Notes under the pieces: model-generated
What the model was told of the DNA's origin: nothing
The model's input: only the letters and a program-made list of their open reading frames with translations
The model's database searches: none
Made by a program: the position numbers and the translations under genes
In this document: piece after piece, positions 1 to 44,876 of the stretch
How positions within the stretch are numbered: position 1 is the first letter of the stretch
Layout of the letters: every line of letters begins with the position of its first letter
Sequence record: PQ850604.1
Source: Escherichia phage Haito_Bas83
Length of the DNA: 44,876 nucleotides
Strand: one strand, 5' to 3'

Positions 1-552
1 ATGGCAGAAATCAAAGTTAAGGGCCGTCGCGCCAAACTGGACGGACGAGTAGCAGTTACCCCGCGCCGTAAACCAGGCGAGCAAACAGAACACACCAATC
101 TTGGACCTGAGATCGAATACGGCAAGCGTCGTAAAGGCGGCAAATGTGGACGCCCGACCGACTACCGCACCGTGTATTGTGACCAGCTTCGCCGCTATTT
201 TGCCGATGCCGTAGCCTGGCAGATCAACTACTCCGACAAGGGCGCTGCGCAAGTCATCCCTCACAACAAGATGCCGACCCTCGGTCGCTTTGCCGCGGAT
301 ATTGGCGTTGGCATCGCTTGCCTGTACCGCTGGGCGCGCGCACATGAGGAGTTCGCCGAGGCGATGGCTGACGCTATGGAGTTGCAGAAAACTTTCCTGA
401 TGGAAGCTGGCGGTGTGACCATCGCGGCGGGCTTCGCTACGTTCCTGCTTAAAGCCAACCACGGCATTCGGGACGATGCTCCGCTGGATGACGACGAAGA
501 TGATAACGGCGACGTCGTTGTCGAACCTACCGGCAAAGGCCAGGGCGAATAA
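1..552 (+). CDS. terminase small subunit (putative)
   Basis: 183-aa ORF whose stop overlaps the ATG of the large terminase; acidic C-terminal tail (DDDEDDNGD); position and size typical of TerS. ATG sits at window position 1, so the 5' end may be cut. Confidence 0.55.
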   Translation: MAEIKVKGRRAKLDGRVAVTPRRKPGEQTEHTNLGPEIEYGKRRKGGKCGRPTDYRTVYCDQLRRYFADAVAWQINYSDKGAAQVIPHNKMPTLGRFAADIGVGIACLYRWARAHEEFAEAMADAMELQKTFLMEAGGVTIAAGFATFLLKANHGIRDDAPLDDDEDDNGDVVVEPTGKGQGE

Positions 553-1937
553 TGCGTAACTATGCGGCAGAACACCGCGCACTCGAACGCTCGATCGCAA
601 AGCGCAACCGACCGCCACGCCCTACGCGCGTTGCGCAGGCCGTTCGCCTGTATCAGCCTGATTGCCTACCGCACCAGGTGGAATTACTGCGCGACACGAA
701 GACCAAAATACTCGGCCTTTGTTCCGGCTTCGGTGGCGGCAAGTCATGGGTAGCGGCGCGTAAGGTAATCCAGCTTCTCACACTTAACCCTGGTCATGAT
801 GGCATCGTGACAGAACCGACTATTCCACTCCTGGTTAAAATCATGTACCCGGAGCTTGAGAAGGCTTTCGACGAGGCTGGATTCCGGTGGAAGTTCAACA
901 AGCAAGATAAAATTTACAGCGTGCTGGTGAAAGGCAAATGGACGCGCGTTATTTGTGAGTCAATGGAGAACTACACCCGCCTGATCGGGGTTAACGCCGC
1001 GTGGATTGTTGCCGATGAGTTCGACACCACGAAGCAAGACGTCGCAATGGCGGCTTACCACAAATTGCTTGGTCGTCTGCGTGCGGGTCTGGTGCGCCAG
1101 TTCGTCATCGTGTCCACGCCTGAAGGCTTCCGGGCGATGTACCAGATTTTCGAAGTGGAGAAGGATAGCCAAAAACGTTTAATCAGGGCGAAGACTACCG
1201 ACAACCACCACTTACCGGCAGACTTTATAGACACGCTGCGAAGCCAGTACCCGGCAAACCTGATTGATGCATACCTTAACGGCCTGTTTGTCAACCTTAC
1301 GTCTGGCGCGGTCTACAAGATGTTTAATCGCGAGGAGAACGCCAGCACCGAGGAAGTGCAACCGGATGACACGCTGATTATCGGTATGGACTTTAACGTC
1401 ACGAAAATGGCGGCGGTTGTGTACGTCAGACGGCAGCGCACTACCGAGAGCAAGGAGTTCCGCGACGAGATTCACGCAGTGGATGAATTTGTGGACCTGT
1501 TTGATACCCCGGCTATGATTGAGGCGATCGAAGAGCGCTACCCGGAACATTGTGCTGCCGGTCGGGTAGTCGTTTACCCGGATAGCAGTGGCAAGTCGCG
1601 TAAGACTGTTAACGCGTCGTCGTCCGATATCGCGCAACTGGAAGACGCTGGCTTCGAGGTGGAATATGACAGCGTTAACCCGCCAGTAAAAGATAGATTG
1701 ATCGCGATGAATACGATGATGTGCAACTCGAAGGGCGTGCGCCAGTATTTTGTCAACCTGGATAAATGCCCTACACTAGCGAAATGTCTGGAACAGCAGG
1801 TTTATGACCTGAAGAAAGGCGAGCCGGATAAAACCGCCGGTGTGGACCACATGAACGATGCCGCGGGCTATCCGATTGCGCACCTGTTCCCAGTGATTCG
1901 TCCAATCGCCGTTGTTCCAACCGTAGACTTCTACTAA
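552..1937 (+). CDS. terminase large subunit
   Basis: Walker A GLCSGFGGGKS and Walker B-like WIVADEFD in the N-terminal ATPase half; 461 aa; directly upstream of portal. Confidence 0.85.
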   Translation: MRNYAAEHRALERSIAKRNRPPRPTRVAQAVRLYQPDCLPHQVELLRDTKTKILGLCSGFGGGKSWVAARKVIQLLTLNPGHDGIVTEPTIPLLVKIMYPELEKAFDEAGFRWKFNKQDKIYSVLVKGKWTRVICESMENYTRLIGVNAAWIVADEFDTTKQDVAMAAYHKLLGRLRAGLVRQFVIVSTPEGFRAMYQIFEVEKDSQKRLIRAKTTDNHHLPADFIDTLRSQYPANLIDAYLNGLFVNLTSGAVYKMFNREENASTEEVQPDDTLIIGMDFNVTKMAAVVYVRRQRTTESKEFRDEIHAVDEFVDLFDTPAMIEAIEERYPEHCAAGRVVVYPDSSGKSRKTVNASSSDIAQLEDAGFEVEYDSVNPPVKDRLIAMNTMMCNSKGVRQYFVNLDKCPTLAKCLEQQVYDLKKGEPDKTAGVDHMNDAAGYPIAHLFPVIRPIAVVPTVDFY

Positions 1938-1947
1938 GGAAACGACC

Positions 1948-3468
1948 ATGACCGTTAACGTTGACAACCAGCACCCACTCTATGCGCGCATCGCGCAGGA
2001 ATGGAAGATGATCCGGGATTGTGTAGCAGGGGAGCGCGCCGTGAAGGCGTGCGGCCCTTTGTACCTGCCACACCCCGCCAGCGGCGACAATACCGACCCG
2101 AAAGCACGGGCGCGATATAAGGCGTATAAGCAACGTGCTGTATTCCTGAACGCCACCGCACGTACACTTAACGCGCTGTTAGGCGTGGCCTTCGCTAAGC
2201 CGGTAAGTCTCGACCTTTCCGGGGCGATGGCTGACCTGATTGATGACGTTGACGGCAGCGGTATGCCACTGCCGCAACTACTGCGCGGTGCTATGTCGGA
2301 AGTGCTGCAATCGGGCCGCGCGGGCTTTATGGTGGACTACGACCGCCAGGCTAACTTTGATGAACTGGGTAACGTAGTGCCGCAGACCGCCGCCGAGATG
2401 GCGTCGCACCGCCCGCTTATCCGCCTGTATACGGCAGAACAGATCATCAACTGGCGGCAGACCCACGGCGTTGATACGCTAATCGTGCTGAAGGAAACGG
2501 ACGAAATCAGCACTGAAGACCCGGACGACTTTGCAAACCACGAAGTAACGATCTGGACCGAGCTTCGCATGGTCGAAGGCAAGGCGCACGCCCGCCGCTG
2601 GTTTTACAACGCGGACACGTCCGAGGTGCAAATGGACTTGCCGCGGGGATTCACCCGCACCGACCTTGTACCACTAGTGGATGCTGCCGGTAATGCGCTT
2701 ACCCAACTCCCGTTTTGCTGGTGTGGCGCGGTGGACAACAACGCAACGCCGGACGCCGCTCCGCTGGCGGATATCGCGTCCATCAACATTAAGCACTACA
2801 ACGCCGAAGCGGACGTCGCCGAGATCGCGCACATTGTGGGCCAGCCTACCCTGGTCGCCACGGGCTTGACTCAATCATGGGCGGACAAAAACCTGAAGGG
2901 CGGGATTGCTCTCGGCGCGACTAAGGGCGTTATCCTGGGCCAGAACATGGACGCTAAACTGATTCAGGCCGAGGAGCGCAACTTGTCTGTTGCACTTTGT
3001 GAGCGCCGCGAATTGCAAATGGCTAAACTGGGCGCGGCCCTGGTTGAGAAGGGGACCGCACCGAAGACGGCAACTGAAGCGGCCTACGATGCGCAGACTG
3101 ATAACAGTATCCTGTCACTTATTGCCGGTAACGTTGAGAAGGCTTTCAACCGTGCGCTGCAAATCGTCCAGCTATTCACGGGTGATACCGCGGACCAGCG
3201 CGTAACGTTGAACAAGTTCTACACCGAAATCACGGTTGATGCGCAGCTTATGACCGCAATGATGGCGGGTGTGCAGACCGGTACGGTCCGACTGGCTGAC
3301 TTTATCAAGTGGATGATGGCGCAGGGCGTTATCGACGACTCGCAAACCGTCGAGCAGGTGGAAGACGAATTGCGAAATCAGAATCCATTGCCTCAAATGT
3401 CCCCCGATGCGGTAGAATCTACCGAAGAAGACCCGGACAAGGTAACGGACAATGGCGAGAACAATTAA
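1948..3468 (+). CDS. portal protein
   Basis: 506-aa ORF after TerL with RBS AAGGAAACGACC-ATG; acidic C-terminus; canonical position. Confidence 0.7.
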   Translation: MTVNVDNQHPLYARIAQEWKMIRDCVAGERAVKACGPLYLPHPASGDNTDPKARARYKAYKQRAVFLNATARTLNALLGVAFAKPVSLDLSGAMADLIDDVDGSGMPLPQLLRGAMSEVLQSGRAGFMVDYDRQANFDELGNVVPQTAAEMASHRPLIRLYTAEQIINWRQTHGVDTLIVLKETDEISTEDPDDFANHEVTIWTELRMVEGKAHARRWFYNADTSEVQMDLPRGFTRTDLVPLVDAAGNALTQLPFCWCGAVDNNATPDAAPLADIASINIKHYNAEADVAEIAHIVGQPTLVATGLTQSWADKNLKGGIALGATKGVILGQNMDAKLIQAEERNLSVALCERRELQMAKLGAALVEKGTAPKTATEAAYDAQTDNSILSLIAGNVEKAFNRALQIVQLFTGDTADQRVTLNKFYTEITVDAQLMTAMMAGVQTGTVRLADFIKWMMAQGVIDDSQTVEQVEDELRNQNPLPQMSPDAVESTEEDPDKVTDNGENN

Positions 3469-4555
3469 TCAACATATGGCGGATCGCATGATTCGCCGTC
3501 ACATCTTCACCCAGCGCCTGAGCAATGACCAGGCGCGGCGGGTGTTGGCTATGTGGGAGAAGTTCCGGCCCACGTTACTTGGTAAGCTGACCGAGTTACT
3601 TGATGGCAAAAAGTCCATGAATAACAAGGCACTGACCACTCTGTTAACACAAATCGACAAGACCGTCAAAACGGAACTGCGCACCGAGTTTAAAGCGCTG
3701 GCTGAAAGCCTTCAGGAGTTCGCCGACACCGAGGCTGATTATCTTGCCGATACATTAACGGCAGCGATCCAGCCAGCGGTCGCCGTACCTGCGGTTGAGG
3801 TAGTTGGCGTTGTGACCGGCGCGCAGATCGCAGCGACGGCTATGAAAAACCCATTCCAGGGAAACACCATGATGCAATGGCCTGATTCACTTTCTGAGTG
3901 GACCAGGACGCAGATCGGTAATCAGGTGCGCGCTGGATTCATCCAGGGAAAGCCGACTATGGAAATTATCGCGGACGTAAGGCGCGCGCTCGGCGGTCGT
4001 AGTGCGCAGGCAATCTCAAGCGTTGTTAAGTCCGCAGTAAACCACTATGCGGCGACCGCCCGCGAATTAATGGTAAAAGCTAATGACGATATTCTCGAAG
4101 GTCGCCAATGGTTGGCTACATTGGATACACACACATCACCTATGTGCCAGCTACGCGATCGCCTGTTTTATCCAGTTGATGTTACTCCCGACACCAAAGG
4201 AAAGCGCGGCGGGAAAGTGGTGGCTGGGACACAATATGGCGCTGGTCCGGGCAAGCTGCATTATTGCTGCCGGTCTACGGAGACGTGGAAAGTCAAAGGC
4301 ATGGAAGATTGGCCCAGTGGTAAGCGTCCGGCACTGAAGGCTGACGCGGGTCGATTGCTGAGTGAGCAGGTCGACGCGCAGACTGATTTCTTCTCATGGG
4401 TACAGCGCCAGCCGCGCCATATTCTGGAGGAATTATATGGGGTGCAGCGCGCAGACCAGATTATGCGCGGCGTGAAAGTGCCGAAGATGTTCACCGATAC
4501 TGGCGAACTAATGACTATCGCACAGATTAAAAACCGGGGGTTATGGCGTGATTAA
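3452..4555 (+). CDS. head morphogenesis protein (Mu F / SPP1 gp7-like)
   Basis: 367 aa, overlaps portal end; motif RQWLATLDTHTSPMCQLRDRLF typical of the F-like minor head protein domain. Confidence 0.65.
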   Translation: MARTINQHMADRMIRRHIFTQRLSNDQARRVLAMWEKFRPTLLGKLTELLDGKKSMNNKALTTLLTQIDKTVKTELRTEFKALAESLQEFADTEADYLADTLTAAIQPAVAVPAVEVVGVVTGAQIAATAMKNPFQGNTMMQWPDSLSEWTRTQIGNQVRAGFIQGKPTMEIIADVRRALGGRSAQAISSVVKSAVNHYAATARELMVKANDDILEGRQWLATLDTHTSPMCQLRDRLFYPVDVTPDTKGKRGGKVVAGTQYGAGPGKLHYCCRSTETWKVKGMEDWPSGKRPALKADAGRLLSEQVDAQTDFFSWVQRQPRHILEELYGVQRADQIMRGVKVPKMFTDTGELMTIAQIKNRGLWRD

Positions 4556-4856
4556 ATATGCAGCGATTGGACTGGTTATCGGTCTGGCGGTTGGATTCTG
4601 GCAGGGTGATTCCTACCGCACTGGCGTTGTGGCGAAAGCGGCGCAAGAAGCGCAAGCCGAAGCCCAACGGCAGCAAACTAAGGTTGTAGAGGGGTCGGTG
4701 AAGGCTGAGCAAGCCCGCGACGTGGAATACCGGACTATCACGAAAGAGGTTGTAAAATATGTTACGCGTCCTAACCGTCCTGATTGTAGTTTTGATGCTG
4801 AGCGCGTGCGGATCAAGCAAAGCGCCATCGACGCCGCTAACCGAGTCGGTCTATAG
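4548..4856 (+). CDS. putative i-spanin (Rz-like)
   Basis: GTG start with GGGGG RBS; N-terminal TM helix YAAIGLVIGLAVGFW then charged, helix-prone periplasmic region; a lipoprotein ORF is embedded in the +1 frame. Confidence 0.45.
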   Translation: MIKYAAIGLVIGLAVGFWQGDSYRTGVVAKAAQEAQAEAQRQQTKVVEGSVKAEQARDVEYRTITKEVVKYVTRPNRPDCSFDAERVRIKQSAIDAANRVGL

Positions 4857-4989
4857 ACCGCCTTGCACCTTTGAGAATGCCTCGGCAGATCCAGACGAGG
4901 ACTTGCTTGTTGATGTTAAAAATATGGAATGCGGGGCTAAGCTGAGGGCGCAAGTGCTGGAGTTGCAGAAAATAATTCGGGGGCCGTAA
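4759..4989 (+). CDS. putative o-spanin lipoprotein (Rz1-like)
   Basis: RBS AAGAGG; signal peptide MLRVLTVLIVVLMLSAC with lipobox LSAC; short Cys-containing mature peptide; begins inside the preceding ORF in another frame. Confidence 0.45.
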   Translation: MLRVLTVLIVVLMLSACGSSKAPSTPLTESVYRPPCTFENASADPDEDLLVDVKNMECGAKLRAQVLELQKIIRGP

Positions 4990-5002
4990 TGGCCCCCTTT
5001 TT
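4979..5002. terminator. rho-independent terminator, probably bidirectional
   Basis: GGGGGCC-GTAAT-GGCCCCC followed by TTTTT on plus; the minus-strand gene stops at 5004 and also has a U-rich tract after the hairpin. Confidence 0.6.
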
Positions 5003-5003
5003 G

Positions 5004-5768
5004 TTAGCGCGGAATACCGCAAATCTCGTTTAACGTCTTCACGTCCAGCGCTACTGCCGTTGACTTCGGCTTGTCCGGGTATGGAATGAACTGTTCAACT
5101 TCAGGCCACGCCGCGATCAGCTTCTTGTCAGTATTGTGCATATCCAGCACGCCGGTAACAGTTAGTTTGAACGCGTCATACTTCGCACGCAATTCACGGC
5201 GGGCCTTGTCGTTGCGGTCCAGTCGCTTGCAGAAATCATGATCTGCCGGGTAGTCTGCGCGACCGCGCGGGAGATATATCGGCAGCGCTTTTCCATCTTC
5301 GTCCACTTCGCACACTGACGCGAGCATAATTTCCTCGTACCCCGGTACAATATCGCTGAGGTCCGGCGCGAGCTTATTCATATATTTATCTTCCCAGTAT
5401 CCGCGATGAACGCGGTATTTACGACCGTCGCCGCTCAATGACAAGGTGCGAACGTTACCGCCTGCGTTGATTTCGAAAGTGGCGTCATAAACGCTGCCGA
5501 TACCTTTCGGGCGGTCGGTGTTATAGCTATATGTCGCCTTGTTGGTATATACGCTGACGCCGTACATCTGCGACTGGTCATCGCGGATTGATACAATATA
5601 TGCGCGTAGCTCGGCGAACGTGTGAATGCCTTTTGGCATACAGTGCAACGTGATGTCGTACGCCAGGTCGCGAGAGTCCATCATGATTTTTTTGGCTTCA
5701 GTCGCGATTTCGTGGTCGCGCAGGATGTTAGCCAGAATCTGGTTTTTAATGTCTTTTGTCAGTCTCAT
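5004..5768 (-). CDS. hypothetical protein (moron gene, function unknown)
   Basis: 254-aa intact ORF on the opposite strand inside the head module, flanked by its own promoter and terminator; no motif I can assign. Confidence 0.55.
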   Translation of the reverse strand: MRLTKDIKNQILANILRDHEIATEAKKIMMDSRDLAYDITLHCMPKGIHTFAELRAYIVSIRDDQSQMYGVSVYTNKATYSYNTDRPKGIGSVYDATFEINAGGNVRTLSLSGDGRKYRVHRGYWEDKYMNKLAPDLSDIVPGYEEIMLASVCEVDEDGKALPIYLPRGRADYPADHDFCKRLDRNDKARRELRAKYDAFKLTVTGVLDMHNTDKKLIAAWPEVEQFIPYPDKPKSTAVALDVKTLNEICGIPR

Positions 5769-5807
5769 TTTTGTGTCCTCAAGGTTGGGGCTTCCGCCCC
5801 ATTTGGT

Positions 5808-6122
5808 TTAGTTAAACTTGATGTTTCCACCGGTGGAAGTTAAGCGAGCGCATACAGCTTCAACGGCATCGACGCACATTAAATCGTTAAAGGCTTCTAC
5901 CAGGGCGTTGATGAAAGATGCCGGAACCAGGCCACAAGCCGGATTTTCGAAGGTTGCGGAATTGATTGCAGCCTTTGCGGCTTCAGTAGCGTTCATGCTC
6001 TGGCACAGATTCAGCGCTTCCGCGTTACGCATTGCGTGAAAGGTAAAAGTATTGGCTACGGCAGCTTTATTGAAACGGGTCATTGCTGCGTCTACTGGAG
6101 TTGCTACGGTCATGTTATTCAT
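5808..6122 (-). CDS. hypothetical protein (moron gene)
   Basis: Start chosen at ATG 6122 (MNNMTVATP) with RBS GAAGGAAAAC; an alternative start is at 6137; co-oriented with 5004-5768. Confidence 0.45.
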   Translation of the reverse strand: MNNMTVATPVDAAMTRFNKAAVANTFTFHAMRNAEALNLCQSMNATEAAKAAINSATFENPACGLVPASFINALVEAFNDLMCVDAVEAVCARLTSTGGNIKFN

Positions 6123-6157
6123 TTTGTTTTCCTTCATATCTCTGTTGGTGTGCAACC

Positions 6158-6187
6158 AATATAATGCGACCAATACCCGGATTGCAA
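6158..6187 (-). promoter_or_regulatory. putative sigma70-type promoter for the minus-strand moron
   Basis: TTGCAA, 18-bp spacer containing ATTGGTCGCA, then TATATT on the minus strand; a second ATTGGTTGCA copy follows. Confidence 0.3.
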
Positions 6188-6194
6188 GCGAATT

Positions 6195-6222
6195 TTGCGA
6201 TTATTTTTATCGCTGATAATAT
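6195..6222 (+). promoter_or_regulatory. putative promoter for the scaffold/capsid genes
   Basis: TTGCGA-16 bp-TAATAT; a hairpin GAGCGGG-TGG-CCCGCTC (6238-6254) lies in the leader. Confidence 0.3.
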
Positions 6223-6277
6223 TAGAAGCGTGAAGTCGAGCGGGTGGCCCGCTCTGCCACAATCCCAGGGGGATAGC

Positions 6278-6982
6278 ATGAAACTTACTAAAGCAGAATA
6301 TGACGCGTTGCCGGAAAGCATGAAGGCGCTTTTTGTTGCCGACGGCGATGGGTATAAGTCAACATTTATGTCCGCTGACGAAGTACAGGCGGAAATCAAG
6401 GGTCTGAAAGACAACAACGCAAAGCTGGTGAGCGAGAAGAAAGCAGAAGCTGAACGCCGCGCCGAAGCCGAGCGCCTTGCGAAAGAGAAAGAGGACGCCG
6501 CCGCGCGCAAAAATGGCGACCTCGAAGCGATTGATAAGTCCTGGAAGGATAAGTTTGCAAAACACGAAGCAGACACATCGGGGAAAATCGAATCCTATCG
6601 CAAGCAGATCCACGACCTTACTATCGGCAGCGCGGCCAAAGACCTGGCCTCGAAGCTGTTCGGTAAGAATGCTGGCATCATGCAACGCCACGTAATGGAA
6701 CGCCTCGCGCTGGAAGACGGCGAAGACGGCAGCTTGAAAGTGCGCGTCTTGCAGGATGGCAAACCGTCCGCTCTGACTATGGACGAGCTTGAAAAAGAGT
6801 TCCGTAATAACGCCGATTTTGCATCCGTCCTAGCTGGCACGCCAGCCGGTGGCGCTCCGAGCAAACCGACACAGGTTATCGAAGATGCGAAGTCTAAAAT
6901 CACGATGGGCCATAGCTTCGGTATCACCGACCTGACGAAACAGGCAGGGGATATCATCGCTAAGATGGGCGACGACGAGTAA
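6278..6982 (+). CDS. putative scaffolding protein
   Basis: Start at MKLTKAEY with RBS GGGGGATAGC; charged, helix-rich protein immediately upstream of the major capsid gene. Confidence 0.5.
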   Translation: MKLTKAEYDALPESMKALFVADGDGYKSTFMSADEVQAEIKGLKDNNAKLVSEKKAEAERRAEAERLAKEKEDAAARKNGDLEAIDKSWKDKFAKHEADTSGKIESYRKQIHDLTIGSAAKDLASKLFGKNAGIMQRHVMERLALEDGEDGSLKVRVLQDGKPSALTMDELEKEFRNNADFASVLAGTPAGGAPSKPTQVIEDAKSKITMGHSFGITDLTKQAGDIIAKMGDDE

Positions 6983-7079
6983 GCAGATCGCCCGCGAAAG
7001 CGGGCGATTTTGCTAGCGCGTAAATCTAAGGTAACATTAACGTCACTGGGCGAATGCTCACAACTCAAAGGATTTCGAT

Positions 7080-8174
7080 ATGTCTTTAACAGTGTTCCAG
7101 CGTAAACTCGTTACCGCGGTTACGCAAATGATCCCCGACAACCTGAACGTGTTCAACGCTGCCGCTAACGGCGCTGTTGTTCTCGGTACAGGTGAAGTGC
7201 TGAAGGACGTTGTAGAAAAAATGTCCGTAGGCTTGATCGCCAACCTCGTTACTGACCGTAACGCCTACGCCCCTGTCGGTACTCCGGCAACCGCTAAAGT
7301 GCTGGCGCGTATGCTGACCAACTCGGTTAACCTCTCCGCGAAAGTGGGTCCGGTAGCTATCACCAAGGCCATGATGGCTAAGATCGAAACCAACGTTAAC
7401 AGCGTTGCGGCTGAGATTGCGGCACAGGCTACTCAAGCGATTATGCTGCATTACCTGAAGGCCGGTATTGGCGCAAGTAAAGCGGCGATCGAGAGCAACG
7501 CAGCGGCAGCATACACCCAACCGGCGCGCGTTGATGGCGTTGGCGGTCGTACCTTCCCGACCCTGGCAGACTTCCCGCTGGCGGCTTCTAAGTTCGGCGA
7601 TCAGGCGTCTTTGATTAAGTCCTGGTTTATGGACGGCGTTACCTGGGCTAACTTCATTGCGTACCAGGCGCTGCCTTCTGCGGAGCAGGTATTCGCTATC
7701 GGCGATCTGCAAGTAATGGGTGATGGCCTGGGCCGTCGTTTCATTATCTCCGATGCCGCTGCCGATGCTATGGGCGCTGGTAAGATGCTGGGTCTGGTCC
7801 CTGGCGCGGTTGCAGTTACCACCAACGGCCTCGATATGCTGGCGCAGGAAAAAGGCGGTAACGAGAACATCGAGCGCTGGTGGCAGGGTGAGTTCGACTT
7901 CAACGTGGCTGTTAAAGGCTACCGTCTGAAGGCGTCCGCTCGTACTCCGATCGAAGGCGTCCGCTCTTTTGCCCTGGGTGATATCACCACTAAGGACAAC
8001 TGGGAACTGGATCAGGGCCAGGTTGACAACGCTCCGGCAACCGTCCAGGACGTTGGCGGCGAAAGCGATACTAAAGGCCGTCGTAAGGCGCAGACCGCAC
8101 AGGCCGTGCCGACCCGTAACATCAAGGAAACGGCTGGCGTACTGGTTACGCTGACTGCAACCAGCGCGTCTTAA
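7080..8174 (+). CDS. major capsid protein
   Basis: 364-aa ORF after the scaffold; followed by a strong terminator; position and size. Confidence 0.65.
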   Translation: MSLTVFQRKLVTAVTQMIPDNLNVFNAAANGAVVLGTGEVLKDVVEKMSVGLIANLVTDRNAYAPVGTPATAKVLARMLTNSVNLSAKVGPVAITKAMMAKIETNVNSVAAEIAAQATQAIMLHYLKAGIGASKAAIESNAAAAYTQPARVDGVGGRTFPTLADFPLAASKFGDQASLIKSWFMDGVTWANFIAYQALPSAEQVFAIGDLQVMGDGLGRRFIISDAAADAMGAGKMLGLVPGAVAVTTNGLDMLAQEKGGNENIERWWQGEFDFNVAVKGYRLKASARTPIEGVRSFALGDITTKDNWELDQGQVDNAPATVQDVGGESDTKGRRKAQTAQAVPTRNIKETAGVLVTLTATSAS

Positions 8175-8191
8175 TCGGCGCACATCCCAAA

Positions 8192-8217
8192 GGGGCGGGC
8201 TTATGCCCGCCTTTTTT
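8192..8217 (+). terminator. rho-independent terminator after capsid gene
   Basis: GGGGCGGGC-TTAT-GCCCGCC plus TTTTTT. Confidence 0.65.
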
Positions 8218-8232
8218 ATAGGAGCGAATAAA

Positions 8233-8733
8233 ATGTATGGCGACCCGCAAACCTTTACTGATTATGCCGCTGCGCGAGGCGTTGAAATTACGCTGGGCGA
8301 TGCAACGCGACACCTTACCATCGTTAATGACTTCCTCAACGGCCTCAACTGGATCGGCGAACAAGCAGACCAGACCGGAATCGACGCATGGCCCCGCATT
8401 AATTACCCGTCAGACGGTAAGCCGGTGCGAGACACGCTCACTGAAGTTGTGGCGGTAGTGCCTGCCGGGCAAATCGTAGACTTCGCATCAATCCCCGTTG
8501 CCGTTGAGCAAGCCGTTTACCGGCTGGCGATGCTGGTGGCGGACGATATTGATATTTCGCCGATCGGCGGTGGCAAGGAGACTATCCGCGAAACGGTTGG
8601 CCCGATTACGATGGAATATGACCCCGCTACAATTGGCGGATACGTGGCGTTCCCGTGGTGGGATGGCTTGCTGGGCTACTGGGTGAACGTAGACGGCAAC
8701 GCTTCAGGTAACTTTGACGTATACAGGGGCTAA
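8233..8733 (+). CDS. head completion / head-tail connector protein (putative)
   Basis: Start at MYGDPQ with RBS GGAGCG; position between capsid and tail genes. Confidence 0.35.
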   Translation: MYGDPQTFTDYAAARGVEITLGDATRHLTIVNDFLNGLNWIGEQADQTGIDAWPRINYPSDGKPVRDTLTEVVAVVPAGQIVDFASIPVAVEQAVYRLAMLVADDIDISPIGGGKETIRETVGPITMEYDPATIGGYVAFPWWDGLLGYWVNVDGNASGNFDVYRG

Positions 8734-8735
8734 TA

Positions 8736-8849
8736 TGAATCCGGCTGTTATTGCAGCGTTGCTGGCAGCGCTGGCGACGAAAGAGAAAGAGGAAGAACCC
8801 GTACCGCCGGAAGCACCGGCGCAGGAGGAAGACGATGGCGGGCTTTGAC
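8736..8849 (+). CDS. small hypothetical protein (37 aa)
   Basis: Short ORF MNPAVIAALLAALATKEK... between connector genes; not in the track (<60 aa). Confidence 0.2.
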
Positions 8850-9188
8850 TACGCGGGCTTAAAGCGGAAAGTTAATCCGCTGATTAAAAAATTCGGCATG
8901 ACAGTTACCGTGACGCGTCCTGGATCTGTTGACCGCGTTAACGGCGACGAAGTGGTAATCCCGCCGACCTCGTTTGATATCATCGGACTGCGTGAGGAGT
9001 ACAAGCCGCGCGAGATCGACGGTACTCGGGTCATTGCCGGTGATGTTAAATTCTTATGCCAGGCGGTGGCGCAAGTGCAGGTAGGCGATCTGGTTAACCT
9101 GAATAACGCAGACTACCGGGTCGTTAATACTAACCCACTGCAACCGGCTGGCACTTCCATGCTGTTTCAATTACAGCTAAGGGGCTAA
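8835..9188 (+). CDS. head-tail joining protein (putative)
   Basis: Start MAGFDYAGL with RBS GGAGGAAGACG; 117 aa; connector region. Confidence 0.4.
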   Translation: MAGFDYAGLKRKVNPLIKKFGMTVTVTRPGSVDRVNGDEVVIPPTSFDIIGLREEYKPREIDGTRVIAGDVKFLCQAVAQVQVGDLVNLNNADYRVVNTNPLQPAGTSMLFQLQLRG

Positions 9189-9189
9189 C

Positions 9190-9783
9190 GTGGCTGAGGT
9201 CTACTCGTTCGCCGCTACCATTGCAACATGGGTAGATAAGACGAAGGAGAACAACGACAAGGCGGTGCGGGCGACCGGTATGCAAATACTCGGACGCCTG
9301 ATTGAGATCTCCCCGGTGGGCGACCCCCGCCGGTGGAAGATTAACAAGGCTTATGCGATGGCCCGCCAGCACGCGAACAAGGTGAACGCCGCACAGCGCC
9401 GCAAGAATGGCGGCAAACTGAAGCGCGGGCAGAAGAAGCACGCCAGTGTGCTAGTATCGTTCAAGACTAAAAACGGCAACGTCACGTTCCGCCAGCGTGG
9501 CTGGGCCGCGAAGAATTACACCGGCGGGCGCTTCCGGGGAAACTGGCAGGTGTCTTTCGACCGTCCGGCTGTTGGCGCTGTTGACCGGGTGGACAAGGCC
9601 GGAACGGCAACATTGGCGGCGGGGCGTGACGTGCTGGCGCATTACGATTCTGGCGAATACGGGTCGATCTGGTTTACTAACAATGTGCCATATGCGCAGC
9701 GGCTTGAGTATGGATGGAGTAAACAAGCGCCCGCGGGGATTGTTCGCGTCGTAGCGGCAGAAATCAATTCGAAGGTGAAATAA
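9190..9783 (+). CDS. HK97 gp10-like tail component protein (putative)
   Basis: GTG start after AAGGGG; C-terminal IWFTNNVPYAQRLEYG resembles the gp10-family motif. Confidence 0.45.
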   Translation: MAEVYSFAATIATWVDKTKENNDKAVRATGMQILGRLIEISPVGDPRRWKINKAYAMARQHANKVNAAQRRKNGGKLKRGQKKHASVLVSFKTKNGNVTFRQRGWAAKNYTGGRFRGNWQVSFDRPAVGAVDRVDKAGTATLAAGRDVLAHYDSGEYGSIWFTNNVPYAQRLEYGWSKQAPAGIVRVVAAEINSKVK

Positions 9784-10205
9784 TGAGCAATACTATAATC
9801 CGCAAGGCGCTTAACAGCGTAGTTGAAGAATTATCGGTAAGCCTGAGCACTAACCAGCGCCCGATCAAGGTTAACTGGGAGAACGTGAAGGGCGACCACG
9901 CTATCGGCAATGGCGTGTACCTGGAGCCGTACTTGCTTCCGGCACCGACCCAGTTTGTTGGCATTCAGCAGAAGGGCCGGATCTACGCAGGCGTGTATCA
10001 GGTTGCCGTAGTGTTCCCCGCGGGCACTGGCACACAGTATGCGAGCGAACTGGCGGACGCCATAGCGACGTCAGACAAATGGCAGGGCGTAAAGATTACC
10101 GGCGCTACCTTCCAGCTTCAGGACGCGCCCTACACCAGTTCGGTGATTGAAGATATCGACCGCGCCCGCATCGTGGTATCGGTCCTGTATAACTGTTGCG
10201 CCTGA
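9783..10205 (+). CDS. tail terminator / tail completion protein (putative)
   Basis: 140 aa; ATG overlaps upstream stop (TAATG); immediately upstream of the major tail gene. Confidence 0.4.
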   Translation: MSNTIIRKALNSVVEELSVSLSTNQRPIKVNWENVKGDHAIGNGVYLEPYLLPAPTQFVGIQQKGRIYAGVYQVAVVFPAGTGTQYASELADAIATSDKWQGVKITGATFQLQDAPYTSSVIEDIDRARIVVSVLYNCCA

Positions 10206-10266
10206 TTTGGCGCAATTCTGCGCGTGCTGTATCATTAATCCGTATATCTAAACAGGAGCTTTCATT

Positions 10267-10992
10267 ATGGGTTATCAACTTCCTAACGGGTCTAGCGTCC
10301 AGATTGGGTCCGTACTGGGCGACGGCATCGCTGTTACGGCAGCTACCAACGCCACCGCGTCGATCTCTGACCTCGCTACCGGTTGCGTTATTACCTGCGC
10401 GGAATCTCATGGTCTGGTTGTTGGTGATGTGGTTATGTTCACTAAAACCCCGTGGGTCCGTGCGCTAAACCGCGCGTTTATCGTTGGCGCAGTGTCTACC
10501 AACGATGTGACGCTGGCGCGCTTCGACTCCTCGGACGTCACCAAATATCCTACCGGTGCTTTTGCAGTAGGCACTCCGGGTGAAGTGGTGAAGGTGTCGA
10601 GCTTTATCGACTTCCCGTTTATCACCAACGTTGCCGTGTCGGGTGGCGACCAGCAGACGACTACCTTCCAGCCGTTGCAGGTTAACACCGCGATCAGCCT
10701 GAACACCACGAAAAACCCGTTGGTCCAGACTTACACCTTCACCCACGACGAAGAAGACCCGATCCGCCCAATCCTGGAAGACCTGGACGACACGCAGAAG
10801 ACCACCGTGATCAAGTTCACTAACCCAGCGGCAGCAAGCGGCAAAGGTGAAATTCGTATTTACCCGGCTAAGGTATCTTTCCAGAAGATTCCGTCCGCTG
10901 AAGTAAACAACGTTGAAACGGTACAATCCACTCTGACCATGCAGTCTGATATGGTTATCTACCGTAAGGATCTGGTCGAGGCATTGTCTTGA
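10267..10992 (+). CDS. major tail (tube) protein
   Basis: 241-aa ORF with RBS AGGAGC; directly upstream of the chaperone G/GT pair and tape measure; followed by a terminator. Confidence 0.6.
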   Translation: MGYQLPNGSSVQIGSVLGDGIAVTAATNATASISDLATGCVITCAESHGLVVGDVVMFTKTPWVRALNRAFIVGAVSTNDVTLARFDSSDVTKYPTGAFAVGTPGEVVKVSSFIDFPFITNVAVSGGDQQTTTFQPLQVNTAISLNTTKNPLVQTYTFTHDEEDPIRPILEDLDDTQKTTVIKFTNPAAASGKGEIRIYPAKVSFQKIPSAEVNNVETVQSTLTMQSDMVIYRKDLVEALS

Positions 10993-11022
10993 TTTGGTCG
11001 CTTAAATAGCGAGTGTTAATAT

Positions 11023-11046
11023 GGGGCCAGCACGGCCCCTTTTTTA
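11023..11046 (+). terminator. rho-independent terminator after major tail gene
   Basis: GGGGCC-AGCAC-GGCCCC plus TTTTTT. Confidence 0.6.
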
Positions 11047-11061
11047 TTGGAGAATATTACA

Positions 11062-11424
11062 ATGGCTAAAGCACCACTCTTCACACTTGACCCTAAGCCG
11101 ACCTTTAAGCTGCCGATTGAGATCCCGCGCCCTGGTGAGAACGAGCCGGGCAAGATGACCTTTACCGTCCGCCACCGCCCGATCGACGAGTTTTCGCAGA
11201 CCATGCAGGACACCGAGCGCAAGCTGTCGGAATATGACGACAATGACCCGGACGGCTTTAACGTTATGGTTGAGGCCATCATGCACGTCGCTGAAGGCTG
11301 GAATCTGCCAGACCAATTTAACGCTGAGAACGTCCGCCGCCTGGTAGTCAACTACCCGCGCGCGTTCGGCGTGTTCCACACCTCGTACTATCTCGAATTG
11401 ATGGGATTGCGTGAAAAAAACTAA
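11062..11424 (+). CDS. tail assembly chaperone (G-like)
   Basis: ATG at 11062 with RBS GGAGAA (the track ORF begins at a TTG at 11047); ends at slippery site A_AAA_AAC. Confidence 0.6.
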   Translation: MAKAPLFTLDPKPTFKLPIEIPRPGENEPGKMTFTVRHRPIDEFSQTMQDTERKLSEYDDNDPDGFNVMVEAIMHVAEGWNLPDQFNAENVRRLVVNYPRAFGVFHTSYYLELMGLREKN

Positions 11425-11738
11425 TTGAGGCGGCGCGACGCTTTTATGGCCCGCCGCCACCCTCCGAAGATGTAGCCGCAAGTTTATGGGGCGCGGCCCC
11501 CGAAGATGTTTGTCCGTCTGTTGCGCTATGGCCCGACAACGCGAAGATAGTCGCAGTCTTCACAGATTGCTCTACGCAATGGCGCACCGGATTCGGTGGG
11601 GCATACGGCATCGACTACGGCGTGCTGGAATGGCTATTTAAGATGCACGGCATCGAAAACGAGCAACGTGCATTTAAAGATATCAAGCTAATGGAGCGAA
11701 TCGCGCTTGATGAAATGGCGCAACAAAACCCCGCATAA
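11062..11738 (+). CDS. tail assembly chaperone GT-like fusion via programmed -1 frameshift
   Basis: A_AAA_AAC heptamer at 11415-11421 sits 1 nt before the G stop; the -1 frame stays open for 106 codons to TAA at 11736-11738 and encodes a T-like segment (WLFKMHGIENEQRAFKDIKLMERIAL); conserved lambda-like architecture. Confidence 0.55.
11415..11421 (+). promoter_or_regulatory. -1 ribosomal frameshift slippery heptamer
   Basis: A_AAA_AAC in X_XXY_YYZ form in the zero frame of G. Confidence 0.5.
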
Positions 11739-11740
11739 TG

Positions 11741-11925
11741 AAGCGGGACGGATCGGGACGTCCCGATTTGTCCCGTTTTGTCCCGCCACCTGCAAAACTG
11801 CATACCTACTCACTTTCATTGCATAAACTAAAAGCGGGACGAGCGGGACGTCCCGATCCGTCCCGCCCCTAAATGTGCATACCTATTCAGATTTCGTGCA
11901 TAAAACAAACGGGACAGAAAGCGGG
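11741..11925. repeat. tandem ~95-bp imperfect direct repeat with palindromic CGGGACGTCCCG core
   Basis: Copy 1 at 11741-11830 and copy 2 at 11834-11920 share GCGGGAC..CGGGACGTCCCGAT..GTCCCGCC..TGCATACCTA(C/T)TCA..TGCATAAA. Confidence 0.5.
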
Positions 11926-12065
11926 ACAAACATGGGGCGGGACAAAGCGGGACAGCACCCCGTCCCCGTCAGTGCTGCCGCGGGTTTTAGCCGATCGGGA
12001 CAAGCGGGACAAACCCCAGTCTTTCAGACTAGACGGGGGTCAATGGCCCCCCTCGTCTGAGACTG
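11910..12065. repeat. composite element copy A: GCGGGACA iteron array plus conserved long hairpin
   Basis: Direct CGGGACA/GCGGGACA repeats at 11910, 11921, 11937, 11947, 11995 and 12004, and a hairpin at 12017-12065; near-identical to 39629-39786. Confidence 0.6.
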
Positions 12066-12133
12066 AATAAGGTTTGTTTGAAATTCGCTGATACAATGTC
12101 AATCGGCAACTGCATAAAAAAGGGGACTGCATA

Positions 12134-14779
12134 ATGGCAGATCAAGCAGCAGGCATCACGCTAAAGGCGGATGTTGCACAAATCAGAACGGCGAATACGG
12201 TGCTGGACTCATTCGCGCAGAAGTCCGAGAACACCGAAAACAAGGTTAAGAAATTAAACGACACACTCGGCAACACGAAAAAGGTGACGGGTGACGCCGC
12301 GGGCGGAATGGGGAAGCTGGCAACTGAATCGCAGCGCGCCGCAGATGGCATGACGAAGCAGGAGCGACTTGCCAACCGCTTAGGCATGTCGACTAAAAAC
12401 CTGGGCTTTGCCTCACGTAACGCCGCATTTCAGTTACAGGATATTGCGGTCACGCTAGAGATGGGTATGCCGGTGCACCGCGTCATGATTCAGCAGTTAC
12501 CGCAGTTAACCGGGGCATTCGGAGGACTGGGTAATACGCTGCGTTATGTTGCTGGCTTTCTCGGTCCGGTAGGGATCGGCCTTGCTGCGGTAACGGCGAC
12601 GTTAGGTGTAGGCGTGGCGATTACGTCCCGCGCAGAAAACCAGGTAGCGGCGCTGAATAAGACGCTGGCGCTATCCGGTAATATCTCTGGCCTCACCGCT
12701 AACCAGATCCTGGTGCTGTCGGAGAACGCCGAACGCATGGGCGGGTCATTCAGCAAGACGCGTGACACAATTCAGGCACTGGCGGCAGCAGGTGTGAAAG
12801 CGGGTGCTGACTTCGGCGCACTGGCGAAAGTGGTGAACGACTTCGCGAAGGTGTCTAATCAGCCGATCGCGGACGTGGTGGAGTCCATCTCCAAATTGTC
12901 CAACGACCCGGTGGGCGGATTGCGCGCACTGGCGGACAAGTATCACGTCGTTACCGAGGCGCAGATCCAGCAGGTGCAATCCCTGGTGACGACGGGCCGC
13001 GAAACCGAAGCGGTGGCGTTGGCTAACAAAACAGCCGCGGCGTCGTTCACCAGCATGACCAACGAGATCAAGTCCAACATGGGTACGCTTGAGCGGTCAA
13101 TGAACGTCGTCACATCGGCAGCCAAATCTATGTGGGATGCCATCCTGGATGTGGGCCGCGCGCAGTCCTCGAATGAGTCCGAGATGAAAGCGCGTGAATC
13201 TTTGCAGCGCATGACAACGGCCTACTATGCCGAGATGAAAGCGGTAAACGCTGCCGGTGGGGTAATGACCGAGGCGCAGAAAGCACGAATTAACATGCTT
13301 TATAGCGAACTGGTCGCCCAGGAGAAAGTAGTAGCGTCACTCACCCTGCGCAACCGTGCTGAGCGTGACAACGCAAGCGCCGCGGACAAATCAGCGAAGG
13401 CGAACGAGGAGGCCAACCGCACCGCCCGCGACCGCGCCGCGTTCGAGAAGGAATTTGCCACCAACGCGCAGAAGCGCGCCGACGAGATCGCCCGCCTCAA
13501 TTTGCTGAATAAGCGCGGTGTGATTAACGAGAAAGAACTAGCCGAGGCGGTGAAGCAGGTCAACGAGCGCTACAAAGACCCCGCACCGAAGAAGGCGGCG
13601 GCTATTCGCGTGGATGCTGGTGTCAAAATGCTGGAGGTCGCACGGAGCGAACTGGCGCAGCTTAAGGAGTCCGGCAAGCAGATCGAGGCCAATGCGACAA
13701 CGCAGACCCGCACGCAGCGCGCACAGGCCGCGTTGAATAAGCTGGTGGCGGATAATGAGCAGATGGTCACAGCAAGCAAGGAGCGCACACTAACGGCAGC
13801 AGAAAAGCAGCAGATGGCGGAGTTCGAGGCGGTTAAAGCAGTACGCGAGCAGATCGTCGAAGAAGCCAAGTTGCTGGACGCGAAAGAGAAGCAGATCAAG
13901 GCACACGCCCAGGTCGAGGCATTCATCAAGAACCAGAACGCTGAGCTAAGGGCCACCGCTGCGGGCTATGCGCTTTCCACTCGCGAAGCGGCTAACCTGC
14001 GCGAAGAATTACAGCTAATTGACCGCCTTCAGCGTGTCGGCGCTAACGATACTGATATTGACAACGCGGTGTCTAAGCTGCGCGAAGTGCAGGAAGCACA
14101 GACCGGTGCTAACGCCTCGTTGTGGGATGGCTTCAGCCGCGGGCTTAAGGATAGCGTGGATGAAATGGGTAACGGCTACACGCAGATGACGTCACTCACA
14201 AAATTCACGTTCGGCGCTATGCAGGACACGATGAACAAGTTTTTCGAGACGGGCAAGCTGAGCGCGAAGGATATGGTTAAGTCCATCCTGAGCGAATTAA
14301 TCAAGCTGGCTACCTCGCAGGCGTTCAAATCCATCGTTAGCGCTTTCGGCGGTGACGGCGGCAAAAACGGATTGTTCGGCGCTATCTTCTCGGGCCTCAC
14401 TAAGAACGCAGACGGCGGAGCGTACGCAGGAGGCAATCTAGCGGCCTATTCCGGGCAAGTGGTAAGCCAGCCTACCTTTTTCAGTTATGGCGTTCAGGCG
14501 TTCGCTAAGGGCGCTGGATTGATGGGTGAGGCCGGACCCGAGGCCATCATGCCACTGAAGCGCGGGCCGGACGGGAAACTGGGCGTTGCCGCTGCCGGTG
14601 TTGGAGGGGGTGGGATGATTGTAACGACCAACGTGAACATGGGGACCGGTAAAACGGACACCAGTGTGAGCGGACCGGACCCACGCACCGCGCAGGCGTT
14701 CGGCAAGCAAATCACCGAGTCGGTCAAGGCTGAGATCGTGAAAGCGACGAAACCGGGTGGAGTACTTTACAAACGATGA
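12134..14779 (+). CDS. tail tape measure protein
   Basis: 881-aa helix-rich ORF downstream of G/GT with a Gly-rich C-terminal region; canonical position. Confidence 0.8.
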   Translation: MADQAAGITLKADVAQIRTANTVLDSFAQKSENTENKVKKLNDTLGNTKKVTGDAAGGMGKLATESQRAADGMTKQERLANRLGMSTKNLGFASRNAAFQLQDIAVTLEMGMPVHRVMIQQLPQLTGAFGGLGNTLRYVAGFLGPVGIGLAAVTATLGVGVAITSRAENQVAALNKTLALSGNISGLTANQILVLSENAERMGGSFSKTRDTIQALAAAGVKAGADFGALAKVVNDFAKVSNQPIADVVESISKLSNDPVGGLRALADKYHVVTEAQIQQVQSLVTTGRETEAVALANKTAAASFTSMTNEIKSNMGTLERSMNVVTSAAKSMWDAILDVGRAQSSNESEMKARESLQRMTTAYYAEMKAVNAAGGVMTEAQKARINMLYSELVAQEKVVASLTLRNRAERDNASAADKSAKANEEANRTARDRAAFEKEFATNAQKRADEIARLNLLNKRGVINEKELAEAVKQVNERYKDPAPKKAAAIRVDAGVKMLEVARSELAQLKESGKQIEANATTQTRTQRAQAALNKLVADNEQMVTASKERTLTAAEKQQMAEFEAVKAVREQIVEEAKLLDAKEKQIKAHAQVEAFIKNQNAELRATAAGYALSTREAANLREELQLIDRLQRVGANDTDIDNAVSKLREVQEAQTGANASLWDGFSRGLKDSVDEMGNGYTQMTSLTKFTFGAMQDTMNKFFETGKLSAKDMVKSILSELIKLATSQAFKSIVSAFGGDGGKNGLFGAIFSGLTKNADGGAYAGGNLAAYSGQVVSQPTFFSYGVQAFAKGAGLMGEAGPEAIMPLKRGPDGKLGVAAAGVGGGGMIVTTNVNMGTGKTDTSVSGPDPRTAQAFGKQITESVKAEIVKATKPGGVLYKR

Positions 14780-14786
14780 TAAAATG

Positions 14787-14815
14787 GCCCTCACATACAA
14801 CGTGGGGGCTTTTTT
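14787..14815 (+). terminator. terminator-like hairpin abutting the next start codon
   Basis: GCCCTCAC-ATACAAC-GTGGGGGC plus TTTTTT, immediately followed by ATG 14816; the 3' arm GGGGG doubles as the RBS. Confidence 0.45.
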
Positions 14816-15415
14816 ATGGCGCAAGGTACAATCACACTAACGAACGGAAGTAAGACCGTCACGGGCGCGGGGACGGCGTTCCTGAGCGAGATCGGGAAGG
14901 TCCGCGTATTTGCCCGCATCGACGGCAACGACTACACCGGTAAAATCGCTGCATTCAACTCTGACACCGTCATCACCCTGGTGGATAACTGGGCCGGTCC
15001 GACAAAAGCCGGTGCAGCCTACGAGCTAATCGAAGCGCACGACCCGCGATCAAACGAATGGCCCTATTACTGGCACATGCAATTGCAGGGCGGCGGCGAC
15101 GTGCAATTGGCTTTCCGGTCGGAGGAATTGCAATTCGGTAACGGCTATGGTCAGAACATCGCAGACGGCCCGAACGCCGAGACGAAACAGTTCCCCGTGC
15201 AATTCATCGGACTGACTACGGACAAGTGGTGTGACCCTAAACTGGTGTACAACTTCCTTCGCGGGCACTTCGTCAAGCCGTTTGTCGTCACCGCGCCGGA
15301 TGGCGAAACAGGTTTATTCGTGGTCGAGCGTTCGAGCTTGTCGTACACTGACAACGGACACTACACGGCAACTGTATCAGCCACCCTTAAGACTGCTATT
15401 GGATTCGTAAGATGA
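14816..15415 (+). CDS. minor tail protein (lambda M position; distal tail protein candidate)
   Basis: 199 aa, first gene after the tape measure; N-terminus MAQGTITLTNGSKTVTGAGTAF matches the N-terminus of the side fiber at 22292. Confidence 0.45.
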   Translation: MAQGTITLTNGSKTVTGAGTAFLSEIGKVRVFARIDGNDYTGKIAAFNSDTVITLVDNWAGPTKAGAAYELIEAHDPRSNEWPYYWHMQLQGGGDVQLAFRSEELQFGNGYGQNIADGPNAETKQFPVQFIGLTTDKWCDPKLVYNFLRGHFVKPFVVTAPDGETGLFVVERSSLSYTDNGHYTATVSATLKTAIGFVR

Positions 15416-16200
15416 ATAAACTATATCGCGAGGCGACGCGCTTTGACCCATCGGGCCGCGTTCGCCTGATTCACATTGACGCGCAGGACGTGGAGCCGGG
15501 CGACGGCGCGATCGGCGCGGGCCACCACTATTTTCATTACTGCTTTATTCCGCATACTGCCGAAGATATTGCTGCCGCTGGTGGAGACGAGGACAAGCTG
15601 AAGCCAAAATCTATCTTCTTTGGCGGGCAGGAGTTCGAATTTTGGCCCTTCGATTTGTCCGGCCTCAACTTCTCCACATCAACGGCAGCAGAACCGCAGC
15701 TAACTATCGTCGATATTGGCGGGATTATTACCCGGCTATCGCTGAATCACGACCAGCTACTTGGCGCGAAGGTTGAAATCATAGACACGTTTGCTAAGTT
15801 CCTGGACAACGGGCCAGATCCAGACCCAACGCAAAAACGTGTACAGGAGTTTTACATCGACTCCCAGGTGGGCCGAAATCCGGGCAAACAAATCACCTTC
15901 GCATTATCCTCGCCCGCGGATATGGAGGGGCAAGTAGTCCCGCGCCGCCAAATCATGAACATGTGCGAATGGGCGCTCAATGGGAAGTACGCCAGCGGGG
16001 ACGGGTGCACGTGGAACCTTGCACAGCCAGGCATCAAGTATTATGACGAGCGCGGTAATGAAGTCATCGCGATGGATATGGACCGGTGCGGCGGCTGTTT
16101 GTCCGACTGTTATCTTCGATTTGGACAAGGGCTTGCAGATCCGAAAGCGGCGGTACTGGACTACGGCGGCTTTCCGGGGTCCAGATTAATTAAGGGGTAG
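15412..16200 (+). CDS. minor tail protein L-like
   Basis: 262 aa; C-terminal cysteine cluster CGGCLSDC consistent with the Fe-S site of lambda gpL-family proteins; gene order M-L-K-I-J. Confidence 0.6.
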   Translation: MNKLYREATRFDPSGRVRLIHIDAQDVEPGDGAIGAGHHYFHYCFIPHTAEDIAAAGGDEDKLKPKSIFFGGQEFEFWPFDLSGLNFSTSTAAEPQLTIVDIGGIITRLSLNHDQLLGAKVEIIDTFAKFLDNGPDPDPTQKRVQEFYIDSQVGRNPGKQITFALSSPADMEGQVVPRRQIMNMCEWALNGKYASGDGCTWNLAQPGIKYYDERGNEVIAMDMDRCGGCLSDCYLRFGQGLADPKAAVLDYGGFPGSRLIKG

Positions 16201-16202
16201 TC

Positions 16203-16943
16203 ATGTTAACGAAAAAGGTTAAGAGCGATATCGCCGCACACGTTGCGGCATGTCTGCCTGAAGAAGCGTGCGGCCTGGTCGTCATGGTGGGCCGTAAGCA
16301 AGTATTTATCCCGTGCCTGAACGTGTTCGAAGACCCGACCGGCGCGCGATCGCGTAAGGACGCGTTTACAATTAGTGATATGGCATGGATGGGCGCCGAG
16401 GATATTGGCGACGTCGTGCGCGTAGTCCACTCACATCCAGGTCAGCGGGAGTTAACCCCATCATTGGGCGACGTTAACGGATGCAACGGCAGCGGCATAG
16501 TGTGGACCATTACTAACGAGTACGGCGACTTTATCGAGATCGACCCTGAAGACCCACCACTGGTAGGTCGCCGATTTGTTCTCGGAATTACGGATTGCTA
16601 TGGCCTCGTCATGGACTGGCACAAAAAGCAGGGCGTGAATCTGCCTGACTTCCGCGTGCCGTACAACTGGTGGGAGATGGGCGAAAGCCTGTACATGGAT
16701 AACTGGTATGATGCGGGATTCAGGGAGTGCGCGGAGAATACGCCGGGGGCAATGGTCATCATGCAGATTAGCGCACCAGTGCCAAACCATGCTGGGATCT
16801 TCCTTCCGGGCAACCAACTACTACACCATATCTACGGCAGCCTGTCGAGCGTGGTCCCCTTCCGGGCAGGATTTTTCCGCGACAATGTGGTTAAATGGGT
16901 ACGTCATAAAGACTTACCTGGGGAAATCACAGAATGGCAATGA
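16203..16943 (+). CDS. tail assembly protein K-like (MPN/JAMM + NlpC/P60)
   Basis: HSHPGQRELTPSLGD JAMM-like motif and a downstream Cys/His region (DCYGLV, HAGIF); position before I and J. Confidence 0.65.
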   Translation: MLTKKVKSDIAAHVAACLPEEACGLVVMVGRKQVFIPCLNVFEDPTGARSRKDAFTISDMAWMGAEDIGDVVRVVHSHPGQRELTPSLGDVNGCNGSGIVWTITNEYGDFIEIDPEDPPLVGRRFVLGITDCYGLVMDWHKKQGVNLPDFRVPYNWWEMGESLYMDNWYDAGFRECAENTPGAMVIMQISAPVPNHAGIFLPGNQLLHHIYGSLSSVVPFRAGFFRDNVVKWVRHKDLPGEITEWQ

Positions 16944-17551
16944 CCACATTTAAATTGTACGGCGTCTTAGGACGTCGTTTTGGTAAAGTGCATAAGCTGG
17001 ACTGCTTCACACCTGGCGAGGGTATCACCGGCCTATGCGTGAAGTTGCCAGGCTTACAGGACTTTCTAATGTCGGCCCACCTGGAAAACATGATGTTCAA
17101 GGTGCGCAAGGGTAATCACACAATGACCGGCTACGACGAGTTGGGTGAGTTCCACGGCGACCGCGTAGTTACCATCGCGCCGGTTATGACTGGTGCTAAA
17201 AGCGGACTTGGACAATTGCTGGCTGGCGTAGCTATCGTGGTGGCGTCGTTCTACACTGGCGGGCTTGCCGCTGCCGCTTTCGGGGCTTCCGCTGCGACCG
17301 CCGCCGCTATCGGAACGGCGACGTTTTCGTTCGGTATGTCGCTTGCGCTGGGCGGCGCTATGCAATTGCTGTCACCGCAACCGAAAGGATTGCAGACACG
17401 GCAGGACGTGGATAACAAGGCGTCGTATGCGTTCGGCGGGCCGGTAAACACGACCGCGCAAGGCACAGCACTTGGTGTATTATGGGGAGAGCGTGAGATC
17501 GGCGGCGCTATTATTTCAGCCGGAATTGTAACCGAGGATTTGAACGAATGA
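16934..17551 (+). CDS. tail assembly protein I-like
   Basis: 205 aa with a Gly/Ala-rich hydrophobic segment; overlaps K and J as in lambda. Confidence 0.55.
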   Translation: MAMTTFKLYGVLGRRFGKVHKLDCFTPGEGITGLCVKLPGLQDFLMSAHLENMMFKVRKGNHTMTGYDELGEFHGDRVVTIAPVMTGAKSGLGQLLAGVAIVVASFYTGGLAAAAFGASAATAAAIGTATFSFGMSLALGGAMQLLSPQPKGLQTRQDVDNKASYAFGGPVNTTAQGTALGVLWGEREIGGAIISAGIVTEDLNE

Positions 17552-20500
17552 CGATTATCTACGACGTCACGGGCCATAAAGGCGGCGGTGGCAAACAGCA
17601 CACCCCACAGGAGACGCCTGATAGCCTGCATTCGCTGGCTAAAATCCGCATCTTGCTCGCACTGGGCGAGGGCGAATTTGAAGGCATTCCCGACCCTAAC
17701 GAATTACGGCAGCGTGTATACCTGGACGGCACACCGATCCAGAACGCCGACCTGTCGGATAACTTCCCCGGCGCGCGCGTGGAGTTCCGCCCCGGCACGC
17801 AGCACCAGGATGTGATTCACGGTTTTTCAGCGGTGGAAAGCGAGCAAACAGTAGGCGTAAAACTGGAACAGGGACAGCCGTGGGTCCGCCAGATTTCGGA
17901 CACCAGTCTGGACGCGGTGCGTATTCGAATCGGTATTCCGGCCCTGTACACTAACGAAGATAATGGCGACCTGGTGGGCGGGCGCATCGACTATAAAATC
18001 GTTGTGTATACCGATAACGCCGATCCGCGCGAGTTTACATTCGCTGCCGTTGGTAAAACAATGTCGCTGTACGAGCGGGACCACCGCATCGAATTACCGC
18101 CGAACGTTAACACCGGCTGGCGCGTGGAGGTGCACCGCACAACGGCAGACTCCACATCGGCGAAAGTGGTCAACGATATCCAGGTACAATCCATTACTGA
18201 GATTATCGACGCCCGCCTGCGTTACCCGCTAACCGCGCTGTTGTTCGTGGAGTTCGATGCTAAGGCGTTCCAGAACATCCCGCGTGTGTCCATCAAGTGC
18301 AAAGGCCGCAAAGTGCTAGTACCGAACAACTATGACCCCGTGAATCATACCTATTCTGGTAACTGGGACGGCACATTTAAACGCGCCTGGACGGATAACC
18401 CGGCATGGCACTGGTACGATATTTGTATTACTGAGCGCTTCGGCCTCGGTCGTCGTGTCAAGCCACAAATGCTAAACCGTTACGCGCTCTACCAGATTGC
18501 GCAGCGCTGCGATCAGATGGTCAGTGACGGCAACGGCGGACAAGAAATCCGCTTTAAGAATGATATGTACATTCAGTCGCAGACCGACGCCTGGACCGTG
18601 CTGAAGGATTTAGCGGCAATCTTTGCCGGTATGACCTGGTGGGGCAACCAGATGTTGAATATCGTCAGTGACCAGCCGGTCGCCGCGGTATCGCATACTA
18701 TCACCAACGCCTCGGTTATTGATGGTCGATTCGACTACGCATCGGGGAGCCAGAAAACTCGGTATTCCACGTTCTCGGTAGCCTACGGCAACCCGAAAAA
18801 CCATTACGAGGACGCCATCGCAACGGGCCAGCGTGTCGAACTGGTGCGCCGCCATAAGATTAACCGCCTTGATATCACGGCGATCGGCTGTACGCGTGAA
18901 TCTGAAGCGCAACGCCGCGGGCACTGGGCGCTAATCTCCAACCAGCTTGACCAACAAGTTAGCTTCAAGGTTGGCATGGAGGGGTTATTCTTTATTCCGG
19001 GGAGCGTAGTTGCGATCGCAGATACTAACATTTCTGGCGGCTTCGAGACACGCGGCGGACGTCTGTTGTCTGACCCGGGCACGCGCACCGTGCTGAACAC
19101 AGACAGCGAAATCACGTTCCGCCCTGGTGATAAATTCCTGGTGCGCACCAATAGCGGTAATGTGGAGACTCGCGAGATTGCCAGCGTCAACGGCAACCAG
19201 GTCACACTAAAAACCGCACTGGACGCCGACCCTATTCCAGACCAGCCGTTTTGCGTGGATGGCGATGATATCCAGTTGCAGAAGTTCCGCATCACCGACC
19301 TGGAATATGACGACGCTACCAGCACTTTTTCGGTGCGCGGGATTGAGTACAACGATAGCAAATATGATGCCGTTGATAATGGCGCGCGTCTTGATCCGGG
19401 TATATTCACGCAAGTGCCAGACGGCGTAATGAAGGGACCGGAATCCGTGACCATCACCCCGTCGCAGATTTCATCACAAGGCCAGCTAATCACTAACGTG
19501 GATATTGTATTCCCACCGGTGAAGGATGCCGTTGTGTACGAAATCCAGTGGCGACGTACCAGCTTGCAGAATCTGGAAGTACAGTGGGGCAACGACTGGG
19601 TGAACATCCCCCGCACGGCGTCGAACGGCGCGCACATCCCGAACGTGTTTTCGGGTAACTACCAGGCACGCGTCCGCGCTATCGGTATGGGCGAGATTTC
19701 ATCCCCGTGGGTGTCATCCGCCATCACGCCGGTGGAGGGTCGTCTTGGTGGGCTTAACGCGCCTATCATCACCAACGCGATTTCGGGCCTTCACCAAATT
19801 TTGTGGAAGTGGAACCACAACAACGCCGCGACGGATATTTCGTATACCGAGCTTGAAGTGCGCAAGCTGGGAGAAACGGAATGGAAATTCCTAACCAACG
19901 TCCCATATCCTGGGTCGGACTATGCACAAACGTCGCTGGAGTTCGGGATCTATCAGCAGTTGCGCGCGCGTGTAGCGGATAAAATCGGCAACCTGTCAGA
20001 CTGGTCCGATCCGTTCGACGGGCAGGTGAGTGACAAAGTTGACGAGTACATGCAGGGGCTTGATGACGAGTTCTTGACTTCCGAGGACGGTAAACACTTC
20101 CAGGAAGCAATCGACACCATTCCGCAAGGCATCTATGAGTCAATGCTTACGGACGCCCAGCAGTTATTCAACGCCCGCGCCGAGTATAAAGGGATTTATG
20201 CGGAAATTACGGTGGCGTATAACGTGGCGGCGGATGCTCACGAAGCCGTAGCGCAACTGGAGACGTTGATCGGCACGCGCCTTGACGATGCGGAAGCGTC
20301 AATCCACACGTTGCAGACAGCGCAAAGCACGCATGAGCAAGCATTCGCCCAGTACCAACAAACTGTTGCCGCTAAGTTCGGGGAGCAGGAAGCTGCCATC
20401 CAGCAGGTACAAACGGCAACGGCAGACGTAGCTGGCGCGCTGGCGGAGTATAAGACCCAGGTCGCGGCACAGTTCGGACAGCAGTCCGCAGCTATCGAGC

Positions 20501-20994
20501 AGAAGATGACGTCTTCGTTTAACCATGCTGGCGGTAGCGCCACCTACAGCCTAAAAGCTGGCGTGACGTATAACGGGACTTACTATGATGCCGGTATGCA
20601 GCTTTCAGTTGTGGCGGAAGGTGGCGCGGTTAAATCCCGCATCGCGTTCAAGGCGGACCAGTTCTACATCATGCACCCGTCAAATGGGTCGCTTTCGTCC
20701 GCGTTCATCGTTGACGGCGGGCAGGTGTATATCGACACGGCACGCATCAAGAACGCGTCCATTAACTTCGCGCAGATCACGGACACGCTGCAATCCAATA
20801 ACTGGAATCCGGGTAACAGCGGCTGGCGTATCGCGAAGGATGGCGGGGCAGAGTTCAACAACGTTACGGTACGCGGCAACCTGTACGCAAATACGGGTAA
20901 CTTCGGATTCTCCGGCGGGTCAGTGACTATTGACGCAACGGGCGTCAACGTGCCATTACCTGGAGGGGGCAGGGTGAAAGTCGGAACGTGGTAA
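17548..20994 (+). CDS. central tail fiber / host specificity protein J-like
   Basis: 1148-aa ORF at the end of the M-L-K-I-J series; size and position match lambda J. Confidence 0.8.
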   Translation: MTIIYDVTGHKGGGGKQHTPQETPDSLHSLAKIRILLALGEGEFEGIPDPNELRQRVYLDGTPIQNADLSDNFPGARVEFRPGTQHQDVIHGFSAVESEQTVGVKLEQGQPWVRQISDTSLDAVRIRIGIPALYTNEDNGDLVGGRIDYKIVVYTDNADPREFTFAAVGKTMSLYERDHRIELPPNVNTGWRVEVHRTTADSTSAKVVNDIQVQSITEIIDARLRYPLTALLFVEFDAKAFQNIPRVSIKCKGRKVLVPNNYDPVNHTYSGNWDGTFKRAWTDNPAWHWYDICITERFGLGRRVKPQMLNRYALYQIAQRCDQMVSDGNGGQEIRFKNDMYIQSQTDAWTVLKDLAAIFAGMTWWGNQMLNIVSDQPVAAVSHTITNASVIDGRFDYASGSQKTRYSTFSVAYGNPKNHYEDAIATGQRVELVRRHKINRLDITAIGCTRESEAQRRGHWALISNQLDQQVSFKVGMEGLFFIPGSVVAIADTNISGGFETRGGRLLSDPGTRTVLNTDSEITFRPGDKFLVRTNSGNVETREIASVNGNQVTLKTALDADPIPDQPFCVDGDDIQLQKFRITDLEYDDATSTFSVRGIEYNDSKYDAVDNGARLDPGIFTQVPDGVMKGPESVTITPSQISSQGQLITNVDIVFPPVKDAVVYEIQWRRTSLQNLEVQWGNDWVNIPRTASNGAHIPNVFSGNYQARVRAIGMGEISSPWVSSAITPVEGRLGGLNAPIITNAISGLHQILWKWNHNNAATDISYTELEVRKLGETEWKFLTNVPYPGSDYAQTSLEFGIYQQLRARVADKIGNLSDWSDPFDGQVSDKVDEYMQGLDDEFLTSEDGKHFQEAIDTIPQGIYESMLTDAQQLFNARAEYKGIYAEITVAYNVAADAHEAVAQLETLIGTRLDDAEASIHTLQTAQSTHEQAFAQYQQTVAAKFGEQEAAIQQVQTATADVAGALAEYKTQVAAQFGQQSAAIEQKMTSSFNHAGGSATYSLKAGVTYNGTYYDAGMQLSVVAEGGAVKSRIAFKADQFYIMHPSNGSLSSAFIVDGGQVYIDTARIKNASINFAQITDTLQSNNWNPGNSGWRIAKDGGAEFNNVTVRGNLYANTGNFGFSGGSVTIDATGVNVPLPGGGRVKVGTW

Positions 20995-21002
20995 ATGCGA
21001 AG

Positions 21003-21024
21003 GGGCCAGATGGCCCCTTTTTTA
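21003..21024. terminator. rho-independent terminator after J
   Basis: GGGGCC-AGAT-GGCCCC plus TTTTTT; the convergent minus-strand gene ends at 21022. Confidence 0.6.
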
Positions 21025-21987
21025 ATAGATGTTAGGGATGACTAATAGCGGGGTGGGTACGGCAATATTTTTGCCCGGCATTTGGAATTGCTGCCGTGAG
21101 TAGTTGCCAATAACGCGGTTTTTAGCGATGCGCACATTATTACCCGCCATTCGTATCCCGTTCATGCGCACATGGTTATAGCCTCCGTTGTTCTCAATGA
21201 GCGCACCGGTATATGAAAGCTGGATCAGACTATTACCGATGTGCTGGTCGCCGCCACCGATATTAATCGTTCGGTCGTAGACAAACGGCTTGTTTACCGT
21301 CGAGAACGTGACCTGCCCCTGGTTGTTAGTCATGGTGATACCGGTCCCCGGTGAGGGCGGCGTATTGTTGAATATGACCAGGTCCATATCAACGGCAGCG
21401 CCTACGTCGTCAATCCCGCCATAGGACGCATTACGGACAATGATACTTCCGCCATCGAAGCCAACCGATACGTTGCCGTCGTCCCAGCGCGCGAACGGGA
21501 CACCGCCGACTGGTAGCGGCATACTTCCGTTTACATGCACGCGCTGCGCATATCGGCACGTCATTAGCCGTGATACGTTGGATATGGCGGTGAAGTCCGT
21601 TGAGTTAGCCACCAGTAAGCCCGCATTGCGTGACCCCACCGGCAGCACTTCCATAATCACCCCGCCCCATGTTGGAAGCCCGCTGTATGCGTTATAGGCG
21701 TCCTCACCGCGCAAGGTGATTCCGCCATCCCCGTTACGTTGTATCGACGTCACATAAAACGGGTCTGGCAAGACCAGGGTCTGGTCGAATACCTCAATCA
21801 CTTCAACCGGATTAGTTAGGGCAACGACCAGTTCGGACCCTGGTGTCAGCGGTGTGTTAATGGACAGCGTCTTGTCAGACTGACAGCGCTGATTAAAGGT
21901 AGTGCAAAACGACGGAGCGCGAAGGCCCGCGGTTATCTCCATGACAGGTCTACCGTCGTTGTAGTCGATTAATATTCCGGCACCCAT
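21022..21987 (-). CDS. putative receptor-binding protein (opposite strand, downstream of J)
   Basis: 321 aa from ATG 21987 (RBS GGGAGTGG); Gly/Asn-rich with repetitive strand-like segments; translationally coupled to the upstream lipoprotein gene; location matches separately encoded RBP loci of siphoviruses. Confidence 0.35.
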   Translation of the reverse strand: MGAGILIDYNDGRPVMEITAGLRAPSFCTTFNQRCQSDKTLSINTPLTPGSELVVALTNPVEVIEVFDQTLVLPDPFYVTSIQRNGDGGITLRGEDAYNAYSGLPTWGGVIMEVLPVGSRNAGLLVANSTDFTAISNVSRLMTCRYAQRVHVNGSMPLPVGGVPFARWDDGNVSVGFDGGSIIVRNASYGGIDDVGAAVDMDLVIFNNTPPSPGTGITMTNNQGQVTFSTVNKPFVYDRTINIGGGDQHIGNSLIQLSYTGALIENNGGYNHVRMNGIRMAGNNVRIAKNRVIGNYSRQQFQMPGKNIAVPTPLLVIPNIY

Positions 21988-21989
21988 TA

Positions 21990-22211
21990 TTACCACTCCC
22001 GTGATTTAACTGATACAGTACCGGAAAAATTGCCGTCGCTATCGGCAGACAGGCCAGTGAAGCGCATGTCAACATCTCCGGCAGGGACTTTTTGCCCGTC
22101 AACGTAACGCAACATGCAGCTTCCGTAAGCCACCGTAATGCAATCACCGTTGTTGCGTTCTACAGCACAACCGGACAAAAGGACCGCACAAATCATAATT
22201 AAAGTTTTCAT
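21990..22211 (-). CDS. small lipoprotein, superinfection-exclusion candidate (Cor/Llp-like)
   Basis: Start at 22211 with RBS AGGAG; signal peptide MKTLIMICAVLLSGC with lipobox LSGC; 73 aa; adjacent to receptor-binding genes. Confidence 0.5.
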   Translation of the reverse strand: MKTLIMICAVLLSGCAVERNNGDCITVAYGSCMLRYVDGQKVPAGDVDMRFTGLSADSDGNFSGTVSVKSREW

Positions 22212-22291
22212 GTTATCATCTCCTATATTTGGTTGAGTTTTAGTATTACACCGCTCAACCAAGAATGCAACCAATTTATGAGGATTCAGCT

Positions 22292-24070
22292 ATGGCAGCG
22301 GGTACACTATCCGTAACGAATAACAGCAAGGCGGTTGTGGGCGTCGGCACAACGCTTACCGCGCTGAAGGCTGGCGACTTCCTGTCGCTGGTAGTGGGGC
22401 AAGTCCCTTACACTGTCGCTATTGCATCCGTAGAAAGCGACACCGCGCTTACGCTGGTGCTGCCGTTCGATGGCCCAACGGCAACCGGCCTCGCATGGGA
22501 TAGCGTGGCGCGCGATACCATGTCCCTTGCAACGATGGGTGTAACCGTCCAGGCGCAGAAAGCGCTCCGTATGCTTATCGCGGACGAAAACAACTGGCGT
22601 GCAATCTTCGGCGACGCTGAGGAGATCACTGTCACGCTCCCGAACGGGCAAGTAATGCAGGGTATGTCATGGGGCTATCTGTCGCAATTGCTCAAGCAAG
22701 TTGACCCCGTAGAGATGCGCAACCTGCAACAACAAGCCGCCGCATCGGAAGCCGCCGCGCAGGGATACCGGAACGAGGCAGAAGGCTTCAAGACTGATAC
22801 GCAGGCGATCCACGACGCCACCGATCAGATTAAGACTGATACGCAGGCGATCCACGACGCCACCAACACCATCAAGACGCAGACCAACCAGATTAAGACT
22901 GATACGCAGGCCATCAAGGACGAGACTGACCAGATTAAGACGGATACTGGCGCTATTCGCGATCAGGCCAATACAGCGAAGACGGACGCGCAAGCCGCCC
23001 GTGATGCCGCGCGGGGATACCGGAACGAGGCCGAACAATTCAAGAATGAGATCGACCCGTCGAAATTGCTGGCAAAGGCCAGCAACCTTAGCGACGTTGC
23101 AGACGTTGCAGAAGCGCGCGACAACTTAGGTATCGGGCCGACGGATACACTTAATATTGGTGGCCTGGTAACGTCCGGCGGTATCTCCGCGGGTCGAAAC
23201 ACGTGGGACGGGTCAAACTGGGGTGGCCAGGCGATTAACATCTCGCTAGCCATCCTATCACCAGACGGAAACTCAACACCCGGCTTATATGTGCGCAAAA
23301 GCAACGGCGAAAACGGATATGCGACTGAATGGCTGTATTATGAGAACACGAACGCCTGGGCGACGAACGCGCGAGTTGTCAGCTATCAATTCCGTTCCCC
23401 GAAGGGGCCTATGGGTTATAGTCAGTTGTGGTCTGAAGCTGCGGTACGAGTGGACCCGTACAACGGGCAGCTTAACGCGGAAAACTATCAGTCGTTAGTC
23501 GCGGGGGCGGCTGCGACGCAAGGCCACGGATTTGCGGGCGGTGTTTCGTTCGGGCTTATGACCACCGGCAGCAACAACTGGCCCCGGGCGCAGATCTCGA
23601 TCGGCACACAGGACCGTGACGCCGCGGGGAATATGGGGCAGCAGATGCATTTTCGCTTTGATGACCAGGGGCGGATCTCTTACAACGGGCCGCAAGGCAC
23701 GGGGTCATTCCAGCAAGTGCCCGCATCGGACCGCAACCTGAAGCATGATATTGCCGATGATGCCAGCAGCACCGCCTACGACAACATCAAGGCGATGCGA
23801 TTCCGCACGTTCATATTCAACAACGACGAACAAGAACGGCAGCGCCGCGGGATTATTGCGCAGGAAGTGGAAGAAATCGACCCGCTGTATGTGAAGCACC
23901 GAGAGTATAACAACCATGAGTTAAACGGGCCATTGATGCACCAGCTTGAACTGGACACAACGCCGCTGCTACTCGACACTATGCGCGCGTTGCAGGATAC
24001 GATTAAGCAGGTGGAGGAGTTGAAGGCCGAGATCGCAGCTATGAAACAAGTGGAGGAGTTGAAGAAATAA
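22292..24070 (+). CDS. side tail fiber with C-terminal intramolecular chaperone (peptidase S74-like) domain
   Basis: Start MAAGTLSVTN with RBS GAGGA (track ORF starts 27 nt earlier); tandem 14-aa repeats (TDTQAIHDATDQIK); C-terminal ...SDRNLKHDIAD...MRFRTFIFNNDEQERQRRGIIAQEVEEIDPLYV... resembles the autocleaving chaperone domain of endosialidase and T5 L-shaped fibers. Confidence 0.7.
   Translation: MAAGTLSVTNNSKAVVGVGTTLTALKAGDFLSLVVGQVPYTVAIASVESDTALTLVLPFDGPTATGLAWDSVARDTMSLATMGVTVQAQKALRMLIADENNWRAIFGDAEEITVTLPNGQVMQGMSWGYLSQLLKQVDPVEMRNLQQQAAASEAAAQGYRNEAEGFKTDTQAIHDATDQIKTDTQAIHDATNTIKTQTNQIKTDTQAIKDETDQIKTDTGAIRDQANTAKTDAQAARDAARGYRNEAEQFKNEIDPSKLLAKASNLSDVADVAEARDNLGIGPTDTLNIGGLVTSGGISAGRNTWDGSNWGGQAINISLAILSPDGNSTPGLYVRKSNGENGYATEWLYYENTNAWATNARVVSYQFRSPKGPMGYSQLWSEAAVRVDPYNGQLNAENYQSLVAGAAATQGHGFAGGVSFGLMTTGSNNWPRAQISIGTQDRDAAGNMGQQMHFRFDDQGRISYNGPQGTGSFQQVPASDRNLKHDIADDASSTAYDNIKAMRFRTFIFNNDEQERQRRGIIAQEVEEIDPLYVKHREYNNHELNGPLMHQLELDTTPLLLDTMRALQDTIKQVEELKAEIAAMKQVEELKK
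22791..22979 (+). repeat. in-frame tandem ~42-bp repeats within the fiber gene
   Basis: AAGACTGATACGCAGGCGATCCACGACGCCACC... repeated about four times with variation. Confidence 0.6.
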
Positions 24071-24074
24071 GAGA

Positions 24075-24096
24075 GGGGCCATACGGCCCCTTTTTT
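24075..24096. terminator. rho-independent terminator after fiber gene
   Basis: GGGGCC-ATAC-GGCCCC plus TTTTTT. Confidence 0.6.
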
Positions 24097-24670
24097 AGTT
24101 TGAGTTTTCCCAGTCCATTTTACGCCGCACTAGCGGGCTTTCGTAATATTCCTTACCTTCTACTTCCACCAGGGGCCAATCGTTAACAATTACGTATGGC
24201 TCCGCAATATCCTCAATCACGCCGTGCGCGCTATGTTGCCCGAACGATACGCCCACCAGGATGACACCGGCAACTCGACGGGTTAGATACTCGCGAGCGC
24301 AACGGGCCTCGACCAGTCCTCGACGGATGCCGCTGGTGGCTTTGACCTCGTAGGTCCAGACGGCATCAATCATGTGCTCACGGAAGTCGGGGCCGGACTT
24401 AACCTTGCGTTTACCAACCATGATAATATCGCCGCGGTCGATAGTATTGGCGCTAAACAGGCCGGTACGCATAAGTAAGCCTTGCGGGATACAACTACGC
24501 CCGCCTGCCTGCCCTTCAAGGTACATGCCTGCAAACATCTCGCCCAGCACACCGACAAGTCGGCTTTGCTTGCACGCGTCAGACTTTAAGCGCCACTGGT
24601 CAAACTCGACGCTTGCTAACATTGCCGCGATGTGGAATTGTTTACCGGTTATTTCATATTCGCCATACAT
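24095..24670 (-). CDS. hypothetical protein, possible PD-(D/E)xK-type nuclease fold
   Basis: 191 aa; RBS GAGGAC; weak motif GDIIMVG...TYEVKAT only. Confidence 0.4.
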   Translation of the reverse strand: MYGEYEITGKQFHIAAMLASVEFDQWRLKSDACKQSRLVGVLGEMFAGMYLEGQAGGRSCIPQGLLMRTGLFSANTIDRGDIIMVGKRKVKSGPDFREHMIDAVWTYEVKATSGIRRGLVEARCAREYLTRRVAGVILVGVSFGQHSAHGVIEDIAEPYVIVNDWPLVEVEGKEYYESPLVRRKMDWENSN

Positions 24671-24712
24671 TGTGAAGTCCTCATTGCTGCGGGCCGAAGC
24701 CCGCTATTAGAA

Positions 24713-25234
24713 TTATTTAAGTGCGCTAGTCACCAGTGTTTTTTCCATGTTGCGGAAGTCTTCCGGCGTCATGAGAATTTTGGACCCATCCTCGCCAGTG
24801 AGCACGACCTTAGGCTGGACTTCTTGATCTACCACACCGAAATTGGCGGCGTTAACCATCTTGCCAGCAGATGACGAAGGATGCCACGCACCGGCAATGT
24901 CAAGGGGCCAACCCTTGAGGCTGTCGAATTGCGCTGCCGTTGTATCGATCTGAATCTCATCATGCACGGTCATGTGCGACTCACCCAGTAGTGCGGCATA
25001 CGCAACCAGGTCAACAATATTGTCTTCCTGGTGCTTACGGTGCTGGCGCACCAGCTTCAGGCAGATCAGGAAGGTCCAGGCTTCTTGCTCTGTAAGGTCG
25101 CGACCGGTAAGCGCGTTAAACACGGCAGCGATTTGCTTCGCGCTGCGTTCTTCTTTCGCGTTATCATAGCCGTTCTCTTTCCCGCGCTGTTCCATAGTGG
25201 TGGCGGCGTTCTTGCAGTATTCAAATGCTTTCAT
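24713..25234 (-). CDS. hypothetical protein
   Basis: Start MKAFEY with RBS AAGGAAAAC (track ORF extends further upstream); 173 aa. Confidence 0.45.
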   Translation of the reverse strand: MKAFEYCKNAATTMEQRGKENGYDNAKEERSAKQIAAVFNALTGRDLTEQEAWTFLICLKLVRQHRKHQEDNIVDLVAYAALLGESHMTVHDEIQIDTTAAQFDSLKGWPLDIAGAWHPSSSAGKMVNAANFGVVDQEVQPKVVLTGEDGSKILMTPEDFRNMEKTLVTSALK

Positions 25235-25279
25235 GATGTTTTCCTTTTTAGTGGGGGCCGGATTGCCCCCGACGAGATA

Positions 25280-25309
25280 ACTATAGTGCAACCAACCTAT
25301 TGGTTGCAA
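25280..25309 (-). promoter_or_regulatory. putative promoter containing palindromic TGCAACCAA..TTGGTTGCA
   Basis: Minus strand reads TTGCAA, 18-bp spacer, TATAGT; the palindrome at 25288-25308 occupies the spacer. Confidence 0.3.
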
Positions 25310-25767
25310 GTAAATTTTGCTACGTTTATAGAATAAATTTTAGGGACCAGATCGCTGCACGCCCGACGGATGGCGTCAATATTCTTAGCGCAGTCTTCAA
25401 TGATGACCAGTTCGGACACGTTCGCATAGCATACAAGGTTGAATACGGCGCTCGCCTTAAACACCGGCGGCGGGGTGTCGTCCAACATTTCGCGCAAGAA
25501 CAGCCGACCAGACGGGAATATTTTCAACTGTTCGGCGGTAGTCTCCCAGCACGCATAATGCCGGTTAGACAGATACGCGATCTCGAAGCCTTGCTCTTTG
25601 TACATGCGCAGCAACGGCAGCATGTCCATGTTAAGGTCTTCGCGTACGTGTGCTTTGTGCCACTTCGCCCAAAAGGTTGATTTGGTTTTTATGCCAGGCA
25701 CCAGGTCAGCACGCGCATCACTTGAACCATTAATAACGCCATCCAGATCACAAATCAGTAGTTTCAT
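25297..25767 (-). CDS. HAD-superfamily phosphatase-like protein (putative)
   Basis: N-terminal MKLLICDLDGV matches HAD motif I (DxDxV); 156 aa. Confidence 0.4.
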   Translation of the reverse strand: MKLLICDLDGVINGSSDARADLVPGIKTKSTFWAKWHKAHVREDLNMDMLPLLRMYKEQGFEIAYLSNRHYACWETTAEQLKIFPSGRLFLREMLDDTPPPVFKASAVFNLVCYANVSELVIIEDCAKNIDAIRRACSDLVPKIYSINVAKFTCNQ

Positions 25768-25988
25768 TTTAAGCTCTCAATAAGGGTGTAACGGGCGCTT
25801 CGCGCAGTAAAGGAGTTGCACACGAAATGGCAACGCTGAGTCATGACAAGCCAACCGGTGAGGTCAAGGCCCAGGATGTATTCGGGGCGAGACGCGCGCA
25901 CCACACGATTGCGTCGCGGATCAATACCGTAGTCTTTTTGCATTTGGTCTACTACCGCGGGGTCGCGGTCAACGATTAAGATATTCAA
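25764..25988 (-). CDS. hypothetical protein
   Basis: 74-aa ORF whose start and stop overlap the neighbouring genes. Confidence 0.35.
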   Translation of the reverse strand: MNILIVDRDPAVVDQMQKDYGIDPRRNRVVRASRPEYILGLDLTGWLVMTQRCHFVCNSFTARSARYTLIESLK

Positions 25989-26454
25989 GGAGTTCTCCTT
26001 CGCTCATTATTTCAATTTGTGCGCTGCCGATGGGTGGCGCTTCGTCAAATATTATCAATTGCTGGCACTTGTTATTGCTCGGCCCAACTTCGCCGGTCAC
26101 AGCATGGATGAATCGCACACGCCAGTCCAGAAGAATTATCATGTTGGCAGTCTTCCGGGCCAGCCTCGCCCACTTCGTCGACGTGTCCTGATTCAGTAGC
26201 ATGACCGTATGGCGACCGTGCGCAGCGCACTCGACCCACGGCAGCGGATCGGAATACGGCGGATTGCACCACTTCCACCCTTTCAACTCTGACCAGTCCG
26301 CCTCAAGCGCGCTATGCTCTGCCGTGAAGTAGCGCGGTAACAGGTGATTGGTGTCGCTTGCCGCCATATCGTAACGAAATCGGTACTTACGGCGCAGCGG
26401 TTTAAATAATGCTGGCGGCGTGCGCCAGCTATCCTTTTGCTCACTCTTCTGCAT
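25969..26454 (-). CDS. DNA N6-adenine methyltransferase (phage Dam-like)
   Basis: SWRTPP near the N-terminus and the catalytic WCNPPYS motif; 161 aa, the small phage Dam type. Confidence 0.65.
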   Translation of the reverse strand: MQKSEQKDSWRTPPALFKPLRRKYRFRYDMAASDTNHLLPRYFTAEHSALEADWSELKGWKWCNPPYSDPLPWVECAAHGRHTVMLLNQDTSTKWARLARKTANMIILLDWRVRFIHAVTGEVGPSNNKCQQLIIFDEAPPIGSAQIEIMSEGELLEYLNR

Positions 26455-26905
26455 GGTCGGTGTCTATCGCGTAAAGGGCAATCTTGTCCCCTTTCTTTAG
26501 GATTCGCTGCAATCGCTGCGTCTCCGACACCCCCAAAGGGCGCGCGTCCGGGTAGAAGTTGCCGTTTGTTGGGTGTCTCCACGCGACCAGCACCAGGTCT
26601 TTACGGGCGACCGCAGACTGGCGGCCCTTCGGACGCACGTACGCCTCGGCACGTTTGCAATGCTCACGCAGACCTTCAGCCGTCATGCGATTAAGCACCG
26701 CGGTGGTTTTGTATCCGGTGCGCTGCATAATCCCCATCAGTTCGAACAGCAGTTCGAAGCGCTCCTCTAACTCCTTGCGCACCTTCTCCTCACCTTCATA
26801 GCTCGCAAGGTAGGTGTCTGCCAGCGCGTTCGCGCGTTCGGCCTGTTCGCGGGCTTCGAGGCACTGCGCGGCCCAGTAATTTTTCTCTTCTTGTAAAATT
26901 TTCAT
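26441..26905 (-). CDS. hypothetical protein
   Basis: 154 aa; charged, helix-rich N-terminal half. Confidence 0.4.
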   Translation of the reverse strand: MKILQEEKNYWAAQCLEAREQAERANALADTYLASYEGEEKVRKELEERFELLFELMGIMQRTGYKTTAVLNRMTAEGLREHCKRAEAYVRPKGRQSAVARKDLVLVAWRHPTNGNFYPDARPLGVSETQRLQRILKKGDKIALYAIDTDHAEE

Positions 26906-27148
26906 TTATTTAAGCTCCGTAGTGCGGATTTCATCGCGTGGGATAAATTTGCCGTCCATCTCTACCCAGCAAACACCGTAGCGCCATTGGGTATTACGGC
27001 CTGTTTGCTCGGCGTACACGGTCTGGCATTCGTAGCGGTCGACGTAGTAAATAGCCGTAGAAGGGATACCAATACAACCGGCAAACATGAGGGTTAGTAT
27101 TACCCAAAATCGAAGGTCGCCATCGTAGTCGAAAAACAATGATTTCAT
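26906..27148 (-). CDS. small membrane protein (putative)
   Basis: Start MKSLFF with RBS GGAGAC; hydrophobic segment WVILTLMFAGCIGIP. Confidence 0.35.
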   Translation of the reverse strand: MKSLFFDYDGDLRFWVILTLMFAGCIGIPSTAIYYVDRYECQTVYAEQTGRNTQWRYGVCWVEMDGKFIPRDEIRTTELK

Positions 27149-27228
27149 CGTAATGTCTCCAGGTATTAAAAAGGGCGTCCAACCGGACACCCTTAAGATA
27201 ATGCAACCAATCTAATTACGCAACCAAT

Positions 27229-27552
27229 TTATTCATAAAAATTTGGGTCGCGCGCTACGTCTACCAGATACAAGTTGCTCATGCGGTTGCCGTAGTGCCC
27301 TGGCGTGCGCTGGCGGCACACAACGGCGAAGCCTGGAGGGATTGTATTGCCAGTCTCGATAATCCACGCCACGCGCGCGCCAGACAGCGTCTTGCCGTTG
27401 CATTCGATACGAGTACCGCCATCAGCGGTGTTAAGGTTGCCAATCTTGCAGCCGGTGGACTTCAGACGGATGACGCCGGTTTTGCTGTCGTAGGTGAATA
27501 ACTGGTTAGTCATTGCAACCGAGAAGTCGATGGCTTCGAATGTAGTATTCAT
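27229..27552 (-). CDS. hypothetical protein, possibly a degenerate HNH-like endonuclease
   Basis: 107 aa; NGKTLSGARVAWIIETGN...GHYGNRMSNLYLVD loosely resembles phage HNH_3-type domains, but the canonical His is not evident. Confidence 0.3.
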   Translation of the reverse strand: MNTTFEAIDFSVAMTNQLFTYDSKTGVIRLKSTGCKIGNLNTADGGTRIECNGKTLSGARVAWIIETGNTIPPGFAVVCRQRTPGHYGNRMSNLYLVDVARDPNFYE

Positions 27553-28244
27553 TTTAAATTTTCCTCATTGACTGCTATTGCGAAGCCGCGCGGAGTGAGC
27601 GACCGGATTAATTTGGTGCGGGCAGATTTGCCACCGAGGCGACTATACTGCTTCGAGTACCCTTTTTCAACGAATACCGGCTTTTTCTCCGGCATACGAA
27701 AGCCATTGCCGGTCCATAAACAGGTCAGCTTTGGATATGAATCGCGGTCGTTGATGTATTCCGGGAACAACGGATGTACGTCATCCTCCGGCAGATAGCC
27801 GCCATACTCCCACGGATCAAACGAGTGGTCTGGCTTGCGCCACTGGGTGGATAGCACACTGCGCGGATTCTCAATCATATATGGCACTTCAAAGAAGTCA
27901 CCCAGGTAAGCGGCAATCTTCGCGGTGCGCACTGCCTTAAGCTGAAAGGCGGGGTCTTTCGCACGCTTGCACGGGAAAGCTGTCGCACCGCTCACCGCCA
28001 GATCCGTACACGGCGGAAACGCGTAGATAATATCCGGCGTGCCGAAATCGCCATTCATCGCGCGGTCCACGAAGTCCAGATCGATAAACTCGTTACGATA
28101 GCGGATACCGCGACCATAAATACGGTAGTCAAGGTAAGACCCGTGATCGGCTTCCGAGTAGTTGAAACAGTAGCATTTATGCCCCATCTCGGCAGCGCGC
28201 TCTATCATCAAGCCGCTGCCGTCAAATAATGACCAGATAATCAC
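27549..28244 (-). CDS. compact C5-cytosine methyltransferase-like protein
   Basis: Motif I-like LFDGSG, PC motif FPPCTD and ENV-like ENPRS in the right order; only 231 aa, so target-recognition regions are short or absent. Confidence 0.45.
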   Translation of the reverse strand: MIIWSLFDGSGLMIERAAEMGHKCYCFNYSEADHGSYLDYRIYGRGIRYRNEFIDLDFVDRAMNGDFGTPDIIYAFPPCTDLAVSGATAFPCKRAKDPAFQLKAVRTAKIAAYLGDFFEVPYMIENPRSVLSTQWRKPDHSFDPWEYGGYLPEDDVHPLFPEYINDRDSYPKLTCLWTGNGFRMPEKKPVFVEKGYSKQYSRLGGKSARTKLIRSLTPRGFAIAVNEENLK

Positions 28245-29665
28245 TTGCGCACCTTCTTAGCTTTCATGTATTCCATCAAGTCGTCCTGGATGTCGCGCTT
28301 ACCATCGCGGCGGTCCGCCACCAGTTCGTCCAGTGTCCCGCGTGCCTGGATAATATAGACGAATACCGGTCGAGGGTGCCCGGCTTGCATCTGGCGAACT
28401 GGCCCGATACGCTCCACGATCTGCGCAAAGTGCTCATAGTTCCACGTATCCGAGAAGATAGCCAGGTGATGACCGCCGTCCTGCAAGTTGAGGCCATGAC
28501 CAGCCGATGCCGGGTGTGCGAACATGATGGGAATCTCGCCCCTGTTCCACGCTTCCATATCCTTATTGCCCTGCTTACCCTTACCCATCGCAACGCCGTG
28601 GGGAAACTTCTTCTTCAGACGTGCCAGGTCGTGCTTATACTGGTACGCAACGAGCAACGGCGCACCGTTCAACTCCTCTACGATACTTTCCAGCGCGTCC
28701 AGCTTGGCGTCGTGAATCTTCTCCCACTCGTCGGTCCGTTCGCCATCCTCGTCCACCTTATACACGGCCCCTGAAGCAAGCTGGAGGCACTTGATGGTCT
28801 TCGCCGCAGCGTTCGCCGCCTCAACTGTTCCGCTTTCCAGTTCGGCAAATAGCTCACTCTCAAACTGGTCATAAATCTTGCGGGCTTTCTTCGGCAGGTC
28901 CACGACAACCGGCGTGTAGATTGGCTTGTCACATCCGAAGTATTCAGCCGCGTCCACGGTAAGGGATACATCGGACAGGCGCTGTTGGATCTCCTTCTCG
29001 GAGTTCTTTAGCGGGGCGTGCTGCATAGTGAAGCTGCCTGGCTTAACAGGCTTGCTAATAAACCAGCGATCGGTGAATGCCTTATAGCTACTGCCGAGGC
29101 GTTCGCCACCGTCGACAAACCACGTCTGACCCCATAAGTCTTTTAGCCCGTTTGGCGCTGGTGTGCCGGTAAGGTTAATCCAGCGCTTGACGTGTTTATG
29201 TGCAATCGCTGCCAGTGCGCGGGCGCGCTTGCTCCCCTGCTTGCTACGATAGCCTTTCAGCTTAGTCGATTCATCGGCAACAACGACCGTAAAAGGCCAC
29301 TCGTCGCCGCAATACTCGACAAGCCACTCAACAACATCGTAGTTGACACAAACCACGTTAGCGTTGCTCTCAAGCGCCGCAATGCGGTCCTTCTCTGGCC
29401 CGGTGCCGTCTACTACAAGCAGGGCGGGGAATCTCCATTTTTCTTGTTCCGGGGGCCACGTGCCGGACGCAACGCGCAGCGGGGCCAGCACCAGTACGCG
29501 GTCCTCCTGGTTGGACAGGATGCCAGTCTGGAACATTTTGTTTAGCGCCCACATAGTCGCGCCAGTTTTACCGGACCCCATTGTCGCCCAAATATTGCAG
29601 CGCTCATGCTTGAGAATAAACGCGGTTATCAATTTCTGATATTCGCGACGTCGGAATCGTGCCAT
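28241..29665 (-). CDS. superfamily-2 ATP-dependent helicase (SNF2/DEAD-like)
   Basis: Start at MARFRRREYQ; Walker A ATMGSGKTG and DExx box VVVADESTK. Confidence 0.7.
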   Translation of the reverse strand: MARFRRREYQKLITAFILKHERCNIWATMGSGKTGATMWALNKMFQTGILSNQEDRVLVLAPLRVASGTWPPEQEKWRFPALLVVDGTGPEKDRIAALESNANVVCVNYDVVEWLVEYCGDEWPFTVVVADESTKLKGYRSKQGSKRARALAAIAHKHVKRWINLTGTPAPNGLKDLWGQTWFVDGGERLGSSYKAFTDRWFISKPVKPGSFTMQHAPLKNSEKEIQQRLSDVSLTVDAAEYFGCDKPIYTPVVVDLPKKARKIYDQFESELFAELESGTVEAANAAAKTIKCLQLASGAVYKVDEDGERTDEWEKIHDAKLDALESIVEELNGAPLLVAYQYKHDLARLKKKFPHGVAMGKGKQGNKDMEAWNRGEIPIMFAHPASAGHGLNLQDGGHHLAIFSDTWNYEHFAQIVERIGPVRQMQAGHPRPVFVYIIQARGTLDELVADRRDGKRDIQDDLMEYMKAKKVRK

Positions 29666-29669
29666 ATCT

Positions 29670-29888
29670 TTATTCCGCCTTTTTCCAGACTTCGGTTTCA
29701 CTGTTCCAATTCCTCTTTGTGGCGTCGTAGTTGGTGGCGTGTCCAATGTGCACACCGGTCGCGCGGAAGCTCTTAAACTTCTGCCAGCACACTGTCAACG
29801 GCAGCGGGTAATTCATGCCTGCGATAAACCATACGCGATCGCCAGGTTTGCACTCGCCCAGCTTGGTGAGTCGGTAATGTTCTTTCAT
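29670..29888 (-). CDS. hypothetical protein
   Basis: 72 aa from MKEHYRL, 7 nt after a GGAGG RBS. Confidence 0.35.
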   Translation of the reverse strand: MKEHYRLTKLGECKPGDRVWFIAGMNYPLPLTVCWQKFKSFRATGVHIGHATNYDATKRNWNSETEVWKKAE

Positions 29889-29930
29889 CGTCATGCCTCC
29901 AAAAATGGCGGGACAAGCCCGCCGTATTGA

Positions 29931-30104
29931 TTATTCTTGTTCTGCGCGATAGCGGCGCTGCCGATCACGTTCTTTCTTATTGCGGCACGATTTGCACTCG
30001 GCCCGATGCCCGTCTGGACTGCGCGCAGTCTTTCCGGTGTATTTGTGGAACTGGGATAGCGGCTTGATGCAGCCGCAGTTACTGCAACGTTTTTCTTCAA
30101 TCAT
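29931..30104 (-). CDS. small zinc-ribbon protein (putative)
   Basis: Start MIEEKRC with GAGGA RBS; CSNCGC...CKSC cysteine pairs; basic C-terminus. Confidence 0.4.
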   Translation of the reverse strand: MIEEKRCSNCGCIKPLSQFHKYTGKTARSPDGHRAECKSCRNKKERDRQRRYRAEQE

Positions 30105-30144
30105 TTCTAAAATCCTCGATAGGGCTAACCGGCACACTATACCG

Positions 30145-30423
30145 CTACGCGACCAATTCAGCAACCAATAAATCGCAGTCGGCTATGTTGTCAATAACGC
30201 GAACGTCAGCACCGCGGCGGGCCATTCGCTCATGTTCTCGCACCTGGTGCGGCTTCGGTTTTCCGCCGGGGCGCTTCACTTCGACGAATACTATGATGCC
30301 GTTGATGATAATAATCAGGTCGGGCGCACCTGCGCGCCCCTCCCATGCCAGTTTACGGCAGAATCCGCCGACCTCTTTCACCCGTCGCATCAGGTGGCTT
30401 TGTATCTTGCCTTCGGGTGTCAT
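30145..30423 (-). CDS. VRR-NUC domain nuclease
   Basis: 92 aa; GAPDLIIII...VFVEVKRPGGKPKPHQ matches the PD-(D/E)xK pattern of VRR-NUC. Confidence 0.6.
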   Translation of the reverse strand: MTPEGKIQSHLMRRVKEVGGFCRKLAWEGRAGAPDLIIIINGIIVFVEVKRPGGKPKPHQVREHERMARRGADVRVIDNIADCDLLVAELVA

Positions 30424-30611
30424 TTGGTTTGCAACTCCACGTTACGCAGACGGAGGTCTACCGGTATGTCCGATCGACCGGTTAGCGCCAGCGCCAGGTT
30501 TTCAGGCGTGACAAGTGCCGTAATGGTCTTGCCACGTTCCAGTCTAATGACGATTCGAATCTCGTCATCGTCCGTCGCGCCAGCGCGCATTATGCTTAAT
30601 TCTGCTTTCAT
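30420..30611 (-). CDS. hypothetical protein
   Basis: 63 aa from MKAELSIM; stop overlaps the VRR-NUC start; starts 4 nt after the polymerase stop. Confidence 0.35.
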   Translation of the reverse strand: MKAELSIMRAGATDDDEIRIVIRLERGKTITALVTPENLALALTGRSDIPVDLRLRNVELQTK

Positions 30612-30615
30612 AATC

Positions 30616-32907
30616 TTACTTCCTGTACCGATACATGATGTCGCCTTCGGCGGCAAGTGGGAAACCTTTCGCCCATATAGGCAGGTCACACATCAGCGCG
30701 CAAAGCTCCTCGGTCGTGTAATCGTCGGTGTCCGGCACTTCGGTGATCAATTCATCGTGCACTGACAGGACGATTTCATAGCCCGCAGCTTCAACACCAG
30801 GCATGGACCATGCGAGAATATCGCGGCACAACGCCTGTACTATGTTCTCCGTAAGTTTGCCGCCGTAGGTGTACTGGAATCCCCACTGGCGCGTCGTCTG
30901 ATTCTCGCCCTGGTATTTGATGCGAGTGCTGGTGCGCTTCTTGCCGGTGTCTTCGTCAATCTCGGTAGTGACAGACAGCGCGATGCCCGGATAGCTCATG
31001 ATGCGCCCCGACGGCAACTCAACCTTCAGCCACCAGCCCGCCGCGTTCGGGTCGTCGCGCTCCTCGTCGAATGTTGGGTCGTGCTTCGCCTTCGTGCGCA
31101 CAATCTTGAGCGCTTTCTTGCCATCCGGGCGAACGTTCGCGCCAGCCCAGTATGCCTTACCCGGATTGCGTATTGCACATAACACCGCTTCCTCAAGCTC
31201 GGCCCAAAAGGCTACGGTCTTCGGGTGAGACTCGCGCCACATCCTTTTGATCGCGTCGCAGGTCAACCACACGTTTTTAGGCAGTATGTAAGTCGGGCGC
31301 TCGTCTTTCTTGCCGGGCTTCGGCGGGCGCTTCGCTTCGTTGATGCGGGCAAACTCATAACCGCGTTTAGCCGCCGCCCAAATATGATCGGGGAATGTTC
31401 CCTTCATGACGTCAGCCATTGCGTACAGGTCGAGGCCCAGGTTTTTAGCAAACTGCAAGAACGCCGCGACGCCGCCACCATAGCCCAGTCCCAATTCACA
31501 CGCCTTACCAATCTGGCGTAGGTCTTTGCGGTTGGCTTTGATGTAGTCCGGGTCAAGGCCAAACATCTTACCGGCAGTTTCACAATAGATATCGCGTCCG
31601 GCCTTAAACACCATAAGCGCGGTTTTCTCGCCAGCGATCCAGGCAAGGCCACGCCCTTCCACGTTGGAGTAGTCCGCTACAACAAACTTCTTGCCCTTAG
31701 CCGGGATAATGCACCCGCGAACGGTCGAGGCGGTTAGCTTCGATATGTCATACGCCCAGTGCGCGGTCCCGCGTAACAGGGAGTTGATGCCGTTGGTGAG
31801 CATGTGCGACCGTACCCAAAACGAGACGTCGCTCTCACCTTCGCGGCGCTTAATCTTCCCTTCGTGGTCATCACTGTACTCGCCACGTGCCAGGTTTTGA
31901 GGCTGAAAGCCTTTACCGGCCCAGCGTAGTGTGCGCTTTGCCCCACCATACTGAAGACAACCACGGCGGCGACCATCGGCAGAAAGACCATTGACGAGCG
32001 GATTGTATTTAGTCGATGCCGTTGATGACGCGCCGAGGCGCATTTCAATAAGCACTTTGCCCTCGTCGGGGAAGTCTGGATCTTCCAGTAGGTCATTCAG
32101 CGTGGATTTCTGCGCGTTGTGAATGGTGAACGCCGGGGCGATATCGCGCAGGATTGGCAGGAAGTCATTGCCGGTCAGCTTACCGCCGAACAGTTCCCAG
32201 GCTTCTTCCTTCAATTCCTCTTTATGCACCTGCACCGCCTTGATCGCGGCGTTCGCTAGGTCAACATCCACATAGAAACCGCGGTCGTTAATCAACTGGT
32301 CGATAAGCAGGATTTCGTCTTCCTTCGGGGAGTTGCCCCAGTCCGGTATTCGCCAGTAGACTTCACGCATTGCGATAATATCCAGCGCGGCATAGCGCAG
32401 GAATTTAGCCCATTCTTCAGGGTGAGTCTCGCGCGTGTAGCGGCGGATTTTGTAGGTCTTAGGGGTCGGCTTACAAAATCGCTTAATCAGCGCCTTGCCT
32501 GCCTTATCCTTCGCGTGCTCTGCGTCAACGCCCAGCACCTGGCATTGCATATCGAGGCCACCCGGCAGCGCGTGACGAAAGGCCATAATCATCGTATCTT
32601 CGATCTGGCTTACCGGCAGGTCGATGCCCCACTTTTCACGGATAACCAGGCGGTCAAACAGGAGGCCGTTAGCCATCACTATTTTTGCTTTCTTGCGGGT
32701 TACCTGGCGTAGCGCCTTGCGCAGTTCACGCGGCATCGTGGGGGATTCAGTGGCGTCCCATGTCTGCACGCGGCCCTCGTCGATGGCGTAGGTGCAAATC
32801 ATAATCTCGGTGGATGGGTGTTCTGCATAGGCATACGCACCTGCTTTCTTCAGGTCCACCCCGCTATATGTCTCGGTGTCAAGAAACAGGCGTTCGAAGT
32901 CTTTCAT
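30616..32907 (-). CDS. DNA polymerase, family A, with 3'-5' exonuclease domain
   Basis: Exo I FLDTETYS; Pol motif A DYSNVEGR; motif B RQIGKACELGLGYGGG; motif C VLSVHDELI; 763 aa. Confidence 0.85.
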   Translation of the reverse strand: MKDFERLFLDTETYSGVDLKKAGAYAYAEHPSTEIMICTYAIDEGRVQTWDATESPTMPRELRKALRQVTRKKAKIVMANGLLFDRLVIREKWGIDLPVSQIEDTMIMAFRHALPGGLDMQCQVLGVDAEHAKDKAGKALIKRFCKPTPKTYKIRRYTRETHPEEWAKFLRYAALDIIAMREVYWRIPDWGNSPKEDEILLIDQLINDRGFYVDVDLANAAIKAVQVHKEELKEEAWELFGGKLTGNDFLPILRDIAPAFTIHNAQKSTLNDLLEDPDFPDEGKVLIEMRLGASSTASTKYNPLVNGLSADGRRRGCLQYGGAKRTLRWAGKGFQPQNLARGEYSDDHEGKIKRREGESDVSFWVRSHMLTNGINSLLRGTAHWAYDISKLTASTVRGCIIPAKGKKFVVADYSNVEGRGLAWIAGEKTALMVFKAGRDIYCETAGKMFGLDPDYIKANRKDLRQIGKACELGLGYGGGVAAFLQFAKNLGLDLYAMADVMKGTFPDHIWAAAKRGYEFARINEAKRPPKPGKKDERPTYILPKNVWLTCDAIKRMWRESHPKTVAFWAELEEAVLCAIRNPGKAYWAGANVRPDGKKALKIVRTKAKHDPTFDEERDDPNAAGWWLKVELPSGRIMSYPGIALSVTTEIDEDTGKKRTSTRIKYQGENQTTRQWGFQYTYGGKLTENIVQALCRDILAWSMPGVEAAGYEIVLSVHDELITEVPDTDDYTTEELCALMCDLPIWAKGFPLAAEGDIMYRYRK

Positions 32908-33074
32908 TGCTTTATCCTCACTACTGCGTCAGCGCTGCCGATCATGGAGAAGATACCATCCGACAAGGCAATCTCTTCGCCGTTGTTGCGAATCTCGGCA
33001 ACGGTAAAATACTCGCCCAGCAATTTGGACCATACACGCATTCCGACTTTTACTTCACTGGCTTTAATACGCAT
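32904..33074 (-). CDS. small hypothetical protein (56 aa)
   Basis: ORF MRIKASEVKVGMRVW... whose TGA overlaps the polymerase ATG (ATGA); not in the track. Confidence 0.35.
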   Translation of the reverse strand: MRIKASEVKVGMRVWSKLLGEYFTVAEIRNNGEEIALSDGIFSMIGSADAVVRIKQ

Positions 33075-33085
33075 TTTTCATTGTC

Positions 33086-33113
33086 CTAATAAAAAGCCCG
33101 CAATAAGCGGGCT
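33086..33113 (-). terminator. rho-independent terminator (minus strand) after the SSB-like gene
   Basis: Minus strand reads AAGCCCGC-TTATT-GCGGGCTT followed by TTTTT. Confidence 0.5.
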
Positions 33114-33132
33114 TGAATAGTGGGCTTTGCCC

Positions 33133-33924
33133 TTAACGGCGGCGACGTTTACGTGGTGCTTCGTCTTCGTCGTCGTCGTCGTCCTCATCTTCGTCATCGC
33201 GGGACTTGCGACGCTTGCGAGGTTTTTCGTCTTCCTCGTCTTCGTCATCGTCATCACGACGCTTGGATTTCTTGGACTTGCGCGGCTTATCATCTTCGTC
33301 ATCGTCATCACGACGTTTGGACTTCTTAGCCTTGCGCGGTGCTTCATCTTCGTCATCGTCGTCCAGGTCGTCATCGGAACAAGAAGACCCGCCGCCACCG
33401 AAGGAGTCACCATCGTCACGGAAGCGAAGACCCATCAAACCCGCACCTAGACCTTTGCCGTTGGTGTTGTTCCACGCCCAAATATCCAGGGACACGTTGC
33501 AATAACAACCGGAATAGATTTCCTGGCCTTCGATCTCGTCGCCGTTGATGGTAAGGCCCTGTTCGGTCTGCTTCTCGCCCAGTGACGTTTGGATGTTAGG
33601 CTGTTTGAACGATTTGGCGTTGATGTACAACATGCCTTCAAATTCTTCGGTTACTTCGTCGCGCTCGTCACCGTCACGAACTGCGCATTCCTTAGAATCC
33701 TGGGCGTAGTGGCGGTCCATCCACTTATCGGCGTTCTTCTCGGATTTCAGCTTGTCGGTAAGCACTGCGCGCGCTGCCGCTTCCACTTTGTCCACCTGCG
33801 GATCTTCTTTATCAAGAAGAATCACGGCACGGTATGCCGGTTTTTGTCCATCCTGTTTAGGGGTATCACGTTCCCAAATTTTCAGGAAGCATACACGTAC
33901 ATTTTTCAGGTTGACTTTAGCCAT
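33133..33924 (-). CDS. ssDNA-binding / annealing protein-like (DUF2815-like, tentative) with repetitive charged C-terminal tail
   Basis: Start MAKVNLKNVRVCF with GAGGA RBS; C-terminal ~100 aa are alternating acidic/basic repeats (DDDDEDEAPRKAKKSKRR x3); adjacent to a Cas4-like nuclease. Confidence 0.4.
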   Translation of the reverse strand: MAKVNLKNVRVCFLKIWERDTPKQDGQKPAYRAVILLDKEDPQVDKVEAAARAVLTDKLKSEKNADKWMDRHYAQDSKECAVRDGDERDEVTEEFEGMLYINAKSFKQPNIQTSLGEKQTEQGLTINGDEIEGQEIYSGCYCNVSLDIWAWNNTNGKGLGAGLMGLRFRDDGDSFGGGGSSCSDDDLDDDDEDEAPRKAKKSKRRDDDDEDDKPRKSKKSKRRDDDDEDEEDEKPRKRRKSRDDEDEDDDDDEDEAPRKRRRR

Positions 33925-34014
33925 TTTCCAATTCCTCATTTTCACATTTATCGGGGTTATTGTGAGCCACCCCGTTCGGCTTGGTTGCTAATTTACTTGG
34001 TTGCGCCTAAGCGG

Positions 34015-34257
34015 TCAAGCACTTTTATTAAAAAGATTTCGTGTCACGTAGTTGGTGGCGTTCTCGATCCAGCTTAACGGCGGGCGGTCGATGTGCTTCT
34101 CAACCCAGTCGACGGCGACGTCGCTATATCCGTCGTCCAGCCAGCGGGACGGATGGCGAATCATCCAGGCCACCATTAACACGCCTTGCACGCAATGCAG
34201 GATAAATCCCAGCGCGCCGAGCATAATCATCAATACGAATGCGAATACCTTATTCAT
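34015..34257 (-). CDS. small membrane protein (putative)
   Basis: 80 aa; N-terminal hydrophobic helix FAFVLMIMLGALGFIL. Confidence 0.4.
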   Translation of the reverse strand: MNKVFAFVLMIMLGALGFILHCVQGVLMVAWMIRHPSRWLDDGYSDVAVDWVEKHIDRPPLSWIENATNYVTRNLFNKSA

Positions 34258-35650
34258 TGCTTAAGTCCTCGTCAGTAGCTTCAGACCACGCGGGGCGCGG
34301 GTCGTCGATTGGTGCTAACACCGGTTTAGCTGGTGCGCGCGTGATTTTATCACACAATTTCGCCCACACTTTCGGTTTCTCGTCCTTCAATACCTTCTCG
34401 GCATCAGTAGGACTGAGCAATGTTTCTTTATACATCACGTCGCGCTTGATCCGGGCCTTAGTGAAGACTTCAATCACTTCGCTCTCGTCCGCCCACTTGC
34501 GATTACCTTCCTTACCGGCAACCATCTTGAGGCCCAGCGATTCGCCATCGCCCGCCATTACGGCCTTGAATACCGCGGACTCGATAGCCTTGATGTGCTG
34601 GCGCATTGCGTCAAGACCTTCATATGCCTTGCGCAGCTCCGCCGCGCTCATAGCGCCTGGTGCTTCTTCTTCTTTCTTGCCACGCTTCGCACGTCGTGCC
34701 GCTTTCCGGGCTTCGCGATCGGTAGCCTTCGGTGCTTCGTCCGCCAGGTCGTCGTCTGTTGCCGTTGGTGGGGTCATCGTGTCGATGGCGGCCTTAGCGC
34801 GGGCACTACACTGATCCGCAAATCTACACCACTGACAGGCATCAACGCTCGGTCGGAAGTCGGCACGGGTAAGTCCCTTCTTGCCGCGGGAATACGCGTC
34901 CAGTGCGTCAATAGCACGCTTGGATGCAAACTTCGCGAATATCTCCAGCGCTTCCACGGTAATATCCCACTCCGACGCCCCGCCGCAATACGGCTGGAAG
35001 ATTACCAGGCGAACGGTTGTAATGTCGTACATGGTTTGCAGCTTGCGCAGCAGGCCCAGCGCGTACAACATAAGCTGTTTGTTTTCTTTCGCCTCGACCT
35101 TATGTCGCCCGGTCTTCAGGTCGCCAACAATCAGCATGTACGTGCCGTCGGTCTTCTTCATGACCATTACCATATCGGCAGTTCCGAACGTCTTCACCTT
35201 GTTGCCGTCTATCTCGAAGCCCGGATGCAAGATGCGGGTGAGATCGGCGCGCATTTCAAGCTGTACAAACTCCGCCACTTCAAGGAGCGGTCGCCAGTGG
35301 TCGATGTACGCGTCGCACTGTTTCACCATGTCGTCGTTAACCAGCACGCCGCCTTTCGGTGCTTTCGGGTGCGCCTTTACCGGCCCCTTACCTTCGTTCT
35401 CAACGTAACACCCTTTGTACGTCTTCGCGGATAGCTTCTTCTCTCCGGCAATGATGCGGTTTAGCACGACTTCTGATACGGTGTGCATACTCGTACCGTT
35501 AATCGCAGCTTGCCCGGATTCGTTCGGGATACCTTTTTCGACTACCATGGCGGCGGGGCACCCCATCCATTTTTTAGATCCCGATGGCCCGAGTAATGAG
35601 TGTTCGGTATTACTGCCAGATTGTGTTTTGCGCTTTGGTTTAATAGCCAT
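34250..35650 (-). CDS. PD-(D/E)xK exonuclease with Cas4-like cysteine cluster (DUF2800-like)
   Basis: IVGDLKTGRHKVEAKENKQLMLYALGL core and C-terminal CQWCRFADQC; 466 aa. Confidence 0.5.
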   Translation of the reverse strand: MAIKPKRKTQSGSNTEHSLLGPSGSKKWMGCPAAMVVEKGIPNESGQAAINGTSMHTVSEVVLNRIIAGEKKLSAKTYKGCYVENEGKGPVKAHPKAPKGGVLVNDDMVKQCDAYIDHWRPLLEVAEFVQLEMRADLTRILHPGFEIDGNKVKTFGTADMVMVMKKTDGTYMLIVGDLKTGRHKVEAKENKQLMLYALGLLRKLQTMYDITTVRLVIFQPYCGGASEWDITVEALEIFAKFASKRAIDALDAYSRGKKGLTRADFRPSVDACQWCRFADQCSARAKAAIDTMTPPTATDDDLADEAPKATDREARKAARRAKRGKKEEEAPGAMSAAELRKAYEGLDAMRQHIKAIESAVFKAVMAGDGESLGLKMVAGKEGNRKWADESEVIEVFTKARIKRDVMYKETLLSPTDAEKVLKDEKPKVWAKLCDKITRAPAKPVLAPIDDPRPAWSEATDEDLSNE

Positions 35651-35829
35651 TATTCAACCCTTGTAAACTGGACAATTACATATTTCACATTAGCCAGACC
35701 TGCTTTTTCTACGCGGCGCTTAACTTCATTTTGTGCGTCCACGAAGCAATTGCTCGCGTTAGTGTTTTCCACAATAAAAGAAGTGTGGTCGTCTAAGTCG
35801 TGGCATGTTGCCAGCACGAAGAATTTCAT
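35650..35829 (-). CDS. small hypothetical protein
   Basis: 59 aa from MKFFVLATCHD with RBS GGGAGA; start overlaps the upstream stop (TAATG). Confidence 0.3.
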   Translation of the reverse strand: MKFFVLATCHDLDDHTSFIVENTNASNCFVDAQNEVKRRVEKAGLANVKYVIVQFTRVE

Positions 35830-36080
35830 TATTTCGTCTCCCAACGGTCAATTACTTTTTCCTCCGACGATACTGCAAAGCGAACATATTCTAGATTGGA
35901 GTCCGCCCAAATATAAAAGTCGGGATTAGTAAAGGTGGTGCGCTTAATTTGCGCGGGGTTATCGCGGCGTTTATCTATCACGGCAACGCGTGATTTAAAG
36001 TTGCCGATACGTTCGAATAGCCAATAATAAGGGCGCTGGTCGCGTGAATCCACCGCCTCGATTAGCGTGAAACGTGCCAT
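35829..36080 (-). CDS. hypothetical protein
   Basis: 83-aa ORF in the early operon. Confidence 0.4.
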   Translation of the reverse strand: MARFTLIEAVDSRDQRPYYWLFERIGNFKSRVAVIDKRRDNPAQIKRTTFTNPDFYIWADSNLEYVRFAVSSEEKVIDRWETK

Positions 36081-36128
36081 TGTCTCGTCCTCTAAAAATA
36101 GGCCCGCAGATTAGCGGGCCGGATAATA

Positions 36129-36650
36129 TTAATCTTCTAATTCGAAATACGTTTCTACGATTTCTTTTAAATCTTTATGGAAGTCTTCGACGTCGTCATC
36201 TTCCAGCTTGGCGACGGATTTAATTTCGAACGCTTCCAGCAGATCATCAAATTCGTCGTTTGCGTCGTCGTCATCGCCGCCTGCGATAATCGCGGCATAC
36301 TGCTTGATTTCGTCGCGCATCTCTTTCAGAGGATCGGCTTCTTTCTTGCCTTTACCTTTCGCCGGTGCTTTTTTAGACTTCGCAGGTGCTTCTTCCTCGT
36401 CCGCGTCGTCGTCTTCTTCTTCTACGGCTTCTTTCTTAGCCTTGCCCTTTGCAGGCGCTTTTTTGGACTTCGCCGGTGCTTCATCTTCAGCGTCGTCATC
36501 TTCGACTACTTCTTCTTTTGCCTTGCTCTTAGCCGGGGCTTTCTTCGCTTCCTGTTTACCAACGGCAGCGCCAGCAGTTTCGTAATGCTTAGCGATGGTT
36601 TCCAGTGCTACTACGCCGCGAGTGATCAGGTTTACGATTTGCTCAAACAT
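36129..36650 (-). CDS. lysine-rich repeat protein with acidic C-terminus (first gene of leftward early operon)
   Basis: RBS GGAGAT; three copies of (D/E)EAPAKSKKAPAKGK(A/G)KKE repeats; C-terminal DDDDANDEFDDLLEAF. Confidence 0.5.
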   Translation of the reverse strand: MFEQIVNLITRGVVALETIAKHYETAGAAVGKQEAKKAPAKSKAKEEVVEDDDAEDEAPAKSKKAPAKGKAKKEAVEEEDDDADEEEAPAKSKKAPAKGKGKKEADPLKEMRDEIKQYAAIIAGGDDDDANDEFDDLLEAFEIKSVAKLEDDDVEDFHKDLKEIVETYFELED

Positions 36651-36710
36651 GGTATATCTCCGATTGGTTAATTTAAGTGTTCGGTGCGGTATGCCCCGTC
36701 AACGAGGTGA

Positions 36711-36740
36711 ATAATAGGTTGGTTGCAGGTGGGGTGTCAA
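36711..36740 (-). promoter_or_regulatory. putative leftward early promoter
   Basis: Minus strand reads GTTGACACCCC (-35 TTGACA), 18-bp spacer containing TGCAACCAAC, then TATTAT. Confidence 0.4.
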
Positions 36741-36751
36741 CAACTAATTTC

Positions 36752-36810
36752 AAAAAAAAAGCGCCGAAGCAAAATGCGACGGCGCTAACCAATAAGAGAC
36801 AATGAGACGG
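36752..36810 (-). ncRNA. candidate small RNA or attenuator (promoter-like TTGAAA-N17-AATAAT plus terminator)
   Basis: Minus strand: TTGAAA (36844-36839), -10-like at 36817-36822, then ~55 nt ending in hairpin GCGCCG-13 nt loop-CGGCGC plus nine T. Confidence 0.25.
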
Positions 36811-36857
36811 GGATTATTATTACACGCGTGCGCGCCCGTTTCAATATACAAAAGGAG

Positions 36858-36886
36858 TTGACACCCCGCAATTTTAGGTGTAGTTT
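36858..36886 (+). promoter_or_regulatory. putative rightward early promoter
   Basis: GTTGACACCCC (-35 TTGACA), 17-bp spacer, TAGTTT; an inverted copy of the same 11-mer lies at 36731-36741. Confidence 0.4.
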
Positions 36887-36917
36887 CGTTGGTCATTAAC
36901 CAATAGGAGACAGAACA

Positions 36918-37247
36918 ATGCATATCAACGACGCAATCGAAATGTTAACTAAGACCGTTAGTTGTGAGACAAGCCGGTCCTGGGCTTATACCGATGCCGT
37001 TGGTGCGGCGTTATTTGAAATCGAACGCCTGCGCAGTGTCGAAAAAGAATTGCGCGCCAAGCTGGAATTACTCAACGGTACGGCAGCAAGCAAGCTGCAA
37101 AAACACAATGAAGAAATGGAAGAATACAAAAAGCAGGTTATCCGTTTACGCGACGAGGGCAAGTCCTGGGCGATGATTGCCGAGTTGACCGGAATTAATC
37201 AGAGCACCGTGCGCTCCTGGGTACGCAATAATAAAACTTCTAAGTAA
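36918..37247 (+). CDS. HTH DNA-binding protein (putative transcriptional regulator)
   Basis: 109 aa; helix-rich with C-terminal HTH-like KSWAMIAELTGINQSTVRSW; first gene of the rightward operon. Confidence 0.5.
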   Translation: MHINDAIEMLTKTVSCETSRSWAYTDAVGAALFEIERLRSVEKELRAKLELLNGTAASKLQKHNEEMEEYKKQVIRLRDEGKSWAMIAELTGINQSTVRSWVRNNKTSK

Positions 37248-37257
37248 GGCAACGGCA

Positions 37258-39522
37258 ATGAGCTTAATTAAATTCGCAGTAACAAGACCCGCTAAAAAAG
37301 GCGAAAAAGCCAGGGCGGAAAACTTCGAGATGACCACTGATGAGTTTTTCGAATTTATCAATGATGCGAAAGAAATCTCCTCGGTGCACATCAACAAGAC
37401 TGAAGATAAAGCCGAGTATGCGCGCCGCAAGCGTAAGGCCGATGGCATCGTGGCCTATACCAATGATGGGTTACGCCGCAAGACCAGTGCGGTCGACCGC
37501 TCGATCCTGTTCTTCGATATTGACCGCACCGACACCCGCACATTACGCCGCTGCCGTAAAGCGTTCACCGACGCTGGTCTGGAGCATGTATTCCACACCA
37601 CGACCGGCGACCGTCACCCACTGAAAGGCGGCACACGTTGCGCCCGTTTCCTGGTGCTCACTGACAAGCCTGTACCGGCTGAAGACCTGGGCCGCGTCCA
37701 GTATGCGCTATTAGACCAACTGGGCCTGTCAGATGTGGACTTCGACGATTGTACAAAAGACACCAACCGCCTTATGTACCTGCCTCACCAGCAGTCTGTC
37801 ATAAAGTGCCATTACGGCAAGCGCGCCCGTGTCCGTCGTCTGCTTCGCCTGGCTGACAAGCTGGGAGTTGAGAAAGAGGAAGTGCGCCGCGAACTGACCC
37901 AGGGTGATGACGGCGTGGCGGACGGCATTCTGGATTGGTGCTTCCAGGCTGGCTTTGAACCGCTGTCATCCGGTCGCGGTTATGAAGTGCCTTGCCCGAA
38001 CGAGCACCTGCATAGTGGCGAAGGGTCGACGGCTATCATGGTTAAGGATGGCGAGATCCGTTTCAAGTGTATGCACACCGGCAACGAGTGCTGTTCCGAA
38101 CTGAACAAACACCAGCACCTGGCGCTGCGTCTGATCGGCATTCCGGACCACCTGAACGTCGAACCTCACAACATGTCACGCAAGCAAATCGCCGCCATCC
38201 TTCCGGGACTGGACGACGAGGAAGTGGAATCGTGCTATGAGCATATTGTTGATGCGGTCGGAGACGGCGACGAGTACGGCGAATGCACCGACGCTGACCT
38301 GGACAACGAGCCGGTCGCACTATTCAGTAAGCACGACCCGATCATCGAAGGCCTGGTCAACTTCAAATCGACCTGGTATATGGCTGGTGAGTCGAACATT
38401 GGTAAGTCGTTCTACGTGCTGGGCCAGATGGGTGCTGTTGCCGCAGGTATTCCGTTCGGCGGTGCGAAGGTTGTCCAGTCGCATTGCTTCTATTTCGATG
38501 CGGAAGGCGGCGAAGCCTCAAACCAGCGTAAGGAAGCATTGCAGATTAAATATGAGCACGACCTCGACAAGCTGCACATTATCGATCTGCAATCACGCGG
38601 CTGGGATATCACCAGCAAGTCCGGCTTGCGCGAAGTTATCAGCTTTATCAACCGCACCGCTAACGGGGAGCCGGTTGGCCTGGTGGCCTTCGACTCACTA
38701 AACCAGACTGTAGCGCTGCGGTCCGCTGATGCCAAACCATTCGACGAGAACAACGCCAGCGATATGGGCGAAGTTGTCAAAGCGCTGAAGTCCATTGCGG
38801 AAAATACAGGCGGCAGTGCGGGCGTCATCCATCACCCGGCTAAGGGTGCAAACGGCAGCAGATCCCCACGCGGGTCCGGCGCGCTTCATGGTGCTGTCGA
38901 TTCTGCGTTCTTCCTGGAACAGCCGGACGACAACCAGCCAGGCCAGCTTAACCTGTATCACGAAAAATCACGTAACGGCATCAAGCAAGCTCCGCGCGGC
39001 TTCGTCCTGCTCAAGTGCAAGGTCAAGGTGGATCTCCGCAAGTCTGATGCGTTCGAAGCACACCAGTCCACCAGCACCGGACCAGACTTTGGTGATGTTG
39101 TTGCCGGTTGGGACGTCAAGCCGATCGCATCCACGCCACGTGACGAGACTCTCTACCTCGTACCGGTCGCCCTGGCACCGTTCGCTATCGAACAGGCGAA
39201 GGCAGCAGGCAAGGCAGCAGTTAAGGAAGAGAACACCGCCGGACCGCGCAACGAAAAAGAGAAGGTGCTTTATGCGGCACTGGAAAAACTGATGGAAGAT
39301 AACCCGGACCATACTGGATTCAGTAAATCGGCAATTGTCCGCCAGGCTGGACTTGCGAAAGGTGGCACATCGACGAAGGCAATCGACGATATGGTGGAGC
39401 GCGGAGTGCTCGGATTTTATACAGATCCACACACTGGGGCCATCTACGGGTCGTCGAATCTGGTCATCAAATCGGATATACCCATCACGCTTTCGGCGAC
39501 CGATGACGACCTGAAAGATTAA
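37258..39522 (+). CDS. DNA primase / RecA-fold replicative helicase (primase-helicase) with C-terminal winged-helix-like region
   Basis: Walker A GESNIGKS and Walker B-like GLVAFDSL; Cys/His cluster CPNEHLHSGEGS...CMHTGNEC; 754 aa; iteron region immediately downstream. Confidence 0.6.
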   Translation: MSLIKFAVTRPAKKGEKARAENFEMTTDEFFEFINDAKEISSVHINKTEDKAEYARRKRKADGIVAYTNDGLRRKTSAVDRSILFFDIDRTDTRTLRRCRKAFTDAGLEHVFHTTTGDRHPLKGGTRCARFLVLTDKPVPAEDLGRVQYALLDQLGLSDVDFDDCTKDTNRLMYLPHQQSVIKCHYGKRARVRRLLRLADKLGVEKEEVRRELTQGDDGVADGILDWCFQAGFEPLSSGRGYEVPCPNEHLHSGEGSTAIMVKDGEIRFKCMHTGNECCSELNKHQHLALRLIGIPDHLNVEPHNMSRKQIAAILPGLDDEEVESCYEHIVDAVGDGDEYGECTDADLDNEPVALFSKHDPIIEGLVNFKSTWYMAGESNIGKSFYVLGQMGAVAAGIPFGGAKVVQSHCFYFDAEGGEASNQRKEALQIKYEHDLDKLHIIDLQSRGWDITSKSGLREVISFINRTANGEPVGLVAFDSLNQTVALRSADAKPFDENNASDMGEVVKALKSIAENTGGSAGVIHHPAKGANGSRSPRGSGALHGAVDSAFFLEQPDDNQPGQLNLYHEKSRNGIKQAPRGFVLLKCKVKVDLRKSDAFEAHQSTSTGPDFGDVVAGWDVKPIASTPRDETLYLVPVALAPFAIEQAKAAGKAAVKEENTAGPRNEKEKVLYAALEKLMEDNPDHTGFSKSAIVRQAGLAKGGTSTKAIDDMVERGVLGFYTDPHTGAIYGSSNLVIKSDIPITLSATDDDLKD

Positions 39523-39628
39523 ATTTTGCGCGCATTGGTTGCCAAATTGAGTGTTTTTAGCTGGTCGCATTGGTTGCCGTGTAGTGTAAATATAGTGAAT
39601 AGTTATGCAGTTTTATTGCATAAAATAA

Positions 39629-39786
39629 GCGGGACAAAAAGCGGGACAGACAGGGGGCGGGACAAAGCGGGACAGCACCCCTTGTCCCGCCCGGATGGCG
39701 CGGCTTTCAGAGGAGCGGGACAGGCGGGACAAACCCCAGTCTTTCAGACTAGACGGGGGTCAGTTGGCCCCCCTCGTCTGAGACTG
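39629..39786. repeat. composite element copy B: GCGGGACA iteron array plus conserved long hairpin
   Basis: GCGGGACA at 39629, 39641, 39657, 39667, 39715 and 39724, inverted TGTCCCGC at 39683, hairpin at 39737-39786; near-identical to 11910-12065. Confidence 0.6.
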
Positions 39787-39945
39787 CATAAAATCCGGGA
39801 TTGCATAATGTACGGCAGCATGACGTGAATTGCGGTCGTCGACGAACTAGGCAACCAATGCGAGTTGTATTATGGGTGGTGAAAAATGCAGTTTGCAGTT
39901 ACAGCAGATAGCGATCAACTTTTTCATACGCATGATTAATATTGG

Positions 39946-39974
39946 TTGCATTCAGCCTGGCACCCTGCTAGATT
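39946..39974 (+). promoter_or_regulatory. putative promoter upstream of the 40005 gene block
   Basis: TTGCAT (inside ATTGGTTGCA), 17-bp spacer, TAGATT, followed by a second ATTGGTTGCA. Confidence 0.35.
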
Positions 39975-40004
39975 GGTTGCACCCCAACGAGAGGACCAAA
40001 CAAA

Positions 40005-40175
40005 ATGAAATTTCCAGTAACCATCAAAGACGGTAAATCAACTATCACCTTCACAAGCAACGACCAGGGCACCTATGAAAGCGGGGCGACTTGCATGTCT
40101 ACCCTGGACGATGTGATGATTCGTGTTAATTCCGGTAAAGCCTCGATTGTTGACGACAACACTAAGAAGGACTGA
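40005..40175 (+). CDS. small hypothetical protein (56 aa)
   Basis: RBS GAGGA; MKFPVTIKDGKSTITF...; not in the track (<60 aa). Confidence 0.35.
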   Translation: MKFPVTIKDGKSTITFTSNDQGTYESGATCMSTLDDVMIRVNSGKASIVDDNTKKD

Positions 40176-40178
40176 ACA

Positions 40179-40484
40179 ATGAGAGCATTAATCTGGAAAT
40201 ACTCACGGGCCATAGCGAAGCTGGACGAAGCGAAAAACACAAACGGCAACGTAGACTATGCGCGCCAGTTTGCGGCACGGGCACACCAACACATCATGAG
40301 TGCGCTCGACGATATGGACGCCAGCATGGATGACCTGGGTCCGCTGCGTAAGGCTATCCATGAATACGCGCTGGCATTCTCCCGTGAGCGCCTGGCCTAT
40401 CGCTTCGGTATCGGGGATAAGGCAGTGTCAAACGTCGCCCGGATTAAAGCACAGCGCGAACTATTCGCCCAGCTTGCGAAATAA
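40179..40484 (+). CDS. hypothetical protein
   Basis: 101-aa ORF closely following the previous gene. Confidence 0.45.
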   Translation: MRALIWKYSRAIAKLDEAKNTNGNVDYARQFAARAHQHIMSALDDMDASMDDLGPLRKAIHEYALAFSRERLAYRFGIGDKAVSNVARIKAQRELFAQLAK

Positions 40485-40493
40485 GGGGCCAAA

Positions 40494-40763
40494 ATGGGCC
40501 GTAGCCGAGCTAAACAGCTTTCTTGGCATATTCCCCTGCATTGCATACGAATATGGGCTAAGAACGCGATTGAGGGCGATTCCGTGTACTGGTGCTATCG
40601 CGATGACGTGAAGCCACTTACGCAGACCCGCTACTTGCACCAGTTCGCAGCACAACACGATTTCAGGGTGCGGACTTCCTTGCAACCAATGGGGATACGT
40701 ATTACATTACGCCGGAAGCCCGCCGTTGAGCGGGTAGGCAAACACTGGAGACTGAGCAAATGA
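40494..40763 (+). CDS. hypothetical protein
   Basis: 89-aa basic protein; RBS AAGGGG. Confidence 0.4.
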   Translation: MGRSRAKQLSWHIPLHCIRIWAKNAIEGDSVYWCYRDDVKPLTQTRYLHQFAAQHDFRVRTSLQPMGIRITLRRKPAVERVGKHWRLSK

Positions 40764-40893
40764 TGATAGGCGGATTCTCGCAGGAGTTTATCTACCTGCA
40801 TATGTGCGTACTTGACTACGAACAACACGGCATCGCTACGGTATGCGATGGCGACTATAAGACTGTTGACGAGATTGAGGAGACTGAGCAATG
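40759..40893 (+). CDS. small hypothetical protein (44 aa)
   Basis: ATG overlaps the upstream stop and its own stop overlaps the next ATG (ATGA). Confidence 0.25.
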
Positions 40894-41418
40894 AAATTAC
40901 TATTCCGCCGTAAGCGCGATGGATACATCATGAAGCCGATCCAGACCATGGCTAAATACGTGCGATTGCGCCACGTTCACAGCGGCATTGAGTGTATGAC
41001 GACTAAGGCAAATCTGCCGGAGGGGTACGACGTACTCACACATGATATTGAGCGCGGCGATGTGCTGCGTGATATTCGCCACGGCACTTGCTGGGTCGTC
41101 GAGTATGTCGGTCGGCACGGCTTGCGTATGCAATCCCGCGCGGATGGCGTAGTCGGGATGACTTACTTCGGGCTAATCCACTATGAGCGCGTGGGGCGCA
41201 AGTACAGCCTCCTCAAGTCGCAGCCGCATGAGCGCGCTACTTACGACGCGACCCAGGTGCAATCTAAAATACGCCGTGCTGCGCACGAAATCGTCAATCG
41301 CTTCGATGCCGTGGCGAATGCACAGCGCCATGCGCAGGAATTCGGTGTGGGATTTATCCGTGTCGAACCAGACGGCAGCATGAAGGCCATCGACCCGCGC
41401 TCGGTGATTCTGAAATGA
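40891..41418 (+). CDS. hypothetical protein
   Basis: 175 aa; RBS GAGGAG; no motif I recognise. Confidence 0.45.
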   Translation: MKLLFRRKRDGYIMKPIQTMAKYVRLRHVHSGIECMTTKANLPEGYDVLTHDIERGDVLRDIRHGTCWVVEYVGRHGLRMQSRADGVVGMTYFGLIHYERVGRKYSLLKSQPHERATYDATQVQSKIRRAAHEIVNRFDAVANAQRHAQEFGVGFIRVEPDGSMKAIDPRSVILK

Positions 41419-41561
41419 GCGCGACTATCCGTGATATGCTCATGCATAACCGCTTTGAGATAGGCGGGCGAGTGTTCTGCAATTACTTCGTGGCGCGTGC
41501 TTGGGCGCGCCATATTGGACAACCAGAGGGGGCAATACAATGCTATACATCCTCGCGATAA
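41415..41561 (+). CDS. small hypothetical protein (48 aa)
   Basis: ATG overlaps the upstream TGA; coding status uncertain. Confidence 0.2.
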   Translation: MSATIRDMLMHNRFEIGGRVFCNYFVARAWARHIGQPEGAIQCYTSSR

Positions 41562-41641
41562 TGTGCGGCGGCAGTCTTGCGGCCCTGGTCTTGTTGGCTG
41601 GGATTATCGGCCTGATTAAATACTTATGGTGCAAATTATGA
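41540..41641 (+). CDS. small membrane peptide (33 aa)
   Basis: RBS GAGGGGG; hydrophobic MLYILAIMCGGSLAALVLLAGIIGLIKYLW. Confidence 0.3.
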   Translation: MLYILAIMCGGSLAALVLLAGIIGLIKYLWCKL

Positions 41642-41925
41642 TACACGATCTGATATTTTGGTTTGGTTTGGGGTGTGCGTCGCTCTTTGCTATGGTGCTG
41701 GCGCTGCTGATTTGGATATTCCTGGTATGGCCCGCGGTGGAAGCAGCCAGCATTACCCGCATGACGTTCAAGATATACAAGCGCCGCGGCATATCGGAAC
41801 ACCCGACCAGGTTGCGCATGTGGTGGCTTTGGTATCTGGATATGATTGGCGGTCGAAGGTTTGAGGCCATCCGGTCATCCGGGTGGGAATGGAAAGGCGT
41901 CGGCAAGTGGTCCATTTTCGATTAA
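41638..41925 (+). CDS. membrane protein (putative)
   Basis: ATG overlaps the upstream stop (ATGA); one or two TM helices; Trp-rich. Confidence 0.4.
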   Translation: MIHDLIFWFGLGCASLFAMVLALLIWIFLVWPAVEAASITRMTFKIYKRRGISEHPTRLRMWWLWYLDMIGGRRFEAIRSSGWEWKGVGKWSIFD

Positions 41926-41942
41926 ATATGCAGTCGTGATAT

Positions 41943-41977
41943 AGTCCCAGTGAGCTAAAACTTACTGGGACTTTTTT
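41943..41977 (+). terminator. terminator hairpin immediately upstream of the lysis genes
   Basis: AGTCCCAGT-12 nt loop-ACTGGGACT plus TTTTTT, directly followed by ATG 41978. Confidence 0.5.
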
Positions 41978-42268
41978 ATGGATAAGCTAAACGAGTGGTT
42001 ATTCGCCCTCGCGTGTCTTGCAGGTGGCTTCGTTGGCGCTCGCATTCACGGTGAGGCAACGAAAGGGCCGCTAAATTTTGTGTTGTTTATCGTGGTCGGC
42101 TTCTTGTGCGCCGTGTTTGGGGCACCAGCTATTGCCGAGTGGTTTAATCTAACCGGACCGAGAACTGTCGCCGGTCTTGGCTTCGTAACGGCAATCTTCT
42201 GGATGCCGGTCGCCGCCAGAATCCGTGAAGCAATCTCCTCGTTCCGTCTGCCGGGGAATGCAAAATGA
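41978..42268 (+). CDS. holin (putative, three TM segments)
   Basis: 96 aa with three hydrophobic segments and a charged C-terminus; immediately upstream of the endolysin. Confidence 0.5.
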   Translation: MDKLNEWLFALACLAGGFVGARIHGEATKGPLNFVLFIVVGFLCAVFGAPAIAEWFNLTGPRTVAGLGFVTAIFWMPVAARIREAISSFRLPGNAK

Positions 42269-42504
42269 TTATCGCCATCCTGTTATTAGTGATCGGGGCT
42301 TCGTCGCTGTATAACGTATACGCGCCATCCGTCCAGGATGGCATTTGCGGACGGGTGCTCTACCTGCTTACAGCAATGACCTGTATTATTGGCCTGATGC
42401 AAACGGGGGACGTATCGAATACAGTCTGGTCCGTGCTAATCTGGCTATTCGCATTACGCACACTGCGTAATGCTGTTTTAAATGGGGTAAAACATGCGAT
42501 TTAG
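42265..42504 (+). CDS. second small membrane protein of lysis cassette (holin/antiholin-like)
   Basis: 79 aa, two hydrophobic helices; overlaps both neighbours. Confidence 0.4.
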   Translation: MIIAILLLVIGASSLYNVYAPSVQDGICGRVLYLLTAMTCIIGLMQTGDVSNTVWSVLIWLFALRTLRNAVLNGVKHAI

Positions 42505-42985
42505 CGACAACGGTCTAAGATTTACGGCAGCGTGGGAGTCGTTCAGCCCAGTGCCGTATTTCGCGACTAAGAAGGAGCAGGCCCGCGGCTTGTACACCTG
42601 GGGCTACGGTCATACTGGCACTAATCCGCCACAGAGCATTACCCGCGTGGAAGCGCTGGAGCTACTCAAGCGTGATGTGGCGTATGCCGAGAACTGGGTG
42701 AACAAGTACGCACACCCGAGCATCAATCAGGCGCAATTCGACGCGCTGGTGGATCTGGTAATCAATGCCGGTCAAGGTCCGATCGTACCGGATAACATTG
42801 CCAATGACTTCGATGACGCGGTGCGCATGGGTGATTGGGCCAAAGTCCGTGCTACGCTGCCGCAGTTCCGCAAGCAAGGCGGTGAAGTGCTCAAGGGCCT
42901 GGTACGTCGTGCAATCGGCAGACAGGCGCTATTCGATGGTAAGCAGTGGGACGTTGCCGAGAAAATCGGTCGTAACGCGGCATAA
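42494..42985 (+). CDS. endolysin (phage lysozyme family)
   Basis: 163 aa; N-terminal region FTAAWESFSPVPY...GLYTWGYGHTG resembles lysozyme-like endolysins. Confidence 0.7.
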   Translation: MRFSDNGLRFTAAWESFSPVPYFATKKEQARGLYTWGYGHTGTNPPQSITRVEALELLKRDVAYAENWVNKYAHPSINQAQFDALVDLVINAGQGPIVPDNIANDFDDAVRMGDWAKVRATLPQFRKQGGEVLKGLVRRAIGRQALFDGKQWDVAEKIGRNAA

Positions 42986-43001
42986 TAAGAGGAAACACAG
43001 T

Positions 43002-43169
43002 ATGTTAAAAAGTATTCTTGATCATAACGCGGACGCGCTTGCCGCACTGGCTAAAACGGAAGACCCAGGCGCGCGCGCCATTATCGCGGACACTATCAGT
43101 CATGCGGGTGTCTTTGACGCGAAGCTGCCAAGCCCGCCACCGCCGGAAGAACCAGACCCAGCGGCATAA
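43002..43169 (+). CDS. small hypothetical protein (55 aa)
   Basis: RBS AAGAGGAAACACAGT-ATG; Pro-rich acidic C-terminus; the longer track ORF 42765-43169 overlaps the endolysin and is rejected. Confidence 0.35.
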   Translation: MLKSILDHNADALAALAKTEDPGARAIIADTISHAGVFDAKLPSPPPPEEPDPAA

Positions 43170-43175
43170 ACACGA

Positions 43176-43201
43176 AGCCCGGTTAATTCCGGGCTTTTTA
43201 T
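43176..43201 (+). terminator. rho-independent terminator
   Basis: AAGCCCGG-TTAATT-CCGGGCTT plus TTTTT. Confidence 0.6.
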
Positions 43202-43205
43202 TGCT

Positions 43206-43235
43206 TGACTTGCAACCAACATAAGGGCCATACTG
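43206..43235 (+). promoter_or_regulatory. putative promoter with two TGCAACCAA motifs
   Basis: TTGACT, 18-bp spacer containing TGCAACCAAC, CATACT, followed by TGCAACCAAT. Confidence 0.3.
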
Positions 43236-43407
43236 CAACCAATCAACGAGAAGGAGTAACACACTATGACACGCAATGATATTTATGTACTGGCAATCTG
43301 GTCCGCCGCCGCATTCATCGGTATGGTTATTTGCGAATTGCTATAGCCCGCCGCCATAGGGACCGTGGTATATTGTCCACGGACCCATAATCAGGAAGTA
43401 AATTAAT

Positions 43408-44550
43408 ATGCACCCTCAAACTAAAATTACCGACGAGCAATTGATCGCTGAATTGCAATCTGGCACTACCTCGAAAGATATTGCGAAGAAATACGGCATT
43501 GCCCTACGCAATGTCTATATGCGCAAAGCCCGCCTGTCGAAGAAAGGCATTGGTCACGGTAACGATGCCGTAATCCGTAAGCGCGTTGCCGATGGCTTCG
43601 GCGTTAAGCGCGTATCCGCCCTGGTGCGTGGCAATGGCGAAGAGGTCATGTCCTGGGTCATCACCGAGCAAGACAAGGAGCGCCAGCTTGAAGCAATGCG
43701 CGCCGTTGTCGAGGGCATGAATAGCGAAATCACACCGGCAGCACCAGTGAGCGCTCCGCCAGTCCCGATCCAGGCGCTTGACCTGCTTAACCTGTATACC
43801 GTGTCGGACTTCCACCTGGGAATGTTGGCGTGGGGCGAGGAGACTGGCGAGGACTGGGATATGGCAATCGCTGAAGACCTGTTCTACCGCTGGTTTGTCG
43901 AAGCCTTCGCCCGCGCACCGGACGCTGGCACTGCCGTAATCAATATTCTCGGTGATATGGCGCATTTTGACAGCCTCGACGCCGTCACGCCAGCCAGCGG
44001 TCACGTACTGGACGCAGATACCCGCTACCAGAAACTGGTCCGCTACATGATTCGCATGGTGCGCAACGTGGTTGAACTGGCGCTGCAAAAACACCATAAG
44101 GTCAAACTGTTAATCGTCCAGGGTAATCATGATGAGTCCGGTATGATTTGGCTGGCTGAGATGTTCAATACCCTGTACGAGAACGAGCCACGCGTTGATG
44201 TGGACACGTCCCCGGACGTTTACAAAATGGTGCAGCACGGTAAAACAACGCTGTTCTTCCACCACGGACACAAAGCACGCTTTGACGCCATCGAACCGGT
44301 CATGATTTCTAAATTCAGACAGGCTTTCGGGTCCAGTGAGTACAGCTACGCGCACGTGGGCCACTTGCACCACCAGAAGATTGTTGAATCCCGCAACATG
44401 ATTGTTGAACAGCACCGGACCCTTGCCGCGAAAGACGCATATGCGAGCCGCGGCGGTTGGATGTCTGGTCGCAGTGCTAACGTCATCACCTATAGCGCCA
44501 ACTACGGCGAAGTAGCGCGCTTAACCATTAGCCCGGAAATGTTGAAATGA
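43408..44550 (+). CDS. calcineurin-like metallophosphoesterase with N-terminal HTH domain
   Basis: Phosphoesterase motifs in order: SDFHLG, ILGDMAHFD, VQGNHDE, FFHHGH, AHVGHLHH; N-terminal TSKDIAKKYGIALRNVYMRKARL is HTH-like. Confidence 0.6.
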   Translation: MHPQTKITDEQLIAELQSGTTSKDIAKKYGIALRNVYMRKARLSKKGIGHGNDAVIRKRVADGFGVKRVSALVRGNGEEVMSWVITEQDKERQLEAMRAVVEGMNSEITPAAPVSAPPVPIQALDLLNLYTVSDFHLGMLAWGEETGEDWDMAIAEDLFYRWFVEAFARAPDAGTAVINILGDMAHFDSLDAVTPASGHVLDADTRYQKLVRYMIRMVRNVVELALQKHHKVKLLIVQGNHDESGMIWLAEMFNTLYENEPRVDVDTSPDVYKMVQHGKTTLFFHHGHKARFDAIEPVMISKFRQAFGSSEYSYAHVGHLHHQKIVESRNMIVEQHRTLAAKDAYASRGGWMSGRSANVITYSANYGEVARLTISPEMLK

Positions 44551-44759
44551 TTAGACAAGTATTCATGAGCACGCAGGCCACCCGCCTGAAAGAGCTACGC
44601 AAGCAACTCGAAGGATTGCGCCGATTCGAACGAACGGCAGCGGCAATAGGCATGTCTATCAGTGAGCGGATCGAGATACTATCGCAAATACGCTACACAG
44701 AAGGCGCTATAAGCGAAGTAGAAAGCATGTTGACCAGATACTACGGTCGCGCCGTTTAA
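44547..44759 (+). CDS. hypothetical protein
   Basis: 70 aa, helical; ATG overlaps the upstream stop; followed by a terminator. Confidence 0.4.
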   Translation: MIRQVFMSTQATRLKELRKQLEGLRRFERTAAAIGMSISERIEILSQIRYTEGAISEVESMLTRYYGRAV

Positions 44760-44766
44760 CCCTCCC

Positions 44767-44792
44767 AGCCCGCCGATTTGGTGGGCTTTTTT
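44767..44792 (+). terminator. rho-independent terminator
   Basis: AGCCCGCC-GATTT-GGTGGGCT (one G-U pair) plus TTTTTT. Confidence 0.55.
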
Positions 44793-44801
44793 GTGCCTGT
44801 T

Positions 44802-44810
44802 ATAATCCCC
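44802..44810 (+). promoter_or_regulatory. extended -10 element (TGTTATAAT)
   Basis: TGnTATAAT match just after the terminator at the window end; could drive the terminase genes if the genome continues into position 1. Confidence 0.3.
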
Positions 44811-44876
44811 CTTAGATGGCTGGGCCGTCTCCTATGTTGCCGATGGTCGGCGCATATGCATAAAAGGGCTTATATC

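Follow-up and report, generated by a model that had tools for sequence, protein, structure and literature searches.

The question raised by this locus is why two different proteins of one phage tail begin in the same way. The stretch of DNA analysed here, called the window (44,876 nucleotides of Escherichia phage Haito_Bas83, record PQ850604.1), is from a Dhillonvirus and has 98.8% DNA identity with Escherichia phage RuthEpting (Bas85) of the BASEL collection. [quoted passage not shown] The mounting of side fibres on small lambda-like siphophages is a question that is only beginning to be answered, and the known modes of attachment are three: the lambda Stf collar, the T5 p132 collar and the F-pyocin central-fibre shaft. 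The features of the locus are given in Table 1.

Table 1. Features of the tail locus, in window coordinates.
Feature	Position	Strand	Basis or remark
Terminator-like hairpin	14786..14810	+	Between tape measure stop and DTP start; pattern scan
Distal tail protein (DTP) gene	14816-15415	+	Gene directly after tape measure
DTP residues 1-72, N-terminal β-barrel	14816..15031	+	BLASTP, shuffles, profile, AlphaFold2
DTP residues 73-85, linker	15032..15070	+	AlphaFold2, low confidence
DTP residues 86-199 and stop, gpM-type core, tail-tube fold	15071..15415	+	PF05939
gpL-type hub protein	15412..16200	+	PF05100, E 3.6e-36; PDB 23gd_C match
J-type central fibre/hub protein	17548..20994	+	Pfam FNIII-A_GpJ, Phage-tail_3, Phage_Tail_Tip
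J residues ~841-990, α-helical shaft, candidate side-fibre docking site	20068-20517	+	Pyocin analogy
Lateral fibre gene	22292-24070	+	592 aa
Fibre residues 1-72, β-barrel anchor domain	22292..22507	+	AlphaFold2; F2-pyocin homology
Fibre residues 74-135, stem helix (74-105) and β-hairpin	22511..22696	+	AlphaFold2
Fibre residues 138-256, 17-heptad coiled coil	22703..23059	+	Heptad register
Fibre residues ~261-478, distal shaft and T5 pb1-like receptor-binding tip	23072..23725	+	Approximate boundaries
Fibre residues 479-592 and stop, S74 intramolecular chaperone	23726..24070	+	PF13884
Bidirectional intrinsic terminator closing the fibre gene	24068..24097	.	Stem of 13 pairs

The DTP and the fibre are identical at 12 of their first 22 residues. 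Both segments are rich in Gly, Thr, Ala and Val, and the earlier comparison took in only some 20 residues, which would suit a likeness produced by composition alone. The similarity, however, is that of a whole domain. BLASTP with composition-based statistics aligns 73 residues, 29 of them identical (40%), with an E value of 2e-9. The Smith-Waterman score is 113, as against 26.5 ± 4.9 in 5000 shuffles (maximum 58; z 17.6), and residues 23-75, taken without the first 22, still give a z of 12.4. Profile matches are reciprocal: a profile derived from the N-termini of 15 fibres finds the DTP chain of the Protein Data Bank, 23gd_B, with E 2.5e-15, and PHROG fibre families match DTP residues 1-72 with E values from 1e-14 to 2e-19. 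AlphaFold2 (AF2) predicts six strands at matching positions, these being residues 4-8, 14-18, 30-35, 38-47, 52-55 and 64-72 in the DTP, and 5-8, 14-18, 30-35, 38-47, 52-55 and 64-72 in the fibre (pLDDT 85-91 in the fibre barrel). On the strength of the BLASTP, profile and shuffle results, chance composition was rejected, its probability being negligible. The two N-termini are homologous six-stranded β-barrels of about 72 residues; the likeness first noticed over 20 residues thus withstands compositional controls and runs much further.

This barrel has a very large family, 3519 clusters matching at E of at most 1e-3. In most of the best 150 of these the barrel takes up residues 1-75 of a protein 250-900 aa long, and among them it almost always stands at residue 1 of a phage fibre. 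The family includes the side fibre of the F2 pyocin (25ve_A), which is matched by a profile of both window barrels (E 4.5e-5) and by the fibre-family profile (E 8.1e-6). [quoted passage not shown] An Ig-like collar domain of the lambda Stf type was also considered and rejected: no lambda Stf chain is found among the PDB matches of the DTP, the fibre or the barrel profiles, and the prediction is of a barrel with six strands.

The fibre has the layout of this anchor family, with the barrel at residue 1, then the stem helix, then a coiled coil. The stem helix and hairpin, which the DTP lacks, complete the conserved anchor module; they are conserved in 14 divergent fibre families (dN/dS 0.07), and fibres of 538-893 aa have in common a barrel that is about 90% identical. 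Barrel and basic stem helix together would form the module that attaches the fibre to the virion. The shaft beyond was described in the earlier note as a tandem array of 14-residue repeats in 42-bp units. The 14-residue array is indeed present (residues 166-242, nt 22787-23017, about 5.5 units of the type IKTDTQAIHDATDQ), with similar arrays in 16 related fibres. It is, however, broken by one half unit of 7 residues within an uninterrupted run of heptads, and in the DNA itself the 42-bp unit is recognised by Tandem Repeats Finder in no more than 2.2 copies (22788-22878). The array is more aptly regarded as a coiled coil of heptads on which a 14-residue super-repeat is superimposed.

Towards the C-terminus, PHROG fibre families match residues 328-592 and 366-592, and the L-shaped fibre 8hqz_d, which is T5-like, matches residues 427-585 (E 1.1e-10). 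Residues 479-534 match positions 1-57 of the 58 in PF13884 (Peptidase_S74) with E 1.9e-11 and 44.5 bits, against a cut-off of 22, which bears out the proposal of an S74-like C-terminus. The motif SDRNLK, near which cleavage had been thought likely, is residues 479-484 (nt 23726-23743), the Pfam match starting at its serine, and Ser479 and Lys484 are spaced exactly as the chaperone dyad Ser1264/Lys1269 of T5 pb1. Of 17 related full-length fibres, those of the window and Bas85 included, 11 have a motif S[DE]xxxK. In T5 pb1 the binding site is masked until cleavage (PMC4690869); by analogy, the chaperone of the window fibre would release itself by a cut at Ser479 when folding of the tip is complete. 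T5 pb1 shares with the fibre PF13884, the Ser-x4-Lys dyad at the start of that domain and the T5-like tip upstream; it differs in length (1396 as against 592 aa) and in that cleavage is only predicted for the window fibre. The T5 fibre is also anchored through a separate p132 collar, in place of an N-terminal barrel (PMC13455828, PMC12617516).

This architecture is ordinary. PMC11990801 already describes Bas85 Gp29 as a protein that starts with an anchor at the N-terminus, continues as an elongated coiled coil to a T5-like tip, ends in an intramolecular chaperone, and relies on the O16 O-antigen for passage through the glycan barrier. Gp29 has the same coding length as the window fibre, the locus is 98.8% identical in DNA and nothing material differs; the window fibre would likewise be a trimer directed at O-antigen, built of barrel, stem, coiled coil, T5 pb1-like tip and S74 chaperone. 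We found no mention, in the passages of that paper that were covered, of a relationship between the N-termini of Gp29 and the DTP.

It is the DTP that departs from the family layout: here the barrel is followed by a linker and a gpM fold. The core matches PF05939 over residues 86-187 (44.1 bits against a cut-off of 39) and has the tail-tube fold. AF2 gives a two-domain model of moderate confidence overall (pLDDT 74, pTM 0.50), the linker between the domains having a pLDDT of about 59, and below 50 at residues 76-78; the protein thus carries an extra domain, as decorated DTPs do. Short DTP alleles start in this linker region, at a WPYW motif. The DTP is nearly identical to gp20 (199 aa, chain 23gd_B), which it matches end to end, with E 1.2e-130, and in that structure, which is of a Dhillonvirus tail tip, the hub protein gp21 corresponds to L and the J-like gp24 to J. 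Judging by the name of the PDB chain, the DTP would form a hexameric ring lying at the junction of tube and hub. Since the DTP copy lacks both the stem helix and a trimeric shaft, it was not classed as a fibre anchor.

Full-length DTPs with the barrel occur in 165 phage records, and some 950 others match residues 84-191 only. Other gpM-type DTPs, the nearest alleles among them, have no barrel, and in the records compared the fusion is restricted to Dhillonvirus. One might suppose that the DTP simply acquired a recent and functionless copy of the N-terminus of its own fibre gene by recombination, given that both genes lie in one tail operon, that fibre genes are highly mosaic and that the barrel recurs at about 90% identity on fibres of such different lengths. 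However, the DTP barrel is only 36-40% identical to the barrel of its own fibre, less than the 42-49% that it shares with some unrelated fibres; the fusion is found at no less than 80% identity in about 157 phage records; and the dN/dS of the DTP barrel is 0.10 (0.11 for the fibre barrel), which means that it is under long-term purifying selection. A recent functionless copy is thus very improbable, and no third copy of the barrel was found in the window. As to the idea of module exchange, it stands as domain shuffling, in that a barrel of the fibre-anchor family sits on a DTP where other gpM-type DTPs have none, and falls as a recent exchange on the identities just given.

The alternative that the shared barrel marks a common dock is more serious. 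According to this, the DTP and fibre barrels would co-assemble like with like in one ring at the junction of tube and tip, where the DTP copy would nucleate or complete the dock: for example, six DTP barrels joined by six fibre barrels, with each of three trimers contributing two, would make up a 12-membered collar of the kind formed by Ur-lambda Stf and T5 p132. Collars of 12 members do encircle the DTP region in lambda and T5 (PMC13455828, PMC12617516), and the DTP barrel would leave the ring where the lambda collar contacts gpM (PMC12617516). Both barrels are, moreover, conserved.

Natural relatives nevertheless tell against it. In two metagenomic Dhillonvirus contigs (L003 and L004) the TMP, K, I, J and RBP proteins and the fibre anchor are 92-97% identical to those of the window (89-95% for the fibre anchor), yet the DTP, 64% identical in its core, has no barrel, and gpL carries an insertion of 470 nt (~155 aa). 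Breakpoints in the DNA lie at window positions 14819 and 15586; identity to L003 is 67.8% over 15059-15569 and is back to 86.7% from 15586, the DTP-L cassette that is swapped taking in about the first 55 codons of gpL. Two more distant metagenomic contigs (L002 and L020) have neither the DTP barrel nor the gpL insertion, and again keep the barrel on the fibre. In the parts of these four contigs that were fetched, there is no copy of the barrel other than that of the fibre. Because all four retain a barrel-bearing fibre on a DTP without one, fibre attachment would appear to be independent of the DTP copy, and the notion of a common docking interface, with the same J shaft and fibre anchor in L003 and L004 as in the window, is weakened. 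Nor is there a sign of co-variation: the DTP barrel that diverges most (L015, 79%) occurs together with a fibre barrel of the ordinary kind. The DTP copy also lacks the stem helix, which aids attachment in pyocins, and no fibre chain is present in the deposited tail-tip structure 23gd. Overall we consider a shared docking ring unlikely. In its more specific form, with for instance six barrels from each protein, the ring protein would supply half of the docking ring and set the number of fibres per virion, the phages of the L003 and L004 type using the gpL insertion instead; this is a slightly fainter prospect again.

We therefore prefer, with moderate confidence, the reading that a single autonomous barrel does different jobs in the two proteins, serving as the anchor of the fibre and as an optional, exchangeable decoration of the DTP ring that is not itself a dock. 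Carried without a stem helix on a flexible linker of about 12 residues, at the N-terminus of a gpM-type ring subunit, six tethered barrels would lie outside the tube-tip junction. This position is suggested by lambda, in which the N-terminus of gpM (K2, W6) is the surface contacted by the Stf collar (PMC12617516). The DTP copy would be specific to its lineage, maintained by selection and dispensable, having been recruited from the fibre-anchor family. Its place in a swappable cassette, of which the alternative form is a bare DTP with an inserted gpL domain, is the reason for regarding it as the accessory domain of an 'evolved DTP'. Its role is probably contact with the cell surface or stabilisation of the junction, by comparison with the OB domain of T5 pb9. 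A helper role in docking is also plausible, given that DTP extensions often dock fibres or spikes, as in Sf11 and monocin, an analogy that speaks for the shared ring as well.

Extra peripheral domains on ring subunits of the tail-tube fold are known from T5 pb9 (the OB domain), the phage Chi DTP, Sf11 gp17 and LSH1 gp24. The window DTP differs from these in carrying its extra domain at the N-terminus, and in the sequence homology of that domain to the anchor of the phage's own fibre. The Ur-lambda Stf collar is similar in consisting of small N-terminal β domains of side fibres, which have linkers of about 10 residues, encircle the gpV/gpM junction and contact the gpM N-terminus (PMC12617516); unlike the window barrel, the lambda Stf domain is Ig-like, with a six-stranded sheet and a helix, no sequence similarity between the two was found among the PDB matches, and the lambda DTP is bare.

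If the DTP barrel is not the dock, the fibre would be mounted elsewhere, and the pyocins point to the J shaft. [quoted passage not shown] J matches 23gd_D, and also the F2-pyocin central fibre 25vf_A (E 7.5e-225); the homology takes in part of the shaft, and its C-terminal 308 aa match residues 977-1184 of 25vf_A with E 3.6e-18, the attachment kink of the pyocin (~950-956) being just N-terminal of, and outside, the stretch aligned with J. By this analogy the side fibre would dock on the J shaft. The pyocin differs in that its DTP is plain, its stem region does not align with that of the window fibre, it uses separate chaperones in place of a C-terminal S74 domain (PMC13455828), and attachment to the shaft has been demonstrated there, as against inferred here.

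The locus ties a very large family of fibre anchors to the pyocin structures, and shows such a barrel recruited to decorate a distal tail protein. The natural DTP-L cassettes amount to genetic controls in three states (DTP barrel, L insertion, neither), which could be used to test the function of the decoration and to engineer host range in the Dhillonvirus phages of a public collection.

The DTP gene starts 37 nt past the tape measure stop, and the hairpin between them, a putative terminator by pattern scan, has a stem of 9 pairs (6 G-C) followed by TTTTT, the T-run adjoining the DTP ATG as read off the sequence. The fibre ATG at 22292 is preceded by a Shine-Dalgarno sequence, GAGGA, 7 nt upstream, and in the terminator that closes the gene the stem is followed on the + strand by a T-run, with a mirror-image site on the - strand.

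The distal tail protein (DTP; gpM-type, 199 aa) and the lateral fibre (592 aa) share an N-terminal domain. The earlier note had pointed to a likeness of their N-termini, and the 22-residue strings that it compared match at 12 of 22 positions; the similarity in fact extends to a whole domain, with BLASTP aligning residues 1-72 of both at 40% identity (E 2e-9). It is significant against a compositional control, with a local alignment score of 113 compared to 26.5 ± 4.9 for 5000 shuffles, and a z of 12.4 persists in the shuffle test after removal of the first 22 residues. The E value and the shuffle scores rule out a chance similarity. PHROG fibre families match DTP residues 1-72, the DTP family conversely matches the fibre, and a profile made from the N-termini of 15 divergent fibres recovers the DTP copy in the PDB at E 2.5e-15. 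AlphaFold2 predicts six strands at identical positions in the two proteins, forming a β-barrel. In the fibres a conserved helix (74-105) and then a hairpin (112-124) come after the barrel, whereas the DTP copy lacks both, and a low-confidence linker (73-85) runs directly into the gpM fold in the AlphaFold2 model.

The 81-aa N-terminus of the DTP gave one candidate and no match in a word-indexed protein search. An exhaustive profile search with the barrel gave 3519 clusters, and in most of the best 150 of them the barrel forms residues 1-75 of a protein of 250-900 aa. Pfam has no family for it. Giant metagenomic proteins of 1000-2900 aa (P0011-P0014, P0024, P0037, P0043) carry 4-13 copies in tandem, with PKD domains in between and, for P0014, NHL repeats as well; given these tandem copies, the barrel is an autonomous module that is used beyond fibre N-termini. 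The tandem-barrel proteins have a weak similarity, seen only when summed, to PF05354, the lambda gpFII head-tail attachment family. The structural neighbours of the barrel are small barrels, none significant alone, among them tailspike and depolymerase N-domains, F1/V1-ATPase crown domains, a lambda gpJ domain, a phage Chi DTP domain and T5 pb9. Its only solved relatives by sequence are the Dhillonvirus DTP and the F2-pyocin side fibre (25ve, 25vj). In F-type pyocins, three independent cryo-EM studies find the N-domain (residues 2-76) holding three side fibres, each a trimer, on the coiled-coil shaft of the central fibre (PMC13455828, PMC12874032, bioRxiv 2026.02.24.707460).

The tail genes are in an order of the lambda/T1 type. 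Across the 9.3-kb region the DNA is 98.8% identical to Escherichia phage RuthEpting (Bas85), and many other Dhillonvirus genomes are at least 89% identical to it. Close relatives of almost all of these parts already have solved structures.

Features of the window tail region, the fibre and related contigs, with PDB entries of solved relatives
Feature	Position	Strand	Solved relatives or remarks
Major tail tube protein	10267-10992		10lj, 10xw
Tape measure	12134-14779	+	
Terminator-like hairpin	14786-14810		
DTP, gpM-type	14816-15415	+	gp20 in 23gd
Hub, gpL-type	15412-16200	+	gp21 in 23gd
JAB + NlpC/P60 protein, gpK-type	16203-16943	+	
gpI-type protein	16934-17551	+	
Central fibre, gpJ-type	17548-20994	+	J-like gp24 in 23gd
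DUF6453 receptor-binding protein	21022-21987	-	9rpt, 9rpw, 9rqi
Lipoprotein	21990-22211	-	9rps
Lateral fibre	22292-24070	+	
Fibre barrel	residues 1-72		
Fibre stem helix + hairpin	residues 74-135		
Fibre coiled coil	residues 138-256		
Fibre motif SKLLAKASNLSDVADVAEARDNLGIG	residues 254-296 (23051-23179)		
Fibre distal shaft + T5 pb1-like tip	residues ~261-478		
Fibre S74 chaperone	residues 479-592		
Bidirectional terminator	24068-24097		
Alternative DTP-L cassette	L003 10001-11609; L004 5772-7380		compare window 14816-16200; contigs otherwise ~87% DNA-identical
Longer J	L020 12498-16340		

The most informative result on the DTP barrel is its natural variation. Two metagenomic contigs, L003 and L004, are Dhillonviruses as judged by all tail proteins other than the swapped ones: amino acid identity to the window reaches 97% for the J hub and 96% for I, is 95% for the tube, K and the J shaft, 94% for the receptor-binding protein and 92% for the tape measure, and lies at 89-95% for the fibre anchor. 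Their DTP is a 123-aa allele without the barrel, whose core is just 64% identical to that of the window. At the DNA level, the contigs are 87.6% identical to the window as far as position 14819, in the DTP start codon, and lack the barrel segment (window 14820-15058). Over the 510 nt that follow, which span the DTP core and ~55 codons at the start of L, identity drops to 67.8%; L carries a 470-nt insertion, and identity is back to 86.7% from window 15586. One breakpoint falls on the DTP start codon, the other at about codon 58 of L. The resulting gpL has 415 aa, with an insertion of ~155 aa after residue ~57 that weakly matches residues 497-617 of the 'Megatron' hub protein of roseophage R4C (E 1.6e-4). 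L002 and L020, two more distant metagenomic relatives, lack both decorations, their DTP being bare and their L plain. A barrel-bearing fibre is encoded on each of the four contigs, whose examined DNA holds no barrel copy besides that of the fibre. There are therefore three states of decoration at the tube-tip junction, namely a DTP barrel, an L insertion or none, and the fibre anchor does not change between them.

This constancy speaks against a common docking interface, one of the two meanings that the earlier note had offered for shared N-termini, as L003 and L004 have near-identical tails without a DTP barrel and an unchanged fibre anchor. The fibre would mount without need of the DTP barrel, its own barrel and stem serving as the attachment module. 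That module would most likely clamp the α-helical shaft of J, a proposal made because the fibre is homologous to the pyocin side fibres and the J is a homologue with an α-helical shaft. The pyocin attachment kink (~950-956) falls outside the stretch aligned with the window J, and transfer of the attachment site at residue level was therefore given up. The main rival explanation, a mixed collar made of both DTP and fibre barrels, is attractive in its geometry and in keeping with the frequent docking of fibres by DTP extensions, but it would have to account for the same unchanged anchor, and we consider it unlikely. The DTP barrel is tethered to the gpM N-terminus. The N-terminal residues of gpM are exposed at the collar site in Ur-lambda (PMC12617516), and the barrels would therefore form six peripheral knobs on the ring. 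The DTP barrel is most likely an accessory like those of other 'evolved DTPs', and an optional one.

The fusion of barrel to DTP is found only in Dhillonvirus (165 phage records with the full-length form), and some 950 other siphophage records match DTP residues 84-191 only. The DTP barrel is 36-40% identical to the barrel of its own fibre, compared to 42-49% for the barrels of unrelated fibres, and it is under purifying selection (dN/dS 0.10, with 0.03 for the DTP core and 0.11 for the fibre barrel). These values rule out a recent recombination in which it arose as a new copy from its own fibre. In a co-variation comparison of 16 Dhillonvirus loci both barrels were too conserved for the comparison to be informative; the sole divergent DTP barrel, in locus L015, is accompanied by an ordinary fibre barrel.

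A description of the fibre and a deposited structure of the DTP already exist. In the searchable literature we found no statement that the DTP N-domain is homologous to the anchor of the fibre and of pyocin side fibres, nor the alternative DTP-L cassettes. Both points extend known kinds, decorated DTPs and modular fibre anchors, in a modest way, and do not amount to a new kind of system.

The start of the fibre gene at 22292 is supported because a GAGGA Shine-Dalgarno sequence precedes this ATG and the domain begins at residue 1 throughout the barrel family (more than 100 families); the upstream ATG at 22265 is thereby ruled out. The array of 14-aa repeats noticed earlier is real: it is a coiled coil of 17 heptads, with ~5.5 units of 14 aa and one 7-aa half unit. 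At the DNA level Tandem Repeats Finder gives just 2.2 copies. In a set of 16 related fibres (538-893 aa) conservation is ~90% for barrel and stem, and the distal parts are variable; in most of them the coiled coil is similarly long, and a minority show another repeat type or are one 14-aa unit shorter. The proposed S74-like C-terminus is borne out by a match to PF13884 (Peptidase_S74) at residues 479-534, the Ser of SDRNLK being the first residue of the match. In T5 pb1 the equivalent dyad is Ser1264/Lys1269, with cleavage between residues 1263 and 1264, and as long as the chaperone is uncleaved it masks the O-antigen site (PMC4690869). By analogy, the mature window fibre would end at Ala478. 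The paper on the Bas85 fibre, Gp29, gives the same architecture, and a first receptor that is facultative, the O16 O-antigen (PMC11990801). The short motif SKLLAKASNLSDVADVAEARDNLGIG matches a sequence of which 9zd7 gp92, a short tail fibre of solved structure, has several repeats (best repeat E 0.0068); it has the look of a junction motif common in fibres.

The genes for the DUF6453 receptor-binding protein and the small lipoprotein lie antisense to the tail operon, between those for J and the fibre. The former is annotated in Bas85 only as 'membrane protein; moron'. Near-identical proteins to both have been solved, which we take to be those of a preprint that reportedly describes a small siphophage binding an open state of the LptDE translocon. 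L020 has no DUF6453 gene; its J is longer (1280 aa), with a C-terminal extension of its own that looks like an alternative carrier of the terminal receptor-binding function, and its fibre, of 377 aa, retains the barrel and has a C-terminus of S74 type.

A terminator-like hairpin with a 9-pair stem separates the tape measure stop from the DTP start, its T-run reaching the DTP ATG. It could attenuate transcription or influence translation of the tip genes, and may explain why some database entries start the DTP too far upstream (212- and 218-aa forms). A strong bidirectional intrinsic terminator with a 13-pair stem overlaps the fibre stop codon and divides the tail operon from converging minus-strand genes. 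The tail tube protein has the motif GCVITC, with C40 and C44 four residues apart; the tube protein of L002 is recorded as PF08813. Inter-ring disulfides cross-link a minority of PF08813 tubes, according to a 2026 paper, and the T1 tail tube is reported to have an inter-ring disulfide network.

Follow-up and report, generated by a model that had tools for sequence, protein, structure and literature searches.

A predicted LptD-specific receptor-binding protein and exclusion lipoprotein downstream of the J-like tail-tip gene of a Dhillonvirus siphophage

Introduction

Loci for receptor-binding proteins (RBPs) situated downstream of gpJ and accompanied by cognate superinfection exclusion (SE) genes have been described for siphophages (Maffei et al. 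2021, PMC8594841). The RBP of phage Oekolampad (Bas18), RBP_Oeko, was solved by cryo-EM on the outer face of LptDE (PDB 9rpt, 9rpw, 9rqi), and LptDE of Shigella flexneri was used for these structures (Dunbar et al., PNAS 2025, PMC12685063). For homologues of the pair analyzed here, LptD resistance mutations and LptD binding by RBP_Oeko were reported, and infection by Oekolampad depends on the LptD loops EL4, EL5, and EL11 (PMC12685063). The same study solved the lipoprotein Rtp45 in a complex with LptDE(M), to which it binds from the periplasmic side (PDB 9rps), and inferred from the structure that it sterically displaces loop EL4 from inside the barrel. Expression of the Oekolampad-type lipoprotein did not succeed. 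The LptD RBP family has meanwhile been confirmed in 12 phages (bioRxiv 10.64898/2026.04.02.716166), a preprint on a receptor screen in which Bas85 is not mentioned. In the phage's own publication, Bas83-85 were already predicted to be LptD-specific (PMC11990801).

Functionally similar systems use another receptor. Protein pb5 (Oad) and Llp of phage T5 likewise are a monomeric RBP on the tip of the central fibre and a small outer-membrane lipoprotein that acts periplasmically against RBP binding. However, searches of Pfam and PDB did not detect any sequence relationship to the pair described below, and the T5 receptor FhuA is a TonB-dependent transporter, whereas LptD is the LPS translocon. The modes of action differ, too: Llp affects FhuA by long-range allostery, whereas Rtp45 physically displaces EL4 (PMC12685063). 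In T1, phi80, N15, and the FhuA-type Dhillonviruses such as JLBYU60 (gp27), a Cor-type lipoprotein gene occupies the same slot on the minus strand, divergent from the lateral fibre gene. JLBYU60 gp27 shares the 16-aa signal peptide and the lipobox with the lipoprotein of this study, but its mature domain is unrelated, and the JLBYU60 cassette has two tip proteins (gp25 and gp26; 100 and 224 aa) on the plus strand with the lipoprotein alone on the minus strand.

Results and Discussion

Layout of the locus

The window, i.e. the whole stretch of 44,876 nucleotides analyzed here, is 99.9% identical to the Dhillonvirus Escherichia phage RuthEpting_Bas85. At positions 21022-22211 it contains two minus-strand genes, the first for a 73-aa lipoprotein and the second, 2 nt apart, for a 321-aa protein. 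This pair is located between the J-like tail-tip gene (17548-20994, plus strand; 1148 aa, with the Pfam domains FNIII-A_GpJ, Phage-tail_3, and Phage_Tail_Tip) and a lateral tail fibre gene (22292..24070, plus strand; phrog_1980, E 2.2e-137), whose annotated start at position 22299 of the record corresponds to window position 22292. The lateral fibre has an intramolecular chaperone (Peptidase_S74, E 2e-11), and for Bas85 Gp29 such a chaperone domain and a fibre tip like that of T5 have been described (Humolli et al. 2025). It is the second receptor-binding protein of the phage and, as a neighbour, does not belong to the pair. The open reading frames and the Pfam and PHROGs families confirm the preliminary description of a minus-strand lipoprotein with the lipobox LSGC and a 321-aa protein between the J-like and side-fibre genes.

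According to the open reading frame listing and the sequence, the lipoprotein gene (21990..22211) extends from the ATG at 22211-22209 to the stop codon at 21992-21990. The reading frame of the 321-aa protein spans 21022..21996 and the gene itself 21022..21987, with the ATG at 21987-21985 and the TAA stop codon at 21024-21022. At the junction, which reads TGG TAA TA ATG, 2 nt separate the stop codon of the first gene from the start codon of the second. A Shine-Dalgarno motif (GGGAG, 22000-21996) precedes the ATG of the second gene by 8 nt, and translational coupling of both genes appears plausible from this arrangement. Because their scores against curated families far exceed the thresholds (see below), both reading frames are real genes and not chance ORFs.

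We consider it very likely (probability about 0.93) that the pair serves this Dhillonvirus siphophage as a host-recognition module with specificity for LptD. It matches the already known RBP and SE system, and nothing was found that departs from it. The evidence comes from both proteins and from the comparison with related loci.

The predicted receptor-binding protein

The 321-aa protein belongs to the DUF6453 family of Pfam (PF20051; 397.6 bits versus a cut-off of 25, E 4.3e-119), with residues 4-297 aligned to positions 1-290 of the 291 positions in the model, and it matches phrog_1265 over residues 1-321 (E 6e-118). In PDB it aligns to RBP_Oeko (9rpt_C, 9rpw, 9rqi) gaplessly from residues 1-321 to 1-321 (E 9.9e-193). 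Both proteins share 286 of 321 residues (89.1%). The 35 substitutions accumulate in residues 1-160, where 24 of them are found, and only 2 affect residues 281-321. Gln299, the sole LptD-contact residue named in the accessible text of Dunbar et al., is retained. The RBP of AugustePiccard (Bas01), which is 96% identical to Rtp44, is a more distant homologue (35% identity), and relatives of the 321-aa protein were found in 434 phage records. On this basis, and by sequence comparison, the target of the 321-aa protein is predicted to be the outer-membrane LPS translocon LptD(E). The protein had earlier been described as Gly/Asn-rich and repetitive. Its composition (11.8% Gly, 9.0% Asn) agrees with the former attribute but not the latter, as a self-BLASTP at E<=10 returned the identity match only; the DNA contains a single 15-nt imperfect direct repeat.

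It is conceivable that the protein has kept the fold and the role of a tail-tip RBP while its 35 substitutions shifted the specificity to another outer-membrane protein, or to another surface or state of LptD. Such a shift would be compatible with an identity to the Oekolampad RBP of 89% rather than 100%, with the plating of Bas85 on K-12, which differs from that of Bas14-18, and with the suggestion of Black et al. that LptD RBPs form three groupings with slightly different binding modes. However, O-antigen glucosylation was identified as the cause of this difference in plating, and it acts on the lateral fibre and not on the terminal receptor. Moreover, far more distant members of the family (33-35% identity; Bas01, Rtp, and OzMSK) still use LptD, and the cognate lipoprotein is almost identical to its counterpart in Oekolampad (72/73 residues), a phage that uses LptD, which argues for the same receptor. 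A changed specificity thus seems improbable, and LptD remains the preferred target.

The probable exclusion lipoprotein

The precursor of the 73-aa protein reads MKTLIMICAVLLSGC followed by AVERNN, with the lipobox L-S-G-C and the putative lipidation site Cys15. The signal peptide and lipobox (MKTLIMICAVLLSGC), read from the sequence, are encoded at 22167..22211 on the minus strand, where they form the right-hand boundary of the cassette discussed below. This type II signal peptide (MKTLIMICAVLL-SGC) has a hydrophobic core with a Kyte-Doolittle 12-residue mean of 2.68. It is followed by Ala at position +2, and no inner-membrane retention residue is present; the Lol +2 rule predicts sorting to the outer membrane. 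The protein is a member of the Phage_lipoprotein family (PF24052; 75.4 bits versus a cut-off of 27, E 3.6e-21) and matches phrog_4281 (E 3.7e-33) as well as the Rtp45 chain in PDB (9rps_D; E 2.1e-8, about 40% identity). It is identical to bas18_0026 of Oekolampad except for A55S (72/73 residues), shares 41% of its residues with bas01_0029, and has relatives of its mature part in 244 phage records. Cys24 and Cys32 align with the disulfide pair Cys30 and Cys38 of Rtp45, and neither cysteine varies when the protein is aligned with those of Bas18 and Bas01 and with phi32_106 of phiEco32.

These assignments differ from the existing annotation. The label for the 321-aa protein in GenBank and PHROGs is 'membrane protein; moron, auxiliary metabolic gene and host takeover', and the lipoprotein is called 'hypothetical' in the deposited record. 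If the annotations were correct, the former would be a host-takeover moron in the membrane and the latter a spanin-type lysis protein or an unrelated lipoprotein. Besides the label itself, one relative of the lipoprotein (H117) that is annotated as 'u-spanin' would speak for this view. However, no transmembrane helix was found in the 321-aa protein (maximum Kyte-Doolittle 19-residue mean 1.22), nor was a signal peptide seen. A membrane protein character was rejected for the lack of any hydrophobic segment, and the homologue is a soluble protein, whose structure shows it attached to LptDE from the extracellular side. As for a role of the lipoprotein in lysis, its mature part lacks the C-terminal transmembrane segment, its homologue Rtp45 was solved bound to LptDE, and holins, an endolysin, and an Rz-like spanin are annotated elsewhere in the genome (at about 4.8 kb and 42-43 kb of the record). 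We thus give the annotations hardly any credence and retain the assignment to the RBP and SE families.

Least credible is a Cor- or Llp-type lipoprotein that inactivates FhuA, as the weak match to Cor (phrog_1119, E 6e-4) and the genomic position, which in FhuA-type Dhillonviruses is taken by the Cor-type gene, are outweighed by the confinement of this match to residues 1-30 with the signal peptide, by a BLASTP alignment to JLBYU60 gp27 that covers the 16-aa signal peptide only, by the lack of a T5 Llp chain in a PDB search at E<=10 and of an Llp-type family in Pfam or PHROGs (a test at the sequence level), and by a partner RBP from the LptD family instead of the FhuA-type gene set. Hence, the Cor/Llp type proposed in the preliminary description has to be replaced by the Rtp45 family (PF24052) for the lipoprotein and the Rtp44 family for the RBP, with LptD instead of FhuA as the predicted receptor. 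Its more general proposal, a separate RBP with a cognate receptor-blocking lipoprotein downstream of J, is well founded, as homologues were shown to be just that by cryo-EM and genetics (PMC12685063, PMC8594841).

Comparison with related loci

The same order and orientation of J (plus strand), RBP (minus), and lipoprotein (minus) exists in Oekolampad and AugustePiccard and is replaced in JLBYU60, which bears out the comparison with RBP loci of related phages that had been suggested earlier. Oekolampad (bas18_0025 and bas18_0026), a member of the same genus, also shares the J and lateral-fibre flanks and the intergenic region, and its J tip is 82-89% identical to that in the window. The lateral fibre of Oekolampad differs beyond the N-terminus, the homology being lost between window positions 23131 and 24011, and this divergence fits a different targeting of O-antigen. 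The same families (phrog_1265 and phrog_4281) are represented in the Drexlerviridae by Rtp44 and Rtp45 of phage Rtp, of which AugustePiccard has near-identical copies. In these phages, too, the lipoprotein gene comes first and the RBP gene second, both are tightly abutted and run opposite to J, and the lipobox, the Cys pair, and a VPAG(D/E)VD motif are conserved. Differences are the low identities to the Bas01 proteins (35% for the RBP, 41% for the lipoprotein), the affiliation with another phage family, a methyltransferase gene that follows the locus in Bas01 where the window has the lateral fibre gene, and a 1-nt overlap between the lipoprotein and RBP genes in Bas01 versus the 2-nt gap in the window, which Oekolampad resembles in this respect.

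Proposed mechanism

No experiments on the Bas85 pair itself and no exclusion assay on the 73-aa protein were found in the literature, and we infer from homology that both proteins would act as their homologues do in LptD binding and exclusion. The 321-aa protein would then be the terminal RBP, by homology a soluble protein of two beta-sandwiches, whose base (the N-terminal side) may dock on the J-like central fibre at the C-terminal tip of the latter. The opposite, loop-bearing end of the RBP would enter the lumen of the open-state LptD barrel and contact loops EL3-5 and EL11, leading to irreversible adsorption. Infected cells would produce the 73-aa protein, which after lipidation at Cys15 would reach the outer membrane and reside in its inner leaflet, where it could bind LptDE from the periplasm and push a hairpin up through the barrel. 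EL4 would thereby be displaced outward and LptD locked in a shape that the RBP cannot bind. This exclusion would protect infected cells from superinfection and keep progeny from being wasted on debris. The binding mode of the Oekolampad-type lipoprotein is an assumption in this model, because the available SE structure is that of Rtp45 (about 40% identity) and the Oekolampad type was not expressed.

Expression of the gene pair

J and the RBP gene are convergent, their stop codons lying 27 nt apart. Between them, a GC-rich hairpin with a 9-bp perfect inverted repeat (21000..21019) has a folding energy of -16.9 kcal/mol (z -3.98) on the plus strand and -15.7 kcal/mol (z -3.27) on the minus strand. 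On the plus strand it is followed by six T, whereas the minus-strand form has no U tract, and this hairpin is a predicted intrinsic terminator for J on the plus strand. The stem is kept in Oekolampad, but the loop differs. A scan for consensus promoters and terminators that covered positions 20700-22600 yielded 4 promoter-like (1.7 expected) and 2 terminator-like (2.1 expected) motifs, none of them convincing. It missed the J terminator, apparently since some of the T residues are taken up by the stem, and for this reason our reading of the terminator rests on folding instead.

On the other side, an 80-bp intergenic region (22212..22291) separates the divergent lipoprotein and lateral-fibre genes. 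It contains a Shine-Dalgarno motif for the lipoprotein (GGAG, 22223-22220) and a candidate minus-strand promoter with the -35 motif TTGCAT (22270-22265) and a TG-extended -10 motif, AATACT (22247-22242). This candidate, which was read by eye and is absent from the output of the consensus scan, scores 7/12. The region also holds a 9-bp perfect inverted repeat (22229-22237 / 22254-22262) that is unique in the window (0 expected by chance) and folds unremarkably (z -1.8 and -1.3). It was rejected as a repeated operator, as the half-site has 10 matches with <=1 mismatch in the window versus 8 expected. The whole intergenic region is conserved in Oekolampad and in the FhuA-type phage JLBYU60 and thus lies outside of the swapped cassette. 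RBP and lipoprotein may form one transcript from a promoter in this region. The orientation may point to early expression, as proposed in the preliminary description. As the RBP, a virion protein, is co-oriented with the lipoprotein and probably co-transcribed after it, the pair could not be purely early.

An exchangeable cassette that includes the J tip

The comparison with JLBYU60 revealed a new detail, an exchangeable cassette that begins near residue 1086 of J and reaches as far as the signal peptide of the lipoprotein, which it includes. Nucleotide homology to this FhuA-type Dhillonvirus, about 90%, ends at window position 20803 and starts again at 22165. Between the same flanks, JLBYU60 has different genes including a lipoprotein of the Cor family (phrog_1119, E 1.8e-27), whose first 16 aa are identical to those of the 73-aa protein, with no similarity detected in the rest. 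The identity of the J proteins drops from 80-100% to 20% in the final alignment block, and the last ~50 aa of J are closer to the LptD-type AugustePiccard of the Drexlerviridae than to the FhuA-type JLBYU60 of the same genus. The C-terminal tip of J thus covaries with the RBP type across families, which is also a new detail. The 3' end of J (20804..20994, plus strand), which codes for about 63 C-terminal aa of the tail-tip protein, forms the left part of the cassette and probably provides the tip on which the RBP docks.

Homologues in phiEco32-like podoviruses

The phiEco32-like podoviruses (Kuravirus and other Gordonclarkvirinae) carry both protein families, although unlinked, which is a further new detail. 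Their nozzle and needle-like tail genes are immediately followed by the gene for a DUF6453 protein of 343 aa. The gene for a PF24052 lipoprotein with the Rtp45-like motif RPDGWCA..GVCV is located about 45 kb away among small genes, apparently in the early region. The adjacency of RBP and lipoprotein is thus usual but not universal.

That the pair in the window exemplifies a portable LptD kit of two genes, which is found beyond siphoviruses with J-type tail tips, is a tentative idea to which we assign somewhat less than an even chance. If it holds true, LptD would be the still unrecognized terminal receptor of the phiEco32-like podoviruses, and the DUF6453 protein would cap the podovirus tail needle. 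Transposon screens could not have revealed LptD, because it is essential. No published link between Kuravirus and LptD was found in the literature, and the paper on the structure of SU10 does not mention gp19 of this phage.

Conclusions

The RBP and the exclusion lipoprotein of this phage, so far annotated otherwise, can both be named with confidence. The boundaries of the cassette may guide swaps of receptor specificity among Dhillonviruses, in which the mature lipoprotein should be transferred jointly with the RBP and the J tip. The lead from the podoviruses, if confirmed, would extend the targeting of LptD to a second virion architecture. For the phage itself, LptD can be predicted as the terminal receptor, and this outer-membrane protein, being essential and conserved, is relevant to phage therapy and to the design of antibiotics.

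Gene arrangement at the locus

In the genome of Escherichia phage Haito_Bas83, two minus-strand genes lie between the plus-strand genes of the J-like tail tip (17548-20994; FNIII-A_GpJ, Phage-tail_3, and Phage_Tail_Tip matches) and the lateral tail fibre (annotated start 22292, to 24070; Peptidase_S74 chaperone). This pair, proposed in a preliminary description, is borne out by the open reading frames and the sequence. Its first gene, at 22211-21990, codes for a 73-aa lipoprotein precursor (N-terminus MKTLIMICAVLLSGC, followed by A) and its second, at 21987-21022, for a 321-aa protein. A gap of 2 nt separates them, and GGGAG is located 8 nt upstream of the ATG of the second gene. Between this gene and the convergent J gene, both strands fold into a GC-rich hairpin (21000-21019). 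On the J strand (-16.9 kcal/mol, then six T) it is predicted to be a good intrinsic terminator for J; on the opposite strand the stem forms without a U tract.

The stretch compared, 20900-22400, is 99.9% identical to Escherichia phage RuthEpting_Bas85 (PQ850624.1), which is a Dhillonvirus and comes from the second BASEL collection, record coordinates at the locus being window coordinates plus 7. The window has 44,876 bases and the record 44,889; coordinates agree near 5 kb but have shifted by 7 at 15.4 kb, indicating small indels between the two. A second opposite-strand pair (5004-6137) lies within the plus-strand structural (head and packaging) module. It consists of a 254-aa Nmad5 "nucleotide modification associated domain 5" protein (5004-5768, minus strand; PF18757, E 2e-56) and a 109-aa partner (5808-6137, minus strand; phrog_24635, no known function).

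A probable pair for receptor binding and superinfection exclusion

The pair downstream of J very likely (probability about 0.93) encodes a receptor-binding protein (RBP) for LptD, of the outer-membrane LPS translocon, and an Rtp45-type exclusion lipoprotein. The 321-aa protein matches Pfam DUF6453 (397.6 bits) and aligns end to end and without gaps with PDB chain 9rpt_C (E 9.9e-193; 286 of 321 residues identical), a chain also present in 9rpw and 9rqi. Used as a tblastn query, the 9rpt_C sequence retrieved phage Oekolampad (Bas18) at 100% identity and thus represents the Oekolampad RBP. The fold has been described as a pair of lectin-like beta-sandwiches whose base is conserved and whose tip bears loops (Black et al., 2025). 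According to the accessible text of Dunbar et al. (2025, PMC12685063), the interface with LptD covers approximately 1,700 A2 and involves chiefly the LptD loops EL3-5 and EL11, and infection as well as binding in vitro are lost in the LptD point mutants Y671N and D352Y. Gln299, the single RBP contact residue named in that text, is conserved in the 321-aa protein. Most of the 35 substitutions relative to the Oekolampad chain (24) fall within residues 1-160, and residues 281-321 carry only 2. The protein is Gly/Asn-rich as described earlier (Gly 11.8%, Asn 9.0%), but self-comparison found no internal repeat in what had been called a repetitive sequence.

GenBank and PHROGs label the 321-aa protein as "membrane protein / moron". 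This is a mis-annotation, because the protein is homologous to an LptD RBP and hydropathy along its length revealed no hydrophobic segment. In PQ850624.1 (Bas85_0027-0028) the RBP carries the label [quoted passage not shown]. The exclusion lipoprotein is listed there as a "hypothetical protein", and one lipoprotein homologue is annotated as u-spanin. Through the phrog_1265 label the error propagates into many phage genomes.

The 73-aa protein belongs to Pfam PF24052 "Phage lipoprotein family" (75.4 bits) and matches Rtp45 (PDB 9rps_D, E 2.1e-8). It shares 72 of 73 residues with Oekolampad bas18_0026, and its identity to the Rtp45-like bas01_0029 is 41%. Its Cys24 and Cys32 occupy the alignment positions of Cys30 and Cys38, which form a disulfide in Rtp45. 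The lipidated Cys is followed, at position +2, by Ala, which by the established Lol +2 sorting rule predicts transport to the outer membrane. Such sorting would fit the location of Rtp45, whose structure was solved with the protein bound to LptDE from the periplasmic side and sandwiched by LptE and LptM (Dunbar et al., 2025, PMC12685063). A hairpin of Rtp45 rises through the lumen of the LptD barrel and pushes EL4 aside by as much as 20 A, which is incompatible with RBP binding.

The functional part of the earlier proposal, an RBP with a cognate receptor-blocking lipoprotein, is thus upheld by the homologies to the Oekolampad RBP and Rtp45, whereas the family names Cor and Llp do not hold. T5 pb5/Llp and Cor work in a similar way, but the 73-aa lipoprotein belongs to neither the Llp nor the Cor family, and exclusion of the Rtp45 type is steric, not allosteric. 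The LptD RBP/exclusion-lipoprotein pair is an already known system, given the published structures (Dunbar et al., 2025), the earlier account of RBP loci downstream of gpJ that include cognate superinfection-exclusion genes (Maffei et al., 2021, PMC8594841), the confirmation of the RBP family across 12 phages (bioRxiv 10.64898/2026.04.02.716166), and the statement that Bas83-85 carry the LptD-type module (Humolli et al., 2025, PMC11990801, description of Bas85).

An exchangeable cassette

The order J(+), RBP(-), lipoprotein(-) is shared by Oekolampad and AugustePiccard, the latter a member of the Drexlerviridae, and the opposite orientation is therefore a conserved property of the module rather than a peculiarity of this genome. 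The bounds of the module were taken from a nucleotide comparison with the FhuA-dependent Dhillonvirus JLBYU60. Homology of approximately 90% extends along J as far as 20803, disappears, and returns at 22165 within the signal-peptide codons of the lipoprotein, from where it runs on across the intergenic DNA and into the gene of the lateral fibre. The exchangeable unit delimited by these breakpoints consists of the C-terminal stretch of J (approximately 63 residues) together with the RBP and the mature lipoprotein. Relative to JLBYU60, the receptor-specificity cassette spans 20804-22164; one recombination boundary falls at about residue 1086 of J and the other within the signal peptide. Between the same flanks, JLBYU60 has two plus-strand tip proteins and one minus-strand Cor-family lipoprotein. 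The first 16 residues of the latter and of the 73-aa protein are identical, and BLASTP aligned nothing between them past residue 16; one 16-aa signal peptide thus serves Rtp45-type and Cor-type lipoproteins with unrelated mature parts. This shared signal peptide accounts for a weak, spurious Cor match on residues 1-30.

The last approximately 50 residues of J are closer to those of the LptD-type AugustePiccard, from another family, than to those of the FhuA-type JLBYU60 of the same genus. This likeness favours a role of the J tip as the adaptor that matches the RBP, as also suggested from k-mer features (bioRxiv 10.64898/2026.04.02.716166). In the lateral fibre gene, 5' homology ends at about 23061 (JLBYU60) or 23131 (Oekolampad) and resumes near or just past the 3' end at 24074 or 24011, respectively; 23061-24074 thus marks another swap region, independent of the first, which covers the distal, O-antigen-binding part of the fibre.

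Candidate expression signals

The 80-bp divergent intergenic region is kept across LptD-type and FhuA-type Dhillonviruses and contains a good Shine-Dalgarno sequence for the lipoprotein. A candidate minus-strand promoter in this region (TTGCAT, 17 nt, TG-extended AATACT) is plausible but weak, and a consensus promoter scan did not report it. A perfect 9-bp inverted repeat, TTGGTTGAG-N16-CTCAACCAA (22229-22262), would overlap its spacer and transcription start; folding of the repeat was unremarkable. The repeat is single in the window, with no further copies of its half-site there, and 8 of its base pairs are kept in both Oekolampad and JLBYU60, where the one change would still permit G-U pairing in RNA from the minus strand. 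It may be an operator or an RNA hairpin. The orientation of the pair had been taken to imply early expression. However, the two genes cannot be exclusively early, since the gene of the virion RBP is second in the presumed operon.

Relatives in phiEco32-like podoviruses

Tblastn with either protein also matched phiEco32-like podoviruses (Kuravirus and other Gordonclarkvirinae). Their DUF6453 members include Bas88_0015 (L005:4659-5690; 88.4 bits; E 1.6e-12 against 9rpt_C) and the 343-aa phi32_21 of phiEco32 (L008:12446-13477), labelled "membrane protein". Both genes directly follow those of the nozzle and needle-like tail proteins and precede the transglycosylase and ejection genes; by gene order, they may correspond to SU10 gp19, a protein not mentioned in the SU10 virion paper. 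The PF24052 lipoprotein phi32_106 (L006:2426-2707; 93 aa, 124 bits) has the lipobox LTGC and an Rtp45-like RPDGWCA..GVCV motif. It is encoded approximately 45 kb from the DUF6453 gene, among clustered small genes that resemble an early region. A literature search found no published link between phiEco32-like podoviruses and LptD, and transposon screens are blind to LptD dependence because LptD is essential (bioRxiv 10.64898/2026.04.02.716166). The presence of unlinked DUF6453 and PF24052 members in these podoviruses suggests that LptD may be their unrecognised terminal receptor.

Follow-up and report, generated by a model that had tools for sequence, protein, structure and literature searches.

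The head of the replication operon of Escherichia phage Haito_Bas83 encodes two proteins with tandem charged repeats, an SSB and the product of the first gene, g1, and these repeats appear to have arisen independently, each from the disordered segment of its own protein family. The explanation that we lean towards is that in-frame duplications gave rise to disordered charge blocks in both proteins and that g1 would serve as an organiser that binds the SSB tail. This reading builds on the family assignments, the anatomy of the repeats, the conservation of their reading frame, the predicted disorder of the g1 linker, the recurrence of mixed acid/base SSB tails and, in the lineages examined, the strict co-occurrence of such tails with charge-enriched g1-family proteins.

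The operon head and its proteins

The window, that is, the whole stretch of DNA analysed (44,876 nucleotides; PQ850604.1), belongs to a Dhillonvirus and is 97.5% identical to Escherichia phage Bas85. In the gene cluster, which heads the Dhillonvirus replication/recombination operon, a promoter is followed by g1, two small ORFs, the DUF2800 nuclease, a small membrane ORF, the SSB and PolA, while the primase-helicase gene is transcribed divergently from this g1-nuclease-SSB-PolA operon. Its main features are the following:

36711..36740 (-): sigma-70-like promoter upstream of g1, TTGACA-18-TATTAT, consensus match 11/12
36129..36650 (-): g1, an ORF of 173 aa with pI 4.5; phrog_3127, E = 8e-50
36101..36120 (-): intrinsic-terminator-like hairpin immediately 3' of g1, 7 G-C pairs followed by a T run
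34250..35650 (-): DUF2800 RecB/Cas4-like PD-(D/E)xK nuclease, 466 aa; PF10926, PF12705, phrog_69 exonuclease
33133..33924 (-): SSB gene, 263 aa; PF10991
33094..33114 (-): intrinsic-terminator-like hairpin 3' of the SSB gene, predicted from the sequence
30616..32907 (-): family A DNA polymerase, the downstream partner of the module; PF00476, phrog_17

The three genes of the original prediction exist; they lie on the minus strand and encode proteins of 263, 466 and 173 aa. G+C falls to its lowest value in the window (0.476) in the divergent promoter region beside g1, where the cumulative GC skew also reaches its minimum. The SSB gene lies beside those of the nuclease and the family A polymerase, and there is no other ssb gene. 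The duf2800-gp2.5-polA arrangement is an already described module (PMC8093625). An exonuclease/annealase recombination module had been proposed; the neighbouring PolA and primase-helicase argue for a primarily replicative module, and the annealase part comes from analogy with T7 gp2.5. In particular, ssDNA binding and strand annealing by the SSB would be expected from T7 gp2.5 and Enc34 ORF6 (PMC5686142).

The nuclease is a complete DUF2800 RecB/Cas4-like enzyme, which matches PF10926 over its full length (227.9 bits, E = 3e-67, profile positions 1-368 of 368) and PF12705 (E = 3e-8). The anticipated PD-(D/E)xK motifs and Cas4-like Cys cluster are both present, and the latter is complete with four cysteines (C31...C272-x2-C275-x5-C281), which may form a metal/Fe-S site. 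Indels in the interdomain linker vary among Dhillonviruses.

35168-35185 (-): nuclease GTADMV, aa 156-161
35108-35125 (-): nuclease GDLKTG, aa 176-181
35054-35077 (-): nuclease QLMLYALG, aa 192-199
34808-34837 (-): nuclease Cys cluster CQWCRFADQC, with C272, C275 and C281; C31 lies within 35549-35563
34646..34762 (-): charged interdomain linker, aa 297-335, beginning with TATDDDLA (34742-34765)
34253..34279 (-): C-terminal acidic motif ATDEDLSNE-stop, from a motif scan

The SSB is classed by its sequence as a gp2.5/Enc34-type protein, since it matches PF10991 with 111.7 bits (cut-off 26; E = 4e-32) over aa 10-200, and its solved homologues are PDB 4KLK, 4JG2 and 5ODJ (E 1e-10 to 1e-13). PF10991/DUF2815 and PF10926/DUF2800 are the two families that had been suggested beforehand for the SSB and the nuclease, and the profile searches recovered both.

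33391..33924 (-): SSB OB-fold domain of the gp2.5/Enc34 type, aa 1-178; PF10991 and PDB matches
33136..33390 (-): SSB tail, aa 179-263, comprising GGGG, SDDDLD, four acid/base units and a terminal RKRRRR
33361-33378 (-): SDDDLD at the start of the tail, read from the sequence
33310-33363, 33256-33309, 33199-33255, 33136-33198 (-): the four acid/base units; TRF period 54, score 188

As predicted, the SSB ends in repeats: its 85-aa tail, in which acidic runs alternate with PRK..KRR blocks, contains the units DDDDEDEAPRKAKKSKRR, DDDDEDDKPRKSKKSKRR, DDDDEDEEDEKPRKRRKSR and DDEDEDDDDDEDEAPRKRRRR, with 40 D/E (29 D, 11 E), 28 K/R (15 R, 13 K) and 4 P in total. The canonical short acidic tail with a hydrophobic/aromatic end is absent from the SSB, whose C-terminus is PRKRRRR; an acidic tip resembling the DDDIPF of E. 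coli is likewise missing from this basic C-terminus, and the acidic SDDDLD instead starts the tail. Comparison of repeat number found four units in 9/9 genomes, and variable sites in the tail are distributed 14/11/51 over codon positions 1/2/3, which together argue that the tail is under purifying selection.

36558..36650 (-): g1 N-terminal helix, aa 1-31; AF2 helix 2-31, pLDDT about 70; invariant alignment columns
36333..36557 (-): g1 charge-block linker, aa 32-106, predicted to be disordered; pLDDT <50; TRF period 90, score 232
36335-36423, 36425-36513 (-): 90-nt tandem units of g1, encoding EAPAKSKKAPAKGK and an acidic run; direct-repeat family D1
36132..36332 (-): g1 C-terminal three-helix domain, aa 107-173, net charge -15; AF2 pLDDT >90
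36243-36281 (-): GGDDDDANDEFDD in the helix A-B loop of the g1 C-domain, from sequence and AF2

AF2 modelling of g1 on a 30-sequence alignment predicts helices at residues 2-31, 107-124, 128-140 and 151-169, with disorder between 32 and 106, and the N-terminal helix is nearly invariant among relatives. Three repeats had been proposed for the linker; EAPAKSKKAPAKGK occurs twice exactly, whereas the first copy is a degenerate EAKKAPAKSKAK. The basic residues of the linker are 20 K and no R, and it contains 5 Pro. Across 100 clusters of g1 relatives the linker ranges from 18 to 82 aa with a median net charge of 0, its acidic and basic counts correlate (r = 0.87), and only 10 R are found among 1736 K+R. 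The reading frame is kept in 102/105 clusters, and in nine genomes every gene length is a multiple of 3; the repeats thus keep their frame. Linker length does vary. Variable sites by codon position are 7/4/46 in the C-domain, which indicates that the minus-strand g1 frame is under selection, and 24/26/59 in the linker. In some relatives, such as P0090 (122 aa; 44.8-kb contig) and P0097 (115 aa; 3.7-kb contig), linker repeats are almost entirely missing, which suggests that repeat number is not critical.

The acidic stretch DDDDANDEFDD, originally read as an SSB-like tail of g1, turned out to be internal: it occupies aa 126-136 of 173, spans a loop and the start of a helix within the three-helix domain, which is modelled with high confidence, and has KGADAAKQLL of relatives as its gap-free counterpart in the alignment. 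The idea of g1 as an SSB or SSB-tailed protein was rejected. An ER/K single alpha-helix was also discarded for the repeats, because each unit contains Pro, the acidic blocks of the SSB are Asp-rich and the proline-containing g1 linker is modelled as coil.

A Pfam search with g1 gave no match, and a Foldseek search against the PDB returned generic helical bundles only. An HMM of a general family, built solely from unrelated members, was searched over about 80 loci; in 63 of them it picks out an ORF on the plus strand that lies 1-2.5 kb upstream of the SSB. This HMM does not match g1 directly; however, the bridging proteins L092, L093 and L095 match both it and the g1-seeded HMM (E <= 1.3e-3), 19 of the 25 weak matches of the g1-seeded HMM are family members, hhalign gives P = 0.0046, and the g1 C-domain aligns ungapped to that of the family. 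Furthermore, the same position, upstream of the DUF2800 nuclease, on its strand and at the operon start, is occupied in the window, in L009-L011, in L092-L096 and in the 63 loci. g1 is therefore best regarded as a divergent, acidified and remotely linked member of an uncharacterised head-of-module family, which comprises PHROGs 3127, 408, 18562, 3709, 22695 and 6784 and has no Pfam or NCBIfam entry.

Origin of the two repeat regions

The tandem DNA repeats lie nearly where they had been predicted, but with periods of 54 nt in the SSB gene (2.3 copies, 88% matches, 33239-33360) and 90 nt in g1 (1.9 copies, 83%, 36335-36503) rather than 60-70. The peptides resemble each other beyond composition and charge pattern: the local score of the SSB tail against the g1 linker is 107, compared with 66±8 for full shuffles and 80±6 for charge-class-preserving shuffles. 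The replication proteins share another motif, (S/T)D(D/E)DL, more specifically than the proposed common core (D/E)EAP-x-K-x-KK.

True paralogy, in which one module was copied between the genes or homogenised by gene conversion, would account for this likeness, for the peptide core (D/E)(D/E)E[AK]P.K and for a 15-nt exact match, GAAGATGAAGCACCG; in addition, KKKAS(S/A)KRSRDDDDD is common to the C-terminal extension of the g1-family protein and the tail of the SSB in a distant phage, L094, with borderline DNA support (p 0.05). The two repeat regions of the window nevertheless show no excess DNA similarity, their score of 20 falling within both synonymous permutation (18.5±2.8, p 0.37) and codon-usage resampling (16.6±2.6, p 0.14). 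Their periods correspond to 18 and 30 aa, respectively, and the basic residues are K only in g1 and R plus K in the SSB. In the g1 family, AP/K/E-rich linkers are an ancestral trait, (D/E)n-[AKR]P-R/K units are widespread among long-tailed SSBs, and precursors of each charged segment are present in its own family. Paralogy, which the original prediction had put forward, is already largely refuted for Haito_Bas83 and must be considered very improbable, and the sequences point to an independent origin of each repeat region.

Charged segments across lineages and the rival explanations

Mixed acid/base tails occur in 16 of 146 unbiased SSB-family representatives (about 11%), while the other 130 have purely acidic tails with a median of 26 aa. 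On a neighbour-joining tree the mixed-tail trait changes state about 20 times, which suggests that such tails evolved repeatedly. They co-occur strictly with charge-enriched g1-family proteins: acidic runs >=4 are present in these proteins in 10/10 mixed-tail lineages, which came from a word-indexed search favouring low complexity and represent perhaps three to five independent clades, and in 0/63 short-tail loci. Their D+E+K+R fraction is 0.35-0.50 in mixed-tail lineages versus <=0.33 in short-tail loci, and the net charge of their C-domain is -1 to -18 versus a median of +1. The low-complexity segments of g1 and SSB resemble each other more closely in cognate than in non-cognate pairs (p 0.0045); the likeness of the g1 linker of the window to its own SSB tail ranks fourth of ten. 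Acidic runs in other long proteins are also about four times more frequent in mixed-tail phages (0.81 vs 0.21 per 1000 aa), thus the co-occurrence may partly follow a compositional trend that is phage-wide. The accompaniment of mixed-tail SSBs by charge enrichment in the g1 family across lineages makes the protein-protein role foreseen for the charged segments plausible.

It is also conceivable, though on balance unlikely, that the repeats are a neutral by-product, i.e. expansions by slippage or unequal recombination in purine-rich coding DNA that disordered segments tolerate and that serve no specific function. The g1 linker, which is nearly absent from some relatives, has gaps in 37/75 alignment columns and amino-acid changes in 42 columns versus 19 with synonymous changes only, and the phage-wide richness in acidic runs fits as well. 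The constant unit number and third-position bias of the SSB tail, the maintained charge neutrality of the g1 linker, the repeated evolution of mixed tails, and the co-occurrence together with the charge inversion of a folded loop all speak against neutrality. Quite doubtful, too, is a role of g1 as an early anti-host DNA mimic (Ocr- or Gam-like) that titrates a host DNA-binding protein, e.g. a restriction enzyme or RecBCD. g1 is acidic, is the first gene after a strong promoter and is followed by a terminator of its own, and the lambda gam-bet-exo operon offers a precedent for accessory anti-RecBCD genes beside recombination genes (bioRxiv 10.1101/2022.08.27.505566). Against this, in most phages the family members are near neutral at the same conserved position, which suggests that the ancestral role was not DNA mimicry; acidification follows SSB tail type, and structural comparison of g1 gave no match to known mimics.

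The paradigm of origin iterons embedded in a linker-coding region is the lambda O gene, and the 90-nt repeats of g1, which lie in linker-coding DNA beside the divergent promoter, the lowest G+C and the GC-skew minimum, could be viewed likewise. We regard this as extremely improbable, as the units are dispensable in relatives (including P0090) and missing in P0097, the third-position excess among variable linker sites points to selection on protein rather than on DNA, and no iteron DNA-binding domain was recognised in g1.

A proposed organiser and known systems

Within the window, (S/T)D(D/E)DL sites are found only in the SSB, in the nuclease (twice) and at the C-terminus of the primase-helicase:

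39493..39519 (+): primase-helicase C-terminal motif SATDDDLKD-stop, from a motif scan

All four occurrences of D[DE]DL in 64 ORFs fall in these proteins, and the strict form occurs three times versus 0.028 expected. The nuclease copies lie in the interdomain linker and at the C-terminus, while the SSB copy is internal to the tail. The primase motif is kept as ASDEDLNS-stop and DDADLE-stop in L009, L013 and L012, whose SSB domains are about 50% identical, and nuclease C-termini resemble the cognate SSB tail over 26 lineages (p about 1e-5). This motif is the most specifically shared element of the replication proteins.

In the mechanism that we favour, the repeats are in-frame tandem duplications whose products are intrinsically disordered charge blocks of alternating sign. 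Those of the SSB form a constrained four-unit extension in place of the usual short acidic tail, and those of g1 a tether of variable copy number that joins the N-terminal helix to the three-helix C-domain. (S/T)D(D/E)DL on the SSB, nuclease and primase-helicase may act as a common docking element, by analogy with the T7 gp2.5/gp4 tails. The basic blocks of the SSB tail might contact acidic surfaces, either its own acidic blocks or the acidified linker and C-domain of g1, and/or DNA, and if so, g1 would be a module organiser that binds the SSB tail.

The T7 gp4 helicase-primase's acidic C-terminal tail docks on gp5 polymerase. So does the acidic tail of gp2.5, whose interactions are cited in PMC5686142 and PMC13402713. 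The Dhillonvirus proteins are similar in that a single short acidic motif is common to the SSB, the nuclease and the C-terminus of the primase-helicase. The motif differs in sequence, the Dhillon-like clade lacks a terminal Phe, the SSB copy is internal to the tail, and the nuclease is a further carrier. T7 gp2.5 and Enc34 ORF6 (PF10991; PDB 1JE5, 5ODJ) share with the SSB the OB fold, a disordered acidic-rich C-terminal segment and the adjoining nuclease and family A polymerase. The acidic C-terminal segment of Enc34 ORF6 is short, 16 of the last 29 residues being acidic (PMC5686142), whereas the Haito_Bas83 SSB has an 85-aa alternating tail that ends in RKRRRR and lacks the acidic/hydrophobic tip. 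The SSB of the close relative SECphi4, like T7 gp2.5, triggers Retron-Eco8 (bioRxiv 10.1101/2022.08.27.505566).

Basic K/R/S-rich and acidic segments within one SSB are also found in T4 gp32, at opposite ends of a different fold, in contrast to four alternations in one tail here. The basic N-terminal 'LAST' segment and acidic C-terminal domain of gp32 have been proposed to serve cooperativity and partner binding. The linker of E. coli SSB is Gly/Pro/Gln-rich and uncharged, with the acidic tip at the end. As in E. coli SSB (PMC7145534; PMC12143593), the OB domain is followed by a long stretch of low complexity, which could conceivably contribute to cooperativity or condensation; however, the segment here is a block polyampholyte without an acidic tip, and it is joined to a gp2.5-type OB fold.

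The duf2800-gp2.5-polA module (PMC8093625) has the same three genes in identical order, but its description contains no fourth upstream component, whereas here a conserved N-helix/linker/three-helix family precedes the nuclease in 63 of about 80 loci. This widespread uncharacterised small-protein family is thus present at the head of most such modules.

Gene content of the replication module

Across positions 33000-36700 the window shares 97.5% identity with Escherichia phage RuthEpting_Bas85, and 155 phage records, nearly all of them from Dhillonvirus, match this region. Its genes are of known kinds (SSB, nuclease) together with a member of an unnamed family, g1 (the 'first early gene' of the original prediction), and the features in and around the module are arranged as follows:

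30616-32907, minus strand: PolA
32904-33074, minus strand: 56-aa gene (phrog_10102), between the SSB gene and PolA
33133-33924, minus strand: SSB, 263 aa
34250-35650, minus strand: nuclease, 466 aa, with an 80-aa ORF between it and the SSB gene
34646-34762, minus strand: charged interdomain linker of the nuclease, indel-variable among Dhillonviruses
36129-36650, minus strand: g1, with two small ORFs between it and the nuclease
36918-37247, plus strand: gene of a small HTH protein (HTH_23/HTH_28, E ~1e-6 to 1e-7)
37258-39522, opposite direction to the g1-PolA genes: primase-helicase

The family memberships suspected in the original prediction were confirmed by profile searches, in which SSB residues 10-200 match PF10991 (DUF2815; E 4e-32) and PF10926 (DUF2800) covers the entire nuclease (E 3e-67). 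The SSB also matches the solved structures 4KLK, 4JG2 and 5ODJ (Enc34 ORF6) at E 1e-10 to 1e-13, and the nuclease carries the expected PD-(D/E)xK signatures and Cys cluster (GTADMV, GDLKTG, QLMLYALG; C31...C272-x2-C275-x5-C281). In the case of g1, phrog_3127 is matched (E 8e-50), and searches with g1 or its family profile against Pfam, NCBIfam and PDB sequences yielded only low-complexity or spurious matches (among them BUD22, ribosomal protein S20 and designed ankyrin repeats). Variable sites in its C-domain fall 7/4/46 by codon position in the minus-strand frame, and this third-position bias shows that the minus-strand gene is real. The closest GenBank record, that of Bas85 (PQ850624), annotates an antisense ORF (window 36177-36671, plus strand) and not g1.

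A sigma-70-like promoter (TTGACA-18-TATTAT) is found upstream of g1, and terminator-like hairpins lie 3' of g1 and 3' of the SSB gene. In the divergent early control region, TAACCAAT-N-GGAGA occurs three times (36657-36672, 36786-36801 and 36897-36912); one copy immediately precedes the g1 start codon (minus strand), another that of the HTH gene (36918), the third may lie ahead of a small ORF on the plus strand, and the element could be a common translation-initiation or regulatory signal. PHROGs and the Bas85 record both call the HTH protein a 'transposase'; its length of 109 aa and the HTH as its sole recognised domain seem to fit a small regulator better. The 56-aa gene is a candidate match to the 'SECphi4 56aa protein of unknown function' cloned by Stokar-Avihail et al. 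in a defence-trigger screen. PolA is uninterrupted in the window (763 aa), and that of Sodalis phage SO-1 (contig L005, 1-208) is annotated with a group I self-splicing intron. Among the compared contigs, Tad2-like (PF11195) genes occur in replication modules (L092:5721-5984 and L009:18621-18890), once directly between nuclease and SSB, and L097:69-2294 encodes a 741-aa fusion of a DUF2800 nuclease with a PAPS-reductase-like domain; the C-terminal TDDDLSD of this protein mirrors the SDDDLDD of the SSB of the same contig. Elsewhere in the window, a 42-nt tandem repeat (22788-22878, 2.2 copies, TRF score 145) lies within a 608-aa ORF (22244-24070) with the C-terminus ...EELKAEIAAMKQVEELKK.

In-frame repeats in two disordered segments

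The SSB tail (aa 179-263) starts with GGGG-SSCSDDDL, continues with four units of an acidic run followed by [AK]PRK..(K/R)n, and ends in RKRRRR, and g1 carries the three predicted repeats as two exact copies of EAPAKSKKAPAKGK and a degenerate third. The underlying DNA repeats lie where they had been placed, at periods that differ from the proposed 60-70 bp: Tandem Repeats Finder reports 54 nt for the SSB tail (33239-33360, 2.3 copies, 88% matches) and 90 nt for g1 (36335-36503, 1.9 copies, 83% matches). The repeats are real and in frame, and those of the SSB are selectively maintained. All nine Dhillonvirus genomes retain the four SSB units with small in-frame indels only. Counted over the three codon positions, variable sites number 14/11/51 in the tail versus 14/8/91 in the OB domain, and the tail is under purifying selection. 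Among 105 clusters of g1 homologues, the N-terminal 30 aa and C-terminal 67 aa are nearly invariant, and the middle segment (18-82 aa, median net charge 0, hardly any arginine) is in frame in 102.

The tail of Enc34 ORF6 is short and purely acidic, whereas that of the window's SSB spans 85 aa of acid/base units with the basic RKRRRR end; Enc34 ORF6 binds dsDNA once its acidic tail is removed (PMC5686142). The Dhillonvirus SSB is known to set off Retron-Eco8 defence, an activity demonstrated experimentally with the SSB of the close relative SECphi4; the flexible C-terminal residues of the SECphi4 protein are absent from the structure figure of that paper (bioRxiv 10.1101/2022.08.27.505566). A second frame is open across the entire SSB tail (33078-33419, minus strand) and extends 55 nt beyond the SSB stop codon. 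In two database proteins, P0110 (phage vB_EcoS-22664B1) and P0115, an OB domain continues into this second frame, through either a natural frameshift or an indel error in the repeat.

The two repeats had been regarded as paralogous modules, a relationship that the DNA does not bear out. The resemblance of the peptides is genuine, with a score of 107 against 80 ± 6 for shuffles within charge classes; the DNA similarity lies inside synonymous-codon nulls (p 0.37 and 0.14), and both the periods and the basic residues differ. The g1 family normally has AP/K/E-rich linkers and long-tailed SSBs normally have (D/E)n-[AKR]P-(R/K)n units, thus each repeat elaborates the disordered segment of its own family. 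Length co-variation between g1 linker and SSB tail was absent in nine genomes (four SSB units throughout, g1 142-179 aa). The nuclease linker reads DDDLADEAPKATD in the window and Bas85 and DEDLGDDVSIATEEEC.NHDRNMA in other Dhillonviruses, and its basic stretch REARKAARRAKRGKK is conserved; the 'DEAP' of this linker was not counted as a third module copy, being an indel product confined to the window and Bas85 where others have DEDLGDDVSIATEEEC...

The g1 family and charge co-variation with SSB tails

Retrieval of 80 viral contigs by OB-domain alignment revealed that most loci with short-tailed SSBs have a g1-like gene directly upstream of the nuclease. Contigs with distant mixed-tail SSBs have the same cassette, and its first gene shares the three-part build of g1 and a recognisable C-terminal motif. 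A C-domain alignment search added the members P0373-P0402, all unannotated, and an HMM built from these members only locates, in 63 loci (E < 1e-3), a plus-strand ORF that lies 1-2.5 kb upstream of the SSB. This general HMM gave no direct match to g1, and several lines connect the two: proteins of L092, L093 and L095 match both the general and the g1-seeded HMM, the latter has 25 weak hits, 19 of them family members, hhalign gives P 0.0046, and PHROG cross-hits link 3127, 18562, 408, 3709 and 22695 in one chain. On these profile comparisons, g1 is assigned to the larger family. Some members (Streptococcus 'Javan' prophages, Erysipelothrix phage phi1605; hits H77, H85, H92-H95) carry the name 'putative rRNA biogenesis protein rrp5', apparently a spurious label passed on between records. 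Literature searches retrieved no description of a g1 family upstream of the nuclease, nor of gp2.5-like SSBs with mixed acid/base tails.

An AlphaFold2 model of g1 from close relatives alone was unusable (mean pLDDT 48.8); with the wider family alignment, a helix is predicted at 2-31, disorder at 32-106 and, with pLDDT >90, three helices at 107-124, 128-140 and 151-169. In this model, DDDDANDEFDD, taken in the original prediction for an SSB-like acidic tail, is instead the loop and the start of the second helix of the C-domain. The 'DEFDDLL' of g1 resembles D[DE]F[DE]D[LIV], a motif found family-wide in SSB tails, but was not counted as a free motif because both of its leucines occupy core positions of helix B that every family member conserves. 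Foldseek searches of the model against the PDB returned no match below E 0.29, with generic helical bundles only, and a BFVD fold search gave only uncharacterised phage proteins; neither search provided a functional lead.

In a first SSB homologue search, acid/base repeat tails seemed common; candidates are picked there by shared words, and these frequencies were discarded because of the resulting low-complexity bias in favour of an OB-domain-only search (exhaustive phmmer, 1839 hits). The best 150 of these hits supplied 146 complete proteins. Acidic tails predominate, with 130 cases (median 26 aa, typically ..DDFDDLS....DDLV), and the other 16 proteins (11%) carry mixed tails with a median of 68 aa and a maximum of 170. 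A neighbour-joining tree of the OB domains shows about 20 changes of tail class, and the nearest neighbour of 11 mixed-tail proteins is acidic-tailed, therefore the mixed-tail variant is recurrent. Distant mixed tails usually retain an acidic/hydrophobic tip (..DDDDVA, ..DDDLPF); in the Dhillon-like clade the end is RRRR.

The charge of g1-family proteins shifts with the tail, in a comparison where mixed-tail lineages are few and come from the low-complexity-biased search: the D+E+K+R fraction is at most 0.33 in short-tail loci (n=63) and 0.35-0.50 in mixed-tail lineages (n=10), and runs of four acidic residues occur in 0/63 and 10/10, respectively, such runs being about 4 times commoner in other long proteins of mixed-tail phages too. 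C-domain net charge goes from a median of +1 to between -1 and -18 (-15 in the window), and the helix A-B loop from basic (KGRD) to acidic. Lineage-specific strings are common to g1-family protein and SSB in L094 (DEDEKPAKKKASAKRSRDDDDD with DDDEPKSKKKASSKRSRDDDDD) and L096 (DEEKPRKRRS with EEERPRKRTS), and in L095 both end in ..DDVV. Cognate g1/SSB pairs outscore non-cognate ones (p 0.0045 in ten lineages, 0.027 in eight), with the window's own pair fourth of ten in rank.

A shared acidic motif and a possible replication hub

The motif D[DE]DL has four sites among the 64 non-overlapping ORFs of the window:

SSB: immediately past the OB fold
Nuclease: interdomain linker (TATDDDLA)
Nuclease: C-terminus (ATDEDLSNE, then stop)
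Primase-helicase: C-terminus (SATDDDLKD, then stop)

The strict form [STA][STA]D[DE]DL was observed three times versus 0.028 expected, and the primase-helicase motif is retained in relatives with SSB domains about 50% identical. Furthermore, the 14 C-terminal residues of the nuclease are more like cognate than non-cognate SSB tails (26 lineages, p ~1e-5), as exemplified by L033, in which the nuclease terminus NDFDDLSDDALAADLI stands against the SSB terminus DDFDDISEGADADALI. A parallel exists in T7, where gp2.5 and gp4 have acidic tails with a common docking site on the polymerase; here the motif is found on SSB, nuclease and primase-helicase.

These comparisons make interaction tails in the nuclease/SSB module plausible. 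A fuller joint reading, which we consider unlikely as a whole, would have the g1 family act as a dedicated organiser that binds the SSB tail and arranges the nuclease-SSB-PolA modules. In Dhillonvirus-type lineages, tail and g1 would have co-evolved into complementary block polyampholytes, which could assemble on ssDNA into a multivalent electrostatic network resembling a coacervate, a replication hub to which (S/T)D(D/E)DL on SSB, nuclease and primase might bring the enzymes.

Few phage cassettes for replication and recombination are as common as modules with gp2.5-type SSBs, and to our knowledge, how the proteins of these modules find each other is known in T7 only. Three testable handles are offered here: a conserved, unnamed fourth gene heading the module, a short acidic motif common to, and co-varying between, SSB, nuclease and primase, and a repeatedly arising variant whose SSB tail becomes a block polyampholyte with the charge of a partner protein shifting in step. 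If the inferred contacts are false, the repeats would be ordinary low-complexity expansions in known proteins; if they are true, they would account for the tethering of replisome and recombination enzymes in these phages and provide a natural system for co-evolving disordered regions.

Follow-up and report, generated by a model that had tools for sequence, protein, structure and literature searches.

Base-pairing small RNAs (sRNAs) of enterobacteria are usually built from an unstructured 5' end, a terminator hairpin, and a long U tail. Hfq-dependent examples such as the prophage-encoded DicF are 50-60 nt long and follow the same plan with a single-stranded seed, and they pair to SD regions. 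The CI RNA of satellite phage P4, which confers immunity, has a central sequence that complements two separate copies in its target transcripts—it is processed from a longer transcript and acts, in a lysogenic context, by premature termination of transcription rather than by a block of translation. Dhillonviruses are common E. coli phages that are represented in the BASEL collection and in therapy-oriented work; to our knowledge, nothing has been described about how their early genes are controlled, and a literature search found no paper on Dhillonvirus transcription, promoters, or sRNAs. In the c4 RNA of P1/P7, which blocks translation, short stretches complement copies that are repeated around a ribosome-binding site (PMC12197685). 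This RNA is processed from the operon transcript that it regulates, and it governs antirepressor synthesis and immunity in a temperate phage (PMC12197685). P22 sar and lambda OOP, each ~70 nt with a dedicated promoter and an intrinsic terminator, reduce the output of a regulatory gene that belongs to the early control region (PMC12197685).

Here, we analyze a 267-bp intergenic region in the window, by which we mean the whole 44,876-nt stretch of Escherichia phage Haito_Bas83 (PQ850604.1), a Dhillonvirus (HK578-like E. coli siphophage) with 97.7% identity to Bas85. Drawing on sequence features, a conservation survey of the region in 36 genomes, covariation of structure, and complementarity statistics, we tentatively propose that the center of this divergent early control region may be a Dhillonvirus-specific sRNA gene, whose product is a predicted repressor of both flanking leaders.

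Layout of the divergent control region

As an earlier sequence-only reading of this DNA had noted, the first genes of the leftward and rightward operons begin at divergent start codons 267 bp apart, at 36650 (minus) and 36918 (plus); a check against the sequence also recovered every motif listed in that account, each in its place. Across the 36 genomes, the interval holds three predicted sigma-70 promoters—PL leftward, PR rightward, and Ps leftward between both. The outer two and the genes that they face are laid out as follows:

36711..36740, minus: PL, predicted leftward early promoter, with TTGACA (36740..36735), an 18-nt spacer, and TATTAT (36716..36711); 11/12 match
36741..36760, minus: A/T-rich tract TTTTTTTTT-GAAATTAGTTG, comprising the predicted terminator U tail and positions -36 to -55 of PL
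36858..36886, plus: PR, predicted rightward early promoter, with TTGACA (36858-36863), a 17-nt spacer, and TAGTTT (36881-36886)
36889..36903, no strand: palindrome TTGGT-CATTA-ACCAA, a possible operator, spanning the PR start region
36129..36650, minus: first leftward gene, 173 aa; product Lys/Ala-rich and acidic; PHROG 3127, function unknown; candidate target
36918..37247, plus: first rightward gene, 109 aa; product coiled-coil-like at the N terminus with a C-terminal HTH; candidate target and candidate DNA-binding regulator

The two divergent promoters with TTGACA -35 elements that had been claimed are supported. In relatives, the PL -10 reads TATTAT, TAATAT, or TATCAT, with TAnnAT always retained, and the A/T-rich tract upstream of it (diversity 0.039) presumably serves as a PL UP element, judging from the published consensus. 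PL and Ps account for two of the only three sites genome-wide, on both strands, that match sigma-70 at 10/12 or better. PR was read from the sequence, its -10 matching at 3/6 and falling under the scanner threshold; its -35 element stands back to back with that of Ps, 13 bp away.

The same account had described the outer -35 elements as embedded in a mirrored 11-mer. The two sequences, GGGGTGTCAAC (36731-36741) and GTTGACACCCC (36857-36867), do form an 11-nt, 100% inverted repeat, but not a conserved operator: the 11/11 identity occurs in 2/36 genomes, Haito_Bas83 and Bas85 only, and the core common to the genus is TTGAC(A/T)CC. A repeat search of the 267-bp region found no repeated operator dyads over PL and PR, the -35 region being their sole shared repeat, and the suggested resemblance to the lambda PL/PR switch holds for the layout and fails for the operators. 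The further remark that no repressor gene is evident overlooks the HTH protein encoded by the first rightward gene, which stands at the Cro/CI-like position of related Guernseyvirinae and is syntenic with the Cro/CI-like genes of Kagunavirus St162 and Serratia phage Otaku. This 109-aa protein matches Pfam HTH_23, HTH_28, and Sigma70_r4_2 as well as PHROG 9366, being only generically HTH/sigma region 4-like, and domain and sequence searches found no homology to Cro or CI.

On the other side, the first leftward gene is annotated in WF5505 and bob and is followed by an intrinsic terminator (36120..36101). A 136-bp insertion in the left 5'UTR of relatives was considered as a structured RNA and found no support (z = +0.5). 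Spurious small ORFs have been drawn across the intergenic region in several records, one of them on the wrong strand.

A predicted small RNA between the outer promoters

The minus strand between PL and PR carries the following elements:

36816..36844, minus: Ps, predicted small-RNA promoter, TTGAAA-N17-AATAAT with an extended -10 TG
36838..36822, minus: Ps spacer CGGGCGCGCACGCGTGT, 17 nt, GC-rich, its sequence unique in the genome
36810..36815, minus: discriminator between the Ps -10 and +1, variable in length and sequence
36752..36809, minus: predicted small RNA of ~57 nt, starting at +1 (C36809 or G36808) and running through the U tail, with Ps upstream and the terminator downstream
36760..36786, minus: predicted terminator hairpin, its outer stem of 7 bp (AGCGCCG/CGGCGCU) joined through a 2x2 internal loop to an inner stem of 3 bp that is capped by UUU
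36786..36808, minus: predicted single-stranded 5' seed GUCUCAUUGUCUCUUAUUGGUUA, the reverse complement of a third leader copy, TAACCAATAAGAGACAATGAGAC (plus)

Here, too, the components that had been described are present: TTGAAA (36844..36839) and AATAAT (36821..36816) spaced by 17 nt, a 10/12 match with a TG upstream; a GC-rich spacer, ACACGCGTGCGCGCCCG, with the palindrome CACGCGTG inside it; and the hairpin AGCGCCG..CGGCGCT (36760-36786) followed by a minus-strand T run (plus-strand A9, 36752-36760). Ps is conserved in 36/36 genomes with a diversity of 0.011, spacer included, and promoter function alone is not enough to explain the total invariance of the spacer. The spacer alternates pyrimidine and purine, and all six substitutions seen are transitions, which is weakly suggestive; the idea that it is a Z-DNA-prone outlier was rejected, the 15-nt alternating tract being not unusual and equally long runs occurring in shuffled genomes.

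Conservation changes abruptly downstream of the promoter. The discriminator has a diversity of 0.32, and relatives have 5-9 nt between AATAAT and the invariant CGTCTC; because diversity is 0.005 in the next 23 nt, invariance begins at the predicted +1. These 23 nt form the seed, which is 96% invariant, as compared with diversities of ~0.25 (0.22-0.28) for third and 0.04-0.085 for first and second codon positions. In the folded RNA, the 5' 26 nt are predicted to be unpaired, and the seed is unpaired in both the minimum-energy and the centroid folds.

The hairpin folds at -16.2 kcal/mol (z = -2.7). Across relatives, all cells of the hairpin are paired, with two compensatory pairs, in one clade, and a change from A-U to G.U keeps the pairing only in the minus-strand RNA. 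The T run after the stem, found on the minus strand only, is 9 nt long in the window and 8-14 nt long across the 35 related sequences that were extracted. A GC-rich stem-loop directly followed by a U tract predicts an intrinsic terminator, and the annotators of WF5505 marked the same hairpin as a terminator; a simple terminator scan did not list it because the outer arms lie farther apart than the loop length that the scan allows.

With Ps and the hairpin, the predicted RNA has a promoter and a terminator to itself; the right operon is encoded on the other strand, and the terminator and PL stand between the RNA and the left operon. An ORF comparison and a promoter scan found neither a conserved ORF opposite the predicted RNA nor a plus-strand promoter match upstream, and a small protein from the plus-strand ATG at 36802 was rejected, with relatives showing two different frames and several lengths. 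An Rfam search with the window and phage bob returned no family (best 17-22 bits, versus thresholds of 43-79). The rarity of the sigma-70 sites, the clustering of the leader box TAACCAAT, and the near-invariant block in 36 related genomes are features beyond chance. From the invariant promoter and RNA body, the variable discriminator, and the compensatory changes in the stem, we consider it probable that a discrete RNA is made from the Ps unit; where the sequence-only reading had offered an sRNA or an attenuator, the signature of a short terminated transcript is supported and the attenuator is not.

Distribution of the module

Scans of 5,426 E. coli genomes, of the PLSDB plasmids, and of a set with one genome per bacterial species did not find the module; 17-mer matches outside phages, in the host, plasmid, and bacterial sets, were at the level of chance and without flanking context. 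A host or plasmid origin was rejected, no homologue being found in those genome and plasmid sets. Our searches confined the HTH protein and the intergenic DNA to Dhillonvirus, and a metagenome scan added 12 more Dhillonvirus copies and no distant ones. In representatives of the nearest genera that share this gene order, the intergenic regions are without the module—Kagunavirus St162 (an interval of 157 bp; by reading and scan) and Serratia phage Otaku (by reading).

Predicted pairing with both leaders

The two ribosome-binding leaders are as follows:

36651..36675, minus: left leader, with the box TAACCAAT at 36663-36670, SD GGAGA at 36657-36661, and the start codon at 36650..36648
36896..36917, plus: right leader, with the box TAACCAAT at 36897-36904, SD AGGAGA at 36905-36910, and ATG at 36918

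Their near-identity (TTAACCAATCGGAGA, minus, 36657-36671; TTAACCAATAGGAGA, plus, 36896-36910) had been correctly pointed out, and what was missed is that the leader box is present once more, midway through the region and read in the reverse transcriptional direction. The 44.9 kb contain just three copies of TAACCAAT, all inside the intergenic region; the central copy matches the right one over a 16-mer (94% identity) and the left one over a 14-mer (86%). Because this third copy has the opposite sense, the predicted RNA is antisense to the ribosome-binding leaders of both first genes, and the complementarity of its predicted 5' part to both of them is newly noticed here.

With the right leader, the seed is predicted to form a contiguous 16-bp helix (16/16 with one G.U) of -23.1 kcal/mol, which ranks 1/68 among translation-initiation regions and is matched by 0/2000 shuffles. 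The left-leader duplex pairs as 8+7 around a mismatch and reaches -17.2 kcal/mol (41-nt leader), an energy matched by 0.45% of shuffles; taken as a 45-nt initiation region, the left leader gives -17.9 kcal/mol and ranks 4/68. Net cofold gains are -18.8 (right) and -14.6 kcal/mol (left), and the SD is covered in both duplexes. Many initiation regions attain moderate scores because GUCUC in the seed complements any GGAGAC-type SD. In a genome-wide duplex scan, several unrelated sites, long and G.U-rich, reached similar energies; such a scan is not discriminating alone, and we therefore limited the test to real initiation regions and shuffles.

Among 23 relatives, both leaders retain predicted duplexes of ~-12.6 to -23 kcal/mol, the left leader having a diversity of 0.073 (18 genomes). 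Two genomes have a different first rightward gene, and its leader is identical over at least 10 nt to a different part of the central copy (AGACAATGAG). In the Ioannina clade, a 1-nt seed deletion leaves the left duplex weaker, at -12.7 kcal/mol, and no other change makes up for it. Covariation between seed and targets is unobtainable because the seed never varies.

Alternative explanations

The alternative that survives best, though we rate it as unlikely, places the conserved function in the DNA: TAACCAAT and TTGGT would be sites for a regulator, most plausibly the Cro-like 109-aa HTH protein, which would shut PR, PL, and Ps, and conservation of the center would reflect protein binding. This protein is the product of the first rightward gene, in the Cro position of related phages, and the 267 bp hold five TTGGT/ACCAA pentamers where 0.57 are expected, a density unmatched elsewhere in the genome. 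Two of the copies are additional to the boxes, in the PL spacer and at the PR start, where an RNA explanation is inapplicable. The PL-spacer copy and the palindrome TTGGT-N5-ACCAA at the PR start are invariant in relatives with the HTH gene, as are TTGACACC and GGTGTAGTTT of PR, and the palindrome is gone from the two genomes in which an alternative first gene replaces the HTH gene. The likeness of the three box copies could itself stem from duplication plus constraint at the DNA level. Protein binding does not, however, account for where the boxes and the invariance fall: the leader boxes are fixed relative to the SD and start codon and not relative to the promoters, the left box lying ~136 bp farther from PL in most relatives; an 8-bp box cannot account for 23 invariant nt that start exactly at the predicted +1; and the covariation in the terminator is left unexplained. 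Regulator sites and an sRNA are compatible, and both could operate at once.

We are more doubtful of a real sRNA whose main targets are host mRNAs, or which acts as a sponge for a host sRNA, with the match to the phage leaders as a by-product of leader duplication. The 5'-most part of the seed (GUCUCAUUG) is invariant, yet unpaired with the common leader types, which speaks for targets elsewhere, as does the observation that the few recently characterized phage sRNAs often act on host genes (PMC12197685). Against this, 5,426 E. coli genomes contain no near-perfect complementary site (a scan to which imperfect targets are invisible), and three boxes clustered beside the RNA gene point to targets nearby.

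It is improbable that the hairpin and T tract are an insulating terminator and a PL UP element only, with Ps weak or cryptic and no functional RNA. The T tract does lie at ~-47 to -55 of PL, followed by AAA, in an UP-element-like manner, and the terminator ends 12 bp before the PL -35; such an arrangement does not explain why Ps is almost invariant, nor why the 23-nt stretch from +1 to the hairpin is, a stretch more conserved than first and second codon positions.

We also give little weight to the conserved center being part of a replication origin, with an A tract, a GC-rich palindrome, and GAGAC repeats, in which Ps would provide transcriptional activation or a primer RNA. The cumulative GC-skew minimum falls at ~36-38 kb, the region lies between the replication-gene operon and the primase-helicase gene, and an origin would give a role to the invariant GC-rich Ps spacer, which is otherwise unexplained. 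Against an origin, GC skew also tracks the reversal of transcription there, the syntenic Kagunavirus region is without such a module, and the G.U-compatible change in the hairpin favors structure at the RNA level.

Least of all do we expect an attenuator or antitermination-controlled leader, like lambda PR'-6S-tR', at which a phage factor would permit read-through into the leftward replication operon: a constitutive-looking promoter followed by a strong predicted terminator in the direction of that operon would suit it, but the fold shows no antiterminator structure competing for the stem (the 5' 26 nt being unpaired, there is no alternative antiterminator pairing), relatives share no conserved leader peptide or small ORF, the Bas85 record has no Q- or N-like gene annotated, and a near-consensus PL directly downstream of the terminator makes read-through unnecessary.

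Proposed mechanism and significance

If the center of the region is an sRNA gene directed at both leaders, host sigma-70 RNA polymerase would initiate from Ps at about 36809/36808 (minus) and terminate in the hairpin and U tract (36786-36752); in the ~57-nt product, 23 unstructured nt at the 5' end would be followed by the terminator hairpin and the long U tail. We give somewhat less than even odds to repression of the flanking leaders being the main job of this RNA. The 5' end of this RNA would be the reverse complement of the leader box and SD (TAACCAAT-N-RGAGA) that precede the first genes of both operons and, because it mirrors both leaders, may switch off their translation. Pairing with the leaders would block 30S binding and may trigger decay, such that synthesis of the HTH protein and the Lys/Ala-rich protein would fall as the RNA accumulates; downstream genes with their own ribosome-binding sites would stay translated. 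The U tract probably doubles as the PL UP element, and the terminator would shield PL from Ps transcription.

It is a long shot that this virulent phage runs its early switch via RNA in place of a repressor, from one RNA gene set back to back with PR and head to tail with PL, with the output of Ps reporting the activity of PL and PR in a feedback loop. Ps sits where divergent transcription piles up negative supercoils, and its output could therefore report on both promoters; this supercoiling-sensing component is pure conjecture.

Should the sRNA-gene reading be true, a universally conserved regulatory RNA would lie at the heart of the only divergent control region of the genus. Few sRNAs are known from strictly lytic coliphages, and this one would join them as an unusually compact example, in which a duplicated leader places the operons on both sides under a single RNA. 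The same reading would correct the annotation of a region in which several records carry spurious small ORFs.

Comparison with known systems

The locus combines the features that mark the sRNA class: a predicted noncoding unit of ~57 nt, a conserved single-stranded seed, and above-chance complementarity to initiation regions. Its setting resembles lambda PL/PR-OL/OR in having divergent early promoters and, as the first rightward gene, a small HTH regulator (here a candidate); unlike the lambda switch, it has no repeated operators and no CI gene, and a predicted RNA gene stands between the promoters. DicF-type sRNAs are matched in length, single-stranded seed, hairpin, U tail, and predicted SD pairing. 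There is, however, no sequence or Rfam relationship to them, and the predicted targets adjoin the RNA gene in the phage's own control region.

Among phage-encoded antisense RNAs, sar and OOP likewise have a dedicated promoter and an intrinsic terminator (here predicted from sequence) and regulate a gene of the early control region. In contrast to these cis-antisense RNAs, which are made from the strand facing their target gene, nothing conserved lies opposite the predicted RNA, which places it outside the cis-antisense class. Its complementarity to the leaders is only partial. The satellite phage P4 CI RNA offers the parallel of one RNA serving two repeated target boxes, whereas the predicted RNA would be a transcription unit of its own and is proposed to block translation. 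It also differs from c4 and CI as immunity RNAs, as the near-identical Bas85 genome has no integrase or repressor annotated, a finding at odds with temperate immunity. With P1/P7 c4 (immI), finally, it shares the arrangement of a short phage RNA not encoded opposite its target and of three repeated boxes, one of them antisense in the RNA gene; unlike c4, the predicted RNA would be made from its own promoter and terminator, between two divergent operons, and would act on both.

Layout of the divergent control region

The window holds all or nearly all of the genome of a Dhillonvirus (an HK578-like E. coli siphophage), and its sole divergence point is a 267-bp gap (36651-36917) with which the cumulative GC-skew minimum coincides. 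Leftward runs an operon of ~12 kb with replication and recombination genes, headed by a gene for a 173-aa Lys/Ala-rich acidic protein (36129..36650, minus); rightward, genes for a 109-aa HTH protein (36918..37247, plus), a primase-helicase, small proteins and lysis functions precede structural genes that extend across the record ends. The 173-aa protein (36132-36650, minus) is built from KKAPAK(S/G)K repeats with Asp/Glu runs in between; this composition recalls histone H1-like or DNA-mimic proteins, and Pfam and NCBIfam give no informative match. Immediately 3' of its gene lies an intrinsic terminator (GGCCCGC-loop-GCGGGCC plus TATTTTT; 36101-36120, minus), so that the gene and its promoter look like a terminated unit; transcription of the replication genes further on would then depend on read-through or a further promoter. 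Public annotations of 36129-36917 disagree among records: that of phage RuthEpting_Bas85, which is 97.7% identical to the window across the region, has the Lys/Ala-rich gene in the wrong orientation and, between the genes, two additional tiny ORFs on the plus strand, that of Ioannina extends the left gene over the entire control region, that of CHD5UKE2 calls a 47-aa ORF over the small RNA region, and the HTH protein goes under the names transposase, resolvase or 'recombination nuclease inhibitor gamma'.

Promoters and terminator

Three promoters are predicted within the gap, one leftward (PL), one rightward (PR), and a third (Ps) between them:

36740..36711, minus: PL, TTGACA-N18-TATTAT, 11/12 consensus matches
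36844..36816, minus: Ps, TTGAAA-N17-AATAAT with an upstream TG, 10/12 matches plus TG
36858-36886, plus: PR, TTGACA-N17-TAGTTT, perfect -35 and weak -10

PL and Ps are two of the three sites in the whole genome, both strands included, with at least 10/12 sigma-70 matches; the one further strong match lies at 27670 (minus strand). Ps and PR stand back to back, their -35 hexamers 13 bp apart, and the -35 of PL begins 12 bp past the end of the Ps terminator. The T tract of that terminator and GAAATTAG span about -36 to -55 of PL, which, going by the published consensus, would suit an UP element in both location and base composition. The PL -10 reads TATTAT, TAATAT or TATCAT among relatives, always keeping TAnnAT, the -10 positions that matter for sigma-70.

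Both the minus-strand promoter match and its GC-rich palindromic spacer had been picked out in the sequence-only reading and are present, with the upstream TG in addition; the 17-nt spacer is unique in the genome, and the 15-nt alternating pyrimidine-purine run within it is statistically not unusual there. The same reading described a mirrored 11-mer around the -35 elements of PL and PR. We gathered the region from 36 genomes (GenBank phages, contigs from IMG/VR and from metagenomes, and the window itself) and found that the inverted repeat (GGGGTGTCAAC / GTTGACACCCC) exists but is perfect in only two of them, the genus-wide core being TTGAC(A/T)CC, i.e. the -35 hexamer plus CC.

Likewise present is the reported hairpin, AGCGCCG..CGGCGCT, with a run of nine T behind it on the minus strand. 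Its predicted fold (-16.2 kcal/mol, z = -2.7; 0 shuffles equally stable) has stems of 7 and 3 bp separated by an internal loop; a simple terminator scan omitted the hairpin because its outer arms lie further apart than the scan's loop limit; the annotation of phage WF5505 marks the same hairpin as a minus-strand terminator. Among relatives the T tract varies from 8 to 14 T, never fewer than 8, and the hairpin changes in its internal loop, with stems constant except in the Ioannina clade. There, AGCGCCG/CGGCGCT has become ATCCCCG/CGGGGAT (two compensatory pairs), and an inner-stem A-U has become G.U, able to pair in the minus-strand RNA only; as this is a single lineage, these changes represent few events.

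Conservation of the predicted RNA

Nucleotide diversity in an 18-genome alignment of the control region and flanking genes
Third codon positions, flanking genes: 0.22-0.28
First and second codon positions: 0.04-0.085
36786-36809, predicted +1 to hairpin (23-24 nt): 0.005, 96% invariant
Ps with its entire spacer: 0.011
Hairpin: 0.044
T tract and putative UP region: 0.039
36810-36815, discriminator (Ps -10 to +1): 0.32

The discriminator also varies in length (5-9 nt from AATAAT to the invariant CGTCTC); with this stretch variable in both respects and the next 23-24 nt fixed, invariance begins at the predicted transcription start. A functional RNA transcribed from a genuine promoter should show such a pattern; a weakness of this reading is that it leaves the complete invariance of the Ps spacer unaccounted for. 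The only length changes seen within the fixed stretch are a 1-nt deletion in the Ioannina clade and, in the relative Opt212, a 5-nt duplication, GAGACAAGACAATGAGAC, inside the otherwise invariant sequence (about 795-812 in Opt212, corresponding to 36796-36808 of the window). Elsewhere in the region, the leftward 5'UTR of most Dhillonviruses is longer by a ~136-bp segment lying downstream of PL and ahead of the left leader (2185-2320 in phage bob; insertion point near window 36676). The window, Bas85, WF5505, YD-2008.s, Envy and Ioannina do not have this segment, whose fold is unremarkable (z = +0.5) and for which Rfam gives no match.

Complementarity to both leaders

The two similar leaders noted earlier, TTAACCAAT(C/A)GGAGA, are indeed present, and a third copy of their shared box had been missed: the plus strand of 36786-36808, TAACCAATAAGAGACAATGAGAC, contains the box, a Shine-Dalgarno (SD)-like sequence and ATG. 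This central copy matches the right leader at 15/16 positions and the left at 12/14, and all three occurrences of TAACCAAT in 44.9 kb fall inside this region. We rejected the central copy as a gene start, the ORF from its ATG having two frames and several lengths among relatives. Because Ps transcribes the opposite strand, the predicted RNA (36752..36809, minus) carries the reverse complement, 5'-GUCUCAUUGUCUCUUAUUGGUUA, in its 5' part, or seed (36786..36808), which the predicted fold leaves unpaired. We propose that host RNA polymerase would start at Ps to give a terminated RNA of ~57 nt, whose seed would base-pair in vivo at the box and SD ahead of each first gene and keep ribosomes from binding, making the regulation negative in sign. 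In any transcript reading through from Ps, anti-leader and left leader would lie in cis, and the first gene should then also stay translationally silent.

With the right leader, the seed is predicted to form a contiguous 16-bp helix over box and SD (-23.1 kcal/mol), the best among 68 genome initiation regions (background -12.1 ± 3.7) and reached by 0/2000 dinucleotide shuffles of the leader. The predicted left duplex, 8+7 bp flanking one mismatch, has -17.2 kcal/mol in the shuffle test (41-nt leader), where 0.45% of shuffles equal it, and -17.9 in the ranking (45-nt initiation region), where it stands fourth of 68; net cofolding gains are -18.8 (right) and -14.6 kcal/mol (left). Across 23 relatives both leaders retain duplexes of about -12.6 to -23 kcal/mol despite differing right-leader sequence, and in the Ioannina clade the seed deletion lowers left duplex strength to -12.7 kcal/mol. 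The pairing background is high, since GUCUC in the seed is complementary to any GGAGAC-type SD, and unrelated sites reach similar energies in a genome-wide duplex scan; as the seed never varies, seed-target covariation is unavailable. The left leader also contains GGAGATATACCATG (36648-36661, minus), which is the same 14-mer as the ribosome-binding site of T7 gene 10 and pET vectors, and AUUAAC, upstream in both leaders, resembles the T7 'epsilon' translational enhancer, so the leader box may also be a translation enhancer.

In two relatives, CHD5UKE2 (840-1369) and a metagenome contig, the first rightward gene is a different one; it encodes a 149-aa protein, whose C-terminal HTH shares 47% identity with the HTH of the 109-aa protein, and comes with a better PR -10 (TAGTAT). 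Its leader is without the TAACCAAT box and shares an identity of at least 10 nt (AGACAATGAG, across the start codon) with a different part of the central copy; the Opt212 duplication produces the same 13-mer. This match, suggestive only, may account for the fixation of all 23 nt in a recombining population.

Overall, the sequence-only observation is confirmed, each listed element lying where that reading had placed it, and its interpretation partly supported; our literature search found no paper on Dhillonvirus transcription. We think it likely that a discrete RNA is made, and put forward repression of the flanking leaders as its main role more tentatively, at somewhat under even chances.

Other modes of control

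Control may have an additional layer at the DNA level, plausibly through the 109-aa HTH protein, whose place is taken by a Cro/CI-like protein in Kagunavirus St162 and Serratia phage Otaku. Five pentamers lie in the 267 bp against 0.57 expected, the densest such cluster in the genome:

36664, 36719, 36788, 36889, 36899: TTGGT/ACCAA, possible operator boxes

Two of these are beyond the reach of RNA pairing and point to such a DNA-level layer: one is in the PL spacer, and the other makes a palindrome, TTGGT-CATTA-ACCAA, spanning the PR start. A lambda-like PL/PR switch is not supported; no repeated operators of the lambda kind were found in the region. An attenuator, also suggested for the hairpin, is unlikely: neither an antiterminator alternative nor a conserved leader peptide was found, and immediately downstream lies a promoter close to consensus.

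Distribution and comparison with known systems

Guernseyvirinae share the gene order DUF2800 nuclease leftward and HTH then primase-helicase rightward (St162 1737-1895; Otaku 1797-1997), with a Cro/CI-like first rightward gene and a shorter divergent region in St162 and Otaku. The RNA module is absent from the syntenic region of St162 (157 bp, read and scanned) and, by reading alone, from that of Otaku; it also has no counterpart in Rfam or in the E. coli genomes, plasmids and bacterial genomes searched, and thus appears confined to Dhillonvirus in these collections. The element is probably a new member of the phage-encoded base-pairing regulatory RNAs. Its build (5' seed, A/U-rich stretch, terminator hairpin, U tail of at least 8) matches that of enterobacterial Hfq-type small RNAs. 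By logic, its closest counterparts are P1/P7 c4 RNA and P4 CI RNA, the latter complementary to repeated boxes in leader transcripts. The repeated boxes to which c4 can pair lie near ribosome-binding sites (PMC12197685). However, c4 and CI are processed out of the regulated transcript and have an immunity role in temperate elements. P22 sar and lambda OOP resemble the predicted RNA in size, dedicated promoter and terminator, but are cis-antisense, which the predicted RNA is not (PMC12197685). The placement of the predicted RNA gene is unusual, with action predicted on both divergent operons.

Follow-up and report, generated by a model that had tools for sequence, protein, structure and literature searches.

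The DNA immediately upstream of the holin gene of Escherichia phage Haito_Bas83 appears to be a composite boundary element, which would terminate transcription, mask translation and restart transcription; we put the probability of this reading at about 0.55. The window, i.e., the whole stretch of 44,876 nt that was analysed (sequence record PQ850604.1), is from a Dhillonvirus with 99.5% identity to phage RuthEpting_Bas85. The pre-holin element, called site 1 below, and its surroundings consist of the following features:

41626-41925, plus strand: 99 aa ORF of unassigned function that closes the rightward replication/accessory operon (phrog_2531, E = 3.8e-35)
41937-41945, plus strand: extended -10-like element TGATATAGT, with TG at 41937-38 and hexamer TATAGT at 41940-45
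41943-41972, plus strand: hairpin, with 5' arm 41943-41954 (AGTCCCAGTGAG), loop 41955-41960 and 3' arm 41961-41972 (CTTACTGGGACT)
41951-41954, plus strand: putative start of transcription at G41952 or A41953, placed by sigma70 geometry 7-8 nt 3' of the hexamer
41972-41977, plus strand: six-T run with the first T paired, a putative U-tract
41978-42268, plus strand: holin gene, first of the lysis cassette (phrog_2359, holin, 1.5e-32)
42265-42504, plus strand: second holin-like gene (phrog_2508, 1.4e-24)
42494-42985, plus strand: endolysin (Pfam Phage_lysozyme, 4.8e-21)

Site 1 has the make-up of an intrinsic terminator: a stable G+C-rich stem, T6 on the sense strand, and conserved structure. The stem consists of 12 pairs, nine of them contiguous Watson-Crick pairs (41943-51 with 41964-72) and the others G.U, A-U and G-C, and its minimum free energy of -20 kcal/mol compares with -5.4 ± 2.0 for 200 dinucleotide shuffles (z = -7.2), none of which is as stable. 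In a scan of positions 30000-44876, shuffled sequence gives 16.1 ± 4.2 terminator-like sites and the real sequence 38; among the latter, site 1 has the most pairs of any on the plus strand. The first-pass annotation had described a 9-bp stem and six T ending 1 nt before the holin ATG; the hairpin and the T6 run hold up well, and the gap has to be corrected to 0 nt, as ATG 41978 lies directly 3' of the run. This ATG is the earliest possible holin start, because there is an in-frame TGA at 41951-53, and the resulting N-terminus, MDK, is in alignment with homologues from Kagunavirus. The last stop codon of the upstream operon is at 41923-41925, 17 nt 5' of the hairpin, and a ribosome stopping there would presumably not get to the 5' arm. 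The GenBank record of a relative (WFI) labels these sites, the pre-holin one included, simply as terminators, so that the pre-holin terminator as such is already known from annotation, and the composite promoter reading is new here.

Two candidate additions to site 1 were rejected. Pairing of a conserved upstream CGTG with the start-codon region, which would extend the helix, gives only 3-5 weak pairs and would be broken by a G/C polymorphism in Kagunavirus. The mini-ORF ATG CAG TCG TGA (41928-41939) is not a required leader, as it has ACG for ATG in the relative L099, is absent in Kagunavirus, and has no Shine-Dalgarno (SD) sequence.

The promoter half of the proposed composite is TGATATAGT, whose last three nucleotides are the first three of the 5' arm. 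Its hexamer matches the consensus at 5/6 positions, with TG at -15/-14 and with T-12, A-11 and T-7 all present; the best -35 match upstream of it is 3/6, which is the background level, and the exact string TGNTATAGT occurs once in the window, at 41937-41945. Conservation was assessed in 26 distinct Dhillonvirus relatives, with neighbouring third codon positions serving as the baseline of variability. None of the nine positions of TGATATAGT is variable, compared to 44/49 and 56/65 third positions on the two flanks (86-90%), and TGATAT, the part outside the stem, is as invariant as the rest; the five unpaired positions of the T-run are likewise invariant. These observations support the view that TGATATAGT is no chance match and would act as a selected sigma70 extended -10 element. 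They also bear out an earlier suggestion that an extended -10-like sequence at 41937-41945 overlaps the 5' arm, in that the hexamer ends at 41945, inside the arm (41943-54). The predicted start, 41952 ± 1, is just beyond the 9-bp core of the 5' arm, and RNA beginning at 41952 folds with -1.2 kcal/mol, as opposed to -20 with the full hairpin, in keeping with the further proposal that transcripts initiated here would lack the hairpin.

The same hairpin contains the putative ribosome-binding site. An SD-like GGGA lies within the 3' arm at 41967-41970, 7 nt 5' of the holin ATG, and the spacer of 7 nt is made of C41971 and the T-run. This GGGA has a predicted probability of being unpaired of 0.00 if the RNA reads through and of 0.26 if it starts at 41952. 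Equivalent arrangements are found elsewhere in the window, where we call the tape-measure/minor tail junction site 2 and the place after the major tail gene site 3:

14777-14785, plus strand: extended -10-like element TGATAAAAT, adjoining the 5' arm of the site-2 hairpin and invariant in 10 aligned relatives
14786-14815, plus strand: site-2 hairpin and T-run (14786-14794 pairs with 14802-14810; T-run 14810-14815)
14816-15415, plus strand: minor tail protein gene (Pfam Phage_min_tail, 3e-11)
11014-11045, plus strand: third composite (site 3), with TGTTAATAT at 11014-22 adjoining hairpin 11023-11039, then six T at 11040-45
ATG at 11062, plus strand: tail assembly chaperone gene (Pfam Phage_TAC_4, 3.7e-23)
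43175-43196, plus strand: terminator-like hairpin at the end of the lysis cassette, from the terminator scan
43366-43374, plus strand: extended -10-like element TGGTATATT, 34 nt before the exonuclease gene (43408)
44767-44787, plus strand: terminator hairpin in an uncompressed layout, from the terminator scan
44798-44806, plus strand: perfect extended -10 element TGTTATAAT, 71 nt 5' of the ATG of the small terminase gene, which is window position 1 when the map is drawn as a circle
6214-6222, plus strand: extended -10-like element TGATAATAT, 56 nt before the scaffold gene, a member of the intergenic set discussed below
12089-12097, plus strand: extended -10-like element TGATACAAT, 37 nt before the tape-measure gene, a member of the same set
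22211-22219, plus strand: extended -10-like element TGTTATCAT, 73 nt before the tail-fibre gene, a member of the same set

A hairpin-T-ATG arrangement similar to the pre-holin one had been placed at 14787-14818 by the first-pass annotation, and it is indeed there, with the hairpin at 14786-14810, six T, and the minor-tail ATG at 14816. The stem has 9 pairs, two of them G.U, and an MFE of -19.7 kcal/mol (z = -6.2); 97.8% of the alignment cells are paired, and the hairpins of sites 1 and 2 are both present in all Dhillonvirus relatives fetched. Changes at site 2 within Dhillonvirus are one-sided only, and covariation does not exceed that in shuffles, so that support for the hairpin comes from its turnover between lineages rather than from covariation. 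The SD of the minor tail gene, GGGGG at 14804-14808, is in the 3' arm, and its probability of being unpaired in read-through RNA is again 0.00; in promoter-born RNA the SD values are 0.22-0.26. Thus at both sites the SD is held in the helix 7 nt before the ATG, and at the same tape-measure junction of the distant Klebsiella phage KLB22 a GGAGG is found in the 3' arm, all of which agrees with the earlier remark that the 3' arm doubles as the ribosome-binding site.

Site 3, downstream of the major tail gene, folds less strongly (MFE -13.6 kcal/mol, z = -2.1), and the SD of the tail assembly chaperone gene (GGAG, 11049-52) is outside its hairpin. The terminator scan picks up all three hairpins, and the first-pass annotation had overlooked both site 3 and the TGATAAAAT of site 2. 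Purines are found at the predicted starts, 6-8 nt downstream of the hexamers, at all three sites (G41952/A41953, A11029 and A14793). The hexamers at 11014 and 14777 have just 4-5/6 matches, and the discriminators are all G+C-rich; promoters of this kind could be weak or dependent on special conditions. Moreover, TGATAAAAT includes the tape-measure stop codon TGA (14777-79), located 6 nt from the stem, and an in-frame TAA, and the motif at this site is partly explained by the tandem TGA TAA and by the A-tract that pairs with the U-tract. The element at 43366 reads TG[G/A]TATATT in all relatives with an alignable upstream region, even where the DNA further upstream is unrelated, and the divergent relative L179 has a perfect TGATATAAT, whose spacing from the terminator is different.

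Anatomy, conservation and non-random placement of the composites are matters of direct observation. We compared 20 terminators of the window, 17 of KLB22, and 53 from 250 kb of E. coli K-12, counting a TGnTAnnnT motif as in register if it ended between -4 and +3 nt of the stem start. Such motifs accompany 3/20, 3/17 and 0/53 terminators, respectively (Fisher p = 0.004); the register rule was framed post hoc, from the data already seen, and the p-values of this test are therefore optimistic. In the window, a TGnTAnnnT goes with each of the terminators at 11023, 14786, 41943, 43175 and 44767, and the ones at 6988 and 8192 have none in the -4 to +3 register. In the 1,673 nt of intergenic DNA before plus-strand genes there are eight sense motifs, compared to 1.8 ± 1.3 expected, a number reached in none of 5,000 shuffles, and all eight are 31-73 nt before start codons; no TGnTAnnnT is found upstream of the minus-strand early genes of the window. 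The hexamers of the seven sites other than TGATATAGT have 4-6/6 matches. The -35 matches of the set are at background, and the early divergent region has the consensus TTGACA. The result for Kagunavirus K1H counts against the composite boundary: its intergenic DNA shows no enrichment of the motif (8 vs 6.0 ± 2.4), which occurs at 0/16 of its T-run terminators.

Comparison across lineages indicates that the -10-like element keeps its place while the hairpin next to it changes. At the holin junction, four other lineages combine a different hairpin with a TGnTAnnnT or a -35/-10 element whose register is unchanged. The junction of L200 reads TGTTAATAT followed by CCCCCGTG..CACGGGGG, a T-rich tract (ATTTTATT) and a TTG start; in Kagunavirus and Jerseyvirus, TG[G/C]TATCCT, in which the sole variable base is -13, overlaps ATCCTCCAG..CTGGAGGAT; and in KLB22 and L094 a full TTGACC-17nt-TACTAT abuts TCCCCGGA, with T7 and ATG further on. 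In Kagunavirus and Jerseyvirus, hairpin and -10-like element are retained and a T-run is absent; the arms of the Kagunavirus hairpin are an anti-SD/SD pair, CCUCC/GGAGG. At the major-tail junction, each of five different hairpins is preceded by TGTTAATAT, TGATAATAT, TGTTAACAT, cGTTATTAT, TGCCATACT or TGATAAGAT; the pattern retained in the five lineages is TGn(T/C)AnnnT, or, in L166, GnTAnnnT. Across the sites at both junctions, A at position 2 and T at position 6 of the hexamer are invariant, T at position 1 is present in 10/11, and positions 3-5 vary, a profile that corresponds to sigma70 -10 recognition (Mitchell et al. 2003, cited in bioRxiv 10.64898/2026.02.12.705533). The n of the motif, at -13, is free to vary: G/C in Kagunavirus, T/A at site 3, G/A at 43366.

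We infer promoter activity, start sites, termination efficiency and consequences for timing from these sequence features, and the mechanism that they suggest is as follows. Three jobs would be packed into the 41 bp before the holin gene. The hairpin and T-run may act as an intrinsic terminator for polymerase coming from the upstream replication/accessory operon, and any read-through RNA would keep the hairpin and with it bury the holin SD, so that the lysis genes would be off at translation as well. The extended -10 element, with no usable -35, would start RNA at about 41952, and the restarted mRNA would have no 5' arm, could not terminate itself, and would begin with a U-rich leader of 26 nt in which the SD is free. 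This module, its hexamer adjoining the stem, would likewise operate at 11014-11045, after the major tail gene, and at 14777-14815, after the tape-measure gene, where a stopping ribosome probably also melts the 5' arm and makes the next gene translationally coupled. Together with the separated pairs 43175/43366 and 44767/44798, the composites would divide the plus-strand genes into self-contained units, much like the transcriptons that have been proposed in phage T1. A speculative extra benefit is that polymerase released at the T-run might slide back by about 35 bp and reinitiate. Two further points count against the composite boundary: a stoichiometric benefit of terminating and restarting within a late operon is not obvious, and a constitutive sigma70 promoter of the holin gene does not by itself account for late timing.

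One competitor, which we regard as unlikely, is that these are plain attenuating terminators with no embedded promoter, which set expression ratios and stabilise upstream 3' ends while read-through feeds the genes downstream, and that the -10-like sequences reflect A/T-rich flanks and stop codons. Terminators of this sort are routine between late genes of virulent siphophages (over 20 are listed in the T1 record, and in many cases the following start is 10-20 nt away), and the WFI annotation speaks of terminators only; an in-register TAnnnT occurs by chance at 17% of E. coli terminators, and the overlap of the 14777 motif with the TGA TAA stops and the A-tract fits here too. The full TGnTAnnnT, however, is found at 6/37 terminators of the window and KLB22 combined and at none of the 53 from E. 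coli, the TGATAT outside the stem is invariant next to third positions of which about 88% vary, and the motif stays in register although the hairpin sequence turns over. The KLB22 holin site, moreover, has a complete promoter (-35, 17 nt, -10), and an SD that is fully paired in read-through RNA would leave holin translation starved. A different emphasis, quite improbable, makes the element purely translational: an SD-occluding hairpin that is opened by an upstream ribosome, RNA processing or slow breathing. The T-run would then be a spacer or enhancer rich in U, and some other role (sigma70-dependent pause, nuclease or Hfq site) would fall to the -10-like sequence. The anti-SD/SD hairpins of Kagunavirus and Jerseyvirus, which have no U-tract, speak for it, as do the three Dhillonviruses in which the site-2 T-run is degenerate and the hairpin and SD are intact, and the 6 nt between stop codon and stem at site 2 is the classic geometry of translational coupling. 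At site 1, on the other hand, the stop codon is 17 nt away, which makes coupling unlikely, and the T6 run is invariant; at site 3 the SD is outside the hairpin; and invariant T-12, A-11 and T-7 together with a free -13 are specific to recognition of DNA by sigma70, not to an RNA site. In any case, this account overlaps the composite boundary rather than excluding it.

Antitermination was the other half of a two-way suggestion made by the first-pass annotation, namely that the hairpins serve either insulation or antitermination-dependent timing. A lambda-like late switch, with a tR'-type terminator overcome by a Q-, N- or put-like antiterminator so as to time lysis and distal tail genes, would be suggested by the location just 5' of the holin gene, which mirrors the lambda pR'-tR'-S order (as given in the available text of PMC7547250), and by the fact that -10-like elements also induce the sigma-dependent pauses used in Q loading. 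We nevertheless consider it very unlikely. Pfam and PHROGs searches of 20 small ORFs (10 flanking the site and 10 early) found no Q/N homologue or annotated antiterminator, and this virulent E. coli phage is without lambdoid regulatory genes. A lambda-type promoter is far enough upstream for the whole terminator to be in the transcript; here the hexamer ends at 41945, and since the -10 and the terminator overlap, RNA started from this element would omit the terminator. Finally, Kagunavirus and Jerseyvirus have the same hairpin without a T-run, and therefore there is nothing to antiterminate in those genera. Insulation is the better of the two readings because of the selection on the -10 element, the hairpin-free RNA and the SD masking, and it would be served by the masked SD and by a start past the 5' arm. 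The search of the same 20 small ORFs found no sigma or anti-sigma proteins. One early HTH protein among the scanned ORFs has a match to Sigma70_r4_2.

In its general layout the pre-holin element looks like a compact variant of T1-type transcriptons and of coupled terminator-promoter elements. Transcriptons are gene modules on one strand, each with a terminator at its boundary and a sigma70-type promoter of its own, and in phage T1 they have been proposed in silico (2004 work summarised in PMC11447400). T1 resembles the present phage in being a virulent coliphage siphovirus that depends on host polymerase and has many terminators inside a long same-strand operon, and in our scan -10-like hexamers lie against several late terminators of T1 (7/20). 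Unlike in T1, the hexamer here adjoins or overlaps the 5' arm, which puts the predicted start inside the terminator; the candidate promoters have an extended -10 and no -35; and at two junctions the 3' arm is the ribosome-binding site and the T-run the SD-to-ATG spacer. Overlapping terminator and TGn-promoter activity has been reported (bioRxiv 10.64898/2026.02.12.705533), and the available text on coupled terminator-promoter elements of bacteria and T7 (bioRxiv 10.64898/2026.02.12.705533; 10.64898/2026.08.19.745784) likewise describes a single short DNA, a sigma70 TGn extended -10 and RNA polymerase recycling as a rationale. The T7 cases, as presented there, are class II, i.e., hairpin-less, whereas the hairpins here would be class I, with the promoter on the 5' side so that the transcript omits the 5' arm. 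RNA polymerase stays on DNA after intrinsic termination and can reinitiate nearby, as found in single-molecule work (PMC6978380, PMC6978322, PMC11364550), and a promoter that precedes the release point by about 35 bp would be an ideal target, which is offered as a mechanistic rationale only.

The lambda pR'-qut-tR' region shares with the proposed site-1 composite a terminator before the lysis genes and a promoter that is independent of a -35-bound activator; the lambda promoter, however, is about 200 nt upstream, and its transcript contains tR' and needs Q, in contrast to a predicted start inside the terminator. Hairpins that sequester an SD and are opened by translational coupling are familiar from the coat/replicase pair of MS2 and from many operon junctions. 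The elements described here are like them in that the SD is paired in the 3' arm and that the stop codon of site 2 is close enough for opening by a ribosome, and unlike them in that the hairpin would also be a terminator, and that release of the holin gene is proposed to occur by an alternative start, not by ribosome unwinding.

These elements bear on the timing and balance of expression in virulent siphophages that have no polymerase, sigma factor or antiterminator of their own. If the composite boundary is real, lysis genes 3' of a replication operon on the same strand would stay silent on early transcripts owing to two independent locks, termination and SD masking; a natural class I terminator and an extended -10 would share sequence in such a way that the transcript evades the terminator, which may be useful for compact synthetic insulators; and transcriptons with polymerase recycling could be tested in a phage of the BASEL collection, with E. 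coli K-12 as host. Were the promoter half inactive, the elements would be ordinary attenuating terminators doubling as hairpins that mask ribosome-binding sites. A broader conjecture, which we think improbable, is that in Dhillonviruses, and perhaps in T1-like and KLB22-like phages, middle and late genes are expressed from -35-independent extended -10 promoters fused to terminator 5' arms, in a slide-back relay of hairpin-capped mRNAs whose SDs are exposed only after restart, and that an early protein, acting on sigma70 region 4 in the manner of T4 AsiA, switches the host polymerase from TTGACA promoters to these composites; this would amount to temporal control without a phage sigma factor or antiterminator.

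At gathering thresholds, Rfam families have 0 matches across the whole window; a scan of bacterial genomes found no relatives of the holin; and a metagenome scan returned only the two clades already included in the comparison. A literature search found no mapping of transcription starts or terminators for Dhillonvirus, Kagunavirus or KLB22-like phages and no Term-seq or in vitro results on termination, and the RNA-seq paper on Kagunavirus does not give start sites (PMC12645636). The Kagunavirus palindrome TTAGGATAATTCCTAA may be an RNA hairpin or operator; its variants are not compensated. The more distant phage L203 was left out of the counts, since its holin homology is not clear and the start codon is uncertain; it has TGATAATCT adjoining a hairpin.

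The window is nearly the entire genome of a virulent siphovirus of E. coli, genus Dhillonvirus. It shares 99.5% identity with Escherichia phage RuthEpting_Bas85 (PQ850624), and about 150 related phages in GenBank match it at 85-98%. The genes are laid out as follows:

1-24070, + strand, structural and tail genes
36650 down to 24095, - strand, early and replication genes
36918-41925, + strand, rightward replication/accessory operon; the final ORF (99 aa) is of unknown function
41978-42985, + strand, lysis cassette
43408-44759, + strand, exonuclease module; the terminase genes come next, over the circular junction

By this gene order, the interval 41925-41978 is the boundary, on a single strand, between the replication/accessory operon and the lysis genes.

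The first-pass annotation had described a hairpin with a T-run 1 nt before the holin ATG, its 5' arm overlapped by an extended -10-like element, and apart from small corrections that observation stands. The hairpin is real, and its six T (41972-41977) directly abut the ATG at 41978, with no intervening nucleotide; the stem has 12 pairs (41943-41954 with 41961-41972), and its folding energy is -20 kcal/mol, where dinucleotide shuffles give -5.4 +/- 2.0. The element TGATATAGT (41937-41945), of the form TGnTAnnnT, does overlap the 5' arm, by 3 nt, and the exact TGNTATAGT is found in the window only there. The similar arrangement reported after the tape-measure gene also holds: 14786-14794 pairs with 14802-14810 (-19.7 kcal/mol, z = -6.2), six T occupy 14810-14815, and the minor tail ATG is at 14816. 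A bare pre-holin terminator was already known, since the GenBank record of the relative vB_EcoS_WFI labels the corresponding spot before its holin gene "putative transcriptional terminator".

The window alone is uninformative on selection of the -10-like element, because a single exact match is close to chance expectation (about 1 per 90 kb for the TGNTATAGT type). Among 26 distinct Dhillonvirus sequences, none of the 9 positions of TGATATAGT varies, nor do the five unpaired T, with 44/49 and 56/65 of the flanking third codon positions variable; the invariant part takes in TGATAT, outside the helix. Four other lineages have the -10 element at the holin junction in the same register, next to a different hairpin. 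In one relative at 73% identity, L200, TGTTAATAT adjoins CCCCCGTG..CACGGGGG, followed by T-rich ATTTTATT and TTG. In Kagunavirus and Jerseyvirus (holin about 50% identical), CGTG[G/C]TATCCT overlaps ATCCTCCAG..CTGGAGGAT, and the sole polymorphic base is -13, the position that an extended -10 leaves free. In Klebsiella phage KLB22 and a metagenomic relative (holin 34% identical), a complete TTGACC-17 nt-TACTAT adjoins TCCCCGGA..TTCGGGGA, with 7 or 8 T and then ATG. At all sites compared, hexamer positions 2 (A) and 6 (T) are invariant and position 1 is nearly always T, the signature of sigma70 -10 recognition according to a preprint (Mitchell et al. 2003, via bioRxiv 10.64898/2026.02.12.705533). 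Four lines of comparison, these two and the two below, indicate that the -10-like element is under selection.

The same pairing recurs at other terminators. After the major tail gene, in a composite at 11014-11045 that precedes the tail assembly chaperone gene, TGTTAATAT adjoins the hairpin; five lineages have five different hairpins at this junction, each preceded by TGn(T/C)AnnnT, or by GnTAnnnT in relative L166. TGATAAAAT adjoins the hairpin at the tape-measure junction, where tandem stop codons and an A-tract partly account for the motif. In KLB22 the terminators of the tape-measure, major-tail and tail-fibre genes are preceded by TGATAGACT, TGATAAGAT and TGGTAATAT, respectively. In a register test formulated after the pattern had been seen, TGnTAnnnT ends at -4 to +3 nt of the stem start at 6 of 37 terminators of the window and KLB22; identical search rules applied to E. 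coli K-12 (250 kb) gave 53 hairpin-plus-T terminators, none with the motif in this register (Fisher p = 0.004). In the window, no such motif accompanies the three terminators at convergent gene ends (4979, 21000 and 24072). Our own scan of phage T1, whose record shows many terminators at 10-20 nt from the gene that follows, found -10-like hexamers against 7 of 20 terminators, 2 of them with TG, and the terminator/-10 composite may be general in virulent coliphages. The T1 late-operon terminators at 10545, 14235, 16106, 24970 and 28566 are directly preceded by TATAAT, TAATAT, TATTAT, TAAAAT and TGGTAATAT, the last identical to the motif found where the tail-fibre gene of KLB22 ends.

Intergenic stretches upstream of + strand genes, 1,673 nt in all, contain eight sense copies of TGnTAnnnT, 31-73 nt before the start codons (1.8 +/- 1.3 in composition-matched shuffles; at least 8 in 0 of 5,000):

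6214-6222, + strand, intergenic motif
11014-11022, + strand, intergenic motif
12089-12097, + strand, intergenic motif
14777-14785, + strand, intergenic motif
22211-22219, + strand, intergenic motif
41937-41945, + strand, intergenic motif
43366-43374, + strand, intergenic motif
44798-44806, + strand, intergenic motif

At none of the eight does the best -35 match exceed background. No TGnTAnnnT lies upstream of the - strand early genes of the window, and the early divergent region 36700-36890 has consensus TTGACA boxes, which suggests two predicted promoter classes, for early and for later genes. Kagunavirus K1H shows no TGnTAnnnT enrichment. The 44798 motif is a perfect TGTTATAAT; in the divergent relative L179 the terminator and the perfect TGATATAAT that follows it are spaced differently. 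The 43366 motif stays TG[G/A]TATATT even with unrelated DNA upstream.

With the usual spacing of 7 nt from the hexamer, transcription from the holin element would start at G41952 or A41953, directly beyond the 5' arm's 9-bp core. The other predicted starts are A11029, just past the 5' arm; about 14792-14793, with 2-3 nt of the arm retained; 3 nt beyond the arm in Kagunavirus; and at its last 2 nt in KLB22. RNA from 41952 folds at only -1.2 kcal/mol and therefore should not terminate itself. The 3' arm GGGGG at the tape-measure junction (14804-14808) is placed to double as a ribosome-binding site, 7 nt before the ATG, as had been proposed, and SD-like GGGA (41967-41970) is at the same distance from the holin ATG. 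At both sites the probability that the SD is unpaired is 0.00 when the RNA contains the 5' arm and 0.22-0.26 when it begins at the predicted start. The SD being in the 3' arm, the T-run would be both terminator U-tract and SD-to-ATG spacer. Kagunavirus and Jerseyvirus keep the CCUCC/GGAGG hairpin and the -10 element and lack the T-run; in three Dhillonviruses the T-run at the tape-measure junction is broken, with hairpin and SD intact. The most deeply conserved pair is therefore an SD hidden by the 5' arm and a predicted promoter-born transcript without that arm; termination would be an addition in Dhillonvirus, L200 and KLB22.

Most likely, these sites are composite boundary elements. Anatomy, conservation and placement are observed directly; promoter and terminator activities we infer from sequence. 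The hexamers deviate from consensus and run into G+C-rich discriminators. The hairpin and T-run would terminate polymerase arriving from upstream, a step with good support, and transcripts that escape would, by folding, keep the SD buried. Comparative evidence points to initiation by host sigma70 holoenzyme at the embedded extended -10, and the resulting mRNA would carry a free SD; replication/accessory transcription would then not trigger premature lysis. A constitutive sigma70 promoter alone would leave the timing of the holin unexplained. At the tape-measure junction, where the stop codon is 6 nt from the stem, the terminating ribosome should open the 5' arm, with weaker termination and coupled translation; this would not apply at the holin and major-tail junctions, whose stops are 17 and 30 nt away. 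In single-molecule work, polymerase that had terminated intrinsically often remained on the DNA and started again close by (PMC6978380, PMC11364550); a promoter lying 35 bp back from the point of release could, speculatively, benefit.

By default, one would see plain attenuating terminators here. We consider this unlikely, as it leaves unexplained the invariant TGATAT, the motif that stays in register despite hairpin turnover, the 0/53 in the host, and translation from a fully masked SD. That the hairpin is purely translational and the motif has some other role is consistent with Kagunavirus and also compatible with most of the composite-element model; the invariant T6 at the holin junction and the major-tail site, with its SD outside the hairpin, fit it poorly and make it quite improbable. 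The first-pass annotation had offered either insulation with an internal promoter, which comparison supports, or antitermination-dependent timing. A lambda-like mechanism has positional analogy as its sole support and is very doubtful, given that no Q or N homologue was found in 20 ORFs, that the promoter overlaps the terminator, and that sister genera lack the T-run.

Combined elements have precedents. A preprint on T7 reports overlapping terminator and TGn-promoter activity at class II terminators and discusses "combined terminator-promoters" and recycling (bioRxiv 10.64898/2026.02.12.705533); another describes promoter-terminator coupling as widespread in bacteria (bioRxiv 10.64898/2026.08.19.745784). 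In contrast to T7, the -10 here borders a class I hairpin on its 5' side and the predicted start is inside the hairpin; with the 3' arm as ribosome-binding site and the T-run as spacer, this geometry appears distinctive. The arrangement is conserved, compact and testable, and would belong, with its predicted activity, to an emerging known class.

Several minor features were noted. Between the upstream stop codon and the holin hairpin is a three-codon mini-ORF, ATG CAG TCG TGA (41928-41939, + strand), whose TGA supplies the TG(A) of the extended -10. Most Dhillonviruses keep the mini-ORF, and its start is lost (ACG) in L099. Kagunavirus/Jerseyvirus relatives (L033-L036, L053-L146) have a 16-bp imperfect palindrome, TTAGGATAATTCCTAA, some 30 nt before the holin hairpin. 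Relative to the putative holin promoter it covers about -34 to -19, and it could be an operator; its variants are not compensatory. An imperfect inverted repeat that varies among relatives, GGGACCGTGG..CCACGGACCC (43347-43390, + strand), has the 43366 element in its loop. The leader 3' of the 44798 element (44815-44833, + strand) forms a hairpin, AGATGGC..GCCGTCT, with both arms changed in L179 (AGGTGGT..GCCACCT), and a second hairpin, GCCGATGGTCGGC, follows. Rz-like spanin genes (4548-4989, + strand) are found amid head genes, about 7.5 kb from the holin-endolysin cassette via the circular junction, with a bidirectional terminator (4979-4997) following them. The rightward early operon opens with a gene (36918-37247, + strand) for an HTH protein of 109 aa, labelled "transposase" in relatives; the protein passes the Pfam thresholds of HTH_23, HTH_28 and Sigma70_r4_2 and is a candidate early transcription regulator. 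The Bas85 record has a + strand CDS at 36177-36671, overlapping a - strand ORF (36129-36650) that matches phrog_3127 (8e-50) and is annotated on the same strand in phage SO-1; the strand assignment in Bas85 is probably wrong. Seven of the 10 copies of CGGGACG/CGTCCCG in the window lie within 11744-11865, between the tail chaperone and tape-measure genes, as direct and inverted repeats in two groups, with small ORFs annotated over them in Bas85. The homologous stretch in the Sodalis phage SO-1 record is "region A" repeats, and a similar "region B" follows the helicase-primase gene.
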